Source: an uncultured Verrucomicrobia subdivision 3 bacterium
Lineage (GTDB): Bacteria > Verrucomicrobiota > Verrucomicrobiia > Limisphaerales > UBA11358
Direction of reading: 5' to 3'
Assembly (NCBI GenBank): GCA_903889895.1
Contig: CAISYZ010000089.1
Span: forward strand, 5,274-69,273
Length of the DNA: 64,000 nt
Shown: piece after piece, positions 1-64,000 of the stretch
Position numbering within the stretch: the first letter of the stretch is position 1
Layout of the letters: each line of letters starts with the position of its first letter
The notes under the pieces: model-generated
Told to the model about the DNA's origin: nothing
Seen by the model: the letters and a program-made list of their open reading frames with translations, nothing else
The model's database searches: none
Position numbers and translations under genes: made by a program

Positions 1-660
1 TTCATCGATGGCAACCGCGAGCATCAACAGCGCGAACTCTGGCGGCTGGCCGGCGAAGGCTCGGAGATCCGCAACAACGGCATCACCGTGCAGGCGGTGA
101 GTGATTCGGTGGTGGAACATGTCACCTGCGCGCGCAACCGTTCGGGCGGGCTAGTCACGACGCTCGGCGTGGCGCGCCTGACCGTCCGCGATTTGGAGGC
201 GTTCGACAACGAGTTTGACGGACTGGCCTGCTATCTCACGACGGACAGTTTGTTTGCGGATTTGTTTCTGCACAACAATCCCGGCGCCGGCATCTCGCTG
301 GATTTGGCTTTCAACCACAACGTCATCAGCAACGCCGTCCTGACGGCGAACGATCTGGGCATCTTCATGCGCGCGAGCCGGGAGAACCAGTTTCTGAATG
401 TCGCCATCCGCAACAGCCATCATCACGGCGTTTTCATGGCGCATTCCGAAACGCAGACGGCGAGCGGCTGGGGGCCGGAGCCGAAAAGCGAGTGCGTCTA
501 TAATTCCTTCACGAACCTCATTGCCATGAACTGCGGCGGCGCGGCCTTCCGCGTCAACAACACCACCTGCACGCACAATGTTATCATCCGCGCCAAGTTT
601 GAGGGCAACGTGAACGGCGGCCTTTCGCAGGCGCAGCCCAATCTGGTGGCGGTGCAATAA
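1..660 (+). CDS. Right-handed parallel beta-helix repeat protein, C-terminal part (5' end outside the window)
   Basis: The frame is open from nt 1 and stops at 658-660. Periodic N/I/V-rich repeats ('NHNVISNAVLTANDLGIFM', 'VAIRNSHHHGVFM', 'NNTTCTHNVIIRA') are typical of pectate-lyase-fold beta-helix proteins. Confidence 0.5.
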   Translation, partial: FIDGNREHQQRELWRLAGEGSEIRNNGITVQAVSDSVVEHVTCARNRSGGLVTTLGVARLTVRDLEAFDNEFDGLACYLTTDSLFADLFLHNNPGAGISLDLAFNHNVISNAVLTANDLGIFMRASRENQFLNVAIRNSHHHGVFMAHSETQTASGWGPEPKSECVYNSFTNLIAMNCGGAAFRVNNTTCTHNVIIRAKFEGNVNGGLSQAQPNLVAVQ

Positions 661-767
661 ATCTTCTTTCCGCTCCGCCAAAGGTTTGTCGCCGGTTTTC
701 TCAATTTGAGATTGGATTTCGCGCGAACATCCGTATTGTTTGCGTAAGAAATTTTCCGAATAATTTT

Positions 768-1781
768 ATGGCCAAGAAAAAATCAAATAAACCCGCTCCG
801 CTTACCGGTGGACCCGTTTCGCGTTTCATCCAGCATCACTATCGCCATTTCAACGCTGCGTCGCTCGTAGACGCCGCAAAAGGCTACGTCGCGCACCTCA
901 AAGGCGGCGGCAAGATGATGATCACGCTTGGCGGTGCGATGAGCACGGCGGAACTCGGCCTTTCGCTCGCCGAAATGATCCGGCAGGACAAAGTGCATTT
1001 GATTACTTGCACCGGCGCGAATCTGGAAGAAGACGTTTTCAACCTCGTCGCGCATGATTATTACGAACGCGTGCCCGGTTACCGCTCGCTAACGGCGGAA
1101 GACGAGCAGGCATTGCTGAACCGCCACATGAACCGCGTGACTGACACGTGCATTCCTGAAGGTGAAGCCATGCGCCGCATGGAAAAAGCCATGCTCGAAG
1201 TCTGGACCGACGCCGACAAAAAGGGGGAACGCTATTTCCCGCATGAATTTTTCTACAAAGTGTTGCTCTCCGGCAAATACGAAAAATATTACCAGATTGA
1301 CCCGAAACATTCCTGGATGCTCGCCGCCGCGCAGAAAAATCTGCCCATCGTCGTGCCCGGCTGGGAAGACGCCACGCTCGGCAACATGTATGCGGCAGCG
1401 GTCATCCGTGGCGAAATCAAAAACGTCCACACCGTCCGCACCGGCATTGAGTATATGACGTGGCTCGCCGAGCATTACACCAAGACCGCCACCAAGAAGA
1501 GCACGCTCGGCATGTTCCAGATCGGCGGCGGCATTTCGGGCGACTTTCCGATTTGTGTCGTGCCGATGCTGCATCAAGATTTGCTGCGCACGAACGTTCC
1601 GCTCTGGGGCTACTTCTGCCAGATCAGCGATTCCACCACGAGCTACGGCAGCTATTCCGGCGCGGTGCCGAACGAAAAAATCACTTGGGGCAAACTCGGC
1701 GTGAAGACGCCTAAGTTCATCATCGAATCGGACGCGACAATTGTTGCGCCGCTGATTTTTGCGCACGTTCTCGGCTGGTAA
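768..1781 (+). CDS. Deoxyhypusine synthase family protein (DHS / homospermidine-synthase-like)
   Basis: 337 aa. 'ITLGGAMSTAELG', 'LITCTGANLEEDVFNLVAH' and 'MFQIGGGISGDFPICVVP' match the DHS-fold NAD-binding signature. Confidence 0.75.
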   Translation: MAKKKSNKPAPLTGGPVSRFIQHHYRHFNAASLVDAAKGYVAHLKGGGKMMITLGGAMSTAELGLSLAEMIRQDKVHLITCTGANLEEDVFNLVAHDYYERVPGYRSLTAEDEQALLNRHMNRVTDTCIPEGEAMRRMEKAMLEVWTDADKKGERYFPHEFFYKVLLSGKYEKYYQIDPKHSWMLAAAQKNLPIVVPGWEDATLGNMYAAAVIRGEIKNVHTVRTGIEYMTWLAEHYTKTATKKSTLGMFQIGGGISGDFPICVVPMLHQDLLRTNVPLWGYFCQISDSTTSYGSYSGAVPNEKITWGKLGVKTPKFIIESDATIVAPLIFAHVLGW

Positions 1782-1786
1782 TTTTT

Positions 1787-2794
1787 ATGAAGCCCAATGA
1801 TTTTTCCGACGCGCGCGTCCTCGTCACCGGCGGCGCGGGCTTCATTGGCAGCGCGCTCGTCTGGGCGCTGAACCGGCGCGGCTGCGACAACATCGTCGTC
1901 TGCGACATTCTCGGCACGAACGAAAAATGGCGCAATCTCACGCCGCTGCGCTTTGCTGATTACGTCGAGGCAGCGGATTTACAAACGCGTTTACAAAACG
2001 GCGCGCTGGGGAAATTCGATTTGGTGCTGCATATGGGTGCTTGCTCCGCGACGACGGAAAAAGACGCGACGTATCTGGCCAAGAATAATTACGAGTTCAC
2101 CAAAGACCTTGCGCATTGGTCTTTGGAAAACAAAGCGCGATTTGTTTATGCGTCGTCCGCCGCGACTTATGGCGACGGCTCGGCGGGCATGGAAGACAAC
2201 GAGGCCGCGCTCGACACGTTACGGCCACTCAACATGTATGGCTACTCGAAACACCTCTTCGATTTGCATGCCAAGCGGGCTGGTTTTCTGAACAAGATTT
2301 GCGGTCTGAAATTCTTCAACGTCTTCGGCCCGAACGAGGATCACAAGGGCGACATGCGCTCGCTCGTCCACAAAAGTTTCGCGCAGGTGCAGGAAAAGGG
2401 CGTCATCCAATTGTTCAAGAGCTATCGCAAGGATTACAAGGACGGCGAACAGAAGCGCGATTTTCTTTACGTCAAGGACGCGGTCGCGATGACGTTGCAT
2501 CTCGCCGCGACGCCGCGCGCGAACGGCCTGTTCAACATCGGCAGCGGTGGCGCGCGCTCGTGGATTGATCTGGCGAATGCAGTTTTCACCGCGACGAAAA
2601 AGAAACCCGTCATCAAGTTCATCGAGATGCCGGAAGTGATTCGCGACAAGTATCAGTATTTCACGCAGGCGAACCTGCTGCGCCTGCGCGGCACGGGTTA
2701 CGCCGCGCCCGTCACGTCGCTCGAAAACGCCGTGTTCGACTACGTCCGCAAATATCTCATCCTCGACAAGCGGCTGGATCCGGCGGTGGAATAA
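1787..2794 (+). CDS. hldD: ADP-L-glycero-D-manno-heptose 6-epimerase
   Basis: 335 aa. The sequence is colinear with HldD: 'VTGGAGFIGSALV', 'MGACSATTEKD', 'ASSAATYGDG', 'LNMYGYSKHLFD', 'FFNVFGPNEDHKGDMRS', 'KRDFLYVKD', 'YQYFTQANL'. Confidence 0.85.
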   Translation: MKPNDFSDARVLVTGGAGFIGSALVWALNRRGCDNIVVCDILGTNEKWRNLTPLRFADYVEAADLQTRLQNGALGKFDLVLHMGACSATTEKDATYLAKNNYEFTKDLAHWSLENKARFVYASSAATYGDGSAGMEDNEAALDTLRPLNMYGYSKHLFDLHAKRAGFLNKICGLKFFNVFGPNEDHKGDMRSLVHKSFAQVQEKGVIQLFKSYRKDYKDGEQKRDFLYVKDAVAMTLHLAATPRANGLFNIGSGGARSWIDLANAVFTATKKKPVIKFIEMPEVIRDKYQYFTQANLLRLRGTGYAAPVTSLENAVFDYVRKYLILDKRLDPAVE

Positions 2795-2814
2795 CATTGG
2801 CGCGCGCACCCCTT

Positions 2815-3900
2815 ATGGCCGCGTCGGCAAATCCGAAATACCTCCGGCAACTAGATGGCTTGCGCGCGCTGTCAGTGGCGGCGGTGGCTTGGAGCCATTG
2901 GCGGCTGTGCTGGACGCTAGATCCGTCAAAGTTTCCCGGCGCAGAATTCGGCGTGGAGACATTTTTTGTCATCAGCGGATTTCTCATCACCGGCATCCTG
3001 CTGGACAACCGTTCGGAATTGTCCCGGCAAACAATCTTAAAGCAATTTTACCTCCGCCGCTTTCTGCGGATTTTTCCGGTTTATTACGCCACCATTTTAA
3101 TCGGGCTTTTGCTGGGCGTCACCGGTCTTCGGGAATCGTGGGGCTGGCACGTCACCTATCTCTCCAACGCCTTCTTTTATCAGCACGGCTGGGTCGGTTC
3201 GTTAAGCCATTTCTGGTCGCTGGCCGTGGAGGAACAATTTTATTTTTTCTGGCCGCTGCTGATGCTGTTTTTGCCCGCCCGCTCGCTGCGCCCGGCGATT
3301 TTGACGGCAATGCTGTTGGCGCCATTCTATGCGATGGCGATGAACGCTTCCATTCGCGGTAACCCGACCGCGAGCGTCCTAATGCCCAGTTGCATGAGCG
3401 CCCTGGGAATGGGCGCGCTCATCGCGTGGTCGGCGCGAAACGGCGTCGCCATGCGACCGTTCAAGCAATGGCTGCTGTGCCTCGGCCTGGCCGGCGTGGC
3501 GGTCTGGCGCGGCTGCGGTTGCCTCGCAACTTTCAACCCGCTCAACCGCCTCGCGGAGGATTGTGTCTTGGGCTGGCTGGTGTTTTCCGCCGCCGAAGGT
3601 TTTGGCGGGGTGACCGGGGCGCTGCTGGCGTGGTCGCCGATGAATTATCTCGGAAAAATCAGCTATGGGCTTTACATCTTTCACAACTTCGCCGCGCCCG
3701 CCTGGCAAGCGGTGATGGACGGGCTGGGCAACCCGGCGTGGCTCGCCAAAATCTACAATGTTCCGGCTGGCCGGGTGGCGATGTTTATCATCGGCACCAT
3801 CGGCGTGGCTTCGCTGTCCTGGTTCTGCTTTGAAAAACCCATCAATAATCTGAAGCGAAAATTCCCTTATCCGGACTGCTGCCAATCAACTTCACCGTAA
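2815..3900 (+). CDS. Acyltransferase family 3 membrane protein (O-acyltransferase)
   Basis: 'LDGLRALSVAAVAWSH' and 'FFVISGFLITGILL' are present, and the protein is polytopic and hydrophobic. I chose the ATG at 2815; an upstream TTG at 2797 is also possible. Confidence 0.75.
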   Translation: MAASANPKYLRQLDGLRALSVAAVAWSHWRLCWTLDPSKFPGAEFGVETFFVISGFLITGILLDNRSELSRQTILKQFYLRRFLRIFPVYYATILIGLLLGVTGLRESWGWHVTYLSNAFFYQHGWVGSLSHFWSLAVEEQFYFFWPLLMLFLPARSLRPAILTAMLLAPFYAMAMNASIRGNPTASVLMPSCMSALGMGALIAWSARNGVAMRPFKQWLLCLGLAGVAVWRGCGCLATFNPLNRLAEDCVLGWLVFSAAEGFGGVTGALLAWSPMNYLGKISYGLYIFHNFAAPAWQAVMDGLGNPAWLAKIYNVPAGRVAMFIIGTIGVASLSWFCFEKPINNLKRKFPYPDCCQSTSP

Positions 3901-3941
3901 CGTCGCTTGCCGTTTTTGGCGGTTCATCCCATCATCGAAAA

Positions 3942-6617
3942 ATGAACGCGAAATCTTATGTCCGCTTTTCGGCCCTGTTCGCCGCCGCCGTATTTGTGAA
4001 TTCTCCGTTGCGGGCGGATGATTTTGTGACCACCGCCGCGCCGGTCGCGCGCGCGGGCGATGCGCTCATCACGCCGGCCAACCAACTCGTCACGCCCGCC
4101 GGCACCCAGGTGGAACTCGCTGGCATCCGGCCGAACGCGCTGGCGTTGAGTCCGGACGGCCAACTGCTCGTTACCTCCGGCATCGCCCATGAATTGGTGG
4201 TGGTTGACCCATCTACGGGAAATGTTTTGCAGCACGTCCCGCTGCCTTCTGGCAAGATTCTGGAGCCGCAGCCGATTACGTCCGCGATTCTCGGCGCGGA
4301 TGAAAAGGCGCAGTTGAGTTTCACCGGCTTGGCCTTTGCCCCCGACGGCACGCGGCTTTATCTCGCCAACGTCAGCGGCGACGTGAAGGTTTTCGCCATC
4401 GGCTCCAACCACAAGGTTGCGCCGCTGTTCTCCATCGCGCTGCCGCCGGCGAATGCGCCGAGTCGCGTGAACGAAATTCCCGCCGGCCTCGCCGTTTCCG
4501 CCGATGGCAAAAAACTTTACGTCGCGGGCAATCTTTCCAACCGCCTGCTGGAACTTGACGCCGCCAGCGGAAAAGTTTTGCGCACATGGGATGTCGGCGT
4601 CGCGCCGTTCGACGTGGTGCTGGCTGGCCACCAGATTTACGTCAGCAACTGGGGCGGTCGCCGGCCGGACGCGGGTAGCGTGACCGGTCCGGCGGGGCAG
4701 GGCACGCTCGTGCGCGTGGACGCGCGCAGCATTGCCAGCGAAGGTTCGGTGACGGTGATTGATCTGGCGCAAGGCGCGGTTGCGGCGGTGCCGCGCGAAA
4801 TCATCATCGGCCCGCATGCGAGCGCCCTGGCGCTGGCGCCCAACGGCAGGTTTCTCGTCGCCGCCAGTTCGGGCAGCGACATGTTGAGCGTCATTGATAC
4901 GCACAGCGACGAGGTGATTGACACCATCACCACGCGGCAGACGCCGGGCGATCCGTTTGGCGCGCAGCCGGACGCGCTGGCGTTCGATGCCTCGGGAAAA
5001 ATCCTTTTCTGCGCCAACGCCTCGCAGAACGCCGTCGCCGTCTTCAAGTTCGCGCCGCGAGGGACGACGCTGCTGGGCCTAATTCCCACCGGCTGGTTTC
5101 CGGCGGCGCTGGCGTTTGACGCGCGCGGCAAAAGACTGTGCGTCGCCAATTTGAAAAATCTCGCCCCGCGGACCGAGCGGGCCAAGCTGGGCGCGGACGG
5201 CTTCGGTTTCAACACCAAGCAATACACCGGTTCGCTCTCGCTGATTCCCGTGCCCGCGAAGAGCGAGCTGGCGGTGTTCACGCAGCACGCGCTCGCGAAC
5301 CTGCGCTACCCGCTGCTTGCGCAGGCCGCGTTGCCGCCGCGTCCGAACCGCGCGCCGCAGCCGGTGCCCGAGCGCGCCGGCGAGGTGAGCGTGTTCAAGC
5401 ATGTCATTTACATCATCAAGGAAAACCGCACTTACGACCAGGTGCTCGGCGATGTGGCGGAAGGCAATGGCGACGCGGCGCTGTGCAATTTCGGCGAACG
5501 CATCACGCCCAATGAGCACAAGCTCGTCCGTGAATTCGCGCTGCTGGACAACACCTACTGCTGCGGCATCCTCAGCGCGGACGGCCACAACTGGGCGGAC
5601 AGCGGCCTCGCCACGGATTATCTGGAGCGCTCCTTTGCGGGCTGGCCGCGCAGTTATCCCAGCGGCGGCTTCGGGCTGGCGGGTGCGGATGCGCTGGCCT
5701 ATTCGCCCGCCGGGTTCATTTGGGACAACGCGCTCGCACACGGCAAAACCGTCCATGACTTTGGCGAATTTTGCACGACGAGCAAGCGCTGGAAAACCCC
5801 CACCCGCACCGCCAAGATTGGTTTCGCCGAGGCGTGGCGGGATTTCACCAGCGGCGCGAATGAGATTGAATACACCTGCGAACCGGACATCGCGGCGCTG
5901 GGGCCGTTCATAGAAACGAACTGGGTGAGTTGGGACCTCAGCGTGCCGGACGCCGTGCGCGCGGCGAAATTCACCGCGCGGCTGAAGGAATTTGAGAAGA
6001 CCGGCAACCTGCCCGCGCTGACCATTCTTTGGCTGCCCAACGACCACACCGAAGGCACCAAGCCCGGCGCGCCCACGCCCGCCGCCATGCTGGCCGACAA
6101 CGACCGCGCGCTCGGCCAAATTATCGAAGCCGTGAGCCGCAGCCCCTTCTGGAAGGACACCTGCATCTTCGCAATTGAGGACGACCCGCAGAACGGTTGG
6201 GACCACGTCAGCGGCTATCGCACCACGGCCTACGTGGCCAGTGCATACACCCGGCGGCACGCCGTCATCCACACCCAATACAACCAGACCAGCCTGCTGC
6301 GCACCATGGAGCTGGTGCTCGGTCTCCCGCCGATGAACCAGTTTGACGCCACGGCCACGCCGATGTTCGATTGCTTTACCAACCAGCCGGACTTCGCGGC
6401 CTTCAGCGCGGTGACGAACAACGTGCCGCTGGACGAAATAAACTTGGCGCTGAAAAAACTGTTCGGGGCGCAGCGGCAGGACGCCGTGGTTTCCGCCCGG
6501 CTCCCGCTCGACCAGCCCGACCAATGCGACGAGAACGTGCTGAACCGCATTCTCTGGCGCGCGACGATGGGGACGTCGTATCCCGCCTGGGCGGTGAAAG
6601 TGGTGGATGACGACTGA
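3942..6617 (+). CDS. Secreted fusion protein: N-terminal YVTN/YncE-type beta-propeller plus C-terminal phosphoesterase (phospholipase C / AcpA family) domain
   Basis: 891 aa with a signal peptide ('FSALFAAAVFVNSPLRA'). The N-terminal half has repeated 'DG..LYVAN / SDMLSVID' propeller blades. The C-terminal half carries 'HVIYIIKENRTYDQVLGD', 'LDNTYCCG.LSADGHNW' and 'LWLPNDHTEG', characteristic of the phosphoesterase family. Confidence 0.75.
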   Translation: MNAKSYVRFSALFAAAVFVNSPLRADDFVTTAAPVARAGDALITPANQLVTPAGTQVELAGIRPNALALSPDGQLLVTSGIAHELVVVDPSTGNVLQHVPLPSGKILEPQPITSAILGADEKAQLSFTGLAFAPDGTRLYLANVSGDVKVFAIGSNHKVAPLFSIALPPANAPSRVNEIPAGLAVSADGKKLYVAGNLSNRLLELDAASGKVLRTWDVGVAPFDVVLAGHQIYVSNWGGRRPDAGSVTGPAGQGTLVRVDARSIASEGSVTVIDLAQGAVAAVPREIIIGPHASALALAPNGRFLVAASSGSDMLSVIDTHSDEVIDTITTRQTPGDPFGAQPDALAFDASGKILFCANASQNAVAVFKFAPRGTTLLGLIPTGWFPAALAFDARGKRLCVANLKNLAPRTERAKLGADGFGFNTKQYTGSLSLIPVPAKSELAVFTQHALANLRYPLLAQAALPPRPNRAPQPVPERAGEVSVFKHVIYIIKENRTYDQVLGDVAEGNGDAALCNFGERITPNEHKLVREFALLDNTYCCGILSADGHNWADSGLATDYLERSFAGWPRSYPSGGFGLAGADALAYSPAGFIWDNALAHGKTVHDFGEFCTTSKRWKTPTRTAKIGFAEAWRDFTSGANEIEYTCEPDIAALGPFIETNWVSWDLSVPDAVRAAKFTARLKEFEKTGNLPALTILWLPNDHTEGTKPGAPTPAAMLADNDRALGQIIEAVSRSPFWKDTCIFAIEDDPQNGWDHVSGYRTTAYVASAYTRRHAVIHTQYNQTSLLRTMELVLGLPPMNQFDATATPMFDCFTNQPDFAAFSAVTNNVPLDEINLALKKLFGAQRQDAVVSARLPLDQPDQCDENVLNRILWRATMGTSYPAWAVKVVDDD

Positions 6618-6659
6618 AGGCGGATACAGACTTGGCAGCCAATCAGTCTGTTAGGCCAC
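6592..6659 (+). repeat. Partial copy (L1) of the island repeat R, ending in GTTAGGCCAC. It overlaps the last 8 codons and the stop of the phosphoesterase gene.
   Basis: Manual alignment to 36626-36692 gives about 57 of 68 identical positions with one 1-nt indel. It contains the hairpin ACAGACTTGG-CAG-CCAA(TCA)GTCTGT. Confidence 0.7.
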
Positions 6660-7004
6660 TTGGCTATCTCACTAATTTGTGCCATGAATCACATCGGCCA
6701 CTACTTGGTTTGTGCTAGCAGGCTGCTTAATAATCAATCGCAACTTGCGCTCTTTTTCGGTGTCGGCATGAACGGCATACCAGCGGTAATATTTCGAAAT
6801 GGGTTATCAAGTTGGTGGATTTTCGCGAGCTACCCACCCTCGGTCACACGCATAGGGCAAGGCAGAAAATTTCGGTGAATTGAGGACAAGGATGGTGCGT
6901 TTAAGGGCGTTATTTTGCGCAAAGCCCTCTCTGCACAGGAAATTAAACTTTGGCAATTAGTTGCGCCTCTGCCACTCTTTTGCGCGATTTCATAATTTCC
7001 ACGC

Positions 7005-8048
7005 ATGAGCAAAAAAATATTCATTGGCACGGACAGCGGCGCGACCACCACCAAGCTTTGTGCCGTCTGGGAAACCGGCGAGCCCGTTTCAAACAAGGTG
7101 CTGCAACGTTCCACCGGATCGGAAAACGGTCGCGAAGCGGTCATCCACTCGTGGATCACCGGGGTCAGTGACTTTCTTACACAAAATAATCTGCAATGGT
7201 CGCACGTTGCTGGCGTTGGCCTCGCGATTCCTGGCCCGTATGAACGCTACGGCGTTTGGAGCAACACGCCTAATTTACCGAAGAGCTTCGCGGGTTGGGA
7301 CGTTTTCACCGACTACAAAACCGCCCTCGCCCAACAGGCCGGGCGCGAACTGCCGCTCGTGTGTGGCAACGACGGCAATTACGGCGGCGTGGCCGAAGCC
7401 CGTCTTGCTCGTGGCAATGCGAAGATCAGCGTCCTGATGCTCATGCCCGGCTCTGGCCTTGGCGCGGCGTTTGTCGGCGCAGATGGCCTTTGCCTCGATG
7501 GCGACACGCTCGCCGGGATGGAGGCCGGCCACATGCCCGTGCCGCTGCAATTGCTCGGCCTGACCGGCAAGCCTTTCACCTGCGGCTGTGGCCGCGACTG
7601 GGGCTGTGTCGAGGCTTACACAACCATTTCCGGCCTGCCGCAATTGCTGGTCGAACGAATAAAAAATTTCCCAGATCACGAACTGGCTAGGTCCACCGCG
7701 CCCACGAAAGAAAAAGTGCTTTCCCTGCGCACTCGCGCGCAAAAAGGCGACGCACTGGCCCTCGACATCTTTGATTTTCAGGCGCGCGTCATGGGTATCC
7801 ATGTCGCCAATCTTGCCATGGCGCTCGATCCGGCCATCGTCGTCATTGGTGGCGGCCTCATGGATCACGAGGCAACCACGCCTGAATTCCGTGTTCGTTA
7901 CATGAACGCCATCCGCGCGGCCGCGCGGCCCTATTTGTGGGCACCGCAAAAAGACACCATTAAAATTGTGCCCGCCGCACTCGGTGAACTTTCGCAGGCC
8001 ATTGGTGCGGCACTCATGGCCATGTATCAAAGCCAGGACAAGCATTGA
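7005..8048 (+). CDS. ROK family sugar kinase
   Basis: 347 aa. It has an N-terminal 'IGTDSGATTTK' ATPase motif and the ROK zinc motif 'CGCGRDWGCVEAY'. Confidence 0.75.
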   Translation: MSKKIFIGTDSGATTTKLCAVWETGEPVSNKVLQRSTGSENGREAVIHSWITGVSDFLTQNNLQWSHVAGVGLAIPGPYERYGVWSNTPNLPKSFAGWDVFTDYKTALAQQAGRELPLVCGNDGNYGGVAEARLARGNAKISVLMLMPGSGLGAAFVGADGLCLDGDTLAGMEAGHMPVPLQLLGLTGKPFTCGCGRDWGCVEAYTTISGLPQLLVERIKNFPDHELARSTAPTKEKVLSLRTRAQKGDALALDIFDFQARVMGIHVANLAMALDPAIVVIGGGLMDHEATTPEFRVRYMNAIRAAARPYLWAPQKDTIKIVPAALGELSQAIGAALMAMYQSQDKH

Positions 8049-8083
8049 CTGGCAACTTGATAATTTGATTTCCAATGGAAGCG

Positions 8084-8115
8084 AAAATGCCGCCGGAGCA
8101 ATCCGGCGGCATTTT
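8084..8115. terminator. Bidirectional rho-independent terminator between the convergent ROK and argJ genes
   Basis: AAAATGCCGCCGGA-gcaa-TCCGGCGGCATTTT forms a perfect stem flanked by an A-run and a T-run. Confidence 0.7.
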
Positions 8116-8142
8116 GCGATGACCAACACGGTTGCGAATCAA

Positions 8143-9477
8143 TCAACCACCCAGCGAACTCGCGTCCGTCACGTCGCCCTTGTTGAAGTCCACATATTCT
8201 TCCGTCAAATCGGCGGCATACATCACCGCGCTCGCCTTGCCGAGGTTCAGCTGGATGTGCAGCTCAAATTCCTTCGGCTCAACAGCGGTGCAAAGCTGCT
8301 TGAATGTCGCCTTCGTCGGTTGGCCACGTTTGAGGCTCCAGAGAATTTTGTTCGACCTTGGCGCGGAATAACCAATGTCAATTTTCTCTTCCACCACCGT
8401 CGCCTGCGAATAGCCGATGGCGTCAATGATGCGACCCCAATTCGGGTCGCCGCCGTGCCAGCTTGTTTTCACGAGCGCGCTGTTCGCCACGGCGCGCGCG
8501 GCAGCATCGGCATCCTGAATTGTTTTCGCGCCATTCACGCGCACGGTTACGACGCGGTGAACCCCTTCGCCATCGCGGACAATTTTTTTGGCCAGTTCGA
8601 GGCAAACATGACTGAGCGCGGCTTGAAAATTTTTAAATTCAGGATTTTTTTGGGTAAGTGGTTTATTGCCGGCCAGTCCATTTGCCAAAACCAACACCGT
8701 GTCATTCGTGCTCATATCGCCGTCCACAGTGATGCGATTGAAGCTTTGCGCCACGGCTTCCTGCAAGGCCGACTGCAAAACTTTTTTCTCCACCGCCGCG
8801 TCTGTCGTGATGAAGCCAAGCATCGTCGCATGCAGTCCGCCGTGCGGCAGCGCCGCTGGCCGCGCACCGGTCGCGCTCATGCCAGGCTGAATCATGCCCG
8901 CGCCTTTGCAAATGCCGCCGATGCGCACCGTCTTTCCGCCGAGCTTGAATTCAACCGCGATTTGTTTCGGCTTGGTGTCGCTGGTCATGATGGCTTCCGT
9001 CGCACTGTCTGCGTGCGCGGCGGAGGTGCCAAGCTCCATTGCGGCTTCGAGAATGCCGGCGCGGATATTGTCCATCGGCATCGTCACACCAATGCGTCCG
9101 GTCGAGCCGACCAGCGCGCGGCCGGCAGAAAGTGCCAAAGTTTTTTCCGTGAACGCCACCATCGCGCGCGCATCGGCCATGCCCTGTTTGCCGGTGCAGG
9201 CATTCGCGTTGCCGGAATTCACGACGACGACTTGTGCCTTGCCCTTTTTAGCGCGCTCGACGCAAACTTTCACCGGCGCGGCGCAAACTTGATTCGTCGT
9301 GAACATGCCGGCGACCGTCGCCGGCGTTTCGGAGACAATGAGCGCGAGGTCGCGCTTCTGGCCTTTGTTCGAGCCTTTGCCGGTGCCGAGCTTTTTGATG
9401 TCGCAAAACACGCCGCTGGCCAGGAAACCGATGGGCGCTACAATAGAGCCGGGAATTTCTTTGAACTGATTTTTCAT
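8143..9477 (-). CDS. argJ: Bifunctional glutamate N-acetyltransferase / amino-acid acetyltransferase
   Basis: 444 aa. It carries the autoproteolytic site context 'HATMLGFITTDA' and shows overall ArgJ colinearity. Confidence 0.9.
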   Translation of the reverse strand: MKNQFKEIPGSIVAPIGFLASGVFCDIKKLGTGKGSNKGQKRDLALIVSETPATVAGMFTTNQVCAAPVKVCVERAKKGKAQVVVVNSGNANACTGKQGMADARAMVAFTEKTLALSAGRALVGSTGRIGVTMPMDNIRAGILEAAMELGTSAAHADSATEAIMTSDTKPKQIAVEFKLGGKTVRIGGICKGAGMIQPGMSATGARPAALPHGGLHATMLGFITTDAAVEKKVLQSALQEAVAQSFNRITVDGDMSTNDTVLVLANGLAGNKPLTQKNPEFKNFQAALSHVCLELAKKIVRDGEGVHRVVTVRVNGAKTIQDADAAARAVANSALVKTSWHGGDPNWGRIIDAIGYSQATVVEEKIDIGYSAPRSNKILWSLKRGQPTKATFKQLCTAVEPKEFELHIQLNLGKASAVMYAADLTEEYVDFNKGDVTDASSLGG

Positions 9478-9551
9478 TTTCTAAATTAATTGAAGCCGGA
9501 AAAGACACGAATTGCACGAATTTTCACCAAGGGAATACTATTAATTCGCGC

Positions 9552-10376
9552 CTAAATTTTTATAGCATCAATTTCGAGCCGCACCATGCGGACGTGGATT
9601 TGGCCAGCGGCATCCGGCGGATGTCTGGCAACGTAGCGCTGCGTAATTGCCGCGATGAATTCCCCGCGCAAATTTTCCGGCACACGCTGGACAAACGGCA
9701 GCCACGTCGTCCGCAGCCACGTCGCAAAACCTTCCGCGCCAGCAAAAGCGGCATCTTTCGGCGCTAGCTTCAACGATTGAATTTTGAAACCAAACTTCGG
9801 CAACCAATTTTCGTAATCGCCCAGCGAATAAAAAAAATACGGCATCGGCATCCCGCGGAAAAATTCACGCCAGTGCTTCAGCCGCATCTCCGGCCGCAGC
9901 GCCAGAAAGACGTCGTGCGCGTTGCCTTTGCCGCCGCAGGAAACTATCAATCGTCCGTCGGGCTTCAGAACCGTTGACGCGCCGCGCAGAAATTTTTCAT
10001 GATCATCCACCCAGTGCATAGCGGCGTTGGAAAAGACGAGGTCGAAGCCGCTGGCAGCATCGCCTTCACCGATTTCGCGCGCGTCGGAAACTTCAAATTT
10101 CAGGTTTGAAATTTTTGACGGTGGAAATTGTTTTTTGGCGTAGGCAACCATTTCCGCCGAGGCATCAACGCCGACCGCTGAACCGTGCGGCACGGCGTGG
10201 GCGAGCTCTGCCGTCACCTTACCGTCGCCGCAGCCGACATCAAGAATTCGTTCGTCGCCGCGCAGATGCAGCCGCGCGATCAGCTCGCGCGCCCAGCTTT
10301 GTTGCACGACGGAATTCGCGGCGTATTCGGCCGCGTTCCACTTAGCTGGTTGAGCGTTCTTAAGCCGCACGATCAC
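9552..10376 (-). CDS. Class I SAM-dependent methyltransferase (trans-aconitate methyltransferase-like)
   Basis: 'ILDVGCGDGKVT' is SAM motif I, and 'FDLVFSNAAMHWV' is also present. The ATG-defined ORF (to 10520) would overlap argC by about 150 nt. A GTG at 10376 or 10370 gives a 4-nt overlap or a small gap instead, so the start is uncertain. Confidence 0.7.
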   Translation of the reverse strand: MIVRLKNAQPAKWNAAEYAANSVVQQSWARELIARLHLRGDERILDVGCGDGKVTAELAHAVPHGSAVGVDASAEMVAYAKKQFPPSKISNLKFEVSDAREIGEGDAASGFDLVFSNAAMHWVDDHEKFLRGASTVLKPDGRLIVSCGGKGNAHDVFLALRPEMRLKHWREFFRGMPMPYFFYSLGDYENWLPKFGFKIQSLKLAPKDAAFAGAEGFATWLRTTWLPFVQRVPENLRGEFIAAITQRYVARHPPDAAGQIHVRMVRLEIDAIKI

Positions 10377-11410
10377 ACCAAGCCGGCAGTTTCCGGCCAG
10401 CCGCACAGGAGATTCATGCTTTGCACCGCCTGACCGCTCGCGCCTTTGACCAAGTTGTCTTCCGCGCTCATCACGATGAGCCGGCCGGTGCGCGGATCGA
10501 GCCGCCACGCGATTTCGCAAACGTTCGTTCCGACGACATTTTTTGTGTCGGGCAAAGCTTTGCCTTCAAGCAGCCGCACAAACGGTTCGTTCGCGTAAGC
10601 CTTGGCATAGCACGAGGTGATGGCTTCGGCGTTCGCCTCTTTCGTTGGCTCCAGATAAAGTGTCGTCAATATGCCGCGGTTCACCGGAATCAAGTGCGGA
10701 GTAAATTGAATGACTACTTTAGATCCGGCGGCGATTGAAAGTTGTTCTTCAATTTCCGACAAATGCCGATGCTTCGGCACGCCATAGGGCCGCACGCTTT
10801 CGTTGCATTCGCAAAACAGATAATCAATCTCCGCCTTGCGCCCCGCGCCGCTGACGCCGCTCATGGAATCAGCGATGATGCCGGCGGGCTTGATCAGGCC
10901 AGCCTTCAAAAGAGGAATCGTCGGCAACAATATGCTCGTTGGATAGCAGCCGGGCGAGGCGATGAGCAAAGATTTTTTGATTTCTTCGCGGTAAAATTCC
11001 GGCAAACCGTAAACAGATTTTTTCAACAGCTCCGGCGCGGGATGCTCGTGCGCGTAAAATTCTTTGTAAATCTCCGCGCTTTTGAGCCGGAAGTCCGCGC
11101 TCAAATCAATCACGATGACGCCGGCGGCGTTCAGCGGCACGGCGAATTCCGCCGCGACGCCGTGCGGCAATGCGAGAAAAACCACGTCAGCTTGCTTGGC
11201 GAGCAATTCAGCATTCGGCTCGACGAACCGGAGTAACTTTGATTTCGGATGGCTGGCGAATTTTGGAAATACCTGTGCTAGCGTCTGTCCTGCGTTCGCG
11301 CGCGAGGTGACGGCCACCAATTCCGCGTGCGGATGATGGAGCAGCAGTTTTACCAACTCTTCGCCGGAGTAACCCGACGCGCCAACAATGGCGACTTTCT
11401 TTGTTTTCAT
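10373..11410 (-). CDS. argC: N-acetyl-gamma-glutamyl-phosphate reductase
   Basis: 345 aa. 'VAIVGASGYSGEEL' and the active-site 'ASPGCYPTS' are present. Confidence 0.9.
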   Translation of the reverse strand: MKTKKVAIVGASGYSGEELVKLLLHHPHAELVAVTSRANAGQTLAQVFPKFASHPKSKLLRFVEPNAELLAKQADVVFLALPHGVAAEFAVPLNAAGVIVIDLSADFRLKSAEIYKEFYAHEHPAPELLKKSVYGLPEFYREEIKKSLLIASPGCYPTSILLPTIPLLKAGLIKPAGIIADSMSGVSGAGRKAEIDYLFCECNESVRPYGVPKHRHLSEIEEQLSIAAGSKVVIQFTPHLIPVNRGILTTLYLEPTKEANAEAITSCYAKAYANEPFVRLLEGKALPDTKNVVGTNVCEIAWRLDPRTGRLIVMSAEDNLVKGASGQAVQSMNLLCGWPETAGLV

Positions 11411-11452
11411 TTTGAAAAATTTTAACCACGAAAAACCCGAACCACACGAAAA

Positions 11453-11484
11453 TAAAAAACCCGCCGGCCAAGGCCAGCGGGTTT
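11453..11484 (-). terminator. Rho-independent terminator downstream of rpsI
   Basis: The minus strand reads CCCGCTGGCC-tt-GGCCGGCGGG followed by TTTTTTATTTT. Confidence 0.6.
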
Positions 11485-11503
11485 GAAAAACTTTCTTGTT
11501 CGA

Positions 11504-11902
11504 TCAACGCTTTGAGAACTGGAAGCGTTTGCGGGCGCCTGGCTGGCCGTATTTCTTGCGCTCGCGGGCGCGCGGGTCGCGCGTGAGAAACCCTTCCGCT
11601 TTCAGCGCGGGGCGCAGGGCAGCGTCGAACTTGAGCAGCGCGCGGGAAATGCCGTGGCGCACCGCACCGGCTTGGCCGTTCGGGCCGCCGCCGGTGACAT
11701 TCACGCGCACGTCCAGCTTGTCCGACGTGGCGGTAATGGTCAGCGGCTGGGTGACCGCAGAGCGCTGGGTGTCGAGCGGAAAATAATTTTCAAGCGGGCG
11801 ACCGTTAACGGTGATTTTGCCGCTGCCGCTCGCGATGCGAACGCGGGCGATAGCAGTTTTGCGGCGACCGGTGCCGAGGAATTCGTTGGTGGTTTTGGCC
11901 AT
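11504..11902 (-). CDS. rpsI: 30S ribosomal protein S9
   Basis: 132 aa, with '[12 protein letters not shown]' and the C-terminal '[18 protein letters not shown]'. Confidence 0.95.
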
Positions 11903-11910
11903 AACAGAAA

Positions 11911-12345
11911 TTATTTGCCGGCGGCGAGCACGGCAGGCGTCTGGGCCTGATGGTCGTGCTTCGGACCTTTGAAGACTTTGAGTTTGGTTAGCAGCACGCG
12001 GCCGAGGCGGTTCTTCGGAATCATCCCCTTCACGGCGTGTTCAATGAGCTTTTCCGGATTCTTGGCGCGAACCTGCTCGACGGTGGCGTATTTTTCGCCG
12101 CCCTTCCAGCCTGAATAGCTCATGTATTCCTTGGCGGTCTCTTTTTTGCCGGTGACGCGCACTTTTTCGGCGTTGACGACGATGACAAAGTCACCAGCAT
12201 CGAGGTGCGGCGTGTAAACAGGCTTGTTTTTCCCGCGCAAAATATCAGCCACCTGCACGGCCAGTCGGCCAAGCACGGCGCCGTCGGCATCAATGACATG
12301 CCACTTGCGCTGGTCCAAATTAACTTTCGGCAAATGCGTTTTCAT
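11911..12345 (-). CDS. rplM: 50S ribosomal protein L13
   Basis: 144 aa, with '[29 protein letters not shown]'. Confidence 0.95.
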
Positions 12346-12462
12346 CTAAATTCGAAACAAAGGGACGTGGAAACTATCAAACGGGCGAATGAAGTCAACA
12401 CGTGATTTTAATAAAATCGGTTTGCGCTTTACAGCCGTTCCCAAAATCTAAAGATTTGGCTG

Positions 12463-13656
12463 ATGAAAAAGCTGGTTTCAATCTTCACAGTTGCCGTTGT
12501 GCTCGTCGGAGTTTTTTGTGCGCCCGTTGCCCAAGCCGCCGTGCTGGCACAGGCTTCACCCACCAATTCACCGCCGCCCGGTGTGGAGATTGCCAAGACA
12601 CTTTCCACCATCACCGGCGTGGCCATTTCGCCGCTGCTGGGTGTCAGCGCGGTTGGCTGTTACCAATGGAGCAAGGCCAAGACTGACGCGGAAAAAGCCA
12701 AACTGCCGTGGTTCGCAAATCCATTGTTCTGGGTGCCGGCAATTTTGCTGTTGGTCGCTTGCTTCATCAAAGACACCGCCGGCGTGGCGTTGCCGACCGT
12801 TGCCAAAAAACCTTTTGACGCGCTTGAAACCGTCGAGCATAAAATCTCCGGTCTCGTCGCCACCGGCGCGTTTGTGCCGATCATGGTCAACATCATTCAC
12901 GAGGCCAACTCCACCGGTGGCCAACCCGTCGCGTCTCTGAGTTCGCTCGGTTTTGCCGCGATGGATTTTAGCTGGCTCTACAATGTGCTGGTGACGCCCG
13001 TGGCGATGGCGGCATTTTTCATTGTCTTTCTCGCCTCCAATGCCATCAACATCCTCATTCTCATGAGCCCGTTCACGACCGTGGATACGGCGCTCAAGGG
13101 ATTCCGAACGCTGATTCTGGCCAGCGTCGCCGGGACGGCGTTCATGAATCCGTGGGTCGGCGCAGCTTGGGCACTGATAGTCCTGTTGATTTCATATTTC
13201 ATCGCCGGCTGGAGTTTCAGGTTGTCACACTTCGGCTTAGTGTTCATCTGGGAATTTTTCACCGGCAGCAAAGGTCGTTTCCATCCCGACGCCAAGGAAA
13301 ATAAAATGTTTCTCGGCCGCAAAATTGAAAAAGTTCCCACGCGCACCTACGGCAAATTGTTTCGCAATGAAAAGAGCGAACTAGTTTTCGACTACCATCC
13401 GTGGCTGGTGTTGCCAAAACGCACGCTGATTCTGCCCGCCGGCAATTACGAAGCCGGGCGCGGACTCTTCTACTCCGAAATTTTACGGGTCGAAGGCGAT
13501 TCTGCGAAAACCGTGATTCTGCTGCCACCGCGCTATCGCGGCCACGAGGAAGAGATCGCAAAGATTTATAATTTTGCCGGCGTCCGCGATGTCGGTATCC
13601 GCGCCGCGTGGGCTTGGTTCAAAAGCCTGTTCGGCAGCAAAACGGCCGTGGCTTGA
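12463..13656 (+). CDS. Polytopic membrane protein of unknown function with a soluble C-terminal domain
   Basis: 397 aa, with a signal peptide and at least 6 hydrophobic segments. Codon usage is consistent with the neighbouring genes. No family was recognised. Confidence 0.5.
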   Translation: MKKLVSIFTVAVVLVGVFCAPVAQAAVLAQASPTNSPPPGVEIAKTLSTITGVAISPLLGVSAVGCYQWSKAKTDAEKAKLPWFANPLFWVPAILLLVACFIKDTAGVALPTVAKKPFDALETVEHKISGLVATGAFVPIMVNIIHEANSTGGQPVASLSSLGFAAMDFSWLYNVLVTPVAMAAFFIVFLASNAINILILMSPFTTVDTALKGFRTLILASVAGTAFMNPWVGAAWALIVLLISYFIAGWSFRLSHFGLVFIWEFFTGSKGRFHPDAKENKMFLGRKIEKVPTRTYGKLFRNEKSELVFDYHPWLVLPKRTLILPAGNYEAGRGLFYSEILRVEGDSAKTVILLPPRYRGHEEEIAKIYNFAGVRDVGIRAAWAWFKSLFGSKTAVA

Positions 13657-13726
13657 GTGCCGCATTTGCTTGACGCCACTGGTGGAAAGCGGCATTTAAC
13701 CGCGCCAACAGTGCGGTTATTTTTCC

Positions 13727-15235
13727 ATGAAACTTTTCCGACGCAAACACGCCGCCGACTTGCAGGCCGAGGCCACCAGCGACCAGAGCCTCAAACGCGC
13801 GCTCGGCCCGATCAACCTCACCTCGCTCGGTATCGGCGGCATCATCGGCGCGGGCATTTTCGTGCTGACCGGCCACGCGGCGGCGCAATACGCCGGGCCG
13901 GCGATTGTCCTGTCGTTCATTTTTGCGGGCATTGCCTGCGCATTCGCCGGGCTTTGCTACGCGGAATTCGCCTCGATGATTCCGCTGTCCGGCTCGGCTT
14001 ACACTTACGGCTACGCGACGCTCGGCGAATTAATCGCGTGGATCATCGGTTGGGATTTGATTCTGGAATATTTATTCGCCGCCTCGACCGTGGCCGTCGG
14101 CTGGAGCGGCTACGTCGTTTCGTTCCTGAAAGATTTTGGGGTCACGATCCCCGCCGCGTTCACGTCCGCGCCTTACAACCACACCACGCCGCCCGACGCG
14201 CAATGGTGGAACCTCTGGCAGCTCTTCGCCAAAGGCTGGGTCAGCACCGGTGCCGTGCTGAATGTCCCAGCCATGGTCGTCGTCGGCATCATCACCATCC
14301 TGCTCATCATCGGCATCAAGGAATCGGCGAATTTCAACAACTTCATCGTCGCCTTGAAACTCGCGGTCATTCTCACCTTCATCGGCGTCGGCGCGGCCTA
14401 CATCAACCAGGGTAACTGGCATCCGTTCGTGCCGCCGGCGGATGCGGCGGGCAATTTCGGCTGGCATGGCGTGATCCACGGCGCGGCGGTGATTTTTTTC
14501 GCCTACATCGGCTTCGACGCGGTATCCACCGCCGCGCAGGAAGCGAGACGACCGCAGCGAGACATGCCCATCGGCTTGCTCGGCTCGCTCGGCATCTGCA
14601 CGGTTCTTTACATCGCCGTCGCGCTGGTGCTGACCGGCATCGTCAATTATTCGCAGCTCAACGTGCCCGCGCCAATCGCGCTGGCCATCAATTCTCTCGG
14701 CTCGTCGCTTGCGTGGCTTACATTTTTCATCAAGATCGGCGCTATCGCCGGATTGTCGTCGGTCATCCTGGTGCTGCTGCTCGGCCAGTCGCGGATTTTT
14801 TACACGATGTCCAAGGACGGCTTGCTGCCGCCGGTATTCAGCGCCGTGCATCCGAAATTCCGGACGCCCTGGCTCGCGCAACTCTTGACTGGCGCGGCCG
14901 CCATGCTCATCGCCGGATTGTTTCCAATCGGCTTGCTCGGCGAACTCGTTTCCATCGGCACGCTGCTGGCGTTTGCCATCGTCTGCGCCGGCGTTTTGGT
15001 TTTGCGCTGCACCGACCCGCAAATCGCGCGGCCGTTTCGCACGCCTGCCGTCTGGCTGTGCGCGCCGCTCGGCGTGGGTTCCTGCATTTTTCTCATGGCC
15101 GCCGGGTTGCCCGCTGATACTTGGGCGCGGCTCATCGTCTGGATGGTCATCGGCTTCGTGATTTACTTCGCCTACGGCCACCGGCATTCCAAGCTCCACC
15201 ACGGCTTGACCGGCAAAACCGATACATCCCGCTAA
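13727..15235 (+). CDS. APC-superfamily amino acid permease (cationic amino acid transporter-like)
   Basis: 502 aa. 'LKRALGPINLTSLGIGGIIGAGIFVLTG' is present, with about 12-14 TM segments. Confidence 0.85.
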   Translation: MKLFRRKHAADLQAEATSDQSLKRALGPINLTSLGIGGIIGAGIFVLTGHAAAQYAGPAIVLSFIFAGIACAFAGLCYAEFASMIPLSGSAYTYGYATLGELIAWIIGWDLILEYLFAASTVAVGWSGYVVSFLKDFGVTIPAAFTSAPYNHTTPPDAQWWNLWQLFAKGWVSTGAVLNVPAMVVVGIITILLIIGIKESANFNNFIVALKLAVILTFIGVGAAYINQGNWHPFVPPADAAGNFGWHGVIHGAAVIFFAYIGFDAVSTAAQEARRPQRDMPIGLLGSLGICTVLYIAVALVLTGIVNYSQLNVPAPIALAINSLGSSLAWLTFFIKIGAIAGLSSVILVLLLGQSRIFYTMSKDGLLPPVFSAVHPKFRTPWLAQLLTGAAAMLIAGLFPIGLLGELVSIGTLLAFAIVCAGVLVLRCTDPQIARPFRTPAVWLCAPLGVGSCIFLMAAGLPADTWARLIVWMVIGFVIYFAYGHRHSKLHHGLTGKTDTSR

Positions 15236-15285
15236 CGTCGGTTTCTGCTGGTGGACAACTTTCGTTTGACAAATCACCGGCTGTT

Positions 15286-15303
15286 ACCTACCGTTCGGTA
15301 GGT
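15286..15303. promoter_or_regulatory. Candidate TetR operator: the 18-bp palindrome ACCTACCG-TT-CGGTAGGT, immediately upstream of the TetR start codon
   Basis: The 8+2+8 inverted repeat is perfect. A TTGACA hexamer lies at 15266-15271. Confidence 0.45.
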
Positions 15304-15305
15304 TT

Positions 15306-15941
15306 ATGGCCAAAGATACCTTGGACACCCGCCAGTTGATTCTCCGCGCCGCGCTCAAGCGGTTCGCGAACGGCGGCTATGCGGCCACATCCGTCCAGGA
15401 TATCGTGGACGACGCGCAGGTTTCCAAGCCGGCGCTTTATTATCATTTCAAGGACAAGGCCGGGCTGTTCCAAGCGCTCGTCCATGAGGCGCATGACGAA
15501 CGCTACCGCATCCTCCGCGAGGCGGCGGCGCAGGCTGAAGGCATTCGCGCGCAACTGGAGAACATTCTTGCCGGGCTGTTCGATTACTTCGGCAAAAACC
15601 GCGAGCTGATGCGGATTTCCTTCGCCACCATGTTCGCCGCGCCGGGCGAGGTGCCGGAAAACCTGTCCTACACCGACAAGTGCGAGCGCAATTTTGAATT
15701 CGTCCGCTCGCTCATCAAGCGCGCCCAGAAGTCCGGCGAACTGGACAAACATTTTGACTGTCAGGAATTGGCATTTGGTTTTTACGGACTGGCCAATTTT
15801 CACCTTGTCGGGCATCTCGTCTGCAAGGACTGCCAGCCGGACCGCTTGACTGCGCAACGCGTGGTGGAATTATTTCTGGCCGGCGCCGCTCCGAAGGCGG
15901 ATGCAAAAAAAATACGGGTTCAATCCAAGGAGAAAAAATGA
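15306..15941 (+). CDS. TetR/AcrR family transcriptional regulator
   Basis: 211 aa. The N-terminal HTH is 'RQLILRAALKRFANGGYAATSVQDIVDDAQVSKPALYYHF'. Confidence 0.85.
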   Translation: MAKDTLDTRQLILRAALKRFANGGYAATSVQDIVDDAQVSKPALYYHFKDKAGLFQALVHEAHDERYRILREAAAQAEGIRAQLENILAGLFDYFGKNRELMRISFATMFAAPGEVPENLSYTDKCERNFEFVRSLIKRAQKSGELDKHFDCQELAFGFYGLANFHLVGHLVCKDCQPDRLTAQRVVELFLAGAAPKADAKKIRVQSKEKK

Positions 15942-17062
15942 AGAAAAAAATAGTTTTTGGCATCATTATCGTGGTGGCTGTCGCCGGCGGGCTGGCAGCG
16001 GTGAAGGCGTTGCAAATCAAAACTCTCATCGGTTCCGCCGCGTTATTCGCGCCGCCGCCGGAAACCATCGCGACGGCTGTGGCGCACGCAGAAAACTGGG
16101 CGGACACGCTGCCGGCCGTCGGTTCGGTGAGCGCGGCGCAAGGCGTGACTGTCGCGCCGGAAATTGCCGGCACGATTACGGAAATCGCCTTTGAATCCGG
16201 GGCGACCGTGAAGCAGGGCGATTTATTGTTGAAACTCGACACGTCGTCCGAGGACGCGCAGTTGCGCGCGGCCGAGGCGCAGACGGAACTCGCGCGGCTC
16301 AACGCGGAGCGCAACCGTAAATTGATCGAAGACAAAACCGTTTCACAGTCCGAACTTGACACGACCGAGGCGACGTTGAAACAGGCACAGGCAAATGCCG
16401 ATGCCATCCGTGCCATCATCCAAAAGAAAACTATCCGCGCGCCGTTCGCTGGCAAGCTCGGCATCCGGCTGGTGAACCTCGGCGAATCGCTGGCGGTTGG
16501 GCAGGGTATCGTCTCGCTGCAATCGCTCTCGCCGGTGTTTGTAGATTTTTCGCTCCCGCAACAGGAGTTTGCGCAGTTGCAGACCGGCCTCAAGGTGCGC
16601 GCGTTTCTGGATGCGTATCCGACCAACCAGTTTGAAGGCGAACTGGCCGCGATCAATCCCGACCTCGACGCGGTGACGCGCAGCGTGCGGGTGCGTGCGA
16701 AGTTTGCGAATGATGGCGAACTGCTCCGCGCCGGCATGTTTGCGCGAGTGAGCGTGATTTTGCCGGAGGAGCAACCGGTGCTGGTCGTGCCGTCCACGGC
16801 GGTCATGAGCGCGCCGTATGGCGACTCGGTTTTTGTCATTACACCCGATGACAAACCGGGTTCAACCAATCTTGTGGCGCAGCAGAAATTTGTCCGCACG
16901 GGCCGGATGCACGGTGATTTTATCAGCGTGGAAACCGGCTTGAAAGCGGGCGACAAGGTCGCGACCGCCGGCTTGTTCAAGCTCCGCAATGGCATCAGCG
17001 TGCGCGAAAATAACGAGCTGGCGCCCAAGCCGTCGCTCGCGCCCAATCCGCCGAACACCTGA
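15938..17062 (+). CDS. Efflux RND transporter periplasmic adaptor (membrane fusion protein)
   Basis: 374 aa. It has lipoyl, hairpin and beta-barrel architecture and contains 'IRAPFAGKLGIR'. Its start forms an ATGA overlap with the tetR stop. Confidence 0.85.
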   Translation: MKKKIVFGIIIVVAVAGGLAAVKALQIKTLIGSAALFAPPPETIATAVAHAENWADTLPAVGSVSAAQGVTVAPEIAGTITEIAFESGATVKQGDLLLKLDTSSEDAQLRAAEAQTELARLNAERNRKLIEDKTVSQSELDTTEATLKQAQANADAIRAIIQKKTIRAPFAGKLGIRLVNLGESLAVGQGIVSLQSLSPVFVDFSLPQQEFAQLQTGLKVRAFLDAYPTNQFEGELAAINPDLDAVTRSVRVRAKFANDGELLRAGMFARVSVILPEEQPVLVVPSTAVMSAPYGDSVFVITPDDKPGSTNLVAQQKFVRTGRMHGDFISVETGLKAGDKVATAGLFKLRNGISVRENNELAPKPSLAPNPPNT

Positions 17063-17072
17063 ACGGACGCGC

Positions 17073-20000
17073 ATGAAATCTTTCACGGATATTTTCATCC
17101 GCCGTCCGGTGTTGGCGGTGGTGGTCAGTCTGCTCATTCTCATCGCGGGCTTGCAGGCCATCAGTTCGCTGAATGTGCGGCAATACCCGCGCAGCGAAAA
17201 CGCGACGGTCACGGTGACGACGGTTTACGTCGGCGCGAGTGCGAATCTCGTCCGCGGCTTCATTACGCAGCCGCTGGAGCGCGCCATCGCGGCGGCGGAT
17301 GGCATTGATTACATGGAATCGGCGAGCAAACTCGGCTTGTCCACGATCACCGTGCATCTGCGGCTGAACTACGATTCCAAAAAGGCGCTCGGCGAAATCA
17401 GCTCCAAGGTGGACCAGGTGCGCAACGATCTTCCGCCCGAAGCGGAAATTCCCACGCTGTCCATCGCCACCGCCGATTCACAATTTGCCTCGTGCTATTT
17501 GAGTTTTACCTCCGGCATCAAAACGACCAATGCGGCGGGCGAGGTGGAAAACAAGCCGCTGCTGGAGCCAAACCAAATCACGGATTACCTCGTGCGCATC
17601 GTGCAGCCACGCCTGTCCGCGCTCGAAGGCGTGCAGAAGGCGGACATCCTCGGCAGCCGCACGTTTGCGATGCGCGTCTGGCTGAAACCCGACCGGCTCG
17701 CAGCGTTCAACATCAGCCCGAATGAAGTCCGCCAGGTGCTCGCGGCGAATAATTTTCTTTCCGCCGTCGGCCATACCAAAGGTTCGCTGATGCAGGTAAA
17801 TTTGACGGCGAACACAGATTTGCGCTCTGTCGACGAATTTAAAAAGCTCATCGTGCGCCAGACCGGCGATCAATTTGTGCGCTTGAGCGACATCGCCGAC
17901 GTGGTGCTGGGCGCGGAGGATTACGACAGCGAAGTGCGCTTCAGCGGCGAACACGCGGTGTTCATGGGCGTGTGGGCGCTGCCCAATGCCAATTCGCTCG
18001 ACATGGTCAAGCGTGTCCGCACCGAGATGGCCGCTATCCAAAAAGATCTGCCGACCGGCCTCAACGCATTTGTGGCCTACGATGCGACCAAATATATTGA
18101 CGACGCATTGCATGAAGTGGAGCGCACTCTGGTGATGACGCTGGTCATCGTCGCGATTGTGATTTTCCTTTTTCTCGGTTCGCTGCGGTCTGTGTTGATT
18201 CCGCTAGTGGCGATTCCGTTGTCATTAATCGGGGCGGTGTTTCTAATGCAGACGCTCGGCTTCACGTTGAACCTGCTGACCCTGCTGGCAATTGTCTTGG
18301 CCGTTGGTCTTGTGGTGGACGATGCCATCGTCATTGTGGAAAACGTCGAGCGCCACGTGCGCGAAGGCAAAACGCCGCTGGAATCTGCGTTGCTCGGCGC
18401 GCGCGAATTAGTCGGGCCGGTCATCGCCATGACTATTACGCTCGCGGCGGTCTATGCGCCGATTGCGTTCCAAGGTGGCCTGACCGGCTCGCTGTTCCGC
18501 GAATTTGCACTGACGCTTGCCGGCGCCGTTTTCATTTCTGGCATCGTGGCGTTAACGCTGTCGCCGGTTATGTCGTCCAAACTGCTCAATCACGATATTG
18601 AGGAAAAAGGTCTGGCTGGCCGCATCAACCGTGATTTCGACCGGCTGAAAAATTTCTACGGGCGTGTGCTGGACTGGACGCTCGCGCGGCGACCGTTGAT
18701 TTACACGATTTGGATCGGGTTGTCGCTGCTGACGATTCCGATGTTCAAAATGGCGTGGCAGGCAAAGGAAACCGCGCCGATGGAAGACCAGAGCATCATT
18801 TTTGGCGTCGTGGAAACCCCGCCGGATGCGACCATCGAGCAGGTTTCACATTACACGGACGAGGCTGGTCGCGCGTTCGCAAAAATTCCCGAGATGGTGC
18901 AGGTCTTCCAGATAACGCAGCCGGATTTCGGCATGGGCGGCGTGGTGGTCAAGCCGCGCGGCGAACGTAAGCGCACGGTTTTCCAAATGGTGCCGGAAGT
19001 GCAGGCGATGGTGAACAAAATTCCCGGCGTCCGCATGCTCATGGTCACGCCGCCGCCGCTGCCGACGGGCGGGGAAAATTTTCCGGTGAACCTGATTTTA
19101 TCCTCGACCGCCGAGCCGGATGAGATCTTGAAATTTGCGCAGCAGTTGCAGTTGGAATGCGCGACGAACGGCATGTTTGCTTTTCCGCCCATCGTGGACA
19201 CGAAGGTGGATCAGCCCGAAGTGGAGCTGGTGATAGATCGCGACAAGGTTGCCGCGCTCGGTTTGAATATGGAATCCATTGGCGGCGATTTGGGCGCGCT
19301 CGTTGGCGGCAATTATGTGAACCGTTTTGATTTTTCAGGCCGCAGTTACAAGGTCATTCCGCAGCTCCAGCGTGGCGCGCGGCTGAATGCCGAGCAGTTG
19401 GAAAGCACCTACGTCCGCGGACCGGCGAACCAGATGATTCCCGTCAGCACCTTTGCACATCTGGAGAAACACACCACGCCGCGCGCATTGAACCGGTTCC
19501 AGCAGTTGAATTCGGTAAAGCTGAGCGGCGTGGCCATCGTGCCGCTGGCCACCGCGCTGAAATTTCTCGAAGGCGAATGCGCCAAGACGCTGAACGGCTA
19601 CAAGCTGCCCAGCGGCTCCAAGCTTGATTACACCGGCGACTCGCGGTTTTTGCGCACGGAAGGCGATAAATTCCTGCCCGCCTTCATGCTCGCCGTCGTG
19701 CTGATCATCCTGGTGCTGGCCGCGCAGTTCAACAGTTTCCGCGACCCGTTCATCATCATTCTCGGCTCGGTGCCGCTGGCGATTTTCGGCGCGCTGATTT
19801 TCTGTTTCTGGAAAATGCCGAACCCGAACATTCCGTTCTGGACGGATGGCTGGACGACTTCGATGAACATTTATTCCGAAGTCGGCCTCATCACGCTCGT
19901 CGGTCTCATCGCCAAGAACGGCATTTTGATTGTGGAGTTTGCCAACCAACTCCAGCGCCAGGGTCGCACGAAAACAGTGGCCATTCACGAGTCCGCGATG

Positions 20001-20240
20001 CTGCGGTTACGGCCGGTGCTGATGACCACCGTGGCGACCATCGCCGGCAATTTTCCGCTCACGCTGGTCACCGGCGCGGGCGCGGCGGCACGCAATTCCA
20101 TCGGCATCATCCTAGTTTCCGGCATGAGCATTGGCACGCTGTTTACGCTGTTGGTGGTGCCGTCCATTTATATTTTAATTGCCAAAGATCACGCCGGAGA
20201 AAAACCGGCGGGAGCCGAAGGAGGTTCAAGCCATGAGTGA
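17073..20240 (+). CDS. RND efflux permease (AcrB/HAE1-like)
   Basis: 1055 aa from the ATG at 17073 ('MKSFTDIFIRRPVLAVVVSLL'). 'VVDDAIVIVENVERH' is present, with 12 TMs and two large loops. Confidence 0.9.
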   Translation: MKSFTDIFIRRPVLAVVVSLLILIAGLQAISSLNVRQYPRSENATVTVTTVYVGASANLVRGFITQPLERAIAAADGIDYMESASKLGLSTITVHLRLNYDSKKALGEISSKVDQVRNDLPPEAEIPTLSIATADSQFASCYLSFTSGIKTTNAAGEVENKPLLEPNQITDYLVRIVQPRLSALEGVQKADILGSRTFAMRVWLKPDRLAAFNISPNEVRQVLAANNFLSAVGHTKGSLMQVNLTANTDLRSVDEFKKLIVRQTGDQFVRLSDIADVVLGAEDYDSEVRFSGEHAVFMGVWALPNANSLDMVKRVRTEMAAIQKDLPTGLNAFVAYDATKYIDDALHEVERTLVMTLVIVAIVIFLFLGSLRSVLIPLVAIPLSLIGAVFLMQTLGFTLNLLTLLAIVLAVGLVVDDAIVIVENVERHVREGKTPLESALLGARELVGPVIAMTITLAAVYAPIAFQGGLTGSLFREFALTLAGAVFISGIVALTLSPVMSSKLLNHDIEEKGLAGRINRDFDRLKNFYGRVLDWTLARRPLIYTIWIGLSLLTIPMFKMAWQAKETAPMEDQSIIFGVVETPPDATIEQVSHYTDEAGRAFAKIPEMVQVFQITQPDFGMGGVVVKPRGERKRTVFQMVPEVQAMVNKIPGVRMLMVTPPPLPTGGENFPVNLILSSTAEPDEILKFAQQLQLECATNGMFAFPPIVDTKVDQPEVELVIDRDKVAALGLNMESIGGDLGALVGGNYVNRFDFSGRSYKVIPQLQRGARLNAEQLESTYVRGPANQMIPVSTFAHLEKHTTPRALNRFQQLNSVKLSGVAIVPLATALKFLEGECAKTLNGYKLPSGSKLDYTGDSRFLRTEGDKFLPAFMLAVVLIILVLAAQFNSFRDPFIIILGSVPLAIFGALIFCFWKMPNPNIPFWTDGWTTSMNIYSEVGLITLVGLIAKNGILIVEFANQLQRQGRTKTVAIHESAMLRLRPVLMTTVATIAGNFPLTLVTGAGAAARNSIGIILVSGMSIGTLFTLLVVPSIYILIAKDHAGEKPAGAEGGSSHE

Positions 20241-21444
20241 AAAACCGACTGTCACCACGCCGTCCGCCGATGCTTTGACGGCTGAAAAAGCCAATCCAAA
20301 AAGATTCGTTTGGCCCGCTGCCGTCGTGTTGGCGGTGCTGCTGTATTTCGGGATTTCATATCTCGCGGATGTGTTCACGCATGAATCCACGGACGACGCT
20401 TTCATTGCCGGGCACGTTGTTTCCATCGCGCCGAGAATTTCCGGGCAGGTCGCTGCCGTTCACGTTTTGGACAACCAGATGGTGCGCTCGAATGATTTGC
20501 TGGTGGAGATTGACCCGGCGGATTATGCGATGACCGTCGCGCAAAAAGAGGCGGCGGCGGACGCGCAATCGGCCAGCTACAAAACGATGTTCGCCGGCTG
20601 GCAGTTGATGCAGGCGAAAGTCACCACCGCCGAGGCTGATGTGCGCAAGGCGCAGGCTGACGCGGATGCCGCCGAATCGACGGCAACCAAAACGCAGGCC
20701 GATTTTGTGCGCGCGCAGGATTTGCTGAAACAGAAAACGGTTTCGCAGCAGGAATTCGACACCACGCAAGCCGCGAACACCAAGGCGCAGGCGGATTTGA
20801 AATCTGCGCAGGAAAACGTGGCTGAAGCCAGCTCGCGCGTCGAGGAGGCCAACCGCATGCTTGCCGCCGCGTGGGCGCAGGTCGGCACCGTGCTGGCGCA
20901 GTGGCAGGAGGCGCAAACGAACATTGCTGCCGCCAAGATCAATTTGGCTTACACGAAAATTTTCGCGCCAGCGGACGGACGTGTGACGCGCAAAGCTGTC
21001 GAAGCTGGTGACTACCTGCAAGCCGGCCAGCAAATTATGTCCATCGTGCCACCGGAAGTCTGGGTCGTGGCGAATTTCAAGGAATCACAACTGGCCAAAA
21101 TGACACCCGGCCAGCCGACGACGGTGGAAATTGATGCGCTCGGCGGCAAAGAATTCCGCGCCCATGTGGACAGTGTGCAGGCCGGCAGCGGCGCGGCGTT
21201 CAGTTTGCTGCCACCGGAAAATGCCAGCGGCAATTTCGTGAAAGTCGTCCAGCGCGTGCCGGTGAAAATAATTTTTGACGAGCCGCTGCCGGCGGAAAAA
21301 GTCATCGGTCCCGGCCTGTCCGTCACGCCCAATGTTCAAATCAGCAAATTCATTTTGCCCGCTTGGGTCGTGGCGCTCATCGCCATCGCCATCACAGGAA
21401 CCGTGGTATTTATTTTTCTGGCCGTCACGGGCCGGAAAAAATAA
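20233..21444 (+). CDS. HlyD/EmrA family secretion adaptor
   Basis: It has an N-terminal TM, a long coiled coil and 'YTKIFAPADGRVTRK'. The ATG at 20233 overlaps the RND stop by 8 nt. Confidence 0.8.
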   Translation: MSEKPTVTTPSADALTAEKANPKRFVWPAAVVLAVLLYFGISYLADVFTHESTDDAFIAGHVVSIAPRISGQVAAVHVLDNQMVRSNDLLVEIDPADYAMTVAQKEAAADAQSASYKTMFAGWQLMQAKVTTAEADVRKAQADADAAESTATKTQADFVRAQDLLKQKTVSQQEFDTTQAANTKAQADLKSAQENVAEASSRVEEANRMLAAAWAQVGTVLAQWQEAQTNIAAAKINLAYTKIFAPADGRVTRKAVEAGDYLQAGQQIMSIVPPEVWVVANFKESQLAKMTPGQPTTVEIDALGGKEFRAHVDSVQAGSGAAFSLLPPENASGNFVKVVQRVPVKIIFDEPLPAEKVIGPGLSVTPNVQISKFILPAWVVALIAIAITGTVVFIFLAVTGRKK

Positions 21445-21460
21445 CGCCGCCTGATTTTTC

Positions 21461-23026
21461 ATGCAGCCGCAACAGGAATGGCATCCGCGCCACAGCCCCT
21501 GGCTCATCGCCCTGGGCGTGATGCTGGCGACGTTCATGGAGGTGCTCGACACTTCCATCGCCAACATTGCGCTGCCTCATATCGCGGGTAGCCTCTCGGC
21601 CACGCCGGAGGAGGCGACGTGGGTGCTCACCAGCTATCTCGTGGCCAATGCTATCGTGTTGCCGACCACCGGCTGGCTGGCAAATCATTTCGGACGCAAA
21701 CGGGTTTTTCTCTCGTGTATCGTGCTGTTCACAGTGTCGTCGGCGTTGTGCGGGCTGGCGTGGAGTTTGCCGACGCTGATTTGCGCGCGCATTTTGCAGG
21801 GTCTTGGCGGCGGCGCGATGGTGCCCATCGCCCAGGCCATCATGCTGGAAAGTTTTCCGCGCCAGAAGCGCGGCGCGGCGATGGCCATCTTCGCGCAGGG
21901 CGTGGTGGTGGCGCCAATCCTTGGCCCGACGCTCGGCGGCTGGATTACGGACAGCTATTCGTGGCGCTGGATTTTTTACATCAATTTGCCCGTGGGGATT
22001 TTCGCTTGGATCATGGGCGAATGGCTGGTGGAAGATCCGCCTTACATCCAGCGAAATAAGGGCGCGACGATTGATTACATCGGCTTTAGCCTGCTGGCGG
22101 TGTGGCTGGCGACGCTGCAAATCCTTTTGGACAAAGGCCAGGAAGCCGACTGGTTTGGCGCGGAATGGGTGCGGTGGTCCACGGCGGTTTCCGTGGTGGC
22201 CTTCATTGGATTTGTCTGGTGGGAATTCACGACCGAGCATCCGCTGGTGGATTTGCGAATTTTTAAAAACCGCAATTTCGCCCTGGGCCTGATTTTGATG
22301 ACGACGCTCGGCGCGATTCTTTACGGCACCACGGCGCAAATTCCATTGTTCCTGCAGACGCTCATGGGCTATCCGGCGCTGCAAAGCGGTTACGCGCTTT
22401 CACCGCGCGGCATCGCGGCATTTTTTGCCACGGCTATCGTTGGGCGCATCGTCGGCAAGGTGCGCGGTCGCTGGCTCCTGTGCATCGGTTTCACTCTCCT
22501 CGCCGTTTCATCGTTTCAACTGAGCCTGGTCAACATGGAGGTGGCGCGGATTAATGTCATCTGGCCGAGCGTCGTCAACGGCATCGCCATCAGCTTTATT
22601 TTTGTGCCACTCACCGCCGCGACCATGAGCCAGTTGAACCAGCAGCAGCTCGGCAACGCCACTGGCCTTTACAACCTCACGCGCAATCTCGGTGGCAGCT
22701 TTGGCATCGCGTTCGTAACCACGGCGCTTGCGCGCGGGGCGCAAAGCCATCAGGCGCTCCTCGTCGGCCACCTGACCGGAACCGATCGTTCATTTGCGCA
22801 GCATTTTGCGGCGGCCAAAAATCTGCTCGCGCAGCACACCGACGCCACGACCGCGACGCATCAAGCCTACGCCGCCGTTTATGCGTTGCTCGACCAGCAG
22901 GCGCACTTGCTTGCGTATGTGGACAATTTCTTTTTATTCGGTGCCATGGCGGTGTGCGCCATGCCGCTGATTTTCCTGTTCAAAAAGGTAAATTACGCTC
23001 CCAAGCCGGCGGCCGCTGCGCATTAA
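21461..23026 (+). CDS. MFS drug:H+ antiporter, DHA2/EmrB family (14 TM)
   Basis: 521 aa, with 'LDTSIANIALPHI', 'GWLANHFGRKRVFL' and 'ILQGLGGGAM'. Confidence 0.85.
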   Translation: MQPQQEWHPRHSPWLIALGVMLATFMEVLDTSIANIALPHIAGSLSATPEEATWVLTSYLVANAIVLPTTGWLANHFGRKRVFLSCIVLFTVSSALCGLAWSLPTLICARILQGLGGGAMVPIAQAIMLESFPRQKRGAAMAIFAQGVVVAPILGPTLGGWITDSYSWRWIFYINLPVGIFAWIMGEWLVEDPPYIQRNKGATIDYIGFSLLAVWLATLQILLDKGQEADWFGAEWVRWSTAVSVVAFIGFVWWEFTTEHPLVDLRIFKNRNFALGLILMTTLGAILYGTTAQIPLFLQTLMGYPALQSGYALSPRGIAAFFATAIVGRIVGKVRGRWLLCIGFTLLAVSSFQLSLVNMEVARINVIWPSVVNGIAISFIFVPLTAATMSQLNQQQLGNATGLYNLTRNLGGSFGIAFVTTALARGAQSHQALLVGHLTGTDRSFAQHFAAAKNLLAQHTDATTATHQAYAAVYALLDQQAHLLAYVDNFFLFGAMAVCAMPLIFLFKKVNYAPKPAAAAH

Positions 23027-23080
23027 AATCGCCATCTATTTTGAAACATTTTCCGCCTTGAAGCGTCAAATGCTTCAAGT

Positions 23081-23419
23081 ATGAAAACTTCAACCATAAT
23101 TAGAAATCTGCTGTTTGCCGCCAGCCTGCCGCTGTTCGCGGGCTGCGTGGAACGGGAAGTCGTCTATCGTCCGGTTCCCGGTGCCGTGGTGACCGATGAA
23201 GCCCCCGCGCCGCCGCCGCCGCAAACCGAAGTCATCACTGTCGCCCCCGGGCCGCTGAATGTATGGTTCTGGGCACCCGGTTGCTGGGAATGGCGCGGGC
23301 ATTGGGTCTGGACCGGTGGCCGCTGGATGGCTCGACCGCATGCTGGCGCCGTCTGGATTGCGCCGCATTGGGGCTGGCGCGGCCATCACCGCCTGTGGGT
23401 CGGCGGCGGCTGGCGCTGA
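23081..23419 (+). CDS. Small Trp/Gly/His-rich repeat lipoprotein
   Basis: It has a signal peptide with the lipobox 'LFAGC'. There are two tandem repeats, 'VWFWAPGCWEWRGHWVWTGGRW' and 'VWIAPHWGWRGHHRLWVGGGW'. Confidence 0.5.
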   Translation: MKTSTIIRNLLFAASLPLFAGCVEREVVYRPVPGAVVTDEAPAPPPPQTEVITVAPGPLNVWFWAPGCWEWRGHWVWTGGRWMARPHAGAVWIAPHWGWRGHHRLWVGGGWR

Positions 23420-24901
23420 TCAGGCGCTGACTTGGGCGAGCGCGCGCGCGGTGATTTCGCGGGCGCGGGCGTCGCTCGTCGCCTCGGCATAACAGCGGAA
23501 CTCCGGCGCATTGCCGGACGGACGCAGATGGATCACTTCCTCGTTGGCGAACGTGATGCGCAAACCGTCGGTGCGGTTTAAGCCGGTGACAGTGCCGCAA
23601 ATCGCGCCGAACATTTTTTCAATCGCCGTTTTGTCGGCGGCTTCGGAGCCGGAATTGAACTTCGCCAAGATTGCCGCACTTTTTTCCGTGGCGAAATTCT
23701 TCAACCGGTCGCTCGCCGTGAACCGCGCCGGCAAGCCGGCAGCAAGCTGCGATACGGTTTTCTTCTTTGCCTTCGCCAGCAACAAAATGCCGAGCATCAC
23801 AATCACCGCGTCCCGCGTGGGCAACGCGCGAAGTTTTTTGCCGCCGGTTTCGATGTCCGAGTTCAGCAGGAAGCCGCCGTTGGCCTCGTAGCCGACCACG
23901 CATTTCGCGCCAGCGGTGGACGCCTGAATCATCGAGGTGATGACAAACGGCGAGCCGATGCGCGTGCGGCGGATTTCCTTGAACCAGCCGCATTTTTCCA
24001 CAGCGGTGTTGCAGCTCACCGGCGTGCTGATGGAATCGGCCTCCAGAAATTTCGCACACAAAATCCCGGCCACGTCGCCGCGCAGCCAGTTGCCGCGTTC
24101 GTCGCTGACCAGCGGACGGTCGCTGTCGCCGTCGGCGGAAACGAGCGCATCGAATTTCCCCGTCGCCGCCCAGTCGTGAGCGAGTTTTACATCTTCCGGT
24201 CGGATGGCCTCAGTGTCCACCGGAATGAATTTGTCCGAGCGTCCTAGCGGCATCACTTCCGCGCCGAGATGCGAAAGGACTTTTACCAACACATCGCGTC
24301 CAACGGCAGAATGCTGATAAACACCGATGCGCAAACCTTTCAGCGCGTCGTGAATGAAAAAATTCAAATAGCGCATCACATAATTTTCGCCGGCGACCGG
24401 CGAGATATCGGGCGCGGGTTTCGGCTGCGCAAAATTGCCGTTGGCATTGAACAGTGCATCGTCCAGCTCGACGATCTGGCCGCTCATGCCTTTTTCGTCG
24501 TCCTTCAAAACTTCGCCGGTGGCCTTGTTGAACTTGATGCCGTTGCGGTCGTCGGGAATGTGGCTGCCGGTGACCATGATCGCCGGAATTTTATTTTCGA
24601 GGCCAAACAGCGCGACGGCGGGCGACGGCACCTTGCCGCAGTTAACCGCGCGATAGCCCATATCATCCGCCGCGCGGCAGACGGCGGCCATTACACGGTC
24701 GGTGCTGGGCCGGAAATCACCGCCGACCGCCACGCGCTCGCCGGCGCGCTTGAGTTCACCGATAGTTTCGAGGTATTGCAAAAAACCTTTCGTATAGGCG
24801 TAGCATACCTGATCGGTCATTGCCGTCGCCAATCCGCGTGCGCCGCTGGTGCCGAAGGCCACGCCGCTACGGACCATGAGTTCGCTGATGGAGATTTTCA
24901 T
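23420..24901 (-). CDS. Phosphomannomutase / phosphoglucomutase (alpha-D-phosphohexomutase family)
   Basis: 493 aa. The active-site loop is 'TGSHIPDDRNGIKF', the metal loop is 'SADGDSDR', and there is a 'GYEANGG' sugar loop. Confidence 0.85.
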   Translation of the reverse strand: MKISISELMVRSGVAFGTSGARGLATAMTDQVCYAYTKGFLQYLETIGELKRAGERVAVGGDFRPSTDRVMAAVCRAADDMGYRAVNCGKVPSPAVALFGLENKIPAIMVTGSHIPDDRNGIKFNKATGEVLKDDEKGMSGQIVELDDALFNANGNFAQPKPAPDISPVAGENYVMRYLNFFIHDALKGLRIGVYQHSAVGRDVLVKVLSHLGAEVMPLGRSDKFIPVDTEAIRPEDVKLAHDWAATGKFDALVSADGDSDRPLVSDERGNWLRGDVAGILCAKFLEADSISTPVSCNTAVEKCGWFKEIRRTRIGSPFVITSMIQASTAGAKCVVGYEANGGFLLNSDIETGGKKLRALPTRDAVIVMLGILLLAKAKKKTVSQLAAGLPARFTASDRLKNFATEKSAAILAKFNSGSEAADKTAIEKMFGAICGTVTGLNRTDGLRITFANEEVIHLRPSGNAPEFRCYAEATSDARAREITARALAQVSA

Positions 24902-24916
24902 TTTAAGAATTCAAGT

Positions 24917-26770
24917 TTATTTAACCGCTTCACCCTTCGCCTTTTTGGCGTAAAAGTTTTTTAGCACATCATAGGCTATTTTCTTTTCACCATCGTGGCC
25001 GATAAGTCCTTTGATATTCCAGCCGTCTTCGATGTCGGGCAGCGGTCGGCGCGGCGAACGGAAGTCGAACAGTATCCACGGGGTGCAGCCGCTGAAACCG
25101 GGAATCTGCTCAAGCATCGGCAGCGTGCGGCGGTAAAGTTCGGCCTGATATTCCTCGGTAAATCGCGTCATCATGTCGCCGTGCAGGCCTTGCTTGGCGT
25201 CTGCGCCGAATTCGCTGATGATGACCGGCTTGTTGTATTTGATGCTCCAGGTGGTGTGATCAATTTTCTCCAGCGTGCCGTCATACCAGCCAGTGTATTG
25301 ATTGAAGCTGCACAGGTCGGTGTATTCGCCAAACGGGTCGTCCACGATTTTGTGGCTCTCCGGCTTTTCGCCGGGATGATTTTCCATCGTGCCGGAATGG
25401 ACTTCCATCGCCGCTGAAACCAGCCGTGTGCCATCGAGTTCGCGCGCCTCGTCCACGAGCGCCTTCAAAAATTTCGTGCGTGGCTTGCTGACTGGCGTCT
25501 CGTTGGCCACGGACCAGACGATGACGCTGGCGCGGTTCTGGTCGCGGGAAATTAAATCGGCCAGTTGCTTCTTCGCGTTGGCGAGCGTGGCGGCGTTCGT
25601 CCACTGAATTGTCCAATAAACCGGCGTTTCTTCCCAGCATAAGATGCCCAATTCGTCCGCGACGCGCGCCATGTGCTCGTTGTGTGGATAATGCGCGAGG
25701 CGGACGAAGTTGCAGCCGAGTTCCTTCGCCTGACCGAGCAGCTTTCGCGCGTCCGCCTCCGACCACGCGCGCCGGCCTTCGGTCGCCATTTCCTCGTGAA
25801 TGCAGACGCCACGCAGAAACACTTTTTTGCTATTCAACAAGATGTCCTCGCCGCTCGTGGTTATGGACCGGAAACCGACGCGGTCTTTCAATTCATCCGC
25901 GCCGCTGGAAATCTCCACATCGTTCAAGACCGGATTTTCCGGCGACCACAACGCAAGGTTCGGCGCGGCCAGTTCAAAGCGGGCGATGCCATCTTTGTCA
26001 CCGGTCATTTCGGCGGCGATTTTCAGCGATGGAAAATCAATTTTTACCTTTTGTGTTTTGTTCGCGCCATCGAGCTGAACCGTTGCTTCAATCGTGTTCG
26101 TCGTGCCAGCCTTGAGGCGCGTGCGGAAATTGGAAACGAATGTCGCCGGCGTCTCAACCAGCAGCACGTCGCGCGTAAGGCCGCCGTAATTCCACCAATC
26201 CGTATTCACCGTCGGCACGTCCTCGGCATGGCGGCTGTTGTTCACGCGCACGACGAGCGAATTGTCTTTCGCCCTGGCCAGCTTGGTGATTTCGTAGGCG
26301 AACGGCGTGAAACCGCCGATGTGTTTTCCAAGTTTGTGGCCGTTGAGATAAACATCTGCCTCGTAATTTGCCGCGCCAAAATAAACAAACAGCCGGTGGT
26401 CGGGAGCGGATTTCAGCGCGTCAAATTTGCGACGATACCAGACCGAGCCTTCGTAATAGAACAGTTTGTCGTCCTGCGAATTCCAGTCGCCCGGCACATT
26501 CAGCGTGGGGCTGGTGTCGAAGTTGTATTCAATCAACTCGCTGCCTTTCGCTTGTTTGTCGAGTGCGTAACCGCCGGTGATTTTTTCGTCGGCATCATAC
26601 GGCTGGCGGCGGTAGTCAAAATAGCCTGTGTCATACGGGTCCACGATGACATTCCATTTGCCGTTCAGGCTTGTCGGCTGCCGCGCAAACACGTCGGCGA
26701 TGACGGTCTCAGATCGGACGCCCGCCACGGCGAGCAGCGAGCCGATGCAGATTAAAATCAGGTTTTTCAT
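24917..26770 (-). CDS. Secreted glycoside hydrolase family 2 (beta-glucuronidase/beta-galactosidase-like)
   Basis: 617 aa with a signal peptide. 'VWYRR', '[13 protein letters not shown]', '[10 protein letters not shown]' and 'ISEFG' are catalytic-region motifs of GH2. Confidence 0.8.
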
Positions 26771-26900
26771 GGGCGGCAGATTGAACGCACACAGGCTAAC
26801 GGAACTCCAATCGCTAAGAAATCAATTTTGCGCCGCCGGCTGCCATTTGACGAAATGCCCGCTATGTGAGATTGGTTGCGGGCGGCAAAAATTGAAAAGC

Positions 26901-27443
26901 ATGAAACCAACCTTGATGTTCCTGACGCTGGCTGCCGTCGTCCTTGCCGCCGGCTGCAATGCCGCGCCGACCAACAGCCCGGCGGCGATGAACAGTTCCA
27001 CCAACTCCACCATGAAATTCCCGTTTCAACTTACCGAGGCCGAATGGCGCCAACGCCTGACGCCCGAACAATATGCAATCCTGCGCCAGGCGAATACCGA
27101 GCGCGCCTTCACCGGCAAATATTGGAACACCAAGGAGCTGGGCATTTATCGCTGCGCGGCGTGCGGCGAAATTTTGTTCAAGTCCGACGACAAGTTTGAT
27201 TCCGGCTGCGGCTGGCCGAGCTTTTCGGAGATTGCCGCGCAGGGCAAGGTCATCGAGCGCGATGATTTCAGCTACGGGATGCACCGCAAGGAAGTGGTGT
27301 GCGCCAACTGCGGCAGCCACCTTGGTCATGTTTTTGACGATGGGCCCGGGCCGAAGGGTTTGCGTTATTGCATCAACTCCGCCTCGATTGATTTTGGAAC
27401 GGACACCAATGCGCCAAATTGGAGTGCGCCGGATAAAAAATAA
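26901..27443 (+). CDS. msrB: Exported peptide-methionine (R)-S-oxide reductase
   Basis: The start is the ATG at 26901, with a signal/lipobox 'VLAAGC'. 'GIYRCAACG', '[16 protein letters not shown]' and 'RYCINSASI' are present. Confidence 0.85.
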
Positions 27444-27457
27444 TTTGTGGGCTGAGA

Positions 27458-28921
27458 TTATTTGGGCGTGAGCCTGACGACCGCCGCGCTCGCAGCGGGC
27501 AATTCGACGGAAATTGCCAAGACTGGCATATTCATGGGCTCGGAAAGCTGCTCCCATTTGCCGTTCCAATGCGCGTCGTTGGATATCTCCGCCCCACCAA
27601 GTGTCACGCCGGTTTTGGCGGCGATATCGTCGTGCGCCGCCGTCAGCCGGATGATTTCGCTCTTGGTATATCCAGATATTTCCTCTGCGCTAATTTGCAC
27701 GGATACGTTGGTGGCGGTCGCGTCGTGTGACCGGTTGATGAGCGTGACGTAAAAATTCTGGTCGTCACCGAGCACGGCGTAGGCGGCGAAGTTCAGGTTG
27801 GTATCCGCTGTGGAGATAGTTACCGGCAGGACTTTCCCCCGGCTGCCGAGCGAAAACATTTTTTCCGCGTAGCCGATGGGATGCACGTCGTAGCCGTCCG
27901 CTGTTGTCCAGAAAGTTGCGTAACGGCAAGGCTTATTCTCGTCGCGCGCGGCCACCTTGTCGCCGGTGTGAAAATTGATTCCGCTGACGCCGTGGGCCGC
28001 CCACCACCACTGGAAGTTCAGCGCCCACAACGCGGAGGCAAATGTGTCGCTGGCGTCCGGCGCCCCGCCGTCATAAAAACTATTCGCCTCCTCGAAGCGG
28101 AAGGCAAGTCCATTGGTAGCCACCGCTGGAACAAAATTTGCCGCGAATTTTTCATAATGCCCGTCCATCGCTGGTGACAGCAGCCGGTCGCGCGCGGCGG
28201 CGGCGTTGGTGGCGCGTCGCGCATCGCCGCCGGGGTAATCATGTTGCGAGATGAATTTTATTCTGCCCGTGCCGGCCAGATCATCGGCAAACCGCGCGGA
28301 CCACTTTTCATGGCCGGGTGAAACTCCCGGCCCGCAAAACCGGGCGGTGGGCAGGTTGGTCGGCGCGGTGATGCGGGCGGCGAACCGTTTCCATTCGGCG
28401 AGATACGTTTCGTAATTTGTCGAAAACACATTCGGCTCGTTGCCGATGGCCAAAGCGTCGAGCTGGTTTGAATAATTCCGCGAAATGTAATTGGCCATGC
28501 TCACAGCGGCCTCGGCGTCGCCGTGGTTAAGGCGCAAGGTGAAGATGATTTTCACGCCGGCATCCTTGGCGAAGGCAAAGAGCGCATCCACATCGGCGGT
28601 GGTCGGCGTCGGAAGCGTCGGCCGGTCGGCCGTATTGCCGCCCACGCGGAGATTTTTTATCCCGAGCGTCTTAAAGGTGGCGATGAGCCTGGTGTTTTCC
28701 GCGCTGAAGTAATGCCAGCCATTCGTATCCGCCAGCACGCGCTGCATCTCAAAGCTCAAGCCGGGAAAGTCCGCCGGAATCTCCGCGCCAGGATGCGCCG
28801 GGTCAAAGGTCACGACCACCGGCACCTGTGCCGGACAATGAAGTGCGCAAAGGCTGAAGATACCCAACGAGGCAATCAGCTTCCGGATGGATATTACTAT
28901 TTTCGCAGCTGGCATGTTCAA
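27458..28921 (-). CDS. Secreted clan GH-A glycoside hydrolase, GH79-like
   Basis: 487 aa with a signal peptide. 'NLRVGGNTADR', 'AIGNEPNVF' and a C-terminal beta-sandwich-like region are present. The family assignment is tentative. Confidence 0.5.
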   Translation of the reverse strand: MNMPAAKIVISIRKLIASLGIFSLCALHCPAQVPVVVTFDPAHPGAEIPADFPGLSFEMQRVLADTNGWHYFSAENTRLIATFKTLGIKNLRVGGNTADRPTLPTPTTADVDALFAFAKDAGVKIIFTLRLNHGDAEAAVSMANYISRNYSNQLDALAIGNEPNVFSTNYETYLAEWKRFAARITAPTNLPTARFCGPGVSPGHEKWSARFADDLAGTGRIKFISQHDYPGGDARRATNAAAARDRLLSPAMDGHYEKFAANFVPAVATNGLAFRFEEANSFYDGGAPDASDTFASALWALNFQWWWAAHGVSGINFHTGDKVAARDENKPCRYATFWTTADGYDVHPIGYAEKMFSLGSRGKVLPVTISTADTNLNFAAYAVLGDDQNFYVTLINRSHDATATNVSVQISAEEISGYTKSEIIRLTAAHDDIAAKTGVTLGGAEISNDAHWNGKWEQLSEPMNMPVLAISVELPAASAAVVRLTPK

Positions 28922-28952
28922 TTCGGGTGGTCAGGACGCTGACCACTTTTTC

Positions 28953-31166
28953 TTAATGGATCGTTTTACCGCGCGTGCAGGAGGATTGCGCGCCGTCAAC
29001 CAGCCGCGCATTCGCCGCCGCGCGGAAAATTCGCAGCAGGCCGTAATCGTATTTCTCGCCCAGCAGTTCGCGCGCGCCGACGATGTTGCCCCAGCCCGTG
29101 CGCTTGAACGCCGCAGCGATTTCCGCCTGGGCTTCCGCGCTGATGAGCTGTGCTAGATCAATTGGTTCGCCCGCCTCGATTGCGGTGCCGAGATGGCCGT
29201 AAATCGTGCCGACCGTCAGCCCGCGGGCTTCGGCTATTTCCGCCGGTGAATCGCCGGCGCGAAAACGGCGCAGCGTTTCGCGGGCGGTGTCGCCGAGGCT
29301 GGAACGCTGCGCCACGGGCACAACGAAGGAATCATCGGCAAACATCTGGCGCGGGTTTGTCGCCAGATGCGCGGCAATCTCGCCGAGAAATACTTCGCCA
29401 AACTCGCGTAGTTTCTTTTCGCCGACGCCGCTGATGCGGGCGAGGTCGCTTTCGCCGGCCGGATAATTCCGCGCCATCTGCCGCAGTGAAACGTCGGAGA
29501 AAATGATGTAGGCCGGCACGTCGCGTTCGTCGGCCAGCCGCTTGCGCAGTTCGCGCAGCCGCTCGAACAGCACCTCGTCGCAAGCGATTTCGCCGATGTG
29601 ATGTTTTTTAGTCTCCGGCGCGGTGACGGGCTTGGTGAGCGTGACCTTGGCGCGCGACTTGAGAATCGCCGCGCCGGCATTGGTCAATTCTAGCGTGCTG
29701 AATTTCTCCGTGGTCTGCCGGAGAAAACCGAGGCGCACCAATTCGCGGCCGATGGCCGCCCATTCCGGCCGGCTGTGTTCTTTGCCGATGCCAAAGGTGG
29801 AAAGCTGCGCGTGATCCCATTTGCGAATTTTATCCGTGTCCGCGCCGGTGAGGACTTCCACGACGTGATTCAGCCCGACACCAAAACCGTTCTTCTCGCG
29901 GATGCGGAAAACGCAGGACAGAAATTTCTGCGCTGCGAGCGTGCCGTCGAACGTCGCGCGCGGCGAAAGACAATTATCGCATGCACCGCAGTCATCGGCG
30001 GAAAATTCCTCGCCGAAATACGCCAGCAATTCTGTGCGCCTGCATGCTGCGCACTCGGCGTAGTGAACCATCTGTTGCAACTGTTCGCGCGCGATCTGCC
30101 GCTCCTGCGGATTCGGTTTTTCGTCAATGAACGTCGTCTGTTTCACCGCGTCGCCGGCGCTGAAAAGCAAAACACATTCGCCGGGCAAGCCGTCGCGGCC
30201 CGCGCGACCGGTTTCCTGATAATAGCCCTCGATATTTTTCGGCAGGTCGTAGTGGACGACGAAGCGCACGTTCGGCTTGTTGATGCCCATGCCGAAGGCG
30301 ATGGTCGCGCAGACCACGCGGATGTTATCGCGCAAAAAAAGTTCCTGATGCTCGCTGCGCTCCTTCGGCGTCAGCCCGGCGTGATATGGTTTGGCCTTGA
30401 TGCCGTTTTCGCTCAGCCGCTCCGCGACGCTTTCCGCGCCTTTGCGCGAGAGGCAATAGACGATGCCACTTTCCTTGGGCCGCGAGCGGAGAAATTCAAA
30501 CAGCTGGTCAAACGGCTTATTCTTGGCGATGACGCGGTAGGTGAGGTTGGGCCGGTTGAAGCTGGCGACATAGCATTTCGGCTCGCGCAATTTCAGGTGC
30601 GTGACTATGTCCTCGCGCACGCGGCCGGTGGCGGTGGCGGTGAGCGCCATGAACGGCACTTGGGGAAAAAGTTTTCGCAGTTCGGAAATTTGCCGGTATT
30701 CCGGGCGGAAATCGTGGCCCCATTCGCTGATGCAATGCGCCTCGTCAATGGCGATGAGCTGGACGTTCCACTTTTGCAAATCGCTGAGAAAACCGGACAA
30801 CATCAGCCGCTCCGGCGCGACGTAGAGCAGGCGGTATTCGCTGTTGTGCAGGCCGCGCAGGCGCTTCCGTGATTCCTCGGCGGCGAGCGAGGAGTTCAAA
30901 AATGTTGCCGCGATGCCGCTGGCTTGCAGCGCGTCCACCTGATCTTTCATCAATGCTATCAAGGGTGAAACGACGACGGTGAGGCCGTCGCGCGCGAGCG
31001 CGGGAAGCTGGAAGCAAAGTGATTTGCCGCCGCCGGTCGGCAGCAGTGCGAAGACATCCTTGCCGGCGAGCGAGTCGCGGATGATTTCCTCCTGCAACGG
31101 GCGGAACGAGGTGAAGCCGAAGTATTGCTTCAGCAACGGGAGCAGGTTGGGCGAAACGGATTTCAA
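28953..31166 (-). CDS. recQ: ATP-dependent DNA helicase RecQ (with an extended C-terminal HTH-like tail)
   Basis: 737 aa. 'LPTGGGKSLCFQLPA', 'DEAHCISEWGHDFRPEY' and the zinc motif 'CRR..LL.YFGE....CG.CDNC' are present, together with an HRDC region. Confidence 0.9.
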   Translation of the reverse strand: MKSVSPNLLPLLKQYFGFTSFRPLQEEIIRDSLAGKDVFALLPTGGGKSLCFQLPALARDGLTVVVSPLIALMKDQVDALQASGIAATFLNSSLAAEESRKRLRGLHNSEYRLLYVAPERLMLSGFLSDLQKWNVQLIAIDEAHCISEWGHDFRPEYRQISELRKLFPQVPFMALTATATGRVREDIVTHLKLREPKCYVASFNRPNLTYRVIAKNKPFDQLFEFLRSRPKESGIVYCLSRKGAESVAERLSENGIKAKPYHAGLTPKERSEHQELFLRDNIRVVCATIAFGMGINKPNVRFVVHYDLPKNIEGYYQETGRAGRDGLPGECVLLFSAGDAVKQTTFIDEKPNPQERQIAREQLQQMVHYAECAACRRTELLAYFGEEFSADDCGACDNCLSPRATFDGTLAAQKFLSCVFRIREKNGFGVGLNHVVEVLTGADTDKIRKWDHAQLSTFGIGKEHSRPEWAAIGRELVRLGFLRQTTEKFSTLELTNAGAAILKSRAKVTLTKPVTAPETKKHHIGEIACDEVLFERLRELRKRLADERDVPAYIIFSDVSLRQMARNYPAGESDLARISGVGEKKLREFGEVFLGEIAAHLATNPRQMFADDSFVVPVAQRSSLGDTARETLRRFRAGDSPAEIAEARGLTVGTIYGHLGTAIEAGEPIDLAQLISAEAQAEIAAAFKRTGWGNIVGARELLGEKYDYGLLRIFRAAANARLVDGAQSSCTRGKTIH

Positions 31167-31268
31167 CGCGAATAAAGTAGGACAGGCACGTTGGAGTTCA
31201 AGCTTTAGCTATTGCCGCCACCAGTTCTGGTGATGTTGCTGGCTGCGAGATTATGCGAGCATGGTTAA

Positions 31269-32879
31269 ATGAAAACTGGGCAAAACCGGTTGGTAAATTT
31301 TTTGGTTGCCGCACTAATTGTCGCTTTTCGCGTGGAAGCGGGGGTAGCGGTGGACATCCAACAAACATCTGAGCCAGCGAGTTTTAATCTCATGAGTCCG
31401 CCGGCGGCACAAACGGCCGACAGCATCGCAGTTTTGTGGGACAAGCCAGCCGGCGTCAGCGTCGATGGCTACGACGTTTATTTGGGCAGCAATTTCGTGG
31501 CAACCACCAAATCTACTGACTACACCTTGGAGGGCCTGGCCGCTGCCCAAGGATATGAAATTTCGGTGCGCGCCCATGTGGCGGACGGGAAGTTTTTGCA
31601 AAGCAATCCGGTGCACATCGCGACCAGGCCGCAGCCTCAAGTTTTCGACGTCACAACCTACGGCGCGGCAGGGGACGGCAAAACGTTGAACACGCATGCG
31701 ATTCAAGCGGCGATTGATGCGTGCAGCCCGGGCGGCGTGGTGCGGATTCCGGCGGGCGTATTCCTGTGCGGCGCTATCTTCTTGAAAAGCGCGATGACGT
31801 TGCACCTTGACGAAGGGGCCGTGCTGCTGGGCAGCCTCGATCCCAAAGATTATCCCGTCATGAAATATCGTTTTGAAGGCCGGGAAACCAACTGCTATGC
31901 CAGCTTGGTCAACACGCCGTCGGCAAACGGCGCGCGGTGGCGGGACATCACCATCAACGGCTCCGGCACCATCAATGCCAACGGTTCGGCGCTGCGCAAG
32001 AAAGAGAAGGCGGCGGCCGCAGGCAAGCTGGGTCGGGCCGTCTGCCTCCGCGATACCGACGGCGTTTATCTGCAAGGCATCACGGTGCGGCAATCCCCGT
32101 TTTGGTGCGTGCATCTGATTTATTGCACCGGCGTCACCGTCAACGGCGTGGGCATTCACACGCGCTACGACGAAGCCGGCAAGCAATACCCGGGCATGGT
32201 GAACGGTGACGGCTTGGATCCGGATTCCTGCCGGGACGTTTATATTTTCAACTGCCTTATCGCCAGCCAGGACGATTGCATCGCCCTCAAATCCGGGCGC
32301 GATGCCGAGGGTCGCGCGGTGGGCATCCCGACGGAAAATGTGCGCATCAGCCATTGCCGGTTCACCCACGGCTTTGGCGTGGCGATGGGCAGCGAAATGG
32401 CCGGCGGCCTGCGTAATGTGCTGGTGGAAGATTGTGTTTTTCAAGACACGTTTAGCTTGGCGAGCGTGAAAGCCATCCGCGGGCGCGGCAACGTGATCGA
32501 GAACATCACCTATCGTAATTGCACTTATACAAATCAGAATCCGGAAGTTCACGATTCCCAATATGCCCGCGGCGCCCTCTATGTGGATCAGTTCTACGGC
32601 GATGCCAAATTCGACGCGCACCAAGCCAAACCCAAAGATGAGACCACGCCGCTCATACGCAATGTGCTGTTTCAAAACATCACGGTGGACACGGCGGTCG
32701 GCAACGCCATCTACCTCACCGGCCTGCCCGAAAGCCCGCTGGAAAACATTCGTTTGGAGAATGTCACCGCCATTGGCAGGCACGGCTTCATCGCGAACAA
32801 CGTCCGTGGCCTGATGCTGAACAAAGTCTCCGTCGAGGCTCGCGAGGGAAATGCCATGCGCTTTGACAATGTGAAATAG
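31269..32879 (+). CDS. Glycoside hydrolase family 28 (polygalacturonase-like) with an N-terminal Fn3-like domain
   Basis: 536 aa. 'FDVTTYGAAGDGKTLNTHAIQAAIDAC', 'NGDGLDPDSC', 'SQDDCIALKSG' and 'RISHCRFTHGFG' are present. Confidence 0.8.
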   Translation: MKTGQNRLVNFLVAALIVAFRVEAGVAVDIQQTSEPASFNLMSPPAAQTADSIAVLWDKPAGVSVDGYDVYLGSNFVATTKSTDYTLEGLAAAQGYEISVRAHVADGKFLQSNPVHIATRPQPQVFDVTTYGAAGDGKTLNTHAIQAAIDACSPGGVVRIPAGVFLCGAIFLKSAMTLHLDEGAVLLGSLDPKDYPVMKYRFEGRETNCYASLVNTPSANGARWRDITINGSGTINANGSALRKKEKAAAAGKLGRAVCLRDTDGVYLQGITVRQSPFWCVHLIYCTGVTVNGVGIHTRYDEAGKQYPGMVNGDGLDPDSCRDVYIFNCLIASQDDCIALKSGRDAEGRAVGIPTENVRISHCRFTHGFGVAMGSEMAGGLRNVLVEDCVFQDTFSLASVKAIRGRGNVIENITYRNCTYTNQNPEVHDSQYARGALYVDQFYGDAKFDAHQAKPKDETTPLIRNVLFQNITVDTAVGNAIYLTGLPESPLENIRLENVTAIGRHGFIANNVRGLMLNKVSVEAREGNAMRFDNVK

Positions 32880-32931
32880 CCGGTTGCGTTCTTGACAGGC
32901 GGAAGCGGCGTGTCAAATTTCATCAGGTCTT

Positions 32932-33399
32932 ATGGTTGCAGCCAGCGATCCCAATTTGATTGTCGGCGACCTCGCCGTGGGCGGCATGATTTTCTATGCC
33001 TTTTGGCGGCTGATTGTCTGGGTTCGTGAGGCGCCGGTCAGCCCGGATCCGTGGGATGCCGAGATTGAAAAGCAATTGTCCGAACCGGAAGCGGTTGAGA
33101 TTTGCCCGCACTGCCTGACGGAAACATCCTCGACCGCGTGGTTCTGCGAAAAATGCGGCAGCGCCGTCGGGCCTTACAACAATCTGATGCCTTACGTCCA
33201 CGTCTTTTCGGAAGGCGAAGTTTTTCGGAACGGCGTGGCCGGCCGTTTTCGCCACCGCCCGCTGATCCTGATCGGATTAATTCTGATTTCCCTTACCAGC
33301 TACTTTGTTTTTCTGCCGGTTTATTTGTTTGTGCTGCTGGCCAACTGGCGGCGGCACGGCGGCGGGACGGAATGTGGCGAGGAGCCGAAAATTCTCTAA
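32932..33399 (+). CDS. Zinc-ribbon membrane protein, unknown function
   Basis: 155 aa. It contains 'CPHCLTETSSTAWFCEKCGS' and is flanked by hydrophobic helices. Confidence 0.4.
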   Translation: MVAASDPNLIVGDLAVGGMIFYAFWRLIVWVREAPVSPDPWDAEIEKQLSEPEAVEICPHCLTETSSTAWFCEKCGSAVGPYNNLMPYVHVFSEGEVFRNGVAGRFRHRPLILIGLILISLTSYFVFLPVYLFVLLANWRRHGGGTECGEEPKIL

Positions 33400-33590
33400 G
33401 CCAACTTACTTCGCCGGATTCGTGTCTTTGCCGTTCATGCGGATTGGATCAAGGTCTTTGCGGACGATATCGCTGACGGAGCTTTGGAGATTCTTTAATT
33501 CCGGTTTCTACAAATACACCTGCCCTGACGAACTTGGTTGGTGAAAGCAATCGGCCATTCATCGTTTTGGTCGGAAGGTTCGCCGCCCAG

Positions 33591-34703
33591 TCAAAGGCCG
33601 CCGACCTCGGCCTCGCGGTGGATGATTTTCCCGCTCTGGCCAAACGATTTCACGGCGTCAATCAGCCGCGCGTCCACGGCGTCGCGGTGGAGCGAGCAGC
33701 CGGCGCCGGCGAGGACGCTGTTCAGCGCGGCGGCGGCGGGTTCGATGGTCAAGCTGTCGAGCGAGCCGTTGCTGGGCGCGGCCACGAAAGTCGGCGCGCT
33801 TTCGCCGGCACCAAAATCCGCTTCCACGAGTTCGCGACCGTTCAATTGGCCGTCCTTGTCCAGGTCCACGAAATTGCCCTTGAGAAAAACGTGGTCGGTT
33901 TTGGCGCATTCGCCGACGGCGTGCTTGCCGGAGTTCGGCCCGGCGATGAAATAGTTGCCGACGACATCCTGAAAATGGTCGCCCGCCGAATGCCCGCCGA
34001 CGAGGCCGCAGACGCCCCAGTTATAAACGACGTTGTTGACGTATTGGATGCGGCCTTTCGCCTTGGGGTTGCGGCTCTGGTTATTGATCCAGAGGTTGTG
34101 CGTGTAGGTGATGTTCGTCACGGAATCGGAGAGCGAGCCGAAGCGCTGCGGGTCCACGCCCTCGCCGATGATGCAGTTTTGGAACGTGATGTCATGGCTG
34201 CCGCCGGTGAGGCCGAGGCAATCCCACCGGCCCCATTCGATGCTGCAATGATCAAAAATCATGTCGCTGCCCTTGGACAGATTTACCGAGCATTTGCCTT
34301 TGTCGCCGGCGATGCCCTCGCGGAAACGAACATAGCGCACGATGACATTTTTCTGCCCGCTGAATGACGTGGAACGGCCGTAGAGCGTGATGCCGTTGCT
34401 GGGCGCGGTGTCGCCAAGCAGGGAAATGTCGCTGCTGACGGCGACGTTGGATTTCAGGCGGATGATGCCGCCGACATCGAAGACGACGATGCGATGGGAT
34501 TTGCTGACGGCATCACGGAACGAGCCAGGGCCAGAATCATTCAACGTGGTGACGTGAACCGTTTCGCCGCCGTAGCCGCCGCTGGCGTATTGGCCAAAGC
34601 CTTCCGCGCCATTGAAAGCACGACTGAGTTGCGCGCTGGCGGAACTTATAAATAAATTGCCGCTCAAAACGAGCGCGAGGCAGAGAATGGCTTTGGGTTT
34701 CAC
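33591..34703 (-). CDS. Secreted pectate lyase (PL1-like beta-helix)
   Basis: 370 aa with a signal peptide. 'AEGFGQYASGGYGGETVHVTTLNDSGPGSFRDAV', 'VVFDVGGIIRL' and 'NNVVYNWG' are present. Confidence 0.7.
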   Translation of the reverse strand: MKPKAILCLALVLSGNLFISSASAQLSRAFNGAEGFGQYASGGYGGETVHVTTLNDSGPGSFRDAVSKSHRIVVFDVGGIIRLKSNVAVSSDISLLGDTAPSNGITLYGRSTSFSGQKNVIVRYVRFREGIAGDKGKCSVNLSKGSDMIFDHCSIEWGRWDCLGLTGGSHDITFQNCIIGEGVDPQRFGSLSDSVTNITYTHNLWINNQSRNPKAKGRIQYVNNVVYNWGVCGLVGGHSAGDHFQDVVGNYFIAGPNSGKHAVGECAKTDHVFLKGNFVDLDKDGQLNGRELVEADFGAGESAPTFVAAPSNGSLDSLTIEPAAAALNSVLAGAGCSLHRDAVDARLIDAVKSFGQSGKIIHREAEVGGL

Positions 34704-34743
34704 AAAATGGTTGACGCCATCCTCACGGCAACCGTTACAACCA

Positions 34744-36534
<1,791 letters not shown>

Positions 36535-36572
36535 CGGGCGAAAACAAATTCGCGATAGTAAGCCGAAATTCC

Positions 36573-36692
36573 CCGCGCCTGTCGAGCAAGATGCGTGGGC
36601 GGAGCCGGAAAAAACTTACGCGGGACGGTGAAAGTGGGAATGCCGACGGAAGGCAGAATCAGGCTTGGCCGCCTATCAGTCTGTTAGGACAC
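36573..36692 (+). repeat. Island repeat R (copy 1), ending in GTTAGGACAC
   Basis: This is a direct repeat of 37328-37441. The first ~75 nt differ at only 2-3 positions by manual alignment, and the last ~45 nt have diverged. The right part is homologous to 6592-6659. Confidence 0.85.
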
Positions 36693-36696
36693 ATGG

Positions 36697-36987
36697 TCAT
36701 AAAACACCCCTCAAATGCCAAATCCAACAGGACAGAAAAAAGGAAACGAGAATCACTGGAAAATATCCGAACCGAATCAACTCAATATCCAGACGACTCG
36801 GAGACTGCGGATGCCGCCAAATCAACACGGCTGCGCCTCCCCAAAACGAAACCAAAGCGATGCCGCAAATCTCAGCAATGCCGCCACCATCCAAAATCAA
36901 CAAGGCCAAAAGCCCCAAAACAATCTGGAGCGCAATCGCCTCGAAAATCGGGCTGTCATACTTTGGTGAAATCGGTATCCGTTTCAT
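36697..36987 (-). CDS. Cassette ORF 1: small 3-TM membrane protein, unknown function
   Basis: 96 aa from the ATG at 36987 ('MKRIPISPKYDSPIFEAIALQIVLGLLALLIL...'). A TTG at 37041 would add 18 aa. The region is AT-richer than its flanks. The opposite-strand ORF is a K/R-rich shadow. Confidence 0.4.
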   Translation of the reverse strand: MKRIPISPKYDSPIFEAIALQIVLGLLALLILDGGGIAEICGIALVSFWGGAAVLIWRHPQSPSRLDIELIRFGYFPVILVSFFLSCWIWHLRGVL

Positions 36988-36998
36988 GGTGTGCGAAT

Positions 36999-37039
36999 GT
37001 GGTCTAACAATTATTAGACCCCAGCTTTTGTGGCCTATC
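36999..37039 (+). repeat. Boundary motif copies to the right of cassette 1: GTGGTCTAAC (inside the palindrome GGTCTAA-caatta-TTAGACC) and GTGGCCTATC
   Basis: These motifs are in inverted orientation relative to GTTAGGACAC at 36683-36692. Confidence 0.6.
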
Positions 37040-37159
37040 AAGTTTCACGGAAACGAGATTGCGCTGCCTGTAAATCCTTGTCCAGCCCGTTCTATGGGCG
37101 AATGCACCCGGCACCGGAACCGGCACCGGCGGCAAAACCGTCCGCCCGCCATTCGGCCT

Positions 37160-37334
37160 TCAAAACTCCGCATCCAGCTTCAGCACGCAATGCCCCAGGT
37201 CTAGCCGCGAGCCGTTCGCCTCCGGTTGGAGGTGCGCCGCCAGCTTGTAGAGCCGGCCATAACCCGTCGTTACCAGCCCCGCCTTCCGCAACACGGCCAT
37301 GTGCTTGGAAACCTTCGGCGCCGTGCTCCGCGCC
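37160..37334 (-). pseudogene. Truncated 3' copy (last ~57 codons plus stop) of the wHTH regulator gene at 38084-38401
   Basis: Only 2 of 175 nt differ from 38084-38258, and both differences are synonymous Leu codons. Homology stops abruptly at CCGCGCC (37328-37334), where repeat R' begins. Weaker homology continues downstream to about 37078 (matching about 38004). Confidence 0.8.
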
Positions 37335-37441
37335 TGTCGAGCAAGATGCGTGGGCGGAGCCGGAAAAAACTAACGGCGGGACGGTGAAAGTGGGAATGCC
37401 GACGGAATCAGGCATGGCAGTCTAGCTCGGTATTAGGCCAC
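37328..37441 (+). repeat. Island repeat R' (copy 2), ending in TTAGGCCAC
   Basis: See 36573-36692. It is fused through a shared 7-bp CCGCGCC to the truncated HTH copy. Confidence 0.85.
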
Positions 37442-37448
37442 GGATCTC

Positions 37449-37907
37449 TCATTGATTGTGTGAAACATCCAAAGTGCAACTCACTGTAAAGTTCGTGCCA
37501 TCAAATCCAAATCGGTATGGTGACAAAACATAATACCCAAGGGTGCAGTGCTGGGTCTGCTCAATAAACGTCCCCTTCTGGTCATACGACAATATCAAAC
37601 CACCGGGTGGGATTTGAAGGTAGCACAAATGAACCTGCGAATACTCCGGCAGATAATGTGTCTCTACTAAAGCCTGCACATTAGTCGGCCAGTGACCGAA
37701 TCTCTCGCGATAAAGTCTGGCTCGCTGATATAGAGCAGCCTGATGCGTCTGACAAATATCCAATGCTTCATTTGCTCGCCCATGGGCATATTCAGATCTC
37801 TCCGCTTCATTTGCTCGCTCAAAATATAGATAGCACGCACTACTACCTGCGACTATGCCAGCAGCAAAAGCGAGGCTTAATGCTAAAACTCTGGCCAGTA
37901 TTTTCAT
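37449..37907 (-). CDS. Cassette ORF 2: small exported or membrane-anchored protein, unknown function (weak pseudopilin-like flavour)
   Basis: 152 aa, with an N-terminal hydrophobic anchor 'MKILARVLALSLAFAAGIVAG'. 'FGHWPTNVQALVETHYLPE' resembles GspG/pilin-type segments. The region is clearly AT-richer. An alternative ATG at 37928 lies inside the boundary motif (ATGTTAGGCCAC). Confidence 0.5.
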   Translation of the reverse strand: MKILARVLALSLAFAAGIVAGSSACYLYFERANEAERSEYAHGRANEALDICQTHQAALYQRARLYRERFGHWPTNVQALVETHYLPEYSQVHLCYLQIPPGGLILSYDQKGTFIEQTQHCTLGYYVLSPYRFGFDGTNFTVSCTLDVSHNQ

Positions 37908-37916
37908 AAGCGTGAA

Positions 37917-37957
37917 GTGGCCTAACATCCAAGTCGGCCAAGTTGGTTTGATTGTTC
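37917..37957 (+). repeat. Inverted copy of the R right end (GTGGCCTAACATCCAAGTCGGCCAAGTTGG...) bounding cassette 2
   Basis: It shares GTGGCCTAACA and CGGCCAAG with the reverse complements of 36652-36692 and 6618-6659. Confidence 0.6.
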
Positions 37958-38083
37958 GTGCATATCTAGGTTGTGGAGAAAAACTATGCTGGGCACAAGT
38001 GGATGTCCAACCTGTTCTATTGGCGAATGAACTTTGGACCGCCACCGGAACCGGCGGCAACGCGTCCGCCCGACCTTCGGCCT

Positions 38084-38401
38084 TCAAAACTCCGCATCCA
38101 ACTTCAGCACGCAATGCCCCAGGTCCAGCCGCGAGCCGTTCGCCTCCGGTTGGAGGTGCGCCGCCAGCTTGTAGAGCCGGCCATAACCCGTCGTTACCAG
38201 CCCCGCCTTCCGCAACACGGCCATGTGCTTGGAAACCTTCGGCGCCGTGCTCCGCGCCAGTCCCGCCAACACCCAGACCGGCAGCGCCTCGCCTTTGGCC
38301 AGCTCCTTCAGAATCCGCCAGCGCACCGGGTCGTGCAACACGGTGGCCAAGTGCCTTAGTTTGGTGGCCGACGAAGTGGTGGTGGGTTCGGAGGTATTCA
38401 T
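38084..38401 (-). CDS. ArsR-like winged helix-turn-helix transcriptional regulator
   Basis: 105 aa from the ATG at 38401. 'LHDPVRWRILKELAKGEALPVWVLAGLARSTAPKVSKHMAVLRKAGLV' is the ArsR/SmtB-type HTH pattern. Confidence 0.65.
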   Translation of the reverse strand: MNTSEPTTTSSATKLRHLATVLHDPVRWRILKELAKGEALPVWVLAGLARSTAPKVSKHMAVLRKAGLVTTGYGRLYKLAAHLQPEANGSRLDLGHCVLKLDAEF

Positions 38402-38827
38402 ACCCCCAGCCAACACCCTTTCGCCCCCCGCCGTCAAGCCTTTTAAGCCAGCGGACGACTTGCAGAGACGAACGGACGAGCATCAGAAGAAAACCAACGC
38501 ACTTGAAAACCAAACATACGGATAACCAAAACGAACGGACGACTGCCAGAAGAATAAAAAGCGGTATGGAAAGCAGATAAATATATGAACAAAGCAAACA
38601 AACGATTATAAAGCTCTAACAGACGGCAACCAAAAGCAAATATATGACTTGTATCATCACGCAGATGCCGAAACTTCGTTCACAAAGGCGTTCCGGCTCG
38701 ATTCGAAGGCGCTCGGGAGGTGGGCGAACCGGGTTTTTACCGCGAAATACTCGAAATACGCGAAAGCGGTTTAATCGGGAGTCCCCCGTTCGCGTATTTC
38801 GCGTGGTTTGCGGTGAAAACCAGCTGC

Positions 38828-41800
38828 TTATTCTTCGGCGAACAGGTATTCCAAGTCCACTGCCGTGAGGCTGCGGGCAAAACCTTCTTCGCCGAGCACG
38901 TCGGCAATGGTCTTGGCCTTGGATTGCTGGAGTTCCCAGATTTTTTCCTCCACCGTGCCGGGCGCGATGAGCCGGTAGGCGTTCACCGTCTGCGTCTGGC
39001 CGATGCGGTGCGAGCGGTCAATGGCCTGCGCCTCCACCGCCGGGTTCCACCACGGGTCGTAAAGCACCACGTAGCTGGCGTTGGTGAGGTTCAGGCCGGT
39101 GCCGGCGGCGCGCAGGCTCAGCAGGAACACGCTCGCGCCGGTGTCTTTCTGGAAATCGTTGACGACGGACTGGCGGTCCTTGGTCTGGCCGGTGAGGGTG
39201 TGCGTGCGGATGTTGCGCGCCTGGCATTCCTTCTCCAGCAGTTGCAGCATCTGCACAAACTGCGAGAAGACGAGCACCTTCTGGCCGTCGGCGATGAGCG
39301 GGTCGAGCAGTTCGAACAGGGTGTCGGTCTTGCCGCTGGCGGTGTCGCTGCCCACGAGCGACGGATGGCAGCACACCTGCCGCAACCGCGTGAGCGCGGC
39401 GAGGACGTGCATCTTGGATTTGTTGAGGCCCTGCGTCTCGACGGCCTTCATCACCTGGTCGCGGCTGCGGCGCAACTCGGCGAGGTAAAGTTTCCGCTGA
39501 TCTTCGCCCAGCGGGCAATCGCGGCGTTCCTCGATGCGGTCGGGCAAATCTTTCGCGACGTGTTTTTTCAGGCGGCGCAGCAGCAGCGGGCGCAGCTTGG
39601 CGGACAGGCGCCGGCGCGCGATGCGTTGCTCGGCCTCGGCATTCTCGCCGCCCTTCGGCTCGTAGGTGTCGAGGAACTGTTCCTGGTTGCCGAGGTAGCC
39701 GGGCTGGATGAAATCCACGATGCTCCACAAATCCAACAGGCGGTTTTCCAACGGCGTGCCGGTGAGCGCGATCTTGTGTTCGCACTTCAACTGTTTGACG
39801 GATTGCGTGACTTGCGCGCCGGGGTTCTTGATGAACTGCGCCTCGTCCAGAATGACGGCGCGGAAGGCGAACTTGTGAAATTCCTCGAGGTCGCGGCGGA
39901 GCAGGGCGTAGTTGGTGACGATGAGGTCGTGCTGCGGAATCTGCTTCCGCAAATTATGGCGCGCCGCGCCGCTTTCGAGCACGAGCACCTTCATGTCCGG
40001 CGTGAACTTCTCCGCCTCGCGCCGCCAGTTGTGCAGCACGGACGCGGGACAGATGACGAGCGACGGCTTGGGATTCTTTTTGTTCTGCTCCTTGAGCCAC
40101 GCGAGCCAGGTCAAGGTTTGGAGCGTTTTGCCCAAGCCCATGTCGTCGGCCAGAATGCCGCCGAGCTTCACTCCCACGAGGTGCGCAAGGAAATCGAAGC
40201 CGTCCTTCTGATACGGCCGCAGTTCCGCCTGCAAACCCGCCGGCAGTTGCGCCGCCGGCACGCCCTTGAAATCCTTGACGCGTTCGCGCAAGGCCTGCGC
40301 CTCCGGCGAATCCACGAAGCGTTGCAAGCCGCCCTCGTCCAGATGCGCGACGTGTTCGAGCCCGACCTTCTGCGGCACGGCGATAAGACCGTCCACGCCC
40401 ATGTCGGCCATGGCCTCATGCGCGCCCTGCACGGCGGCGGTGTCGAGTTCCACCCAGCCGGCGTTCGGCAGCTTGACGAAACGGCTCGTCGCGGCGGCCA
40501 GACGGTCAAGGTCGGCCTTGGAAAGCTTCATGCCTTCCGCTTCCCATTCGGCGGAGACGGCGAGCCAGTCAATGCCGCTGCCCTTCACAACGAGGCGCGG
40601 CTTGAGCTGGCGTGGCTTGAGGAAGAGATGGTGGAACGCGGGGTTGCCGAGGAATTCGGCGTCGGCCGGCTTCGTGCCCCACGCGTCGGCGAGCAGGCCG
40701 AGGAAGTTTTCATTCGCATCGCCAATCCACAGCCCGGGTTCCTGCATGAACCAGTCGAGTTTGCGCAGCCAGTGCACCGCCGGTTCGAGGCGCGGGTCGT
40801 CGAGGATTTCCGGCTTGTCGCCGGGTTTGATGACGCGGCCGTGCGGCGTCCACTCGTGGCCGTTCCAGACCCAGGTGCTTTTGTCGCGCAGGCTTTTCGC
40901 CATGAGCCGCAACTGCACGGTGTCGTCCTGCAATTCAAACACGAACTGCGGCGTCGCCGGATGTGCGATGCAAAGCTGGTCCCAGTCCACGCCCTGATTG
41001 GCCTGCGACTTGCGCAGATGCAGCAGCAGGCGGTGGCTCAGCTTGCGCACCGGCACGGACGGTTTTTGCGCGAGATATTTCAGCACGCCGTTCGGCGGCG
41101 CGTTGCGGAGCAGATAAAAAGTGTTGCCGATGAGCGCAATCGGCGACTGGCGGTTGAAGAACTTCGCCTCGGCGATGGGATGGAACTTTCCGTCCGGCAG
41201 CGCGATGCGGTGCGTGAAGGCCAGTTCCTGCGTGCCGTTCTCGAGTTGCGGCGTGAGCGAAATGACTTCGCCGTGGAAATCAATCGGCATGCCGTTGCCG
41301 GCGAGTTCGAGACGGCCGGTGTTGCCCCAGCGCGCGAGCCATTGCAGCAGCTCGGCGTCGGTCAGCAGCAGCGAAGTCTCGTGGCCGGCGCGCTCGCGGT
41401 GCGTGTCGTAAATCCACTGGATGAATTCCCAGTCCCACGGCGTGAACAGCTCCTGCTCGTGCGCGGCGCGGACAACGAGGTCCACGAGGTCGTGCAGCGA
41501 GCGCGCCTTCTCGCCGGTGCGCGGGCGCAGCAGCAGAAATTGCAGCAGCATCCGGTGGCGCGACGGGTCGGCTTCGTCCGCCTGCGGCTTGCCGACGACG
41601 CGGAGCGTGGCGCGCGGTGTGTCGAGATGCAGCGGGGCGGAGGGCGCGAGCCAGTTTTCCAGTTCGCGGACGAGGCGGAGTTCCTGTTCGGCTTCCTCGG
41701 CGCGGGCGAACCGTTCCGGGCTGGCGTGCGGCTGCAATTCCGGCGGCACGGAGCGCTTGGCGCGCAGAAACAGAAACGCGAGTTCTTCCAGCCGCGCCTT

Positions 41801-42124
41801 GCCGGTGGCGGCGAGCATTTTCGGCCACCAGTCGTTCGCGGGAAAATCGCGGCGCGAGAGCGAGAGCTTCTCGAAATAATCCTCCAGTGCCAGCCACGCG
41901 CGCTGCGAGTCCGGGCAGGCGGCGAAGGTGCGCAGGATGTCCTCGCGCTCGTTGACGGTGGTTTTGGAGTCGGAAAGTTCGCGGCGCAGGTCGGCAAAAG
42001 CGCCGTAAGTCTGCGACAAAACCTTGTGGTGTGCGTCGTATTTGCTCGCGCCCGCGCGCGGCGTTCCGTTCCCGTTTCTGATTGGCGTTCTCGGCATCTG
42101 GGCAAAATTACTATGTTCTATCAT
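38828..42124 (-). CDS. SNF2/RapA-family helicase with a ~540-aa uncharacterised N-terminal region
   Basis: Helicase motifs are present: '[14 protein letters not shown]', '[11 protein letters not shown]', '[10 protein letters not shown]', '[15 protein letters not shown]' and '[21 protein letters not shown]'. I chose the start at 42124 (or 42097). The longer ORF to 42961 is antisense to asd. Confidence 0.85.
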   Translation of the reverse strand: [1098 protein letters not shown]

Positions 42125-42232
42125 TTCGACACAACCCGCGTTGGCGGTCAATCGCAAAGCAAAAGTTTTTTGGTCGGGAAGGCGGCGGGCGATTGACGGT
42201 TGGATGAATTTTGTTAAGCTGTCCGGCCATTT

Positions 42233-43237
42233 ATGAACCGCAATCCACACGTTGCAATTGTCGGTGCCACCGGCGCGGTCGGCATCGAGATGATCAAGAC
42301 CCTTGAAAAGCGGAATTTTCCCGTGGGCAAGCTCACGCTGCTCGCGTCCGCCCGTTCGGTCGGCAAGAAACTCAAGTTCAAGGGGCAGGACATCACCGTG
42401 ACGGAACTGACGAAGGATTCGTTTGCGGGCATTGACATCGCGCTCTTTAGCGCCGGCGGCGGCATCTCGAAGGAATTTGCCCCCATCGCCGCCAAGGCCG
42501 GCTGCGTGGTCGTGGACAACTCCAGCGCGTTCCGCCAGGACCCGAACGTGCCGCTGGTCGTGCCGGAGATCAATGCCGCCGACGTGAAGAAACACAAGGG
42601 CATCATCGCCAATCCGAATTGCACCACGGCCATCACGCTGATGGCGCTGTATCCGCTGCACCAGGCGTTCGGCGTGAAGCGCATTTTTGCCTCCAGCTAC
42701 CAGGCTGTTTCCGGCACGGGCGCGAAGGCTTTGGAAGAGCTGGAAAAACAGGTTGACCAAATTGTCCACAAGCAGCCGGTGACGAAGGAAGTCTATCCGC
42801 ACCAGATCGCGTTCAATGTGATTCCGCATGTGGACTCGTTTTTGGCCACCGGCTACACCAAGGAAGAGATGAAGATGGAAAACGAAGGCCGCAAGATCAT
42901 GCACCATGACAAGTTCCGCGCCAGCGTGACCTGCGTGCGCGTGCCGGTCTATCGGTCGCACTCCATTGCTGTGAGCGCGGAATTCGAGAAGCCGGTGTCG
43001 CTCGACGCGGCGCGCGCGGTTTTGAAGAAGGCGCCCGGTCTTGACGTCGTGGACGAGCCGGAGAACAAGAAATATCCGATGCCGCTGTTCACCTCCGAGA
43101 AATACAACTGCGAGGTCGGCCGCCTGCGCCTCGATTGCGCGCTGGATAACGGCCTGTGCTTCTGGGTCAGCGGCGATCAGCTGCTCAAGGGCGCCGCGCT
43201 CAACGCGGTGCAGATCGCGGAAGAGTTGGTGAAATAA
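42233..43237 (+). CDS. asd: Aspartate-semialdehyde dehydrogenase
   Basis: 334 aa, with 'VAIVGATGAVG', 'IIANPNCTT' and 'SYQAVSGTG'. Confidence 0.9.
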   Translation: MNRNPHVAIVGATGAVGIEMIKTLEKRNFPVGKLTLLASARSVGKKLKFKGQDITVTELTKDSFAGIDIALFSAGGGISKEFAPIAAKAGCVVVDNSSAFRQDPNVPLVVPEINAADVKKHKGIIANPNCTTAITLMALYPLHQAFGVKRIFASSYQAVSGTGAKALEELEKQVDQIVHKQPVTKEVYPHQIAFNVIPHVDSFLATGYTKEEMKMENEGRKIMHHDKFRASVTCVRVPVYRSHSIAVSAEFEKPVSLDAARAVLKKAPGLDVVDEPENKKYPMPLFTSEKYNCEVGRLRLDCALDNGLCFWVSGDQLLKGAALNAVQIAEELVK

Positions 43238-43275
43238 ATCACTGGAGCGGTCATTGGCTTAGGCAAAGCGTTTCA

Positions 43276-43341
43276 CGGGCGGGAATTTCTTCAGGGATTC
43301 CTGCCCGCTTGCTTTTCCCCGCCGGCAGCGGGAGTTGCCGG
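43276..43341 (+). terminator. Two hairpins downstream of asd (candidate terminators)
   Basis: The first is GGGCGGGAAT-ttcttcaggg-ATTCCTGCCC, followed by a T-rich stretch. The second is GCCGGCA-gcgggagt-TGCCGGC. Neither has a strong U-tract. Confidence 0.35.
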
Positions 43342-43344
43342 CTT

Positions 43345-43366
43345 CAAGTAACTGATCAGTTACTTG
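43345..43366. promoter_or_regulatory. Perfect 22-bp palindrome CAAGTAACTGATCAGTTACTTG (candidate dimeric-regulator operator)
   Basis: It is exactly self-complementary and lies 112 nt upstream of the ATG at 43478. Confidence 0.4.
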
Positions 43367-43477
43367 GTGGTTGATTTTCCCGAAACCTCTGCGAACATAA
43401 CTGCGTCCTTTTGGGACAAACATGACGTATCCTCAGTCTTTCCCCCGACGTGCTGCCGGCTGGCCCGGTGTTTTACC

Positions 43478-44743
43478 ATGAGCCGGCCACGCAAGCCGGA
43501 GTCCGGCGCGGCGGCCAATGTGTTCCAGTTCTCGCTCACGGGGCTGATTATCTTCAGTCTGGCGTTGCTCGCGGGCACGGCGTTCGTCACCTCCCGGCTG
43601 GTGGCCGTCACCCGCCCGAAACTGGCGGAGACCTTTGCGATTGATCCCAAGGACAAATCGCGTTCGGTTCACGTCGGCCCGTGGGGGGAATTGATCACGC
43701 GCGAAATCTCTTTGGAACGGCCCGTGGAGTATCTCACCGAGGAAGTCGCCAAGCCGACGCCGCAGGTCTGGGTTTTCAACGGTCTCAAGCCGGACGGCAT
43801 CCGATCGTTTCTGGTGCAGCACGGGCTGACCGCCGCGCAGGCCGCCGCCGCCGTGGTGCCGTCCGCCGTGCAGGAAACTTCCTCCGGCACGCAAGTTACG
43901 CCCACCGCTGACTTCTTGTTCTCGCTCACGCCGGCGAACCGGCAGCAGCTTTATCCCGCGCTCGCGGGCTTTGGCATAAACCTCTACCTTGACTACCCCT
44001 ACATCTTTCCCGCCCAGACCATCCAGACCATCTACGCGGATGACCGGTTGAATCCCGACGATGTGGCCCTGCTCAAACGGCTCGTGTATCCGAACGGCTC
44101 CGCGCAGCAGCTCGCCGACTATCCGTTTCTCCTCAACCAGATTCCCACGCTTGAACGCCGCGTGGCGTTGACGCACGCCATGTCGCGCCAGTCTGCCATC
44201 CTGGCCGGGCTGTCCGTCAAGCCGGACACGGACATCGACAAGATTGCCGCTTATTGGGGTAAAATGCACAACGTCCGCTTCACCGACATCCGTCCGCTGA
44301 TGGAAGCCCTCAAGCGGCTGCCGGAAGGTGGCAATCTTCCTCTGCTTTACCTGCTGCCGAAGTTTGCCCGCGACCGCCTTTACACCTTCCCGCTCCCGCC
44401 GCAACCGGGCGACCCGACGATGGACTGCCACTGGACGACGTTTAATTTCAGCAGCGAGACGCCAGACAACCGGTTCAACGATCCGAAGTTTGCCGTGGAC
44501 TACATCCAGAAGAATTATTACCAGATTGCCGCGCCCTCCCAATACGGCGACATCCTGCTGCTGATGAACAACAAGAACGAGATCAAACATTCCGCCACCT
44601 TTCTGGCCGATGATTTGGTCTTCACCAAAAATGGGAACAACTTCCGCCAGCCGTGGATGATAATGCGTATCGACGATTTGCTGGCGACCTATCCGGACGA
44701 ACCACCGATGCGCGCGGTCTACATGCGCGTGAAGACAGATTAA
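43478..44743 (+). CDS. Membrane-anchored hypothetical protein with a possible C-terminal Cys/His (papain/NlpC-like) motif
   Basis: 421 aa from the ATG at 43478, with the TM anchor 'FSLTGLIIFSLALLAGTAFV'. The C-terminal region has 'DPTMDCHWTTFNF ... IKHSATFLADDLVFTKNG'. Confidence 0.5.
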   Translation: MSRPRKPESGAAANVFQFSLTGLIIFSLALLAGTAFVTSRLVAVTRPKLAETFAIDPKDKSRSVHVGPWGELITREISLERPVEYLTEEVAKPTPQVWVFNGLKPDGIRSFLVQHGLTAAQAAAAVVPSAVQETSSGTQVTPTADFLFSLTPANRQQLYPALAGFGINLYLDYPYIFPAQTIQTIYADDRLNPDDVALLKRLVYPNGSAQQLADYPFLLNQIPTLERRVALTHAMSRQSAILAGLSVKPDTDIDKIAAYWGKMHNVRFTDIRPLMEALKRLPEGGNLPLLYLLPKFARDRLYTFPLPPQPGDPTMDCHWTTFNFSSETPDNRFNDPKFAVDYIQKNYYQIAAPSQYGDILLLMNNKNEIKHSATFLADDLVFTKNGNNFRQPWMIMRIDDLLATYPDEPPMRAVYMRVKTD

Positions 44744-44752
44744 GCAAAATAA

Positions 44753-45178
44753 CTACGGCTTGGGAGTATCCCGTGTGACGGCGCTCAGGGATTTGATCTT
44801 TGCGGCGCGCGCGATGTCCATCACGGCCACCACTTTTTCCCAGGCGGCCTTTTTGTCCGCGCGGATGGCCAGCTTCAAGTCCGGGTCCCGGGCAGCCCGC
44901 TCCAGCAATTGCCCGCGCAACTGGTCCACGGTTAGCGGCCGCGATTCCTTGTCCAACCGGAAAATGCCCTCGGCATCAATGCTTACTTCCACGGGCGGAT
45001 GCTCCTCGGCGCCGGTCTTTTCCGCCGCCGAAGAGGCCGGCAGCGCCAGCTTGAGGGACGGCTGCTGCTTGAACGTGGTCGTCACCATCAGGAAAATCAG
45101 CAGCACCACCAGCACGTCAATCAGCGCGACGATGATGACGGCGGGCGCCGTGCGGCGTTTGCGGACGGAGAAGCGCAT
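44753..45178 (-). CDS. exbD: Biopolymer transporter ExbD/TolR
   Basis: 141 aa, with 'VIIVALIDVLVVLLIFLMV' and an ExbD-type periplasmic domain. Confidence 0.85.
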   Translation of the reverse strand: MRFSVRKRRTAPAVIIVALIDVLVVLLIFLMVTTTFKQQPSLKLALPASSAAEKTGAEEHPPVEVSIDAEGIFRLDKESRPLTVDQLRGQLLERAARDPDLKLAIRADKKAAWEKVVAVMDIARAAKIKSLSAVTRDTPKP

Positions 45179-45181
45179 GGT

Positions 45182-45775
45182 TCAGTTCGTTTTGTCGCGA
45201 TACTGCTTGCGGATGAAGTCATCGCACAACGTCTCCATCTCCACGGCGAGCACCTCGACCTTTTTGCTGAAGTAGCTCCAGAAAATGAGTGAGGGAATGG
45301 CGATGAGCAAGCCGGCCAGCGTGGCGCGGAGAATGAGCGCGATGCCCTGGGCCAGCTTTTGCGCGTCGTTGAGGCCGGTCACGCCGAGGTCCCCGAAGAC
45401 GCTCATCATGCCGGCGATGGTCCCGACGAGTCCGAGCAGCGGCGCAATGCCCACGATGACTTCCAACACGACGAGGCCGCGTTCCAGGTGCACCACCTCA
45501 TGCCGCGCGGCGGTTTCGAGGGCATCCATGTTGTCGGCCTTCGGCCACTCCACGCGTTCGGCCGCGAGCGCGATGAGCCGGCCGAGCGGGGAAGGGTGCT
45601 GGTCGCAGACCGCGCGGACCGTTTTAAAGTCCTCGCGCGTGTGGCAGTTTTCCAACGCGGTGACAATCTTCGGCGGCACGACCGCGCTCCAGCGCAGCGA
45701 CCACGCGCGCCAGAGGATGACGCCGACACACACGACCGAGGTGACGGCAAGGAGGAGATAAACGGCATTTTCCAT
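45182..45775 (-). CDS. exbB: MotA/TolQ/ExbB proton channel protein
   Basis: 197 aa, with 'IAPLLGLVGTIAGMMSVF' and 'ILRATLAGLLIAIP'. Confidence 0.85.
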   Translation of the reverse strand: MENAVYLLLAVTSVVCVGVILWRAWSLRWSAVVPPKIVTALENCHTREDFKTVRAVCDQHPSPLGRLIALAAERVEWPKADNMDALETAARHEVVHLERGLVVLEVIVGIAPLLGLVGTIAGMMSVFGDLGVTGLNDAQKLAQGIALILRATLAGLLIAIPSLIFWSYFSKKVEVLAVEMETLCDDFIRKQYRDKTN

Positions 45776-45799
45776 AAATTTTCGGCGGACAAACTTAAT

Positions 45800-46756
45800 T
45801 CAATAGTAATAGAAGGTGAAGGTGATTTCGCGGTAATTCGTCCCGATCATGCGCCGCATGTCCGTGCTCCACGCGCCAAACGGCGCGGCCTGTTGGATGG
45901 CTTCCTGGCAGACGTAACCCAGCAGCTCGCCCACGGTGTTGACGGTAATCTTGAGCTCGGTCACGGACCCGTCGGGATTGAGGCGGAAATAAACCGTCGC
46001 CCGGCCAGTGCGGTCGAGCGCGAACTGCTGGCTGTCGAGCAAGTCATACCACCGCGAGCGGATGGCGTCCACAATCCGGCGGTCGTAGTCACCAAACGGC
46101 GTGGCCATCGCATCCAACGAGGAAGCGAGGGCGCGCCGCTTGACGCCGCCTTCCTGCTGCAGCTCCAAGCCCGGCGGTTTGTTCTGTTGGGCCAGCGCCT
46201 CGCGCACCGTGCGCGGTCGCGGCTTGGGCTGGGAATCGGGATTGCTCTGGTCGGCGGGTTTCCCCGGCTGCAAGGTGCCGGGATTGAGGCCGGCGGGCTT
46301 TGGCTCGGCGGGTTGGGAATCAACCTGCTTTTGCGGGGGTGTGGGCGTGGCGGATTTGGTCTTCACCGGTCGCGGCGCGTCCTCAGTCTTCGGCACGTCG
46401 CGCTGATGGCCGTTGAGCTTGGGCTGATTCGATTCGATGGCGGCATCAGGATTGGCCGCGCGGGAGTTCTTGTCGGAATAATACTTCGCCTGTTTCGGCG
46501 CCACGGTGTCCGCCTGTTCCACGTCGAGGTAAATGGTCGGGTCGGTTTTCGGCACCATCGGCGGCGGGGTTTGCGCCCCGAGCGGATGCCGCACGGGCCA
46601 GTGCAGTTTCTGCCACCACCCGGCCTTTTTGCCCGCCTCATAGCCGCCCCAGACGCCGAGATGCGCGAGCAAAGAGATGAGCAACGCCAGCAACAGGCCG
46701 GTTTTATCCAGCCGGTTGAAGCGCAGGGAAGCTAGTCCTTTGCGGGGGCGAACCAT
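45800..46756 (-). CDS. TonB-like energy transducer (N-terminal anchor, Pro/Lys-rich spacer, C-terminal TonB-type domain)
   Basis: The start at 46756 gives 'MVRPRKGLASLRFNRLDKTGLLLALLISLLAHL'. A proline-rich middle region is followed by a C-terminal 'ATVYFRLNPDGSVTELKI' beta-alpha-beta-like domain. Confidence 0.6.
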   Translation of the reverse strand: MVRPRKGLASLRFNRLDKTGLLLALLISLLAHLGVWGGYEAGKKAGWWQKLHWPVRHPLGAQTPPPMVPKTDPTIYLDVEQADTVAPKQAKYYSDKNSRAANPDAAIESNQPKLNGHQRDVPKTEDAPRPVKTKSATPTPPQKQVDSQPAEPKPAGLNPGTLQPGKPADQSNPDSQPKPRPRTVREALAQQNKPPGLELQQEGGVKRRALASSLDAMATPFGDYDRRIVDAIRSRWYDLLDSQQFALDRTGRATVYFRLNPDGSVTELKITVNTVGELLGYVCQEAIQQAAPFGAWSTDMRRMIGTNYREITFTFYYY

Positions 46757-46850
46757 GGACTTTAATTTTGCCGCACGGATGCAGACGGGGCAACAGCTAG
46801 ATTTTCCATTTGGCAAGGACGATGAAGGTGCTACATTCTTCCCACACCCT

Positions 46851-47117
46851 ATGTTTCAAACCGCTCACGCGGCAACTGCGTCCGCGCAAAATGTGGCCGA
46901 CTATATCATCGTCGTCAGCAATGAGGATGATTACCACGGCAGCTTCCATCACTTCGCCGAAAAGGTGAACCGCAAACTTAAGGCCGGCTACCAACTGCAC
47001 GGGCCGCCGTTCAATATCAACCTCACGCTGTGTCAGGCCATGGTGCGCCCCGGCGGTGCCGCGGCCAGCGGGGACACGACGATGTTCTTAAATTCGCCGG
47101 GCAATCATCACAGCTGA
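46851..47117 (+). CDS. Small DUF1737-like protein
   Basis: 'YIIVVSNEDDYHGSFHHFAEKVNRKLKAGYQLHGPPFNINLTLCQAMVRP' resembles the DUF1737 pattern. The start is uncertain (46755 or 46851). Confidence 0.35.
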   Translation: MFQTAHAATASAQNVADYIIVVSNEDDYHGSFHHFAEKVNRKLKAGYQLHGPPFNINLTLCQAMVRPGGAAASGDTTMFLNSPGNHHS

Positions 47118-47159
47118 TTGCCGCTTGCGGTTCCGCCGCGATTTGGTTTCATCGGCGTC

Positions 47160-47921
47160 ATGACAAAGGTTCCGCTGCAAAAAATCGCCGCGCATTGCGA
47201 CAAAATTCTCCGCACCGCCGCCATTGGCGATTACGACGGCGCGGTGAACGGATTGCAGGTGGAAAACTCCGGCTCCGTCACGCGCCTCGCCGCCGCCGTG
47301 GACGCCAGCCTCGCCACCGTGAAGCTTGCCATCGCGGCGAAAGCAGATTTGCTCATCGTGCACCACGGTTTGTTCTGGTCGAAGTCGCAGCCGTGGACCG
47401 GCAAAAAGTATGAGTTGATAAAATTGCTCATCGAAAACAACCTCGCGATTTACAGCTCCCACCTGCCGCTCGACGCGCATCCCAAGCTTGGCAACAACGC
47501 CCAACTTGCCACCGCGCTTGGCTTGAAAAATCTGCAGCCATTTTTCTTCAGTCACGGTCAGGACATCGGCTTGAAAACGTTCTCCAAAATTTCACGGACT
47601 GAATTGGCGCAGCGATTGGAGCGCGCCACCGGCGCAAAACCCAAAATAATTCCCGGCGGGAAAGAGACCTGCCAACGCATCGGCATCGTCACCGGCGGCG
47701 CGGGTGGTGAACTGAAACAGGCGGTGGCGGAAGGCGTGGACACGTTCATCACCGGCGAAGGCCCGCACTGGACTTATGCGCTGGCGGAAGAATTGGGCCT
47801 GAATGTTTTCTACGCCGGCCACTACGCGACCGAGACATTCGGCGTGCAGGCGCTGGCCGCAGAGCTTGCCAATAAATTCAAGTTGCCGTGGTTTTTTTTG
47901 GATCATCCGACTGGATTGTGA
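47160..47921 (+). CDS. Nif3-like dinuclear metal centre protein (GTP cyclohydrolase 1 type 2 homologue)
   Basis: 'NGLQVENSG', 'DLLIVHHGLFW', 'IYSSHLPLDAH' and 'AGHYATETFGV' are present. Confidence 0.85.
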   Translation: MTKVPLQKIAAHCDKILRTAAIGDYDGAVNGLQVENSGSVTRLAAAVDASLATVKLAIAAKADLLIVHHGLFWSKSQPWTGKKYELIKLLIENNLAIYSSHLPLDAHPKLGNNAQLATALGLKNLQPFFFSHGQDIGLKTFSKISRTELAQRLERATGAKPKIIPGGKETCQRIGIVTGGAGGELKQAVAEGVDTFITGEGPHWTYALAEELGLNVFYAGHYATETFGVQALAAELANKFKLPWFFLDHPTGL

Positions 47922-48433
47922 TGGCGGATTTTCAACATGATTTTTCGAACCCGGCAGATAAATTCCATCTGAACGCGGCTTCCGGCTGGATAGGTTTGGG
48001 CGACTTGGATTCCGCGCGTGCCGAATTGGATCAGGTCTCGCCCGAAATCCGTAGTCACCCTGCGGTGCTCATGGTTCAAAGCGAATTGTTGTTCGCGGAA
48101 AAAAACTGGGAACGGCTGTTGCCGCTCAACGAAACTTTGCTGGGGCAGTATCCCAAGCTGGAATTTCTTTGGATCAACCGCAGCTATGCGCTGCATGAGT
48201 TAAAGCGGACGCAGGATGCCTTTGATGCTTTGCTACCCGCTGTCAAAAAGTTTCCAAAACGCTGGCTCATTCGTTACAACCTCGCCTGTTATTGTTCACA
48301 GCTCGGCGCGTTGAAAGAAGCGATCCAGTGGCTGCAAAAGGCGATTGAACTCGCGGGCAAAAAGGAAATCAAATCCATGGCGCTGGACGATTCCGACTTG
48401 CAGCCGCTTTGGAAAGAAATCCGGGAATTCTGA
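47921..48433 (+). CDS. TPR-repeat protein
   Basis: 170 aa. Its start forms an ATGA overlap with the Nif3 stop. It is made of helical TPR-like repeats ('YNLACYCSQLGALKEAIQWLQKAIEL'). Confidence 0.6.
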   Translation: MADFQHDFSNPADKFHLNAASGWIGLGDLDSARAELDQVSPEIRSHPAVLMVQSELLFAEKNWERLLPLNETLLGQYPKLEFLWINRSYALHELKRTQDAFDALLPAVKKFPKRWLIRYNLACYCSQLGALKEAIQWLQKAIELAGKKEIKSMALDDSDLQPLWKEIREF

Positions 48434-48441
48434 CCGTCACG

Positions 48442-49641
48442 TCAACCGAGCCGCGGCAAAACCCGTTGGCAAATCGTCTGCCCGATGGCCAGCGACGCGG
48501 TCGCGGCCGGTGACGGCGCGTTGATGACGTGCAACATGCCCGGCGCTTCCACGAAATGAAAATCTTCGACCAGCTTACCATCCGGCGTCATTGCTTGCGC
48601 CCGCACGCCAGCGCCGCCCGGTTCGATGTCTTCCGTGCGGATTTCCGGCACCAGCTTTTGCAGCGAGCGCGTGAACTCGGCGCGTGAAAGTGAGCGGCGA
48701 ATTTCATAGCCACAGAGACTTGGATATTTCGCCAGGAATTTCCACAGGCCGGGAAAGGACAGTGACTCCACAAAATCTCGCAGATTAAAATCCGTCCATT
48801 TGTAGCCTTCGCGCGCGAAGGCCAGCACCGCGTTCGGCCCGGCCTCGATGCCACCGTGGATGAGTCGAGTAAAATGCACGCCGAGAAACGGGAACTTCGG
48901 ATCAGGCACCGGATAAATCAAATTGCGGACGAGGTGCTGCCGCTCCTTTTTGATGACATAATACTCGCCGCGAAACGGGACGATTTTGGCCGTCGGCTTT
49001 TGCCCGGATATTTTGACCACCCGGTCAGCATGCAATCCGCCGCACGCGACCACAAATTTTGCGCCGAAATTTCCGGCGGAAGACTCCACTACTTTCTTAA
49101 CGCCGGCGGAAATTATTTTTTCAACGCATGCGTTAAGCTTGATTTCTCCGCCCGCTTTGCGGATGAGTTCGCCGAGCTTTTCGCAGACGGCGGGATAATC
49201 CACGATGCCTTCCTGTGGCACATGAATCGCAGCGAGGCCGGCGGCATGCGGCTCGATTTCTTTGATTTGCTTCGGATTCAATTTGCGCAACCCTTGCAAG
49301 CCGTTGGCGTTGCCACGCGTCCAAAGGTTTTCCAAACGCTCCAGCTCGTTTTGCTCCGTGGCGACGACAATTTTTCCACACTGCTCATGCGCGATGCCAT
49401 GTTCGCGGCAAAACGCTACCATCTGTTGCAAGCCCTGCACGGCGCAGCGCGCTTTTTCTGAGCCGGGTTTGTAATAAAGTCCCGCGTGCAACACACCGCT
49501 ATTGTTGCCGGTCTGATGTGCGGCGAGCTTGGATTCTTTTTCGAGCAGCAGAATTTTCAATTGCGGCCTCGCCTCCAAAAGTCGATACGCCGTCGCCAAA
49601 CCAACAATCCCGCCACCCACAATGACCGCGTCGTATTTCAT
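48442..49641 (-). CDS. lhgO: L-2-hydroxyglutarate oxidase-like FAD-dependent oxidoreductase
   Basis: 399 aa, with 'YDAVIVGGGIVGLATA' and 'NSGVLHAGLYYKPGSEKA'. Confidence 0.8.
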   Translation of the reverse strand: MKYDAVIVGGGIVGLATAYRLLEARPQLKILLLEKESKLAAHQTGNNSGVLHAGLYYKPGSEKARCAVQGLQQMVAFCREHGIAHEQCGKIVVATEQNELERLENLWTRGNANGLQGLRKLNPKQIKEIEPHAAGLAAIHVPQEGIVDYPAVCEKLGELIRKAGGEIKLNACVEKIISAGVKKVVESSAGNFGAKFVVACGGLHADRVVKISGQKPTAKIVPFRGEYYVIKKERQHLVRNLIYPVPDPKFPFLGVHFTRLIHGGIEAGPNAVLAFAREGYKWTDFNLRDFVESLSFPGLWKFLAKYPSLCGYEIRRSLSRAEFTRSLQKLVPEIRTEDIEPGGAGVRAQAMTPDGKLVEDFHFVEAPGMLHVINAPSPAATASLAIGQTICQRVLPRLG

Positions 49642-50813
49642 TTATTCTTGCCGTCTTTGGACAGGAAGCCGACGGCCATCGCCTTGCCGTCACTGGCGAC
49701 CATACCGAGGAAGCGGAATAGCCGACGGAAAAAATTCAACTCAGGCCAGGCTATCAGGACTTCTTTTGCGAGTTTGTCTGCTTCGGAATTTTTACCAAGC
49801 GCGCGGAGACATTCCACCTTCATGTCCTGTGCCTGCCGCACGCGCAGATTTGACATTAGTGTGGCGTCAATAAATTTCAACGCCGCTTCGTATTTCTTGT
49901 CGGCGATACGCTGCTGCGCGTAGCCGAGCATCTGCGCGACGGCGGCAGCCTCTTTTTGGAAATATGCCGGGTTAAATGCGCGCCGTTCTTCCGGCGTGTG
50001 CAGCGTGAAGCGCTCCTCCTGAAACACCGCGTAGAGGTCGGAAAACTTATCTTGGGATTTTTCCAGTTCGGCGGCGCGCTGCTCCATTTTTTCCAAAGCG
50101 GTCTTTTTGCTGTCCGGGTCAAGGTTCATGGCATTAATCAATTTTTTGGCGGAGTCCTTACGCTCGTCCAGCGCGAGTTGAAAAAATCGCGCCCAGAAAG
50201 GCAGGTCGCGCATCCGCCGGGTTTTGCCCTTGCCGCCAATAGGCCGAACCACAATCGGCAGCCACGCATAGCGCCCGGCCATTTCGCCAATCTGGTGAAC
50301 CCAGCGGTCGTCATACCAAAACGGAAAGTGTCCGCAGAACAATGACTGCAAAGTCTCCAGCCAGTTCCAGCCGAAGACTGGATAGGTGCAGGTGTCGGCC
50401 GTCATCGGATCGTGCGGGCTGGCGAGAAAAATACCGTCGGGAAATGTTGCGGCGGTCTCGCGGAGAATGTTATCCCAGCCCGGCGTGTCGAAGCGAACGT
50501 CGTCGCCCAGCACCATAAAAACTTCCGCCGTGCGACCGGAAACCTCCCAGAGAATCTGCTGCATCTGGCCGAGGCCGGAAGTCTGCTGGCCGATGTGCCA
50601 GTGCAGTTGCACGCCCGCGTCGTTCAAAGTTCCGTCAGCAATCGCCTTGCGCGTGACGGCGTCGTCTTCGTCAACGTAGAGCCAGAGGGAAACTTTGTCT
50701 TTTTGGACCGTGTGCTGTTTCAGCGCGGTGAAAACTTCCGCGAGCATGTGCGGCCGCCCGCGCGTGGCCATGATGAGGCAGATTTCGCCGCGATGGATCT
50801 GCGCCGGATTCAT
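49638..50813 (-). CDS. GT-A-like putative glycosyltransferase with a C-terminal helical (TPR-like) extension
   Basis: The ATG at 50813 forms an ATGA overlap with the upstream stop. 'CLIMATRGRP', 'LYVDEDD' and 'GDDVRF' are reminiscent of the GT-A DxD fold. This is a weak call. Confidence 0.45.
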   Translation of the reverse strand: MNPAQIHRGEICLIMATRGRPHMLAEVFTALKQHTVQKDKVSLWLYVDEDDAVTRKAIADGTLNDAGVQLHWHIGQQTSGLGQMQQILWEVSGRTAEVFMVLGDDVRFDTPGWDNILRETAATFPDGIFLASPHDPMTADTCTYPVFGWNWLETLQSLFCGHFPFWYDDRWVHQIGEMAGRYAWLPIVVRPIGGKGKTRRMRDLPFWARFFQLALDERKDSAKKLINAMNLDPDSKKTALEKMEQRAAELEKSQDKFSDLYAVFQEERFTLHTPEERRAFNPAYFQKEAAAVAQMLGYAQQRIADKKYEAALKFIDATLMSNLRVRQAQDMKVECLRALGKNSEADKLAKEVLIAWPELNFFRRLFRFLGMVASDGKAMAVGFLSKDGKNK

Positions 50814-51760
50814 GCGTCGGCAAATTTGCGCCGGTCTTTCACGGCGTCGTAATTTTTTGCATACCATGCCACGGTGCGGCGGATGCCAGGCGCGAGTTCG
50901 TGGTTCATTACGATGCCATATTTTTCGCGGAGCTTGGTTGCATCTACAAATTTTTCCTTCGCGCCGGTATAACGGCTGGAGTTGAAAACCACCTTGCCCT
51001 GATAGCCCGCCGCTTCGCACACGGTCAACGCCAGCTCGCGAATCGTTTTACCGCGACCAGGCGCGAGATTGACGATGTCGCGTTCCAATTTCGGCGCAAG
51101 CTCCAGCAGGCTGCCAACAAAATCTTTCACGTCGGCCAAGTCGCGGACCTGTGTGCCGTCGCCCCAGATTTCCACTTCCGATAGATTCATTTTCACCGCT
51201 TTGACAAAGCGGCCGATGAGCGCTGACGGAACATGCGCGGTGGCTTCGTTGAAATCATCGTCCTCGCCATACATCGCGGGTGGGATGAGATAATTTCCAT
51301 TCAGTTTGAACTGGTCGTTGTAAGCGAGGATGCCGGTGTAAAGCATCCGCTTGGTCGCGCCGTAGGAATAAACGCTGCCGTGAATAGCCCCGTCAAAAAT
51401 CTTGTCTTCCGTCATCGCCTGCGCCGAGCTGGGATACGCACACGATGCCCCGAGTGCGATGAACTTTGCCTGCGGAATAGATTGCCGCCACGCTTCGAGC
51501 GTGTGGTTGTGGATGAGATTGTTGATGTAAAACTGCTCGGCCGTGTGCTTGGCGGGAAACTCGCCCGCTGCCTGAAAGCTGGCAAGGTGGATGATGAGCG
51601 TGGCGTCGCGGTGCGCGGAAAAAACCGCCTCGGCGTGTTCCCAGCGGGTTAGATCAAACTGCCGTTTGCCAAAAGCAAAATGGGGGATGCCGCGCGCAGT
51701 TAATTCCTGCTGCAAATGTCTGCCAACAAAACCTGTGCCGCCGGTGATGAGAACTTTCAT
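50810..51760 (-). CDS. GDP-L-fucose synthase family SDR (Fcl/ColC-like NDP-4-keto-sugar epimerase/reductase)
   Basis: 316 aa, with 'VLITGGTGFVGRHL', 'GASCAYP', 'YSYGATKRM' and 'PPAMYGEDDDF'. Confidence 0.75.
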   Translation of the reverse strand: MKVLITGGTGFVGRHLQQELTARGIPHFAFGKRQFDLTRWEHAEAVFSAHRDATLIIHLASFQAAGEFPAKHTAEQFYINNLIHNHTLEAWRQSIPQAKFIALGASCAYPSSAQAMTEDKIFDGAIHGSVYSYGATKRMLYTGILAYNDQFKLNGNYLIPPAMYGEDDDFNEATAHVPSALIGRFVKAVKMNLSEVEIWGDGTQVRDLADVKDFVGSLLELAPKLERDIVNLAPGRGKTIRELALTVCEAAGYQGKVVFNSSRYTGAKEKFVDATKLREKYGIVMNHELAPGIRRTVAWYAKNYDAVKDRRKFADA

Positions 51761-53298
51761 GCAACACAGGTCGGTTCAATCGCCAAGCAATTTGCGTTTG
51801 AGCTTGATGCTTGCCATTGCCTCGACATTTTTGCGCTGCTGCGGGCCGAAAGTTTTTTCCACCGACTGTAAATAAACCGGATTCGTGAATAAGTGCGCCA
51901 TGCCTCGTCGCGGAATTTCAGCACCTGCGCAGCGGATAGGTGTTTGGTTGGCAGCGGCTCGCTGTCATAGGAAAGAAATCCATAGCCGCTCGGTGAGGAG
52001 GGCAGTTTCCAGCCGTTCGCCTTGGCCGTGTAATAAAGCGGACTGCCGGGCAAAGCCTGGCACGGATACATGTTGGCCATTTCCGTATTCAGTTCCAGCG
52101 CGAGGTCGAGTGTCTGCTGCATCGTCTCATGCGTGTCCTCTGGGAACCCAAAGATGTAGTTCGAAATGACATACATGCCGGATTCACGGACGGTCTTGAT
52201 GACTTCGCGGATGTTGACGTCCTGAAAGCTACCCTTCGAAACCTCACGGCGGACGGTTTGGTTGCCGGCTTCGACACCCAGCGCGAGCCAGTTGATGCCG
52301 GCCTTGCGGAATTTTTCGAGATACTGCGGCCGCACTGTATCAATCCGTGAATAAGTCCACATCCGCAAATCGAGCTGCCGTTCAATGAGACCATCCAGCA
52401 AAGGCTCGTAGTAATTCTTGTTAAGGAAAAACATCTCGTCCGATACGCGAATGGTTTTTGCGCCCATCGAGGCAAGCTTTTCGAATTCCTTCACCATGAA
52501 CTGCGGCGACCAGAATCGCATGTTCGGTGAGTTAGCGGAGACGACACCATCCGCATTGTCCGTGCGGTTTACGATATTGATCATGCAGAAGTCGCACTTG
52601 AACTTGCAGCCTAGAGACGTGTAAATCGCGGCGAACGGCGTGCGCAAATCATGGTTGAACTCCGCGTGCCAGAAATGCGCGCGATACAAGTCGAGCGGCT
52701 TGTTTTTATAGGGCAGCAAATCCCATGCGTAGCCCGGCAAGTCGGTGTCCATCCGTTCATTCGGAACGACCATCTCCGGCGGATTCAAGACGGGCACGCC
52801 GTTTTGCTTGTGGCCGATACCCTTGACTTTATCCAAGCTGGAAACCAAATCCGTCCGCAGCAAGTTTTGCAGCGCATAGACGCCCTCGTTCAGCAAAATG
52901 AAATCCACTTCCGGCAGCGCAATTACTTCCATTGGCAGCGCGCTGGTGTGCGAGCCGACGAAGCAAGTTTTTGTGTTGGGATGCGCTGCTTTTAGTTTTC
53001 GGGCGAGAGAAGTCGCGCCGATCATGTTGGTCGTGCCGGAGTTCGGGTTTTGTCCGTAAACCACAAAGCATATGAGCCGCGCAGGCATTTCACTGATGCG
53101 CTGGACCGATTGCTCTTCCGATAGGCGTTCCGCGCCACAGTCAAGTATGTTTACTCCGAACCCTTGCGAGCGGCAGGCTTGCGCGAGCAGCAGTGCCCAC
53201 GTAGGTGGTTCAATCGCCGAGAAATCTTTGCTTAAGTCTTGGTAAGCCTGCGCTGATGAGTCCGCGTTGACAAACAGGACGTCGAGGGGGCGGTTCAT
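51757..53298 (-). CDS. B12-binding-domain radical SAM enzyme (class B, candidate C-methyltransferase)
   Basis: 513 aa. The N-terminal cobalamin-binding Rossmann region includes 'VLFVNAD...PPTWALLLAQ'. The radical SAM cluster motif 'GCKFKCDFC' (CX3CX2C) is present. Confidence 0.85.
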   Translation of the reverse strand: MNRPLDVLFVNADSSAQAYQDLSKDFSAIEPPTWALLLAQACRSQGFGVNILDCGAERLSEEQSVQRISEMPARLICFVVYGQNPNSGTTNMIGATSLARKLKAAHPNTKTCFVGSHTSALPMEVIALPEVDFILLNEGVYALQNLLRTDLVSSLDKVKGIGHKQNGVPVLNPPEMVVPNERMDTDLPGYAWDLLPYKNKPLDLYRAHFWHAEFNHDLRTPFAAIYTSLGCKFKCDFCMINIVNRTDNADGVVSANSPNMRFWSPQFMVKEFEKLASMGAKTIRVSDEMFFLNKNYYEPLLDGLIERQLDLRMWTYSRIDTVRPQYLEKFRKAGINWLALGVEAGNQTVRREVSKGSFQDVNIREVIKTVRESGMYVISNYIFGFPEDTHETMQQTLDLALELNTEMANMYPCQALPGSPLYYTAKANGWKLPSSPSGYGFLSYDSEPLPTKHLSAAQVLKFRDEAWRTYSRIRFIYSRWKKLSARSSAKMSRQWQASSSNANCLAIEPTCVA

Positions 53299-53302
53299 AA
53301 TT

Positions 53303-54520
53303 TCAAATTGAATTCAGCAGTTCGCAGAGCGCCTTGATTCGATCGGTTGCCAAATCTGGATAATTACCGATGTAAGCGCCGAAGAAATGGACGTGATTGA
53401 CCTGCGGATAATCTTCCGCGCAGTCGAACTCGCGGCGCAGAAATGGCTGGCGCAATTGGTTGCCGCCACCAGACAGACCGCGGCGGAATTCAATCTTGCG
53501 TTCGCGCAACTTGGCTTCGATGCGATCCCACAAAGCTTGGTTTGCTTCGCGCAGAACGAGCGTGAAAGCGTAGTTCACGCTACCTTCGCGGTCAAAGTTG
53601 GTGTAAAACTTTTTCGGGTCGAGGTTGTCGAGAAAGACGTTTTGATTGCGCATGCGCTTTTCGTTGTTCGCGTCGAGGCGTTTCAACTGCGCGCGACCGA
53701 GAACGGCGTTGAGTTCCGTGCTGCGGACGTTGTAAGCGGGGAACGCGAAGATAAAATCAGGATTCAAATCCGGGAAATCAGATTTGTATTTTGCCTTCAA
53801 TGCGTCGTCCTTGCTCTCGCGCACCATGCCGTGCGAGCGCATCATGCGGAGCGTTTCGTAAAAATCAGAATCGTTCGTGCAAACCATGCCGCCTTCGATG
53901 GTGCTCATGTGGTGCGCGTAGTAGAACGAGAAGTTTGACGCGAAACCGAGGCTGCCCAGACGCTTGCCTTGAAACGTCGCGCCGTGCGATTCGCAAACGT
54001 CTTCGATGATCGGTATGTTGCGCTTCTGGCATTCGTCAATCAACGTCTGGTCGAGCGCATTGAAACCGAGGACGTGCGTGATGAATACGGCGCGCGTGGA
54101 GGAATTCAATTCCGCCAAAACCTGTGTGATGTCCATGCCGAGCGTGCGCGGATTGATGTCCACGAACACGGGATCAAAACCGGCTTGAATGACGGAGGCG
54201 ATGTCGGAAACCCACGTGAGCGTCGGCACGATGACTTCGCCGGCGCCAAATTTTTCCTTGAGCGCAGCCATCGTGATCTGGTTCGCGGAGGAACCAGAAT
54301 TCACGAACACGCTGTGCTTCACGCCGAGCCATTCGGACCATTCCTGCTCGAACGCGATGACGTTCTTCGATTGGGTGAGAATCGGGTCTTCCTGTTTGAG
54401 AAATTCAATCAGCGCATCGAGGTCTTCGCGCGGAATGTTATTCTGCATCAAGGGCCAGTCGCGCAAATTCGCGGCGGTCACGGGTTCACTTTTCGCTGTA
54501 GTAGTCGCCATATTCAACAA
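53303..54520 (-). CDS. DegT/DnrJ/EryC1 fold PLP/PMP enzyme of the ColD/E1 3-dehydratase type
   Basis: 405 aa. 'VNSGSSANQITMAAL' is present. The active-site segment 'SFYYAHHMSTIEGG' has His where aminotransferases carry the Schiff-base Lys. The start (54520 or 54511) overlaps the upstream gene by about 26-35 nt. Confidence 0.7.
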   Translation of the reverse strand: MLNMATTTAKSEPVTAANLRDWPLMQNNIPREDLDALIEFLKQEDPILTQSKNVIAFEQEWSEWLGVKHSVFVNSGSSANQITMAALKEKFGAGEVIVPTLTWVSDIASVIQAGFDPVFVDINPRTLGMDITQVLAELNSSTRAVFITHVLGFNALDQTLIDECQKRNIPIIEDVCESHGATFQGKRLGSLGFASNFSFYYAHHMSTIEGGMVCTNDSDFYETLRMMRSHGMVRESKDDALKAKYKSDFPDLNPDFIFAFPAYNVRSTELNAVLGRAQLKRLDANNEKRMRNQNVFLDNLDPKKFYTNFDREGSVNYAFTLVLREANQALWDRIEAKLRERKIEFRRGLSGGGNQLRQPFLRREFDCAEDYPQVNHVHFFGAYIGNYPDLATDRIKALCELLNSI

Positions 54521-55022
54521 TGATTGTGCTTTTACCGTCCGTGCGCGTCAGCGCCTTTTCGTAGGCCGGAAAAATATGTTCAGGTTCGTCGAGGCGGATG
54601 ACCTCGATGTTTTTACACATCAGCCGGAAAGCTTCTGTGAAATCGCCGACATGCTGGTGCTGCGGGTGCAGCGGACGTTCCGAGCCGATGCCGGTGCGGA
54701 TGATAACCTTGGGCTGGTAGCCGCCGTCGGACATCGCGGAAAGTTTGTCGAGGTGGCTAACCACCTGGCTGACGGCGCAGAGCAAAAAGTTCCAGCGCGG
54801 ATAGATGCTTACGGGCACCAAGCCATTCAGCGCCATGCCGATGGACATGCCCATCTGCAAATCTTCCGTCACGGGCATCTCCAAAAGTTTTGCGCGATCC
54901 ACATTTTTTAGCGTGTTCGTCATCGCTGTGCCCGCGCAGGCCACCGCCTGGCCGAGAAACAGCGTGCGCGGATCGCGCGCGAGGAATTCCATCGAGCGGC
55001 TAAGTTCGTCAAAATACTTCAT
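54486..55022 (-). CDS. Minimal TPP-enzyme subunit, E1-beta / transketolase pyrimidine-binding-domain-like
   Basis: 178 aa. 'LLEMPVTEDLQMGMSIGMALNGLVPVSIYPRWNFLLCAVSQVV' matches the E1-beta Pyr-domain pattern. It lacks the usual C-terminal domain. Confidence 0.65.
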   Translation of the reverse strand: MKYFDELSRSMEFLARDPRTLFLGQAVACAGTAMTNTLKNVDRAKLLEMPVTEDLQMGMSIGMALNGLVPVSIYPRWNFLLCAVSQVVSHLDKLSAMSDGGYQPKVIIRTGIGSERPLHPQHQHVGDFTEAFRLMCKNIEVIRLDEPEHIFPAYEKALTRTDGKSTIIVEYGDYYSEK

Positions 55023-55034
55023 GCGAAAATAAAA

Positions 55035-55655
55035 TTAAAATTGGACGCGCTGGCCGGCTCCGGCGTGCGGGTATTTGGTTTCGTATTTGTAGAACGTCAC
55101 CAACGGATGCCTGTCGTTTTCGTAGGTGAGAACTTTTTGCGCCCACGCTTCGCGCGTGTCGGTGCAGACGGACTTGCCGTTGTCTTCGACGATGAAGCGA
55201 ATCGGTAACTGATGATTGTAGGAATACTTCACGCTCTCGTGAAAAATCCCCGTCTCGCTCGTCATCTCGCCCGCGAAGCAATGAACCATGCCTTTTTCGC
55301 CTTTGCGCTTGAGGCTCAAGGCCGCTCCAACTGCAATCGGTATAATGCCGCCGACGATGGCCGAAGAGACGATGCGTTGTTTTGGAAAGCAGAGAGAAAT
55401 GGAATGGCCGGCGAGAATTTCCGACTTCAACTCCTCACGCGGCACGCCTTTGAGCAGGCATTGATAATGACTCCGCCACGAGCAAAAAACCCAGTCTTCC
55501 GGCTTCACGTCGCGAAAGAGTTCAATCATCTTTTCCTCGTTGCCGTAATAAAGATGAATGGGCGCGCGGATTTTTGCGGCGTTAAACAAATCCGCAATCT
55601 CCGTCTCAAAGGCGATTAAATCTTGGGCGGTCATGGAGCAGACAGCTTGCCGCAC
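55035..55655 (-). CDS. Minimal TPP-enzyme subunit, E1-alpha (PP-domain)-like
   Basis: 206 aa. 'IHLYYGNEE', 'SWRSHYQCLLKG', 'VGGIIPIAVGAALSLK' and 'CFAGEMTSETGIFHESVKYSYNHQLPIRFIVEDNG' together resemble the TPP-binding GDG-X-N-like region. Confidence 0.65.
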   Translation of the reverse strand: MRQAVCSMTAQDLIAFETEIADLFNAAKIRAPIHLYYGNEEKMIELFRDVKPEDWVFCSWRSHYQCLLKGVPREELKSEILAGHSISLCFPKQRIVSSAIVGGIIPIAVGAALSLKRKGEKGMVHCFAGEMTSETGIFHESVKYSYNHQLPIRFIVEDNGKSVCTDTREAWAQKVLTYENDRHPLVTFYKYETKYPHAGAGQRVQF

Positions 55656-55720
55656 CGACGTAACAGGGTCAAGTTTTGACGCGCCCGAAAGGGTTTGGGC
55701 AGGTTAATTTTGCGTGAACT

Positions 55721-56797
55721 TCAGATGTTGGCACCCGGCGCGCTGGCGTCCAGTTCACGGAAGGCCTCAACCTGTTGCTTATCCCGCGCCTTGTCGTGTG
55801 CGGAGTAATCCTCCTCCAGCTCATGAAAAATCACCTGGCTGCCGCCAAACTCAAACTTGAACGGCACATGAATCAACCGGCTCAGCTGCTTCTTGATTTT
55901 GGCGTGCTTCGCTGGTGCCGCGAACACGAGCAAAAATCCGCCTCCGCCCGCGCCGAGCAGCTTTCCGCCCAGCGCGCCGGCGGAGCGCGCCGCCTCGTAG
56001 GCCGCATCCACCTGATCATTGGAAATCTTGTCGCTTAAACTACGTTTCGCGAGCCACGCTTCGTGCAACAACTCGCCGAATGGCGCGAGGTCTTGGCCGC
56101 TGTTCAGGATTTCGCAGCCTTTGTCCACGCAGTCACGCATCTTGTTCAGCAGCGCCACGCGGTCGGCGAGGCTCGGCACAAAACTTGTGGCTACCGTGGC
56201 CGCCGTGCGCTTGATGCCGGTGTAAAAAAGCATCAGATGCGAATTCAATTCTTCAATTCGCTCGTGGGTCAACGTCATCGGTTGCACGGAAAATTCGCCG
56301 TTCTGGAAAAAGCTGATGCGGTTCAATCCGCCGTAAGCCGCGCAAACTTGATCCTGCGAACCGACCATTTCTTTCAGCATCTCCTGCTCAATGTGGATGC
56401 TTTCCGCCGCGAGCTGCTTTTTGCCAACCGCCCGGCCCTGCAAGGCATAAAGTGCGTTGAGCAAACCGACGGTAAACGCCGAACTGGAACCCATGCCGCT
56501 GCGGCCCGGCAGGTCGCCGTCGTGATGGATTTCCACACCGCGCGCGAGCTTGAGAAAGCGCAGGGTCTCGCGGGCCGAGGGATGCTGGATTTCCTCCGGC
56601 TTCTGGCAGTTCTCGATTTTGGAATAAACGACGCGGATGCGATGCTCGAAAAACGGCGGCAGATAGCGGCACGTCAGGTAGCAGTATTTGTTGATGGTGG
56701 TCGCAAGCACTGCGCCGCCATGCTGCCGATACCACGCCGGATAGTCCGTGCCGCCGCCGAAAAACGAAATGCGAAATGGGGTTCTGCTGATAATCAT
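55721..56797 (-). CDS. GHMP-family sugar kinase (HddA / D-glycero-D-manno-heptose-7-phosphate kinase-like)
   Basis: 358 aa. The N-terminus is 'IISRTPFRISFFGGGTDYP', the GHMP motif is 'PGRSGMGSSSAFTVGL', and 'LGAGGGGFLL' is present. Confidence 0.8.
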   Translation of the reverse strand: MIISRTPFRISFFGGGTDYPAWYRQHGGAVLATTINKYCYLTCRYLPPFFEHRIRVVYSKIENCQKPEEIQHPSARETLRFLKLARGVEIHHDGDLPGRSGMGSSSAFTVGLLNALYALQGRAVGKKQLAAESIHIEQEMLKEMVGSQDQVCAAYGGLNRISFFQNGEFSVQPMTLTHERIEELNSHLMLFYTGIKRTAATVATSFVPSLADRVALLNKMRDCVDKGCEILNSGQDLAPFGELLHEAWLAKRSLSDKISNDQVDAAYEAARSAGALGGKLLGAGGGGFLLVFAAPAKHAKIKKQLSRLIHVPFKFEFGGSQVIFHELEEDYSAHDKARDKQQVEAFRELDASAPGANI

Positions 56798-56857
56798 AGC
56801 TGCGACTCAAAAGTGTTGAACCGAAAACTACTGGCTGCGATTTATCGCCACAAGTTG

Positions 56858-57385
56858 TTAAATGCTTAATTTGCCCCGCGCCACCGCCGCCAGCAGTGCC
56901 GCCCAGTTGCCGGCGCTGTAGAAATCCGGTTCCTGTAGGAGCGATTTCAAATCCCTTGTCCAGAGCACACAGTTCAAGCCAGCTTCAATCTCCGCCGCCG
57001 GTGCGGGAGTGGCATTGCCGGCGAAATAACACCAAATCCGGTTTGTAAACCGCCCGGGCGAGGGCGATATGTTGGCGAGCAATTCAAATTTTTCCGCGCC
57101 GTGGCCGGTCTCTTCCAGTAACTCCTTCCGCGCAGCCTGTTCCGGCGTCTCGTCTTGCTCAACGTGGCCGGCGGGCAGTTCCAAAGTCATTTTCGCGACC
57201 GCATGGCGGAACTGGCGCACGAGCAGCAGTTCCTTATTCTCCGTCACCGCGATGATGCAGACAAAGTCCGCCGAATTGATGGAGTAGTTTGGATGTTTTC
57301 CACTGCCCGCCGCTTCCTGCACTTGAAACCAGGGCGTGGCATAAACGGTTTTTCGCTCTGGGAATTTTTCGCACATACGATTCAT
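56858..57385 (-). CDS. NUDIX hydrolase
   Basis: 175 aa, with the Nudix box 'GHVEQDETPEQAARKELLEETG'. Confidence 0.8.
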   Translation of the reverse strand: MNRMCEKFPERKTVYATPWFQVQEAAGSGKHPNYSINSADFVCIIAVTENKELLLVRQFRHAVAKMTLELPAGHVEQDETPEQAARKELLEETGHGAEKFELLANISPSPGRFTNRIWCYFAGNATPAPAAEIEAGLNCVLWTRDLKSLLQEPDFYSAGNWAALLAAVARGKLSI

Positions 57386-58122
57386 TCCGCGAAGTGCGCG
57401 CGGTTTTGTCGGATGAAGCCTGCCGCCTGCGGCAGCGATTCCGGCGTGCCGATGTCGAGGAACGGCGCTTCGCTCAAAACAGCTTTTAATTTTGCGCCGC
57501 CGCTGATGAGCGCGGGAAAAACATCCAGTTCAAAACTCAATGGCAATTTCGCCGGGAATTTTTCCAGCGCGGCAGCGCGAAAAAGATACACGCCGGCGTT
57601 GATGTCGCCCGCGCCGGGTTTCTTTTCATTGAAGCCGGTCAAATCACCATCAGCATTCGCCGAAATCGTGCCGAAGCGCGCGGCGTCGGTCATCGGCACA
57701 CCGAGGATTGCACCATCATTTTCCGGATGATCAAGTGAATTGAAAAACTTTTGCAACGGCGCGACGACAAGTGAATCGCCATTTAAAACAATCCACGCGG
57801 CAGGTTTTTCTTTGACAGTGTTTGCGGCATTTAGAAATCCCCCCGCCGTGCCAAGCGGTGTGGTTTCGGGAACGCAAGTGACGCGGATATTTTTCACTGG
57901 CTGCGGCGCGAAATGTTTTCCCACCGTTTCCGCGAGGTGGCCGGTGGAGAGAATCACATTGCGAATGCCCTGCGTCGCTAGATAGCGCACGACCCATTCG
58001 ACGAAGGGCTTGCCGTTAACCGGAGCCATCGGCTTCGGCAACTCACCTAGCAGATGCTTGATGCGGGTGCCGAACCCGCCGGCGAGGACGACGGCGGTGA
58101 TTTGTTCGGGACGGACGCTCAC
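57382..58122 (-). CDS. Sugar-1-phosphate nucleotidyltransferase (HddC/ManC-like)
   Basis: 'AVVLAGGFGTRIKHLLGELPKPMAPV' is present. I chose the GTG start at 58122, because the ATG-defined ORF would overlap the upstream gene by about 80 nt. Confidence 0.75.
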   Translation of the reverse strand: MSVRPEQITAVVLAGGFGTRIKHLLGELPKPMAPVNGKPFVEWVVRYLATQGIRNVILSTGHLAETVGKHFAPQPVKNIRVTCVPETTPLGTAGGFLNAANTVKEKPAAWIVLNGDSLVVAPLQKFFNSLDHPENDGAILGVPMTDAARFGTISANADGDLTGFNEKKPGAGDINAGVYLFRAAALEKFPAKLPLSFELDVFPALISGGAKLKAVLSEAPFLDIGTPESLPQAAGFIRQNRAHFAE

Positions 58123-58127
58123 AAGCG

Positions 58128-59060
58128 TCAGACGTTGGAGTAAATCGTGTTCCGCAAAATCGTGAACCCCTTGATGAGTTCCACGATGCCGCGATCCAAG
58201 CCCCATTCCGGTTTAAAGCCGGTGCCGGCGATGCGCGCGTTGCTCACGATATAGTCGCGCTTGTCCGGGTCTTCGCCGATGGGTGCTTCGACATACACAA
58301 ACTTCGGCAAATGTTTTTGAATCACCGCGCAGAGTTCAAGCTTGGAGAGGTTCGCGTCGTCGAGGCCAACGTTGTAGGGCTTGCCTTTCATTGACTCGAA
58401 ATTGGCGATGCCGTGCGTGAAGGCGCGAGCCACGTCGCGGATGTGAATATAATTGCGTTTGAAATGGCCTTCAAATATCAGCACCGCACGGTCATGAAGC
58501 GCGCGATAAACAAAATCGTTCACCAGCAAATCCAGCCGCATGCGCGGCGAGCAGCCGAACACGGTGGCGAGGCGAAAGCTGATGCTGTTCTCGCGGGACA
58601 AAACGGCTTCCTCGGCTTTCACCTTGGTGACGCCATAAGTTGAGATCGGGCGTAACGGCGTTTCTTCGGTGCAGAATTTTCCTTTTTCGCCGACGCCATA
58701 GCCGCTGTTCGTGACGGGCATGATAACCCATTGCTGTTTGCCCGCGAGCCGGCAGATCATTTCCACCGCGTGCTGATTGGTGGAAGTGGTTGCGAGCGAA
58801 TCTGTGTTGCACAGCGGCACGCCGACGAGCGCGGCGAGCGGGATTATGAGGTCGTGCTTGGCGATGAGTGGTTTCACAACCGATTCTTCGCGGCAGTCGC
58901 CGCGCACAACGGAAAATTTCTCGTTGCCGCAGACGTCCATCAGCGAGTTCTGGTTGAAGTAAAAATTGTCCAGCACGGTGACTTCGTGACCTTGTGCGAG
59001 CAAGGTGGGCGTGAGGACGGAGCCAAGATAACCGGCACCGCCGGTGATGAGTATTTTCAT
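58128..59060 (-). CDS. NAD-dependent epimerase/dehydratase (extended SDR)
   Basis: 310 aa, with 'ILITGGAGYLGS' and the catalytic 'YGVTKVKAE'. Confidence 0.8.
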   Translation of the reverse strand: MKILITGGAGYLGSVLTPTLLAQGHEVTVLDNFYFNQNSLMDVCGNEKFSVVRGDCREESVVKPLIAKHDLIIPLAALVGVPLCNTDSLATTSTNQHAVEMICRLAGKQQWVIMPVTNSGYGVGEKGKFCTEETPLRPISTYGVTKVKAEEAVLSRENSISFRLATVFGCSPRMRLDLLVNDFVYRALHDRAVLIFEGHFKRNYIHIRDVARAFTHGIANFESMKGKPYNVGLDDANLSKLELCAVIQKHLPKFVYVEAPIGEDPDKRDYIVSNARIAGTGFKPEWGLDRGIVELIKGFTILRNTIYSNV

Positions 59061-59070
59061 AGGTTAAAAT

Positions 59071-61755
59071 TTATTTAGTGGCGGGAGTGTGTGTTTTTCG
59101 CTTCAGAAAAACAAGCAAACCTGCTAGGGCGGCAGCCGTGAACAAGCCGGCGAGAGTGACATAAAACGGCCGGTTGGGCAGGGTGAAATCGAATTTAACG
59201 AGGTGACGTCCGGGCGGCACCTGCACGCCGCGCATAAGGTAGTTGCAGCGCAGCAGTCCCGCTGGCTGGTCATCCACCGTGACGTGCCAGCCGGAATCGT
59301 ATTTGTCATTGACTAGCAAAACTGACGGGACGGTGGCATTCGCCTCAAAGACAATTGTCTTCGGCGAGTAGCTTTTGAATTCCACGGTGCCGGTCGCATC
59401 GTTGGTGGCCACGGCGGCCAAGCCGGGTTGGGGCGTGGAAATCAAAACGGTTTTGGCGGGGTCGAATTGCAGGTCGGCCAGGGTTTTCAAATTCGCCTGG
59501 TCATTGGTGTTAACCAGCCAGTTGGCATAAAGTTTTGCACGTGGCAGGGCACCGGTGAATTCAATGAGCGCGTAGCGGCCGTTTTCATTCGGCACGGCGG
59601 TGAGTTCTTCCAACCGTTGTGGCTGAAGGATGCCGGGCTTGGGCACGACTTCGAAACGCTGCACGAAATGAAACCGGTGCTGCACGGGGTCGATCTGCTG
59701 GTTCATCACCTCGAGATAGCCTGCGGGGCCGAGCAGGTAGCGGGTGTTGGATAATTCCCAACGGCGGGCCAAAAGCGGCGCGGAGTCCGCCGTGCCACGC
59801 GGTGAAAGGGCTTCAAGGTAGGACTTTAAATCTTCCGGCATGCGCGGCATCTGGATGATGTCGAGGCACTGGATGTTGTAATAAGGGAAGTGATGCTGCA
59901 TCCATTCGATGCGATAAAGCTGATCGAATAGTTCCATGCCTTCCGGCGCGCGGAAGGGGAGGCCGGCGACGCGGTGTTCATAAGGTTTGTTCCGCAGAAA
60001 ATCCAGAATGGGATTCAGCGAGCCGACCTCGTATTTCTGCTTGTAGTCCCAGTGGACAACATAGGGCAAATCCGCGCGGCTCAAGTCAAACAACATGAAG
60101 CCGCCCAGCAGCAGGCTGCCCAGCCGCACGCGCGAGCCTGAAAAATAACCGGTGATTGTCAACTGCACCAGGAGCAGCGCCACTGCCAGCAGTCCGATGA
60201 ACCAGCCAACTTGGCCGAGACTGAACGCGGCGATTTCCCGCGCGAAATTTTCATCGGGATAACCCACTTTTTGGAGGTAGGTGACGAGGGCGTTTTGCTC
60301 GCTTGCAAAAATCAACCAGCCCAAAACGCTCGCCATAAATACACCCGCGCAACTCACCGTCCATTTGCGCTCAAAGGCGCTGGCGCGTGCCCACCAGGTG
60401 CCGGTAGGTTTGGATTTCGTCTCCGGTTGCCGTTGGCTCAAGGCATGAACGCCATAGGCAAACAAAATCACCAATGCCCAGGTGAAGAAAATTAGGAATT
60501 TGGTGGGGTTTCGTATGGTTGAAAAATAGGGCAGCTTGTAAAGCGTCCCATAAAACATCGGCGCAAACCGTCCCCAGGCAAGCACAAGGGAAATGACCAG
60601 CACAGCCGTGAAAAACCAGATTATCCTTTTTTGCCGGTCGGAATAGGGCGAGTTCTTTTTTCGCATTGATTGGGCAATTGCCCACGCCACCAGCAGACAG
60701 ACGAGAACGCCGCAATAATCTCCACCACCGGTGAAGCGCATAAAGCCTGCCGGCAGTTGCCCCGGCGCGCCGCTGTCAAGGAAACGGTCAAGCGTCGGAT
60801 CCCGGCCGATGCCGCCCCAATAAACGCCGCCTTCGAACCATTTTTGAGCCAAGGGCATCATGTCCTTGGGCGTATCCATTTTGTAGCCAAAGATGCCGGG
60901 GACAAAAATAGTTACCGTTTCGAGCTTGGGTAGACTCCATTGCGTGGCCCAGTCCCAGTGTTGCAACTTGGTTTCGCTGTCCTGCGCGGTTCCGGCGATG
61001 CCCTGGATCTGCGTTCCCACCAGTGAAACGACGGTTTGCGTGGCGATGAATCCAGCAAAGATGGCAATGATTGCGATGCGGCCAAAACCCGCAGCCATCC
61101 GGGTGAACAGCGCCCCTTCATAACTGATGATGGCGTCATAGAATACAAACGCGGCCACAAAGATGCTGAAAATGGCGCCAATGTCCGCCGCTTCCATGAC
61201 ATTGAGGCCGACAGCAAAACCGGCCAGCGCCGTCTTGATCCAACGTTCCAAGCGGGGCGTTGTCGAATCGTTAGAAATCACCAACGCCAGCGCCAGAAAA
61301 ACCATGCTGAACGCATCCAGTTGGCCGGACACCCCCCAACAGGCGGTTGAGAAATAAGCGGAGTTTAAGGCGGTCGCCAATGCGCCCATGGTGCAGGCGA
61401 ACTGGGAAAGTTTGAGCTGATAAAACAAAACCCACGCGCTCATGCCGAGAATCAGTAGAGTGACCGGCGCGAAAAATTTGGCGTAGCCCAGCGGTCCCAA
61501 AATCCACCGGCAAATGCCGTTGATGTCAATCGGCCACGCACCGCCGCCGCCGCCGACGTCATTCAAATCATCCCAGACACCGGAGAAAGCCGCCGGCAAC
61601 TGGCACCAGGCGGCATTTTGCGTGCCCAGCGGACCGTCGTTGGAAAAATGCACATAATCCGGTAGAAAGCTCCGGTAAAACAAGGCGGTCAGGATGACCG
61701 CCAGCAGCAGCAGGATTTTCATCACTGAGGCGCGAGCGGATGTAGCAAAGGGCAT
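59071..61755 (-). CDS. Large polytopic membrane protein, YfhO-like (putative glycan or glycolipid glycosyltransferase)
   Basis: 894 aa (or the start at 61722). It has more than 12 TM segments. The C-terminal periplasmic region plus final TM ('YDSGWHVTVDDQPAGLLRCNYLMRGVQVPPGRHLVKFDF') is typical of YfhO-type proteins. Confidence 0.6.
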   Translation of the reverse strand: MPFATSARASVMKILLLLAVILTALFYRSFLPDYVHFSNDGPLGTQNAAWCQLPAAFSGVWDDLNDVGGGGGAWPIDINGICRWILGPLGYAKFFAPVTLLILGMSAWVLFYQLKLSQFACTMGALATALNSAYFSTACWGVSGQLDAFSMVFLALALVISNDSTTPRLERWIKTALAGFAVGLNVMEAADIGAIFSIFVAAFVFYDAIISYEGALFTRMAAGFGRIAIIAIFAGFIATQTVVSLVGTQIQGIAGTAQDSETKLQHWDWATQWSLPKLETVTIFVPGIFGYKMDTPKDMMPLAQKWFEGGVYWGGIGRDPTLDRFLDSGAPGQLPAGFMRFTGGGDYCGVLVCLLVAWAIAQSMRKKNSPYSDRQKRIIWFFTAVLVISLVLAWGRFAPMFYGTLYKLPYFSTIRNPTKFLIFFTWALVILFAYGVHALSQRQPETKSKPTGTWWARASAFERKWTVSCAGVFMASVLGWLIFASEQNALVTYLQKVGYPDENFAREIAAFSLGQVGWFIGLLAVALLLVQLTITGYFSGSRVRLGSLLLGGFMLFDLSRADLPYVVHWDYKQKYEVGSLNPILDFLRNKPYEHRVAGLPFRAPEGMELFDQLYRIEWMQHHFPYYNIQCLDIIQMPRMPEDLKSYLEALSPRGTADSAPLLARRWELSNTRYLLGPAGYLEVMNQQIDPVQHRFHFVQRFEVVPKPGILQPQRLEELTAVPNENGRYALIEFTGALPRAKLYANWLVNTNDQANLKTLADLQFDPAKTVLISTPQPGLAAVATNDATGTVEFKSYSPKTIVFEANATVPSVLLVNDKYDSGWHVTVDDQPAGLLRCNYLMRGVQVPPGRHLVKFDFTLPNRPFYVTLAGLFTAAALAGLLVFLKRKTHTPATK

Positions 61756-61986
61756 AGTAAAAGTTTCTGAAAAAAAGTGTCTGCGTTATTGTCTTTAATG
61801 TGGCCCACTATTTCCTATGACCCGCCGTTAGCGTATCTGTTCAAAAGCGCTCGGCCGCAGCCTTTAAAATAAAAGTGGCTGGATAATTTGGACGAAAACG
61901 GAAAATCCGCAATCCTTTTGCGCCTGCCGGCCACATTTTCCTTTTCGCCAGCGGCGCTATCGGCTTAAATCCGCGTTCCATTCATA

Positions 61987-62712
61987 ATGAAAAGCCATGA
62001 GATTCAACTGCTGTTGAGCGAAAGTAATAAGGATTGGGTGCTGGCCAATCCGGGCACCGTCAGCCCGCGAATCGTCAAAGCCCGGCAGATTTTTTCGCGG
62101 ATGAATCCCGGGCAGGTCATATTGGACGTGGGCTGTGCCGACGGCGGCATCCTCAAACCGTTGGTGGGTCCCCACGAAATTCACGGGGTCGAGATTACGC
62201 CTTGGTTGGTTGAATTGGCGCTTAAAAATGGTGTGAAGGCTGTCCGCCACAACATCGAGGCCGAGCCGTTGCCATATGCAAACGCACGTTTTGACGCCGT
62301 TTTTTGCGGCGAAACCATTGAGCATCAGGTGGACACCGACTGGCTGATGTTCGAGATTAACCGCGTGCTCAAACCCGGTGGCAAACTCGTGTTGACCTTT
62401 CCCAATATCCGCACTTTATTGGGTTTGGCCATGATGCTGTTCTTTGATCTGCCGCCGATGTATGCCGCGCGCTACCGTTCGGCGCATTTCCGTGATTTCA
62501 CCCTGCGCCTCATCAAGGTGGTGCTCGCGGCGCACGGTTTCCGGGTGGAACGCACACAGGGCAGCGCGTTTTATCTGCCCAAGCTGAACGAATTCTGGTC
62601 GCCCGTTGCCACCTATTTTCCCTCCTGGTCGCACACGGTCATTGTTGAGGCAGTCAAGGAATCAGAATCTGTTTATTCCAAGGAATCCGTGCTGCCCGTG
62701 CGGCTCTACTGA
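61987..62712 (+). CDS. Class I SAM-dependent methyltransferase
   Basis: 241 aa, with 'ILDVGCADGG' and 'FDAVFCGETIEH...LKPGGKLVLTFPN'. Confidence 0.8.
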   Translation: MKSHEIQLLLSESNKDWVLANPGTVSPRIVKARQIFSRMNPGQVILDVGCADGGILKPLVGPHEIHGVEITPWLVELALKNGVKAVRHNIEAEPLPYANARFDAVFCGETIEHQVDTDWLMFEINRVLKPGGKLVLTFPNIRTLLGLAMMLFFDLPPMYAARYRSAHFRDFTLRLIKVVLAAHGFRVERTQGSAFYLPKLNEFWSPVATYFPSWSHTVIVEAVKESESVYSKESVLPVRLY

Positions 62713-62713
62713 C

Positions 62714-63583
62714 ATGGGAATTGACATCAATTCTGCAAAGTTCCTGGTTTCGACGCGTAAACGCGGCGTAAATTTCGGAGATGTTCTGATGATTGGTCGT
62801 CAGGACTTGAACGTCTATCCCGCCAAAATGCGCGGATTGCTGGCTGCGGCTGGTTACTCCGGCGAGCTTTTCGCGCCCGGCGCAGCGGACAGCGGATTTG
62901 GTGAGCCGGTCTTCAAAGCTTTGGGAGCGCGAAGTATTTCCTCGCTGGACGCCTCTGCCTTTGAAGGCGCGGAATATGTCCACGACCTCAACCAGCCGGT
63001 TGACGGCCAGCTCAAGCAGAAATTCGACTTCGTGTTCGATGGCGGCACTCTGGAACACGTATTCAATTTCCCGGTGGCGTTGCAAAACTGCATGGAAATG
63101 CTGCGTCCCGGCGGTAGCTTTATCACCCACACCTGTGCAAACAACTGGTGCGGCCACGGCTTCTACCAGTTCAGCCCGGAACTTTTTTACAATGTTTTGA
63201 GCGCGGAGAACGGCTTTGTCGTCGAGCGTATGATTCTTCACGTCGTCGGCCCTTACAACCGCTGGTATGAAGTCGCCAGCCCGCAGTCCATTCGGTCGCG
63301 CGTGGAGCTCTTCAACAGTTTCCCGTTGCAGCTTTTGGTTCACGCTCGGCGCACGCAAGTCGTCCCGCTCTTCGCCAAAACCCCGCAGCAGGGCGATTAC
63401 ACGGTGCGCTGGGCCGGGCAAAAGGCCGGCGAAGGCAAGGCGCTCGCGGCCACGCGCCCCGCGCTTGCCAAGGTGTTACCCGGCGTGGCTCGGCTGGGCA
63501 ACGTGCTCAAGAACGGCTGGGCCATGTGGCACGGCAACTCACTCGGCAACCGGAAAAAATTCCGGCCCGTCTCTAAAGATTGA
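62714..63583 (+). CDS. Methyltransferase-like protein
   Basis: The ATG at 62714 lies 1 nt after the upstream stop. 'FDFVFDGGTLEHVFNFPVALQNCMEMLRPGGSFI' is present. Confidence 0.55.
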   Translation: MGIDINSAKFLVSTRKRGVNFGDVLMIGRQDLNVYPAKMRGLLAAAGYSGELFAPGAADSGFGEPVFKALGARSISSLDASAFEGAEYVHDLNQPVDGQLKQKFDFVFDGGTLEHVFNFPVALQNCMEMLRPGGSFITHTCANNWCGHGFYQFSPELFYNVLSAENGFVVERMILHVVGPYNRWYEVASPQSIRSRVELFNSFPLQLLVHARRTQVVPLFAKTPQQGDYTVRWAGQKAGEGKALAATRPALAKVLPGVARLGNVLKNGWAMWHGNSLGNRKKFRPVSKD

Positions 63584-63639
63584 CCTTCAAGGATTAATTT
63601 TCCCATGCATCACGGCCACCAAATTGTCGCCGGTTTGAA

Positions 63640-64000
63640 ATGAGCGAAAAGCGTTCAGCCATTGTCACCGTGGCGTTCGGTCACTCCACCGAACATCTTG
63701 ACCACACGTTCTCCAGCTTTGCCATCAACCGTGGCGTGCCGCTGCACGCGTTCATCATCGGCACGGAGTTGCCGAAGCGACGGCTGGAAAACATTGAATA
63801 TCACCTCGTCGCGCCCGTGCCGGATTTTTCGCATCCGCTCCGCGAAATCTATTTCCGCCGGCTGGAACTCATTGACCGGCTCGACGTGGATTTTGCGCTG
63901 ACGGTGGATTCCTACGATGTGCTGTGCCTCCAGCCGCTGCCGCCGTTTGAAAACCTGCTGGGCGACGCCGATGTGGCCGCGTGCGTAGAGCATCAGGGCA
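63640..64000 (+). CDS. Partial CDS running off the window (putative glycosyltransferase-like protein)
   Basis: The frame is open from the ATG at 63640 to the window end, with GC3-rich codon usage. 'AIVTVAFGHS...' and 'LTVDSYDVLCLQPLPP' are present. This ORF is not in the supplied track because it has no stop. Confidence 0.4.
   Translation, partial: MSEKRSAIVTVAFGHSTEHLDHTFSSFAINRGVPLHAFIIGTELPKRRLENIEYHLVAPVPDFSHPLREIYFRRLELIDRLDVDFALTVDSYDVLCLQPLPPFENLLGDADVAACVEHQG

Follow-up and report, generated by a model that had tools for sequence, protein, structure and literature searches.

A stretch of 64,000 nt from an uncultured bacterium of Verrucomicrobia subdivision 3 (the window) contains, in the interval between the SNF2 gene and carB, two unrelated and AT-richer open reading frames, X1 and X2, that are flanked by direct repeats. 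The organization of this island raises the question of whether the repeats are the conserved recombination arms of a system that exchanges cassettes, as a sequence-only reading of the window had proposed, or whether cassettes and repeats arose in separate ways.

Repeats and native genes of the interval

Two families of direct repeats are present, as originally noted, and the payload between them is indeed AT-richer, with 46-48% GC in the cassettes compared with 62-65% in arsR and carB. The two copies of H (37079-37338, H-A, and 38004-38262, H-B, both read on the minus strand) are ~260 nt long and align with 92.7% identity overall, made up of an inner block with 98% identity over 200 nt (37139-37338 vs. 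38063-38262) and an outer block with 81% identity over 57 nt (37079-37135 vs. 38004-38060). The two copies of R (36573-36692, R, and 37328-37441, R', minus strand) share blocks of 98% (36573-36620 vs. 37328-37375), 100% (36620-36651 vs. 37376-37407), and 73% identity (36656-36692 vs. 37405-37441). R was considered as a multi-copy genomic element and rejected because its 32-nt core occurs only twice in the 64 kb window (chance expectation 0).

The H repeats derive from a regulatory gene. The intact gene (38084-38401, minus strand) encodes a 105-aa regulator of the ArsR/SmtB family with the winged helix-turn-helix of the HTH_5/HTH_20 type that is the hallmark of this family (Pfam HTH_20, E = 1.3e-7, 31.9 bits, cut-off 27; Pfam HTH_5, E = 1.5e-6, 28.4 bits, cut-off 22; NCBIfam ArsR/SmtB metalloregulator, E = 1.9e-11, which is under the cut-off of that model), and the exact protein was found on 13 metagenome contigs. 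H-B consists of the 3' 179 nt of arsR together with ~80 nt downstream and belongs to the intact gene (repeat families D1 and D2; alignment with H-A and the allele contigs L005 and L009), and H-A is a pseudogene fragment made of a truncated 3' copy of arsR, correctly recognized from the sequence (stop codon at 37160-37162), and its downstream region.

The R repeats belong to the other flank. The carB gene had been taken for a fragment; carB is in fact split, and this gene is complete and encodes the C-terminal half, which 16 related genomes encode from residue 1. Its native -10 box (TACTAT) and 5' leader are present as a single copy (36535-36572, minus strand) and are conserved in front of carB across 18 Limisphaerales relatives. 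R is a composite in which the first ~40 nt past the cassette end are cassette-linked and diverged between alleles, and in which a 71-nt relic (36622-36692) is followed by a GTAAG/GTTAG boundary and then by the native carB -35 region. R' is a copy of this carB-upstream region (repeat families D3-D5) that carries the GTTAG variant of the donor allele and the carB -35 box and ends short of the -10 box. Among the Limisphaerales genomes with the carB-370-aa gene pair, 0 out of 18 contain SNF2, arsR, X1 or X2 upstream of carB, and the empty site can therefore not be reconstructed. The SNF2 gene was also considered as a defence gene and dismissed, as its PADLOC matches (DpdE, ZorD) span the generic helicase core only.

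The relic has a second copy in the window (6589-6659, minus strand) with 83% identity and a local alignment score of 45.5 compared with 14.8 ± 1.5 for shuffles. This copy overlaps the final codons of an 891-aa beta-propeller/phosphoesterase gene, the acidic C-terminus of which is native to its family, and ends in GTGGCCTAAC, adjoining a 345-nt AT-rich stretch. No variation was seen at this site, with identical spacing in three out of three contigs. A degenerate pattern of R had no match in 185,579 species genomes (a collection without this species), and DNA of R, of X3 and X4 (cassettes of other strains) and of the cassette leaders La and Lb described below was absent from 0.8 Mb of loci from other lineages. 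Within the island itself, the sole Rfam match was a chance lncRNA (E = 0.53) and no sigma-70-like promoter was found.

Cassette ends and attC relatives

X1 (36697-36987, minus strand) encodes a 96-aa protein with three predicted membrane helices and X2 (37449-37907, minus strand) a 152-aa protein that has conserved cysteines and is anchored in the membrane by its N-terminus. Each cassette consists of one promoterless-looking reading frame between a core G|TTAGRCCAC and the complementary inverse core GTGRCCTAAY; the cassettes open with GTTAG(G/A)CCAC and close with GTG(G/T)CCTAA(C/T), which are the core and inverse core of integrons. The X2 cassette starts at GTTAGGCCAC (37917-37926, minus strand), a GTTRRRY match within the motif cluster, and ends at GTGGCCTAAT (37432-37441, minus strand). 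The X1 cassette starts at GTTAGACCAC (36999-37008, minus strand) and ends at GTGTCCTAAC (36683-36692, minus strand), and the homology of L009 to the window stops exactly at the former and resumes exactly at the latter. A 10-bp boundary motif had been noted without this identity: its clustering at the boundaries holds, with five out of seven window matches to GTGGCCTAAC (at most one mismatch) located in 1.3 kb of the island, and the motif is now identified as the integron core or inverse core. Ends of the form G|TTRRRY and RYYYAAC that are complementary within one cassette were found for X1, X2, X3 (GTTAG-CCAC...GTGGCCTAAC) and X4 (TTTAGGCGTA...TACGCCTAAC); core and inverse core covary, and the same covariation within cassettes is seen in the canonical attC array L029. 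This 10-bp core is the only boundary element in common. Palindromes with 7-8 nt arms and 4-5 nt spacers occur at some boundaries only, and the boundary elements include no 28-bp dif/pdif sites (11-6-11) in inverted orientation.

The leaders of the two cassettes differ in origin. La (37009-37078, minus strand) is a 70-nt leader common to the alleles with X1, X3 or X4; its end forms a small palindrome, GGTCTAAT-AATT-GTTAGACC, and within it a GATAGGC motif precedes the G|TT by 24 nt. Lb (37927-38003, minus strand) spans the 77 nt from H-B to the X2 cassette; this leader has no relation to La and arrived together with the X2 allele. The left-hand junctions AATTG|TTAGAC and GGATG|TTAGGC both fit insertion at GWT, a motif that carries very little information. 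A direct repeat, TGATAGGC..AAGC, is present on both sides of X1, and a similar repeat is found in L036, a locus with a solitary X2 homolog.

Both cassette genes have homologs in bona fide attC arrays. The homologs of X2 (n = 38, 57-100% identity, dN/dS 0.09-0.19) are found in canonical attC arrays (L029 and L032), where attC hairpins of ~100 nt flank them in other Verrucomicrobia, as solitary inserts (L028 and L036), and at L027, which also has matches to the attC model described below. The GTTAGGCCACTTCRC...ATG leader of X2 recurs in the homologs within attC arrays and TGAGAGAYCNGTGGCCTAA in its trailer is conserved with the array-borne homologs. X1 has at least 195 homologs in the Verrucomicrobiota (dN/dS 0.18-0.26), which sit in arrays of co-oriented small reading frames (the mini-array L046 and the array L040). 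In L046 an attC match (37 bits) lies directly upstream of the X1 homolog and both leader and trailer are conserved with X1; L040 shares only a GTGGCC remnant of the trailer. The parallel to integrons drawn from the sequence is thus substantiated by X2 homologs in attC arrays and an X1 homolog after an attC, and conservation of the cassette reading frames likewise holds for both families (dN/dS 0.09-0.26). Pfam, NCBIfam and PADLOC gave no functional match for X1, X2 or X3, and the PDB gave none for X2 by fold or sequence. A pilin-like impression of X2 was not upheld, as its AlphaFold model (pLDDT 68.7) has no fold match in the PDB. X1 and X2 are both intact and under purifying selection, may provide accessory envelope functions, and are probably read in the direction from arsR to carB.

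Fourteen canonical attC sites of L029 were used to build a covariance model. These sites have R''/R' and L''/L' stems, with seven compensatory pairs, and fold energies of -28 to -32 kcal/mol. The model gave 19 matches in the 10.4 kb of L029 (E = 1e-33 to 2.5e-10) and also recovered sites in L027, L031, L032 and L046. In the window no match fell below E = 0.18, with filters off too; the best match, which is not significant, lies in La, taken as a "collapsed" R''-R' pair (E = 0.18). The fold energies of R, R', La and Lb are -4.5 to -12 kcal/mol, and none of the four pairs end to end. Four candidates for an attC were rejected: R, for which the versions in R, R', L009 and L012 fold at z = +0.3 to +2.0 and do not pair end to end; La on either strand (-12.2 kcal/mol, E = 0.18 or worse); Lb on either strand (-8.2 kcal/mol for the 104-nt stretch 37917-38020, no attC match); and a short attC split around X1, the reconstructed junctions of which do not fold end to end. 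With the L029-derived model there is accordingly no foldable attC 3' of the cassettes and neither the two or more attC of a CALIN nor the single attC of a SALIN. No intI adjoins the cassettes, no recombinase or transposase (no Phage_integrase) was detected in a Pfam scan of ~50 window ORFs, and the gene tables of all fetched loci, those of the same species included, contain no integron integrase. The Pfam scan, the attC model and the reading of the boundaries agree with the earlier observation that the 64 kb contain no recombinase, canonical attC or dif.

Strain alleles and the doublet junction

Five metagenome alleles (A to E) were found at the locus, and the carB-SNF2 interval carries X2 and X1, X1, X3, X4 or a lectin gene, so that cassettes vary in kind and number and the payload proves exchangeable between flanks that are <1% apart. 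The divergence between alleles is <1% in carB and its promoter and rises to ~25% in the 40 nt past the inverse core. An intact arsR is seen in alleles A-C, its 3' end in D, and none in E, an allele that replaces arsR and cassettes wholesale by the lectin gene and was the one new contig among two returned by a scan of metagenome DNA with the carB leader. X4 has a weak Imm33-like match in Pfam (E = 0.0016). All alleles share one right-hand junction, at which cassette-linked sequence meets ...TTCCGTCGGC, which is not a G|TT site. No empty-site allele was found.

The doublet of X2 and X1 contains a junction between R' and the truncated arsR (37328-37334) that consists of a 7-bp microhomology, CCGCGCC. 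The heptamer is present in arsR (38252-38258) and in R (36573-36579) and occurs once at the junction, and with flanks the match extends to 10 out of 11 nt (36573-36583, 37328-37338 and 38252-38262). Furthermore, R' keeps the GTTAG found in other strains up to the junction, R has GTAAG, and the difference between H-B and H-A grows as the cassette is approached. A novel microhomology junction is thus combined with parent-specific repeat variants, as is characteristic of illegitimate recombination. A fusion of two alleles at the 7-bp microhomology accounts for the duplication of H and R, and the anatomy of the junction shows the two-module architecture to be a one-off product. The notion of conserved recombination arms therefore does not stand: H repeats the regulator gene in truncated form and R is carB-upstream sequence plus the relic.

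We infer that the two alleles were joined by homology-facilitated illegitimate recombination. DNA of an allele arsR-Hb-Lb-X2-R'-carB would have recombined with a resident arsR-Ha-La-X1-R-carB, through homology in or upstream of arsR at one end and an illegitimate join at CCGCGCC at the other, between the -35 and -10 boxes of carB in the incoming DNA and the middle of the resident arsR. This fusion would have duplicated H and R and left the truncated arsR. The incoming arsR-X2-R'-carB unit was not observed singly among the five alleles, and the same structure may have formed in two steps, by an unequal crossover followed by replacement of one copy. Recombination between the two H copies could collapse the doublet to the single-cassette form of L005, in which the H-A version continues into an intact 5' part of arsR; L005 and the doublet both occur in samples of the BUCK21-1 series.

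Origin of the locus and known systems

The locus probably, if by no means certainly, represents domesticated integron-type cassettes at an insertion hot spot outside any integron that have lost their attC hairpins. An integron integrase encoded elsewhere would have mobilised cassettes from attC arrays such as that of L029, the cassettes would have inserted at a G|TT on the downstream side of arsR, and the hairpin would have been lost afterwards. Strains would have come to differ when recombination, within R or at or close to the core sites, replaced one content by another. Neither the window nor the fetched loci contain an integron integrase, and the first insertion is therefore stated conditionally. 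A cassette inserted through attC x attG recombination is expected to have an entire attC 3' of its reading frame; no allele has one, and loss of the attC is therefore needed in every allele. The right-hand junction at ...TTCCGTCGGC is not explained by this model, nor does it account for the 71-nt relic shared with 6589-6659. Insertion of cassettes at genomic GWT sites has been described, and later loss of the attC by replication slippage has been proposed (bioRxiv 10.1101/2022.09.11.507474).

An alternative that we regard as unlikely places an active satellite platform at the locus, with the end of La (GATAGGC, 24 nt, GGTCTAAY-AATT-G|TTAGRC) as an orphan attI-like docking site recognised by an integrase encoded elsewhere. 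X1, X3 and X4 all follow the same La, the alleles break at the canonical G|TT in L009, these strains are >99% identical in their carB and R flanks, and the La palindrome resembles the L and R boxes of a simple site. Functional cassettes with attI remnants at their ends in place of attC are also on record (PMC12901181). At L036, an unrelated site with a solitary X2, GATAGRC likewise stands before G|TTAGG at the same 24-nt spacing, and the motif is doubled there and at L030, but it was found post hoc; neither the window nor the gene tables of the loci contain an integrase, La and the Lb before X2 are unrelated, the right-hand junctions lie at sites other than G|TT, and L012 has additional SNPs over the final ~12 nt of La, as homologous exchange with diverged donors would produce. 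In a distinctly doubtful extension, this attI-like site would be served in trans, cassettes without a foldable attC would be swapped at G|TT within a population with flanks >99% identical, and the 71-nt tail would be chromosomal DNA picked up elsewhere by imprecise excision through an integrase and brought to this locus; if true, the tail would be a natural trace, in an uncultured phylum, of genome rearrangement driven by cassettes.

Replacement of the content purely by homologous recombination in the flanking genes, with integron-like ends that were merely inherited, seems improbable. The wholesale swap of arsR and cassettes in allele E, the gradients of divergence in H and R, which resemble tracts of homologous recombination, and the restriction of the SNF2-arsR-carB synteny to this species speak for such an islet. 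However, the break points of L009 match the core sites to the base, all alleles, E included, resume at or next to GTTAG(T), and an identical G|TTAGG opens the X2 copies that stand alone in unrelated genomes, which points to a site-specific primary insertion. The sequence-only reading, in which H and R are the arms of a dedicated shuffling system under HTH control (like a shufflon, dif modules or silent cassettes), is very improbable and already largely refuted. It could call on the nearly identical flanks around unrelated reading frames and on the single and double forms in the same BUCK21-1 series, but the latter are explained by homologous deletion between the H copies. H is a truncated gene copy and R half a carB promoter, both ending at one microhomology junction, one-cassette alleles have one H and one R, neither repeat folds or pairs as a recombination site or is found elsewhere in the DNA searched except for the 71-nt relic, and the 64 kb encode no recombinase. 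Nothing was found to suggest that the HTH protein regulates the cassettes or that they shuffle autonomously.

The locus is a variant of known integron biology. Like the cassettes of chromosomal integrons and CALIN, its cassettes are small co-oriented reading frames, mostly of unknown function, with complementary GTTRRRY/RYYYAAC cores, and as in CALIN there is no integrase nearby and X1 and X2 have homologs in attC-bearing arrays. In contrast to sedentary chromosomal integrons and CALIN, the locus lacks the attC hairpin (-4.5 to -12 vs. -28 to -32 kcal/mol) and its cassettes are separated by a gene fragment and a piece of promoter instead of an attC. With SALIN it shares isolated cassettes outside integrons, apparently at a G|TT (GWT) position, intergenic and near a host promoter, and Loot et al. 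propose a "domestication" of such genome-inserted cassettes via attC loss (bioRxiv 10.1101/2022.09.11.507474). SALIN are defined by a retained attC, whereas here the attC is gone in every allele, different cassettes occupy one site in near-identical strains, and the right-hand junction is not GWT. The cassettes also resemble attI-remnant cassettes, which are units without a canonical attC on one side beside attI-like remnants; those lie inside class 1 and class 2 integrons beside intI and have been shown to recombine, whereas here no integrase was found, the attI is only putative, and the phylum is different.

Homology-facilitated illegitimate recombination was reportedly described experimentally in Acinetobacter and Streptococcus by de Vries and Wackernagel in 2002. 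It combines one homologous anchor with one end of 3-10 bp microhomology and adds foreign DNA beside the resident copy, with partial duplications; at this locus the process is deduced from the junction anatomy alone, and the donor would be another allele of the same locus. The recombinase-associated orphan immunity gene arrays (rAID) of Bacteroidales, on which Ross et al. are said to have reported in 2019, likewise hold small orphan genes with conserved intergenic punctuation, and some related cassettes here look immunity-like (L029 carries CdiI_3 and X4 has the weak Imm33-like match). rAID arrays reportedly have their own tyrosine recombinase and different repeats, and X1 and X2 lack a match to immunity families.

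Integron cassettes are usually studied within the integrons of Proteobacteria, and their spread to ordinary genomic sites (attG, SALIN) has been demonstrated chiefly by laboratory work and by scans that rely on attC. The locus adds a natural, population-level case in the Verrucomicrobia, in which cassettes invisible to attC-based tools vary between near-identical strains. It would make visible a path from mobile cassette to fixed accessory gene, with the hairpin lost and purifying selection kept, and it suggests that arrays can be built without an integrase, when an ordinary illegitimate crossover stacks two alleles into a mini-array. It is also a caution that a single recombination accident can yield a repeat-bounded, "modular" architecture.

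Gene order and repeats between SNF2 and carB

The sequence between the SNF2 helicase gene and carB was read on both strands and analyzed with a repeat finder. Every gene of the interval lies on the minus strand, in the order SNF2 helicase, ArsR/SmtB-type regulator (arsR, 38401 to 38084, Pfam HTH_20 and HTH_5), the 152-aa cassette ORF X2 (37907 to 37449), a 3′ piece of arsR that runs from a junction at 37338 to a stop at 37160, the 96-aa cassette ORF X1 (36987 to 36697) and carB (36534 to 34744). Two families of direct repeats were identified. The copies of H (H-A, 37079–37338; H-B, 38004–38262) are 98% identical over the inner 200 nt and 81% over the distal 57 nt, and the copies of the second repeat (R, 36573–36692; R′, 37328–37441) are 98–100% identical in the 80 nt on the carB side and 73% identical in the 37 nt on the ORF side. 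A 32-nt core of R occurs only twice in the 64-kb window, with a chance expectation of none. The GC content of the X1 and X2 ORFs is 46–48% compared with 62–65% in their neighbors. The agreement of repeat finder, ORF order and GC content shows that the sequence-only reading had placed and described the modules correctly, except that its “carB fragment” is complete: carB is split, and this gene (596 aa, 34744–36534) encodes the C-terminal half, with residue 1 as its start in 16 related genomes (Limisphaerales MAGs, loci L052–L098). The promoter-like boxes of carB (TCGACA/TGGACA, then TACTAT) are kept in relatives, and a TGGACA-N17/18-TACTAT pattern and a leader are conserved upstream of the split carB in Limisphaerales MAGs. 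The nearest genomes are MAGs that carry the label Verrucomicrobia subdivision 3 or Limisphaerales; their copy of a neighboring 370-aa protein is 84–85% identical. The SNF2-arsR-carB arrangement was absent from all 18 relatives examined and the interval is therefore a species-specific synteny break; it is also a strain-variable spot.

The SNF2-arsR intergenic region (38402–38827, 40–48% GC, strong A-skew on the plus strand) contains a 22-nt direct repeat (38445–38466 and 38529–38550, copies 84 nt apart), a 38-nt inverted repeat just beyond the SNF2 stop (38732–38769 and 38784–38821) and, at 38614–38624, the sequence CTCTAACAGAC, which is like the cassette-end motif in reverse orientation. The SNF2 ORF (38828–42961) has a mechanical length of 1377 aa, gene callers on identical contigs give 1081–1089 aa, and translation probably does not cover the initial ~290 codons of the longer ORF; its PADLOC matches to DpdE and ZorD are confined to the generic helicase core. 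A minus-strand sugar-nucleotide/polysaccharide cluster at 48442–61755 (DegT aminotransferase, B12-radical SAM, three epimerases/dehydratases, GHMP kinase, nucleotidyl transferase and split transketolase-like subunits) has no relation to the cassettes.

Cassette ends and natural alleles

Each ORF is preceded, in gene direction, by GTTAG(G/A)CCAC and followed by GTG(G/T)CCTAA(C/T). These sequences match the integron core GTTRRRY and the inverse core RYYYAAC, the latter consensus being missed at one position each by X1 (TCCTAAC) and X2 (GCCTAAT), and the 10-bp boundary motif of the sequence-only reading is this core/inverse core. Five of the seven 10-mer matches with at most one mismatch in the window fall in this 1.3 kb. 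The two ends of each cassette covary, as in X4, an ORF at the same position in another strain (TTTAGGCGTA...TACGCCTAAC). An excised cassette circle would carry the junction GTGGCCTAAT joined to GTTAGGCCAC, and the empty site would read arsR-...AATTG↓TTAGTTTTTTCC-carB.

Alleles were collected from public assemblies through exact look-ups of three proteins (ArsR, carB and X1) and one DNA scan. The sequence-only reading had proposed that the carB-SNF2 interval be checked for different cassettes, and five alleles were recovered. Allele A, the doublet of the window, is 100% identical on contigs from at least 10 samples. Allele B (L005; arsR-Ha-La-X1-R-carB, where La is the leader before X1) is 99.9% identical to window 37338–36300 and stems from the same BUCK21-1 sample series as two doublet contigs (L017 and L019). 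Allele C (L009, a 155-kb contig) has the same flanks around an unrelated 151-aa ORF, X3; homology to the window ends at 36999 and restarts at 36692, exactly at the two 10-bp motifs. Allele D (L012) carries the 103-aa X4 with a weak Imm33-like match (E = 0.0016), and allele E (L023) has a 355-aa C-type-lectin ORF (Lectin_C, E = 2.8e-7) and no arsR, with homology to R starting only at CGCCGTTAGTTTTTTCC. Alleles diverge by <1% in carB and its promoter and by ~25% in the 40 nt that directly follow the inverse core, indicating that cassettes are replaced quickly in comparison with the divergence of their flanks and that each cassette carries a short tail along. Candidate sources of further contigs of this species are JGI 3300032241 (source of the 155-kb contig), JGI 3300045806 and ENA ERZ27313162, and the BUCK21-1 series includes SAMEA6872755, SAMEA6872760 and SAMEA6872761.

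On the L023 contig (reverse strand, 611–1678) the whole arsR-cassette segment is swapped for the low-GC (48%) lectin-domain gene, whose stop codon falls within a CGCTAAT box that resembles an inverse core, 38 nt ahead of the shared GTTAGTTTTTTCC.

Integron relatives of the cassettes and the attC site

A total of 38 X2 homologs (57–100% identity) were found, all on Verrucomicrobial metagenome contigs or MAGs. One of them (84% identity, L029) lies among ~20 co-oriented small ORFs spaced by 95–112-nt repeats that align well, start with GCCTAAC and finish with GTTAGGC. These repeats fold with R″/R′ and L″/L′ stems, with compensatory changes in seven pairs, end-to-end pairing and energies of −28 to −32 kcal/mol. 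An attC covariance model trained on 14 of the repeats recovers 19 sites in L029 and more beside X2 homologs in L027, L031 and L032. The leader GTTAGGCCACTTCRC..ATG and trailer TGAGAGAYCNGTGGCCTAA of the X2 in the window are common to array-borne X2 copies. Solitary AT-rich X2 homologs occur between the core genes kdsA/kdsC (L028) and rpsT/glycosyltransferase (L036), and further homologs adjoin IS110 or DDE transposases with truncated attC. The X1 family comprises at least 195 proteins, and homologs were found in two arrays of co-oriented small ORFs, one of which contains a UPF0175/DUF3368 toxin-antitoxin pair (L040); in the other (L046) an attC match of 37 bits lies immediately upstream of the X1 homolog, whose leader and trailer are similar to those of X1 in the window. 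Both families are under purifying selection (dN/dS 0.09–0.26), and no family, defense-system or structural match pointed to a function for X1 or X2. The X1 and X2 cassettes are integron cassettes.

Several features of these loci were recorded in passing. The Verrucomicrobial metagenome contig L029 (1–10459, ENA ERZ25039534) carries an integron cassette array of textbook form, with 19 model matches of 95–131 nt, a highly conserved R″-L″ arm, one small ORF with a CdiI_3 immunity domain and no integrase within the fetched 10 kb. The L028 homolog (4948–5459, 78% identity, 46% GC) stands alone between kdsA and kdsC of an LPS-transport operon (neighbors 61–63% GC), preceded by ...AATTAAATT↓TTAGGGC and without attC, and adds another case of a domesticated solitary cassette. 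A 707-nt region upstream of the small cassette cluster of L046 (4854–5560) contains several tandem, partly inverted copies of a ~60-nt unit (GTCAGGTCTCCGTCAGAGAGTCGGGGTTCT...).

Even when its filters were off, the attC model gave no significant match in the island; the strongest one (36999–37021, E = 0.18) has the R″ and R′ boxes and lacks the whole interior. R, R′, La and Lb (the leader before X2) fold at −4.5 to −12 kcal/mol, with no end-to-end pairing and no better than shuffles. The integron parallel drawn from the sequence is borne out by the cores and the array-borne homologs, but not by an attC in the window. No integrase, invertase or transposase domain was found in ~50 ORFs spanning the 64 kb, as the same reading had stated. 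With attC and recombinase absent, the window lacks the defining features of an integron, CALIN or SALIN, and its cassettes are best described as stranded or domesticated. Genomic GWT sites take cassette insertions, and later loss of attC through replication slippage has been proposed (bioRxiv 10.1101/2022.09.11.507474); functional cassettes without a canonical attC are documented (PMC12901181).

Origin of the doublet and relation to known integrons

H consists of the 3′ 179 nt of arsR and ~80 nt downstream, and the promoter-proximal part of R includes the carB −35 box. The R′/H-A junction is CCGCGCC (37328–37334), with one copy in arsR (38252–38258) and one upstream of carB (36573–36579); 10 of 11 nt match when the junction flanks are included. 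R′ keeps GTTAG, as in other strains, up to the junction; R reads GTAAG here, a variant specific to the strain. The two H copies do not differ over most of the arsR coding part, and the divergence of H-B grows progressively toward the cassette; La (before X1, X3 and X4) and Lb are unrelated. The simplest history is homology-facilitated illegitimate recombination between two alleles. An X2-type and an X1-type allele of one locus would have joined head to tail through one homologous crossover, in or upstream of arsR, and one illegitimate crossover at the 7-bp microhomology CCGCGCC. This stacking model predicts a parent allele in which arsR-Hb-Lb-X2-R′ runs on into the carB −10 box and carB. At every informative position allele B has the H-A state; it either served as the recipient parent or arose from the doublet by H × H deletion. 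A two-step route, in which a tandem duplication is followed by replacement of one copy, is less parsimonious and would require homologous crossing-over inside a 40-nt stretch. What looks like repeat-bounded modularity is a scar left by one recombination accident rather than the product of a dedicated exchange machine: the supposed conserved recombination arms are an arsR copy and the carB promoter region joined at one microhomology, and of the proposed exchangeable-cassette locus the payloads stand as cassettes while the dedicated exchange system does not.

The 71 nt after the X1 end (36622–36692) are 83% identical to window 6589–6659 (alignment score 45.5 vs. 14.8 ± 1.5 for shuffles). This second copy, which has the same spacing in three other contigs, ends in GTGGCCTAAC beside an AT-rich stretch of 345 nt that contains no convincing gene; together the two (6589–7004) may represent a decayed cassette site. 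At its other end the second copy overlaps the final codons of an 891-aa beta-propeller/phosphoesterase gene (3942–6617) whose acidic C-terminus is native to its family, indicating that part of R is a relic of the end of that gene. A segmental copy and an imprecise integrase-mediated excision with flanking DNA are possible routes by which it came to lie upstream of carB. The right-hand junction is the same in all four cassette alleles, whose tails join ...TTCCGTCGGC..., which is no G↓TT site.

The end of La forms a small palindrome (GGTCTAAY-AATT-GTTAGRC), and a GATAGGC lies 24 nt upstream of G↓TT. In L036 a GATAGRC motif precedes the solitary X2 copy with the same 24-nt spacing, and both L036 and L030 have the motif twice. 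At both loci (L036, 7900–8560; L030, 3890–4000) two direct GATAGRC lie ~20–30 nt apart, followed after ~24–30 nt by G↓TTAGG; the X2 of L036 is flanked by a 16-nt direct repeat (GCTGAATARCCAGCTT). The geometry at these two loci is attI-like, and neither has an integrase adjacent. The arrangement in La, spotted post hoc and lacking in Lb, is reminiscent of attI architecture. The finding would gain in interest if an integrase acted on La in trans or if the 71-nt relic were an imprecise-excision footprint. Overall, the locus represents attC-less cassettes at a chromosomal hot spot of an uncultured Verrucomicrobium, with two alleles stacked, and is a variant of known integron biology.

Follow-up and report, generated by a model that had tools for sequence, protein, structure and literature searches.

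Box-bounded gene modules of an uncultured Verrucomicrobiota lineage: probable decayed solo integron cassettes that occupy a strain-variable hot spot

Clusters of attC sites and single attC sites that lack an integron integrase are known as CALIN and SALIN, respectively (PMC4889954, PMC9024848, bioRxiv 10.1101/2022.09.11.507474), and integrons have been reported in Verrucomicrobia (PMC4889954). Integrase-driven insertion outside att sites, together with imprecise excision that alters the flanks, has been shown experimentally (Loot et al., bioRxiv 10.1101/2022.09.11.507474), and attG is reportedly a double-stranded type of site that is cleaved at a central point (bioRxiv 10.1101/2022.09.11.507474). 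The window analyzed here, a 64,000-nucleotide stretch of DNA from an uncultured Verrucomicrobia subdivision 3 bacterium, contains two box-bounded modules, cassettes 1 and 2, which are integron-type gene cassettes from the pool of an uncultured Verrucomicrobiota lineage. The inverted GTTAGGCCAC and GTGGCCTAAC motifs at their ends belong to an attC family specific to the lineage, in which they represent the core box (R', G|TTRRRY) and the inverse core box (R'', RYYYAAC). The preferred reading, with a probability of roughly 0.7, is that the window holds solo integron cassettes that have decayed and that occupy a hot spot which varies between strains; since the attC is missing after each of them, they would represent a known kind of mobile gene left stranded, not a novel system.

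The window cassettes resemble those of sedentary chromosomal integrons in their G|TTRRRY start, short leader, single small ORF without a detected promoter-like site, an RYYYAAC box after the stop codon that complements the cassette's own first bases, a GC content below that of the host and the occurrence of the same cassette in related arrays with a homogeneous hairpin attC (59-base element). They differ in that the window lacks the attC body (L'', loop and L'), shows neither an integrase nor an integrase-adjacent attI, and carries its cassettes singly or separated by duplicated host DNA. CALIN and SALIN likewise comprise cassettes outside a recognizable integron with no nearby integrase, here in a phylum with reported integrons, but both classes are defined by detectable attC sites and the lineage-specific models give none in the window.

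Cassettes inserted at attG sites offer a further parallel, as solo cassettes at ordinary chromosomal sites with a G|TT left junction, and a piece of chromosomal flank, the 3' end of a phosphoesterase gene, appears to have moved with a cassette to a second locus. However, the attG route keeps the whole attC, unlike the window cassettes, and the junctions fit the attG consensus (GWT plus CRGM) only loosely: the right-hand stubs G|ATAGGCGGC and G|ATTGGCTGC partly fit GWT...CRGM and no attC is retained. The pdif (Xer) modules of Acinetobacter plasmids are also small and bracketed by inverted short two-arm recombination sites, but the dif sequence and its arm and spacer layout do not match the window sites, and the window boxes can be shown to be ends of attC sites. 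In Neisseria, minimal mobile elements place different genes between the same two conserved genes across strains, and exchange at this hot spot, too, probably now proceeds through flank homology; the window modules differ in carrying specific end-boxes and precise shared junctions.

A check of the window confirmed every motif position given in an earlier sequence-only reading. Allowing at most one mismatch, GTGGCCTAAC is matched seven times in the window compared with 2.0 expected (0 of 100 shuffles reach seven); five matches lie at 36683–37926 and one at 6650–6659. The composite pattern CTAAYN{2,6}GNTWGRC, an inverse core followed after 2–6 nt by a core-like arm, occurs four times compared with 0.37 expected, in every case at a cassette border and on the - strand. 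One such site, with a 5 nt spacer, is formed by the R'' of cassette 1 and the next 12 nt (AGACT GATAGGC).

The cassettes start at G|TTAGACCAC and G|TTAGGCCAC, 9–11 nt before the ATG, in agreement with a G|TTRRRY 5' boundary. Measured from the end of the 5' motif the distance to the ATG is 9–11 nt, and from its first base 19–21 nt; the sequence-only reading gave about 14 nt. As had also been proposed, the modules are small single-ORF units bounded by the motifs and end just before the 3' motif, with stop codons 4–7 nt ahead of it. The in-frame ATGTTAGGCCAC and TTGATAGGCCAC pointed out within the motifs do occur, but translation more likely begins at the downstream ATGs; relatives of cassette 2 have 152 residues, the length of the ORF from the downstream ATG. 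The GC content is 0.46–0.49 in the cassettes compared with 0.60–0.68 in the flanks. The hairpin suggested at the cassette 1 core (Table 1) does have its 7-bp stem but is by itself no more stable than shuffled sequence (z -0.83). Covariance model R2, described below, aligns R'' and R' to this palindrome with the interior deleted (10.6 bits, E 0.85), and it can be read as an attC of which only R'' and R' are left, like a simple site of the attI type.

Table 1. Features of the locus: feature, position in the window, strand, remarks
First copy of element A	36573..36682	-	36626-36688 84% identical to 6592-6655; remainder is carB upstream sequence
R'' (inverse core) of cassette 1, GTTAGGACAC / GTGTCCTAAC	36683..36692	-	Near-identical boundary in unrelated L172 cassette
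Cassette 1 ORF, 96 aa, hydrophobic	36697..36987	-	Occurs alone in strain L153
R' (core) of cassette 1, GTGGTCTAAC / G|TTAGACCAC	36999..37008	-	Alleles diverge after ...AATTG|TT
Palindrome GGTCTAA-N6-TTAGACC	37001..37020	.	7-bp stem; overlaps cassette 1 R'
Core-like relic GTGGCCTATC / GATAGGCCAC	37030..37039	-	R' orientation, 32 nt upstream of cassette 1 R'
Leader v1 (37009-37078) and conserved tail after arsR-like stop	37009..37159	-	v1 common to four different first cassettes
Truncated 3' part of arsR-like gene	37160..37334	-	98% identical to 38063-38258
Second copy of element A	37335..37431	-	carB-upstream sequence, phosphoesterase-3'-end-like piece and variable 20 nt
R'' of cassette 2, TTAGGCCAC at 37433-37441 / GTGGCCTAAT	37432..37441	-	Motif scan, five-way alignment
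Cassette 2 ORF, 152 aa	37449..37907	-	N-terminal hydrophobic helix, conserved Cys, 38 relatives
R' of cassette 2, GTGGCCTAAC / G|TTAGGCCAC	37917..37926	-	Motif scan, five-way alignment
v2, 77-nt leader specific to cassette 2 allele	37927..38003	-	Bounded by ACATCCA...TGGATGT
arsR-like HTH gene (HTH_20/HTH_5)	38084..38437	-	Upstream flank of hot spot
Degenerate core-like copy CTCTAACAGACGG (CCGTCTG|TTAGAG on -)	38614..38626	-	Motif scan
Motif copy GTGGCCTAAC AGACT GATTGGC and source-like copy of element A	6592..6659	-	Abuts phosphoesterase native 3' end
Phosphoesterase gene	3942-6617	+	Native 3' end adjoins motif copy at 6592..6659
Low-GC 345-bp gap, no convincing ORF	6660..7004	.	Invariant in five strains

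The complete attC feature is found at related loci (L001, L134, L156 and L172). Of these, L001 belongs to the same species and L134 and L156 to relatives, and each of the three carries a hairpin attC site. A covariance model built from these three hairpin sites (R1) identifies 21 + strand sites at E <= 6e-5 in L172, a cassette array of 29 ORFs, and a second model (R2) identifies 23 sites there, one of them cut off by the contig start. The family consensus from R2 starts with GuGGCCUAAC and ends with GUUAGGCcaC (GUUAGGCcaCuUcac). Over 23 sites from the four loci, 95.3% of cells are paired compared with 89.7% in shuffles, and nine pairs show compensatory changes compared with 1.9 expected (0 of 500 shuffles); sliding the registers leaves 19–50% paired. 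In these related arrays the boxes, extended to ∼10–12 bp, pair to close an attC hairpin of 70–115 nt. The motifs, noted earlier as a formal fit to the integron core consensus, are integron-type boxes: in a related array, more than 20 attC hairpins with covariation support have them as their paired R'' and R' ends. The inverse core after each ORF also complements the first bases of its own cassette better than the ends of other cassettes, as judged by permutation tests on eight cassettes (43 compared with 33.0 +/- 3.1; 40 of 40320 permutations, p ∼0.001) and, separately, on 19 cassettes of L172 (112 compared with 77.7 +/- 5.8; 0 of 20000 permutations). The L172 contig ends in an IS110-family transposase rather than in intI.

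The cassette 2 family occurs as a mobile unit in at least five contexts, with relatives of 57–87% identity in the L172 array and in four or more further genomic contexts. The contexts compared are L172, L156, L157 (rpsT side), L164 (GH2 side) and L155, of which two are arrays. In a five-way alignment, homology extends only from G|TTAGGCCAC to GTGGCCTAA, that is, it starts and ends at the boxes, which supports the origin by site-specific recombination suggested in the sequence-only reading. The attC body is likewise missing from the solo copies of cassette 2, which lie at three unrelated loci. The boundaries of cassette 1 match those of the unrelated first cassette of L172 at 20 of 22 nt (boundary plus leader) and 16 of 17 nt. 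The cassette 1 ORF has no Pfam or PADLOC match; PADLOC matched no cassette protein, its only match being Csa3 on the arsR-like HTH protein, and Pfam searches of the cassette proteins gave only a sub-threshold Imm33-like match for the cassette of strain L006. The AlphaFold model of the cassette 2 protein has a mean pLDDT of 65 and produced no Foldseek match against the PDB.

The gap between the arsR-like gene and carB is a strain-variable cassette site, with at least five cassette alleles between identical flanks in strains that share an identical carB protein. The left junction ...AATTG|TT (...GGTCTAAYAATTG|TT) is constant and the alleles diverge there, four different first cassettes having exactly the same G|TT junction behind a constant leader; in strain L001 the allele continues with a full attC and then a further cassette. 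The ORF keeps one orientation in all hot-spot alleles, and the inversion sites considered in the sequence-only reading are accordingly not indicated. The two successive window cassettes do not form an integron-style array: what separates them is a tandem duplicate of part of the arsR-like gene, not an attC, joined at a 7-nt microhomology (CCGCGCC, 37328–37334) where the truncated arsR-like copy meets the carB-upstream repeat. The second arm of the short sites varies (GATAGGC, GCTAGAC or GCCAAGC, and absent in L006) without co-variation. Upstream, a 46-bp segment (38615–38660) holding the degenerate core-like copy is absent in strain L004. An arsR-based metagenome scan found that in relatives at 57–88% identity arsR is followed by a convergent epimerase gene, with no cassettes at this place, and the hot spot is therefore species-specific.

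No intact attC was found at 36.5–38.7 kb or 6.5–7.05 kb by unfiltered searches with R1 and R2, a heuristic R''/R' scan or folding, so that the attC detection proposed as a check for both regions gave a negative answer even with two lineage-specific covariance models. Weak model matches elsewhere in the window (e.g. 29782–29869, E 0.005) were treated as chance because they lie in coding sequence and lack R boxes. By profile comparison, the flanks of R' and R'' show no significant similarity to attC arms, and a likeness seen by eye was dropped as not significant; loss of the attC body is therefore inferred and not seen as a decay gradient. What remains in the window are the short sites consisting of an inverse core, 2–6 nt and a core-like arm. 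Of five cassette copies, three lie at the arsR/carB hot spot, one is the tandem cassette 2 and one is at 6659; all end within ∼6–20 nt after R'', and these right ends look more regular than random decay. Standard integrase insertion is expected to leave a whole attC, which counts against the main reading. Pfam searches of the window ORFs tested gave no integrase or recombinase, tblastn with an approximate IntI1 sequence gave no match, and Rfam and tRNA searches found nothing. A promoter and terminator scan of 36.4–38.9 kb gave nothing above chance and no promoter-like site upstream of the cassette ORFs. A scan of public genomes with GTCGNCATN{3,4}CACNTTCACC, too loose a pattern, returned only chance matches, none related to the window.

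Under the preferred reading of decayed solo cassettes, an integron integrase encoded elsewhere would have placed the cassettes at the constant ...AATTG|TT site by recombining a folded attC with this site in double-stranded form, as at attI or attG. Loss of the attC bodies would have followed, leaving R''-N(2–6)-core-like stubs and fixing the cassettes, and strains would now exchange alleles chiefly through homologous recombination within the conserved flanks. Unequal or illegitimate recombination at the CCGCGCC microhomology would have produced the window's two-cassette allele, with element A representing chromosomal flank DNA carried with a cassette between loci.

It is somewhat unlikely that no integrase acted at the locus and that array fragments were captured by illegitimate or homologous recombination, as in the Neisseria elements, with the boxes as passive leftovers. 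Different genes between conserved flanks, the microhomology junction and tandem duplication, the copied chromosomal DNA of element A and the absence of attC bodies on both sides would all fit such capture, whereas it does not readily account for four different first cassettes with exactly the same G|TT left junction, for an allele that continues as a canonical cassette–attC–cassette array, or for boundaries that, across five independent contexts, fall on R' and R''. A more doubtful alternative is that the short sites are working double-stranded sites (attI-, attG- or dif-like) at which an integron-type integrase swaps or inverts ORF-only modules without an attC hairpin. The pattern is enriched and strictly confined to cassette borders, all five copies ending in element A have their right boundary within ∼20 nt of R'', the three unrelated solo cassette 2 loci lack an attC body, near-identical strains still differ at the hot spot, and the double-stranded, centrally cleaved attG provides a precedent. 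However, the sites flanking a module are mutually inverted and would therefore predict inversion rather than exchange, yet no cassette is seen inverted; moreover, the second arm varies without co-variation, the two-cassette allele was made by microhomology and not by the short sites, and no enzyme is linked to them. The further step, that the R''-N(2–6)-core-like stubs are minimal double-stranded integrase sites of a hairpin-independent mini-integron that exchanges ORF-only modules and carries off host flank DNA, is less likely again.

Inverted repeats of at least 10 bp bracket each module, as they would in a MITE-like element or a cargo transposon whose transposase lies elsewhere. This origin, also raised in the sequence-only reading, is highly improbable: each module has repeats of its own, which co-vary with one another, no target-site duplication is seen at the junctions, and in arrays the boxes are both ends of one hairpin site between ORFs. 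Equally hard to credit is a regulatory role, with the boxes as palindromes such as operators of an arsR-like repressor (GTTAGGCCAC) or as 5'/3' pairing elements of the cassette mRNAs; the sites do adjoin an HTH gene and both ends of each ORF are complementary, but the motif travels with cassette 2 to loci without an arsR-like gene, is the end of a covariation-supported DNA hairpin family and has no Rfam match.

These results place a puzzling motif in the well-understood framework of integrons and show that uncultured Verrucomicrobiota of freshwater and peat have a homogeneous attC family and large cassette arrays. Under the preferred reading, the locus provides a natural example of cassettes outside an array that have kept their end-boxes and lost the folded site, that sit at a strain-variable hot spot beside housekeeping genes and that can take host DNA along to another locus. 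The example is relevant to the 'domestication' of cassettes and on the under-counting of cassette-derived genes by attC-based detectors. Should the short stubs prove to be active sites, the picture of integrase action on genomes would change.

The conserved ∼70-nt element A appears to be a copied 3' end of the phosphoesterase gene and not a recombination site, being 84% identical to that end over 64 nt. The C-terminus of the phosphoesterase (WAVKVVDDD) is conserved in distant homologs and the copy at 6592 is therefore native. As a candidate attC, element A was rejected: it has no stable fold in situ or in a reconstructed circular form, no consensus structure and no similarity to the attC profile, and the phosphoesterase 3' end makes up its distal part. 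A likeness by eye between element A and the downstream regions of L157 and L164 was dropped because it is not significant. The 6600 locus has a single motif copy and no variation among five strains, which counts against the main reading; the gap beyond the motif copy is possibly a decayed cassette.

All motifs listed by the sequence-only reading are present at their coordinates. Allowing one mismatch, GTGGCCTAAC matches the window seven times (2.0 expected; 0 of 100 shuffles reach seven), five matches lying within 36683–37926 and one at 6650–6659. A pattern of an inverse core, 2–6 nt and a core-like sequence (CTAAC AGACT GATAGGC; CTAAT AATT GTTAGAC; CTAAT ACCGA GCTAGAC; CTAAC AGACT GATTGGC) recurs four times in the window versus 0.37 expected, in every case at a cassette border. 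The GC content of the cassette ORFs is 0.46–0.49, compared with 0.60–0.68 for the flanking genes.

Features of the arsR-like/carB region in the order read on the minus strand
Feature	Coordinates	Strand	Description
SNF2-family helicase gene	38828–42961
arsR-like HTH gene	38084–38437
Conserved tail and leader v2			77-nt leader
Cassette 2 unit			G|TTAGGCCAC start, ORF, GTGGCCTAAT end
Cassette 2 ORF	37449–37907	-	152 aa
Element A'
Truncated copy of the arsR-like gene			3' part, 98% identical over 200 nt
Conserved tail and leader v1			contains GATAGGCCAC and the palindrome GGTCTAA-N6-TTAGACC
Cassette 1 unit			G|TTAGACCAC start, ORF, GTGTCCTAAC end
Cassette 1 ORF	36697–36987	-	96 aa
Element A
carB, carbamoyl-phosphate synthase large-subunit gene	34744–36534		596 aa; Pfam domains are those of the enzyme

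The identity of the motifs emerges from related contigs. There are 38 relatives of cassette 2, about 152 aa long and 57–100% identical, some named Verrucomicrobiae in their sources; one lies in a series of at least 24 small ORFs that share a strand. P0005, a protein 84% identical to cassette 2, is located in L172, a contig of 16.8 kb that carries 29 small same-strand ORFs and an IS110-family transposase (Transposase_20; 15545–16693) adjoining the end of the array; some IS110-family members target attC sites. A covariance model (R1) trained on three hairpin sites, from L001 (same species) and from the relatives L134 and L156, identifies 21 plus-strand sites in L172 (E 8e-24 to 6e-5), every one between ORFs, and a refined model (R2; 23 sequences) identifies 23, one cut by the contig start. 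In the 23-site alignment 95.3% of cells are paired (shuffles, 89.7%), compensatory changes are found at nine pairs versus 1.9 expected (0 of 500 shuffles) and slid registers give just 19–50% pairing. The consensus, auaauGuGGCCUAAC-cAGUC-GCCGGAGCCaACcGcCg...cGgCgGuGGCUC-AGCUUUguuC-GUUAGGCcaCuUcac, gives R'' = GTGGCCTAAC and R' = GTTAGGCCAC, which the motifs of the sequence-only reading match exactly.

The motifs are the R'/R'' boxes of integron-type cassettes, and the window cassettes belong to a pool from which canonical arrays of the same lineage are filled as well. An L172 cassette of unrelated ORF matches cassette 1 at 20/22 nt across the 5' boundary plus leader and at 16/17 nt across the 3' boundary. 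When members of the cassette 2 family from five contexts are aligned (the window; arrays L172 and L156; L157, beside rpsT; L164, between GH2 and HEAT-repeat genes), homology is confined to the segment from G|TTAGGCCAC to GTGGCCTAA, outside which the sequences are unrelated. Among 19 L172 cassettes the complementarity of a cassette's own ends is 112 versus 77.7 ± 5.8 (0 of 20 000 permutations). The window motifs belong to the known integron cassette system, and integrons have been reported in Verrucomicrobia (PMC4889954); the material amounts to a new lineage-specific attC family together with decayed solo cassettes, which the attC-based classes CALIN and SALIN would miss.

Contigs encoding a carB protein identical to that of the window, obtained from exact-protein look-ups, reveal a polymorphic cassette site in the gap between the arsR-like gene and carB. 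Three contigs (L004, L149 and L152) have the arrangement of the window, L153 has only cassette 1, L003 and L006 have different ORFs of 151 and 83 aa, respectively, and L001/L002 carry a lipoprotein-like ORF of 132 aa, then a hairpin site of 107 nt and another cassette. The four leader-v1 alleles diverge at a common point, ...GGTCTAA(C/T)AATTG|TT. All hot-spot cassettes begin TT(A/T)G... about 10–14 nt 5' of the ATG, and each 3' end is reverse-complementary to that cassette's start (TTAGGCCAC/GTGGCCTAA, TTAGACCAC/GTGTCCTAA, TTAGCCACTC/GAGTGGCCTAA, TTAGGCGTAT/ATACGCCTAA and TTTGGCGGC/GCCGCCTAT); outside the common four-base core, self complementarity is 43 versus 33.0 ± 3.1 for non-self pairs (40 of 40 320 permutations reach 43). 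Relatives with an arsR-like protein 57–88% identical have no cassettes after this gene and carry a convergent epimerase gene there instead; the hot spot is therefore specific to the source species. One related species, whose arsR-like protein shows 88% identity, has its variable region upstream of the arsR-like gene (L138 1900–5000, L143 490–4330): one strain has several small ORFs past the SNF2 gene (L138), and in another (L143) a 1278-aa ORF lies upstream of the arsR-like gene and no match to SNF2 was detected. A cassette bearing a 69-nt attC occupies this upstream position in L134.

The layout indicates that a unit of arsR 3' part, leader, cassette and element A is tandemly repeated with differing cassettes. 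The duplicated arsR-like segments (37139–37338 and 38063–38262, 98% identical) leave a truncated pseudogene between the two cassettes, and the joint with the carB-upstream copy is a 7-nt microhomology, CCGCGCC (37328–37334). In L153 cassette 1 stands alone behind a full-length arsR-like gene. Given this allele and the repeat structure, cassettes 1 and 2 are not neighbours in the manner of integron cassettes.

Complete attC sites, for which the sequence-only reading had proposed a structure-based search, are not detected by R1 or R2 at 36.5–38.7 or 6.5–7.05 kb even with filters off. The top match in these intervals is the palindrome at 36994–37027, which is aligned as R'' plus R' lacking the interior (10.6 bits, E 0.85). 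A heuristic search for paired R'' and R' boxes with inner stems found nothing at the window cassettes; among its controls the L134 and L001 sites were recovered and the L156 R'' was paired with another core-like site. Similarity to a sequence profile of the attC family is limited to about 20 nt around the cassette 2 R', and the flanks beyond R' and R'' show no significant similarity to attC arms.

Element A, a conserved piece of about 70 nt beside the cassettes, was considered as a folded site and rejected, since it folds no better than shuffled sequence in situ or joined to the cassette's own R'; no consensus structure was found for it. Its copies (36573–36692, 37328–37441 and 6592–6659) align up to the motif, where conservation ends. 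Positions 6592–6617 form the final 26 nt of a beta-propeller/phosphoesterase gene, and homologs with as little as 61% identity retain its C-terminus (...WAVKVVDDD). This copy is therefore native and coding, and those on the carB side are derived, frameshifted fragments. The source, the native 3' end of this gene plus downstream sequence, recurs about 30 kb away as a diverged copy of about 64 nt (36626–36688 and 37384–37441 versus 6592–6655; 84% identical). Element A is thus chromosomal flank DNA copied between cassette sites. Four other strains have an identical 6600 locus and a fifth differs there by two mismatches; no convincing ORF was found in the 345 bp low-GC stretch past the motif of this locus.

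An integrase encoded elsewhere probably inserted cassettes at a constant G|TT site, and the attC bodies were probably lost subsequently, leaving short stubs; current exchange probably proceeds mostly through homologous recombination, and a tandem event mediated by microhomology probably produced the window allele. A look for integrase-like ORFs in the window and the related loci examined gave none. Integrase-dependent insertion at genomic attG sites and imprecise excision altering the flanks have both been demonstrated experimentally (bioRxiv 10.1101/2022.09.11.507474), but the attG route retains attC and accounts for just part of the observations. Five cassette copies all end very near R'', a regularity which leaves room for the stubs being active double-stranded sites. 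The MITE-like element offered by the sequence-only reading does not describe these modules; a dif-type module and, for the motifs, a regulatory palindrome were likewise rejected.

Two further loci carry cassette 2 relatives. In L171 (10380–10546) a 3' remnant is fused into a spurious 164-aa ORF and followed by GGTGGTTTAGTTTTTTTGCGG, resembling the window junction ...CCGCCGTTAGTTTTTTCCGG. In L155 (4132–7894) a relative 78% identical lies between DAHP_synth_1 and Hydrolase_3 genes, with LptD_N-like and ABC-transporter genes downstream, a group taken to be a kdsA-kdsC-lpt cluster; it lacks end-boxes, so the cassette gene may be fully domesticated there.

No cassette protein was matched by PADLOC, and Pfam gave just one Imm33-like match, below threshold, for the 83-aa L006 cassette (216–467). 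For cassette 2 the structure model has modest confidence, at a mean pLDDT of 65, and gave no fold match. L172 carries a CdiI_3 cargo (12931–13254), and from these domain matches some cargo looks like toxin-immunity proteins.

The carB product starts midway through the usual enzyme of about 1070 aa; the source organism therefore appears to have a split large subunit. A 38-nt inverted repeat (38732–38821; 82% complementary, 14-nt loop) directly past the SNF2 helicase stop is kept in L001 and L002. Upstream of the arsR-like gene, 38440–38650 is AT-rich (GC about 0.40–0.48) with direct repeats spaced 84 nt, possibly an operator or promoter region; the L134 homolog has a similar stretch upstream. 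A 46-bp segment at 38615–38660 (GTGATGATAC...GTCTGTTAGA on the minus strand), ending in a core-like TTAGA, is present in the window and L001 and exactly missing from the otherwise identical strain L004.

Follow-up and report, generated by a model that had tools for sequence, protein, structure and literature searches.

Results

Organization of the slot upstream of carB

The window, by which we mean the whole stretch of 64,000 nucleotides that was analysed, contains an interval between an ArsR-type regulator gene and carB, referred to here as the slot, and its host is a Verrucomicrobia subdivision-3 type bacterium. In this strain the slot holds two units in head-to-tail order, each with its own small gene (cassettes c1 and c2). 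The features of the locus are as follows.

34744..36534, minus strand: carB C-terminal-half gene, 596 aa (Pfam CPSase_L_D1/D2 and MGS)
36573..36618, minus strand: native carB upstream segment of unit 1 (R-right), 46 nt, starting with CCGCGCC copy 1 (36573-36579)
36619..36692, minus strand: cassette-end element of c1, about 75 nt, reading GTGTCCTAAC...CACCGTCCCGCG on the minus strand
36697..36987, minus strand: c1 ORF, 96 aa, with three hydrophobic segments and without Pfam family
36999..37022, minus strand: attI-like simple site at the 5' edge of c1, reading GGGGTCTAAT-AATT-G|TTAGACCAC on the minus strand
37023..37159, minus strand: non-coding DNA past the regulator stop codon, copy A, 81% identical to copy B over 57 nt and then unrelated
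37160..37334, minus strand: displaced regulator 3' fragment, codons 51-105 plus stop, ending in CCGCGCC copy 2 (37328-37334)
37328..37373, minus strand: second copy of the 46-nt carB upstream segment (R-prime-right), carrying the GCCG|TTAG variant
37374..37441, minus strand: cassette-end element of c2, reading GTGGCCTAAT...CCCGCCG on the minus strand
37449..37907, minus strand: c2 ORF, 152 aa (159 aa from the ATG at 37928)
37917..38083, minus strand: 5' core box of c2 (GTTAGGCCAC, 37917-37926), left flank of unit 2 and regulator-downstream copy B
38084..38401, minus strand: intact ArsR-family HTH regulator gene, 105 aa (Pfam HTH_20 and HTH_5), with CCGCGCC copy 3 at 38252-38258

The fixed right-hand neighbour of the slot is carB, the same protein being encoded after every slot allele, and the regulator protein on the other side is identical on 13 contigs. 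The R-right segment is common to all alleles and to a distant relative (L052), in which the homology starts exactly at G|TTAGTT. The low-GC interiors of the two units (36693-36998, GC 0.48; 37442-37916, GC 0.46; window, 0.58) are mutually unrelated. The c2 protein carries a hydrophobic anchor at its N terminus and falls into no Pfam family; an exact look-up of its 152-aa form returned nothing on record. The box layout of the attI-like site matches the description of attI in PMC12614218, and the last ~30 nt of 37917..38083 resemble the L'-spacer-R' end of a canonical attC.

When the whole window was scanned, no Rfam family was found, and a tRNA/tmRNA scan detected none, so there is no RNA-gene target. 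Between 36300 and 38900, terminators were at background level and no sigma-70 promoter was found. A weak -35/-10-like motif in the regulator-downstream DNA scored below the threshold and is speculative as a promoter.

Two units joined at a common heptamer

The locus was described at the outset as modular, with CCGCGCC at three module junctions, and both points were confirmed by a sequence search of the window, which placed the heptamer on the plus strand at 36573-36579, 37328-37334 and 38252-38258. The repeats fall into two pairs, one of 200 nt (37139-37338 and 38063-38262, 98% identity, spacing 924) and one between 36573-36651 and 37328-37407 (~98% identity, spacing 755). The three heptamer copies reflect one parental pair. 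The sole new joint in the two-unit locus is 37328-37334, and its parental sites, 36573-36579 and 38252-38258, match at 7/7 positions and, as the extended motif CCGCGCCNGTC, at 10/11. The locus is thus a head-to-tail repeat with one novel joint at a short repeat found in both parental sites. The joint is exact, as a related contig (L005) equals the window minus 37335-38258 with zero extra bases.

The 924-bp unit is made up of carB upstream DNA, a cassette and the regulator 3' end with its downstream DNA. Its flanks are 97-98% identical to the resident copies, but the cassettes and ~75 nt of left flank are unrelated between the units, which are thus not copies of each other, and the structure requires either allele replacement as a second step or an inter-allelic event. 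The parse is also not unique, and removing 36580-37334 equally yields an intact regulator-c2-carB locus. Re-parsing of the unit boundaries onto the G|TT sites was considered and rejected, as the novel joint is fixed by the end of the parental-flank homology.

Over 175 nt, the regulator 3' copies at 37160-37334 and 38084-38258 show just two differences, 37177/38101 and 37202/38126, in agreement with the first count. Both are synonymous, the 57 encoded residues being the same. No difference separates the copies over the 132 nt that adjoin the joint. Across the alleles, the SNPs of the regulator 3' end and of the DNA downstream of it are distributed as a mosaic. The restored and displaced ends are so similar because they are alleles of one gene.

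The preliminary description treated CCGCGCC as a special junction, and itself named a high frequency of the heptamer as a reason to regard its positions as coincidental. The window has 99 matches in 64 kb over both strands (44 on the plus and 54 on the minus strand), which is not above chance expectation. In a rebuilt 1.2-kb single-unit allele there are 49 direct-repeat pairs of at least 7 nt at distances of 200-1200 nt, including one exact 10-mer, and the CCGCGCC pair is one of these 49. The extended motif also occurs at 2703 and 4036 without associated repeats. The two borders do share the heptamer, but it is common and not a rare att core; the microhomology at the joint is ordinary and is not an attachment site at which a mobile element regenerates its target gene.

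Pfam scans of ~40 window genes revealed neither a recombinase nor a transposase, and tblastn with an IntI1 query gave no IntI-like match in the window or the loci. No intI, whether next to the attI-like site or elsewhere, lies within the 64-kb window. The sole gene in the 924-bp unit (37335-38258) is c2.

Slot alleles in related contigs

An empty, single-unit configuration had been predicted, and it exists with c1 in L005 and with c3 in L038, the latter on a 155-kb contig. Taking out 37335-38258 leaves one intact ArsR-type regulator gene, and the window so shortened is 100% identical to L005. As it stands, L005 is the exact unoccupied form, and it could instead be a product of recombinational collapse or of assembler collapse of the 132-nt exact repeat. 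Cassette c4 occupies the slot in L041, a contig which begins just 3' of the regulator gene, so that the number of units is not visible. The two-unit form is 100% identical in contigs of at least six separate assemblies, in full (L001, L002, L004, L046) or in part (L003, L045, L047-L050), all of them extending across the novel joint.

The variants of the carB upstream segment follow the alleles. The R-prime variant GCCGTTAG adjoins carB in the c3 (L038) and c4 (L041) alleles and in distant L052, and the R variant G-CGTAAG is found with c1 only. Compared across these sequences, the differences between R and R-prime are allele-linked variants present in single-unit alleles and not post-insertion divergence. 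In one further contig (L073), the identical joint lies upstream of c4 in place of c1, and the c4-lineage SNP (CCGTCTCC) is present in both copies of the carB upstream segment. A c2-only allele (regulator-c2-carB), although predicted, was found in none of the contigs recovered.

A metagenome pattern scan for the junction of R to the carB leader returned two contigs only. In a regulator-family scan of the genome collection, the relatives were Verrucomicrobia subdivision 3 MAGs, and none of those scanned had the regulator next to carB or a comparable 3'-end duplication. An apparent regulator fragment at the start of L067 was rejected, being a contig break in a two-copy gene.

Cassette boundaries and integron ancestry of c2

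The c1, c3 and c4 alleles have a common left flank up to the spacer/G|TTAG box and diverge beyond it, and all alleles have a common right flank from ...CCGCCG|TTAGTT. The cassettes are swapped at the attI-like GGGGTCTAAY-AATT-G|TTAG on the regulator side and at ...CCGCCG|TTAGTT on the carB side. The expectation that alternative cassettes would occur between the same junctions was therefore correct as to the cassettes but not as to the junctions: the swap boundaries are of the G|TTAG type and lie 46 nt and ~330 nt from CCGCGCC. The slot holds one small low-GC integron-type cassette, which varies by strain (c1, c3, c4).

The cassettes are bounded by core boxes of the form G|TTRRRY (5') and RYYYAAC (3'). 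These read G|TTAGACCAC...GTGTCCTAAC in c1 and G|TTAGGCCAC...GTGGCCTAAT in c2, are of the same type in c3, and are weaker in c4 (TTTAGGCGT...GCCTAAC). About 40 homologues of c2 were found, in Verrucomicrobiae, and boxes of the G|TTAGGCC...GGCCTAAC type flank them, exactly in L022-L029 and in degraded form in L030-L037. Homologues also sit in bona fide arrays, of ~29 and ~35 co-oriented small ORFs. One array (L075, 16.8 kb) contains a c2 homologue and 15 attC sites, 91-112 nt long, whose R''/R' and L''/L' stems show compensatory changes. Thus, c2 is a cassette of integron ancestry. IS110-family transposases occur in or beside attC sites of the c2-homologue arrays; some IS1111-group elements of the IS110 family target attC (PMC11187229).

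The tails of c1, c2, c3 and c4 form one homologous family, to which window positions 6583-6659 also belong. The closing stem of an attC hairpin (57-141 nt, R''-L''...L'-R') is absent from the 75-nt cassette tails of the window; the R and R-prime elements gave z-scores near 0 when folded as DNA, and the consensus fold of five tails yielded a weak internal hairpin alone. An attC covariance model built from 17 attC sites, which represents one attC type only, gave nothing but noise in the window with filters off (best E 0.035, recQ coding sequence) and no match in the slot alleles.

Discussion

The arrangement is best explained by two slot alleles that were joined illegitimately at a microhomology, or by a duplication followed by allele replacement, and we give this explanation a probability of about 0.6. 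In this strain, the c2 and c1 alleles of the whole interval stand head to tail, and at the single new joint the carB upstream segment of the former runs into the middle of the regulator gene of the latter. Two routes are compatible with this arrangement. In one, a single illegitimate, microhomology-mediated recombination would have taken place between different alleles, for example with incoming DNA anchored by homology on one side; in the other, a microhomology-mediated tandem duplication would have been followed by homologous replacement of one unit by another allele. The anatomy of the locus, its alleles and boundaries and the integron ancestry of c2 are observed; the order of events and the pathway, whether uptake of foreign DNA or RecA-independent duplication, are what we infer from the structure. 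The 175-nt regulator fragment would be a passive leftover, and homologous recombination over the 132-200-nt repeats could return the locus to one unit. Against this explanation, the predicted c2-only allele is missing from the contigs, L005 may be a collapsed or secondarily deleted form and not an ancestral single-unit allele, and L073 demands either, for a single origin, later exchange of a cassette or allele together with gene conversion, or a joint that arose twice, and the latter is not predicted by random use of microhomology.

The same joint with a different cassette in L073 means that a recurrent, directed mechanism has to be kept in view. A site-preferring process would repeatedly recombine GACAGGCGCGG, upstream of carB, with GACTGGCGCGG, inside the regulator; its agent could be a recombinase encoded elsewhere or a strong template-switch hotspot, and the cassette platform would be copied each time, letting a one-cassette slot hold two. 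The carB-proximal c4 of L073 and the lineage SNP in both of its R copies are what an in-cis duplication within the c4 lineage predicts, and the two sites agree at 13/17 positions around the joint. However, only two haplotypes are known, the L073 contig shows the proximal unit alone, no recombinase is encoded within 64 kb, the site lacks the dyad symmetry typical of recombinase cores, and CCGCGCCNGTC is unaccompanied by repeats at 2703 and 4036. The SNP mosaics also reflect frequent homologous exchange here, which could spread one joint among haplotypes, and we regard directed duplication as unlikely. Less likely still is its stronger form, in which an integrase-independent platform grows by repeated self-duplication at the fixed joint GACNGGCGCGG, the joints of the window (c2 and c1) and of L073 (an unseen cassette and c4) being independent and directed. 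If this were true, the regulator 3' end, the promoter-like segment and the attI-like site would be copied for every captured cassette, and each cassette would have its own platform copy, as opposed to stacking at a single attI.

The remaining explanations account for less of the locus. An integron integrase from elsewhere in the genome might have put c2 beside c1 by attC x attI/attG recombination, the repeats being then part of the recombination sites, in line with the G|TTAGGCC and GGCCTAAC core boxes at the cassette edges, the c2 homologues in true attC arrays and the cassette integration at genomic attG sites documented by Loot et al. 2024, as cited in PMC12614218. This origin is quite improbable for the 924-bp repeat, as the new joint is 46 nt away from the closest G|TT boundary and falls within coding sequence that has no GTT, ~300 nt of the regulator gene and flank are duplicated, unlike in an integrase insertion, and neither the window nor any slot allele contains a canonical attC; the integrase model may nevertheless apply to the first entry of each cassette into the slot. 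It is highly improbable that 37335-38258 is a small mobile element, integrated site-specifically at CCGCGCC into the regulator gene and bringing a replacement 3' end, as the preliminary description proposed. The unit does have 7-bp direct repeats at its ends and a replacement 3' end, and the configuration without it, with an intact gene, exists (L005), but neither the unit nor the window encodes an integrase or other mobility gene, and the unit consists entirely of locus DNA, a copy of the carB upstream segment included, and so is a permuted copy of the host locus. In addition, its R-prime variant is the normal carB-adjacent allele elsewhere, the heptamer is common, and under the equally valid parse the insertion would lie upstream of carB and would not affect the regulator gene at all. 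The regulator is regenerated automatically, since any tandem duplication keeps one copy of the gene intact. An assembly artefact, by which two population variants were stitched into a false tandem, is hardly credible: the source is metagenomic, the locus is polymorphic and several contigs break within the repeats, but the joint between R-prime and the regulator 3' end is 100% identical across at least six assemblies from different pipelines.

The preferred reading, an illegitimate joining of slot alleles, resembles microhomology-mediated tandem duplication or homology-facilitated illegitimate recombination in that contiguous chromosomal DNA is repeated head to tail, a single joint lies at a short GC-rich microhomology (7/7, 10/11) with bases neither gained nor lost, every gene keeps one intact copy, and collapse by homologous recombination is possible (L005). 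It differs from a simple fresh duplication in that the units carry unrelated cassettes and allele-specific flank variants, and the same joint is tied to a second cassette combination (L073). Islands that target tRNA or protein genes likewise have direct repeats at their borders, a duplicated 3' end that keeps the gene intact and an unoccupied configuration in the population, of which L005 may be an example here; in contrast, no integrase or attP-type arms are present in the slot, the unit is less than 1 kb and consists of host-locus DNA where such an element would bring in foreign DNA with arms and cargo of its own, and the repeat is a common heptamer.

With cassettes outside integrons (CALIN, single attC and attG insertions, as outlined in PMC4889954 and in Loot et al. 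2024 through PMC12614218), the slot shares small promoterless low-GC ORFs with core boxes, an attI-like inverted box pair with a 4-nt spacer, the lack of an adjacent integrase, differences between strains by cassette replacement, and c2 homologues in canonical attC arrays. However, the 75-nt tail family neither folds as attC nor scores with the attC covariance model, and each cassette has its own duplicated platform rather than being stacked at one attI. Gene 3'-region fragments alternate with variable small genes also in the orphan toxin/immunity cassette arrays of CDI and Rhs systems, and here c4 is weakly Imm33-like and SMI1_KNR4 and CdiI_3 occur near c2 homologues; unlike in those arrays, the repeated gene is a DNA-binding regulator, the repeated part is constant and not a variable tip, and no toxin gene is present.

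The analysis removes a false lead, the sub-kilobase gene-regenerating element, and short GC-rich direct repeats at duplication joints should not be taken for att sites. In its place, it provides a natural case of integron-type cassettes outside integrons, in a single chromosomal slot of an uncultured freshwater Verrucomicrobium, where cassettes turn over between strains and one lineage would have had its slot doubled by an illegitimate allele join. Such a case can help to explain the persistence and spread of cassettes that have no integrase nearby.

Organisation of the regulator-carB locus

Every gene between 34.7 and 42.1 kb of the window is carried on the minus strand, and two different cassettes, c2 and c1, occupy the slot between the regulator gene and carB, each followed by one copy (R-prime-right or R-right) of the 46-nt segment upstream of carB.

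Features of the regulator-carB region of the window
42097-38828, minus strand, SNF2 helicase gene
Between the SNF2 helicase and regulator genes, AT-rich spacer
38401-38084, minus strand, ArsR-family HTH regulator gene (105 aa)
37907-37449, minus strand, c2 ORF (152 aa) in a low-GC segment
37441-37374, minus strand, c2-side cassette tail (68 nt)
37373-37328, minus strand, R-prime-right (46 nt)
37334-37023, minus strand, copy of the regulator gene's last 175 nt with downstream DNA
36987-36697, minus strand, c1 ORF (96 aa, membrane-type) in a second low-GC segment
36692-36619, minus strand, c1-side cassette tail (74 nt)
36618-36573, minus strand, R-right (46 nt)
Between R-right and the carB gene, carB leader
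36534-34744, minus strand, C-terminal-half carB gene

The product of 34744-36534 (596 aa) begins in the oligomerisation domain and corresponds to the C-terminal half only of the large subunit; the carB of the window is a split carB. Immediately past the SNF2 stop codon lies a 38-nt imperfect inverted repeat (38732-38821, 82% complementary), and the SNF2-regulator spacer varies between contigs: L002 lacks 46 nt of it, and in L038 it is 91% identical.

Using repeat tools, a 200-nt repeat (spacing 924, 98% identical) and a 79/80-nt repeat (spacing 755) were found in the window. As the preliminary description had reported, each of the three module junctions holds CCGCGCC, and the two regulator 3' copies differ at two positions, both synonymously. 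These positions are 37177 and 37202; the 132 nt adjacent to the joint are identical.

Alleles and cassette boundaries

Metagenome contigs were gathered by exact-protein look-ups with the regulator, carB, c1 and the 46-aa fragment ORF. The two-unit form is real, because at least six independent assemblies, 100% identical, all span the novel joint at 37328-37334, where R-prime-right meets the regulator 3' fragment. Contig L005 corresponds exactly to the window without 37335-38258, and the 155-kb contig L038 has one unit with a third cassette, c3 (151 aa), its gene spacing recurring on a 91-kb contig. On L041 the cassette next to carB is a fourth one, c4 (83 aa, with weak similarity to Imm33); this contig starts just past the regulator's stop codon and is a candidate single-unit allele. 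The modularity and alternative cassettes expected from the preliminary description are real, and L005 matches its unoccupied form exactly; this contig may alternatively be a recombinational or assembler collapse across the 132-nt exact repeat. In a more distant relative, L052 (JGI Ga0007882_10010554; carB 96% identical), the order is SNF2, a C-type-lectin-like gene and carB, without the regulator gene, and homology to the window is regained precisely at the G|TTAGTTTTTTCC that lies upstream of carB.

When the four alleles were aligned, the boundaries of the cassette swap could be read directly. On the regulator side, the flank of c1, c3 and c4 is common up to GGGGTCTAAY-AATT-G|TTAG and then diverges; towards carB, every allele and L052 agree fully from CCGCCG|TTAGTTTTTTCC onward. 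Removal of the cassette rebuilds CTAAC-AATT-GTTAG, in which a 4-nt spacer separates two inverted boxes; attI sites are described with this layout (PMC12614218). The variant distinguishing R from R-prime (G-CGTAAG versus GCCGTTAG) is located exactly at the carB-side boundary, and the R form is linked to c1. Since the R-prime form is the usual carB-adjacent form (c3, c4 and L052), R-prime-right of the 924-bp unit (37335-38258) would once have immediately preceded carB in an allele of the order regulator-c2-carB, and the two units are two alleles, not diverged copies.

Origin of the 924-bp repeat

The 924-bp repeat bears the apparent signature of illegitimate recombination at microhomology. CCGCGCC was not borne out as a meaningful site: the window has 99 matches (about 49 expected from shuffles), and the rebuilt 1.2-kb single-unit allele contains 49 direct-repeat pairs (7 nt or longer) whose spacing would permit duplication, one of them an exact 10-mer. 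The parental sites of the joint agree at 10/11 positions (CCGCGCCNGTC), and the three heptamer copies represent one coincidence between these two sites. An integrase product was rejected, since the joint lies inside coding sequence, 46 nt away from the closest G|TT boundary, and the duplication takes in about 300 nt of the regulator gene with its flank. The units have different cassettes and allele-specific variants, and their left flanks are unrelated over about 75 nt; they could have been brought together by one illegitimate join of two different alleles, or one unit of a duplication could later have been replaced by homologous exchange. Regeneration of the regulator would then be trivial, as any tandem duplication retains one intact copy of everything, and 36580-37334 can equally well be parsed as an insertion upstream of carB. 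The att-site, gene-regenerating element proposed for this locus is not supported, and the preliminary interpretation is upheld only in part. One of the two headings under which the locus is best filed is a microhomology-mediated tandem junction of two alleles.

The same joint was found in another sample. L073 (JGI 3300006113, positions 1-900) begins 61 nt upstream of it, and past the joint come the regulator 3' fragment, c4 as the carB-proximal cassette, and carB. In each of its two copies of the 46-nt segment the SNP CCGTCTCC of the c4 lineage is present, which is otherwise seen in the c4 allele alone; just 34 nt separate this SNP from the joint, so the linkage of the two is physical. It is plausible that the joint predates the c1/c4 difference and that the copies were homogenised by conversion, and SNP mosaics are indeed seen among the alleles. 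Alternatively, the joint may have arisen twice. Had one of at least 49 microhomologies been used again independently, a directed process would be indicated; such recurrent, directed duplication is an unlikely rival.

Cassette nature and kinship with integrons

About 40 homologues of c2 (152 aa) are present in Verrucomicrobiae. Close inspection of two sets showed the gene framed by G|TTAGGCC...GGCCTAAC-type boxes regardless of its neighbours, with exact boxes in one set and degraded boxes in the second. The homologues occur downstream of rpsT, between kdsA and kdsC (with a degraded 5' box, T|TTAGGGC, only and the 3' box absent), beside IS110-family transposases and upstream of an SMI1_KNR4 gene, and two belong to long arrays of co-oriented small ORFs. 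One such contig, L075 (ENA ERZ25039534, 1-16772), is a textbook cassette array, with about 29 co-oriented small ORFs including the c2 homologue and a CdiI_3 protein. Its inter-ORF repeats are 15 attC sites (91-112 nt, GCCTAAC to GTTAGGC) that fold accordingly, with an R''/R' stem, an unpaired spacer, an L''/L' stem and a variable loop, and compensatory changes affect 8/20 predicted pairs. In the last attC the sequence breaks after ~20 nt, with a gene for an IS110-family transposase immediately past the site; some IS1111-group members of this family target attC (PMC11187229). No integrase was found on this contig; integrons are known in Verrucomicrobia (PMC4889954).

The window's own cassette copies depart from the canonical form. 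The ~75-nt tails constitute a five-member family, comprising those of c1 to c4 and window 6583-6659. They begin with an inverse core box; folding gave no closing stem, and they did not match a covariance model built on L075-type attC. A scan of ~40 window genes revealed neither an integrase nor a transposase nor any other recombinase. The slot tests negative for attC and, within the window, for intI; the other heading under which the locus is best filed is integron-derived cassettes at a non-integron chromosomal slot (CALIN/attG-like).

The window's third tail copy, at 6583-6659 (minus strand, GTGGCCTAAC...CACCGCCCAGGCG), is about 78% identical, and its far end supplies the last codons and stop of an 891-aa beta-propeller/phosphoesterase gene (3942-6617). 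An AT-rich stretch without an ORF (GC 0.47) comes after it, and 6583-6990 probably represents a second chromosomal site with a decayed cassette.

The regulator neighbourhood also varies in relatives. In a related species (L012-L021; regulator homologue P0005, 87% identical), the SNF2-regulator interval is variable: up to two additional small genes (DUF3592, DUF6714, Wzz-like) or none lie in it, and a ~60-nt repeat, ATAAAC..CTGGACACC.TCG..CATAGCG, precedes each gene. This repeat resembles the window motif ATAGAAC...CTGGACA (37079-37100 and 38004-38025), which sits just past the regulator's stop codon, and may be a promoter or operator. Among subdivision-3 MAGs, the same 105-aa homologue of the regulator (84% identity with that of the window) is found in L009/L055 and L010/L067 with varying neighbours, purM or aldose epimerase on one side and a GSDH gene or histidine kinase on the other; this reflects either a two-copy gene confusing assemblies or a recombination hotspot.
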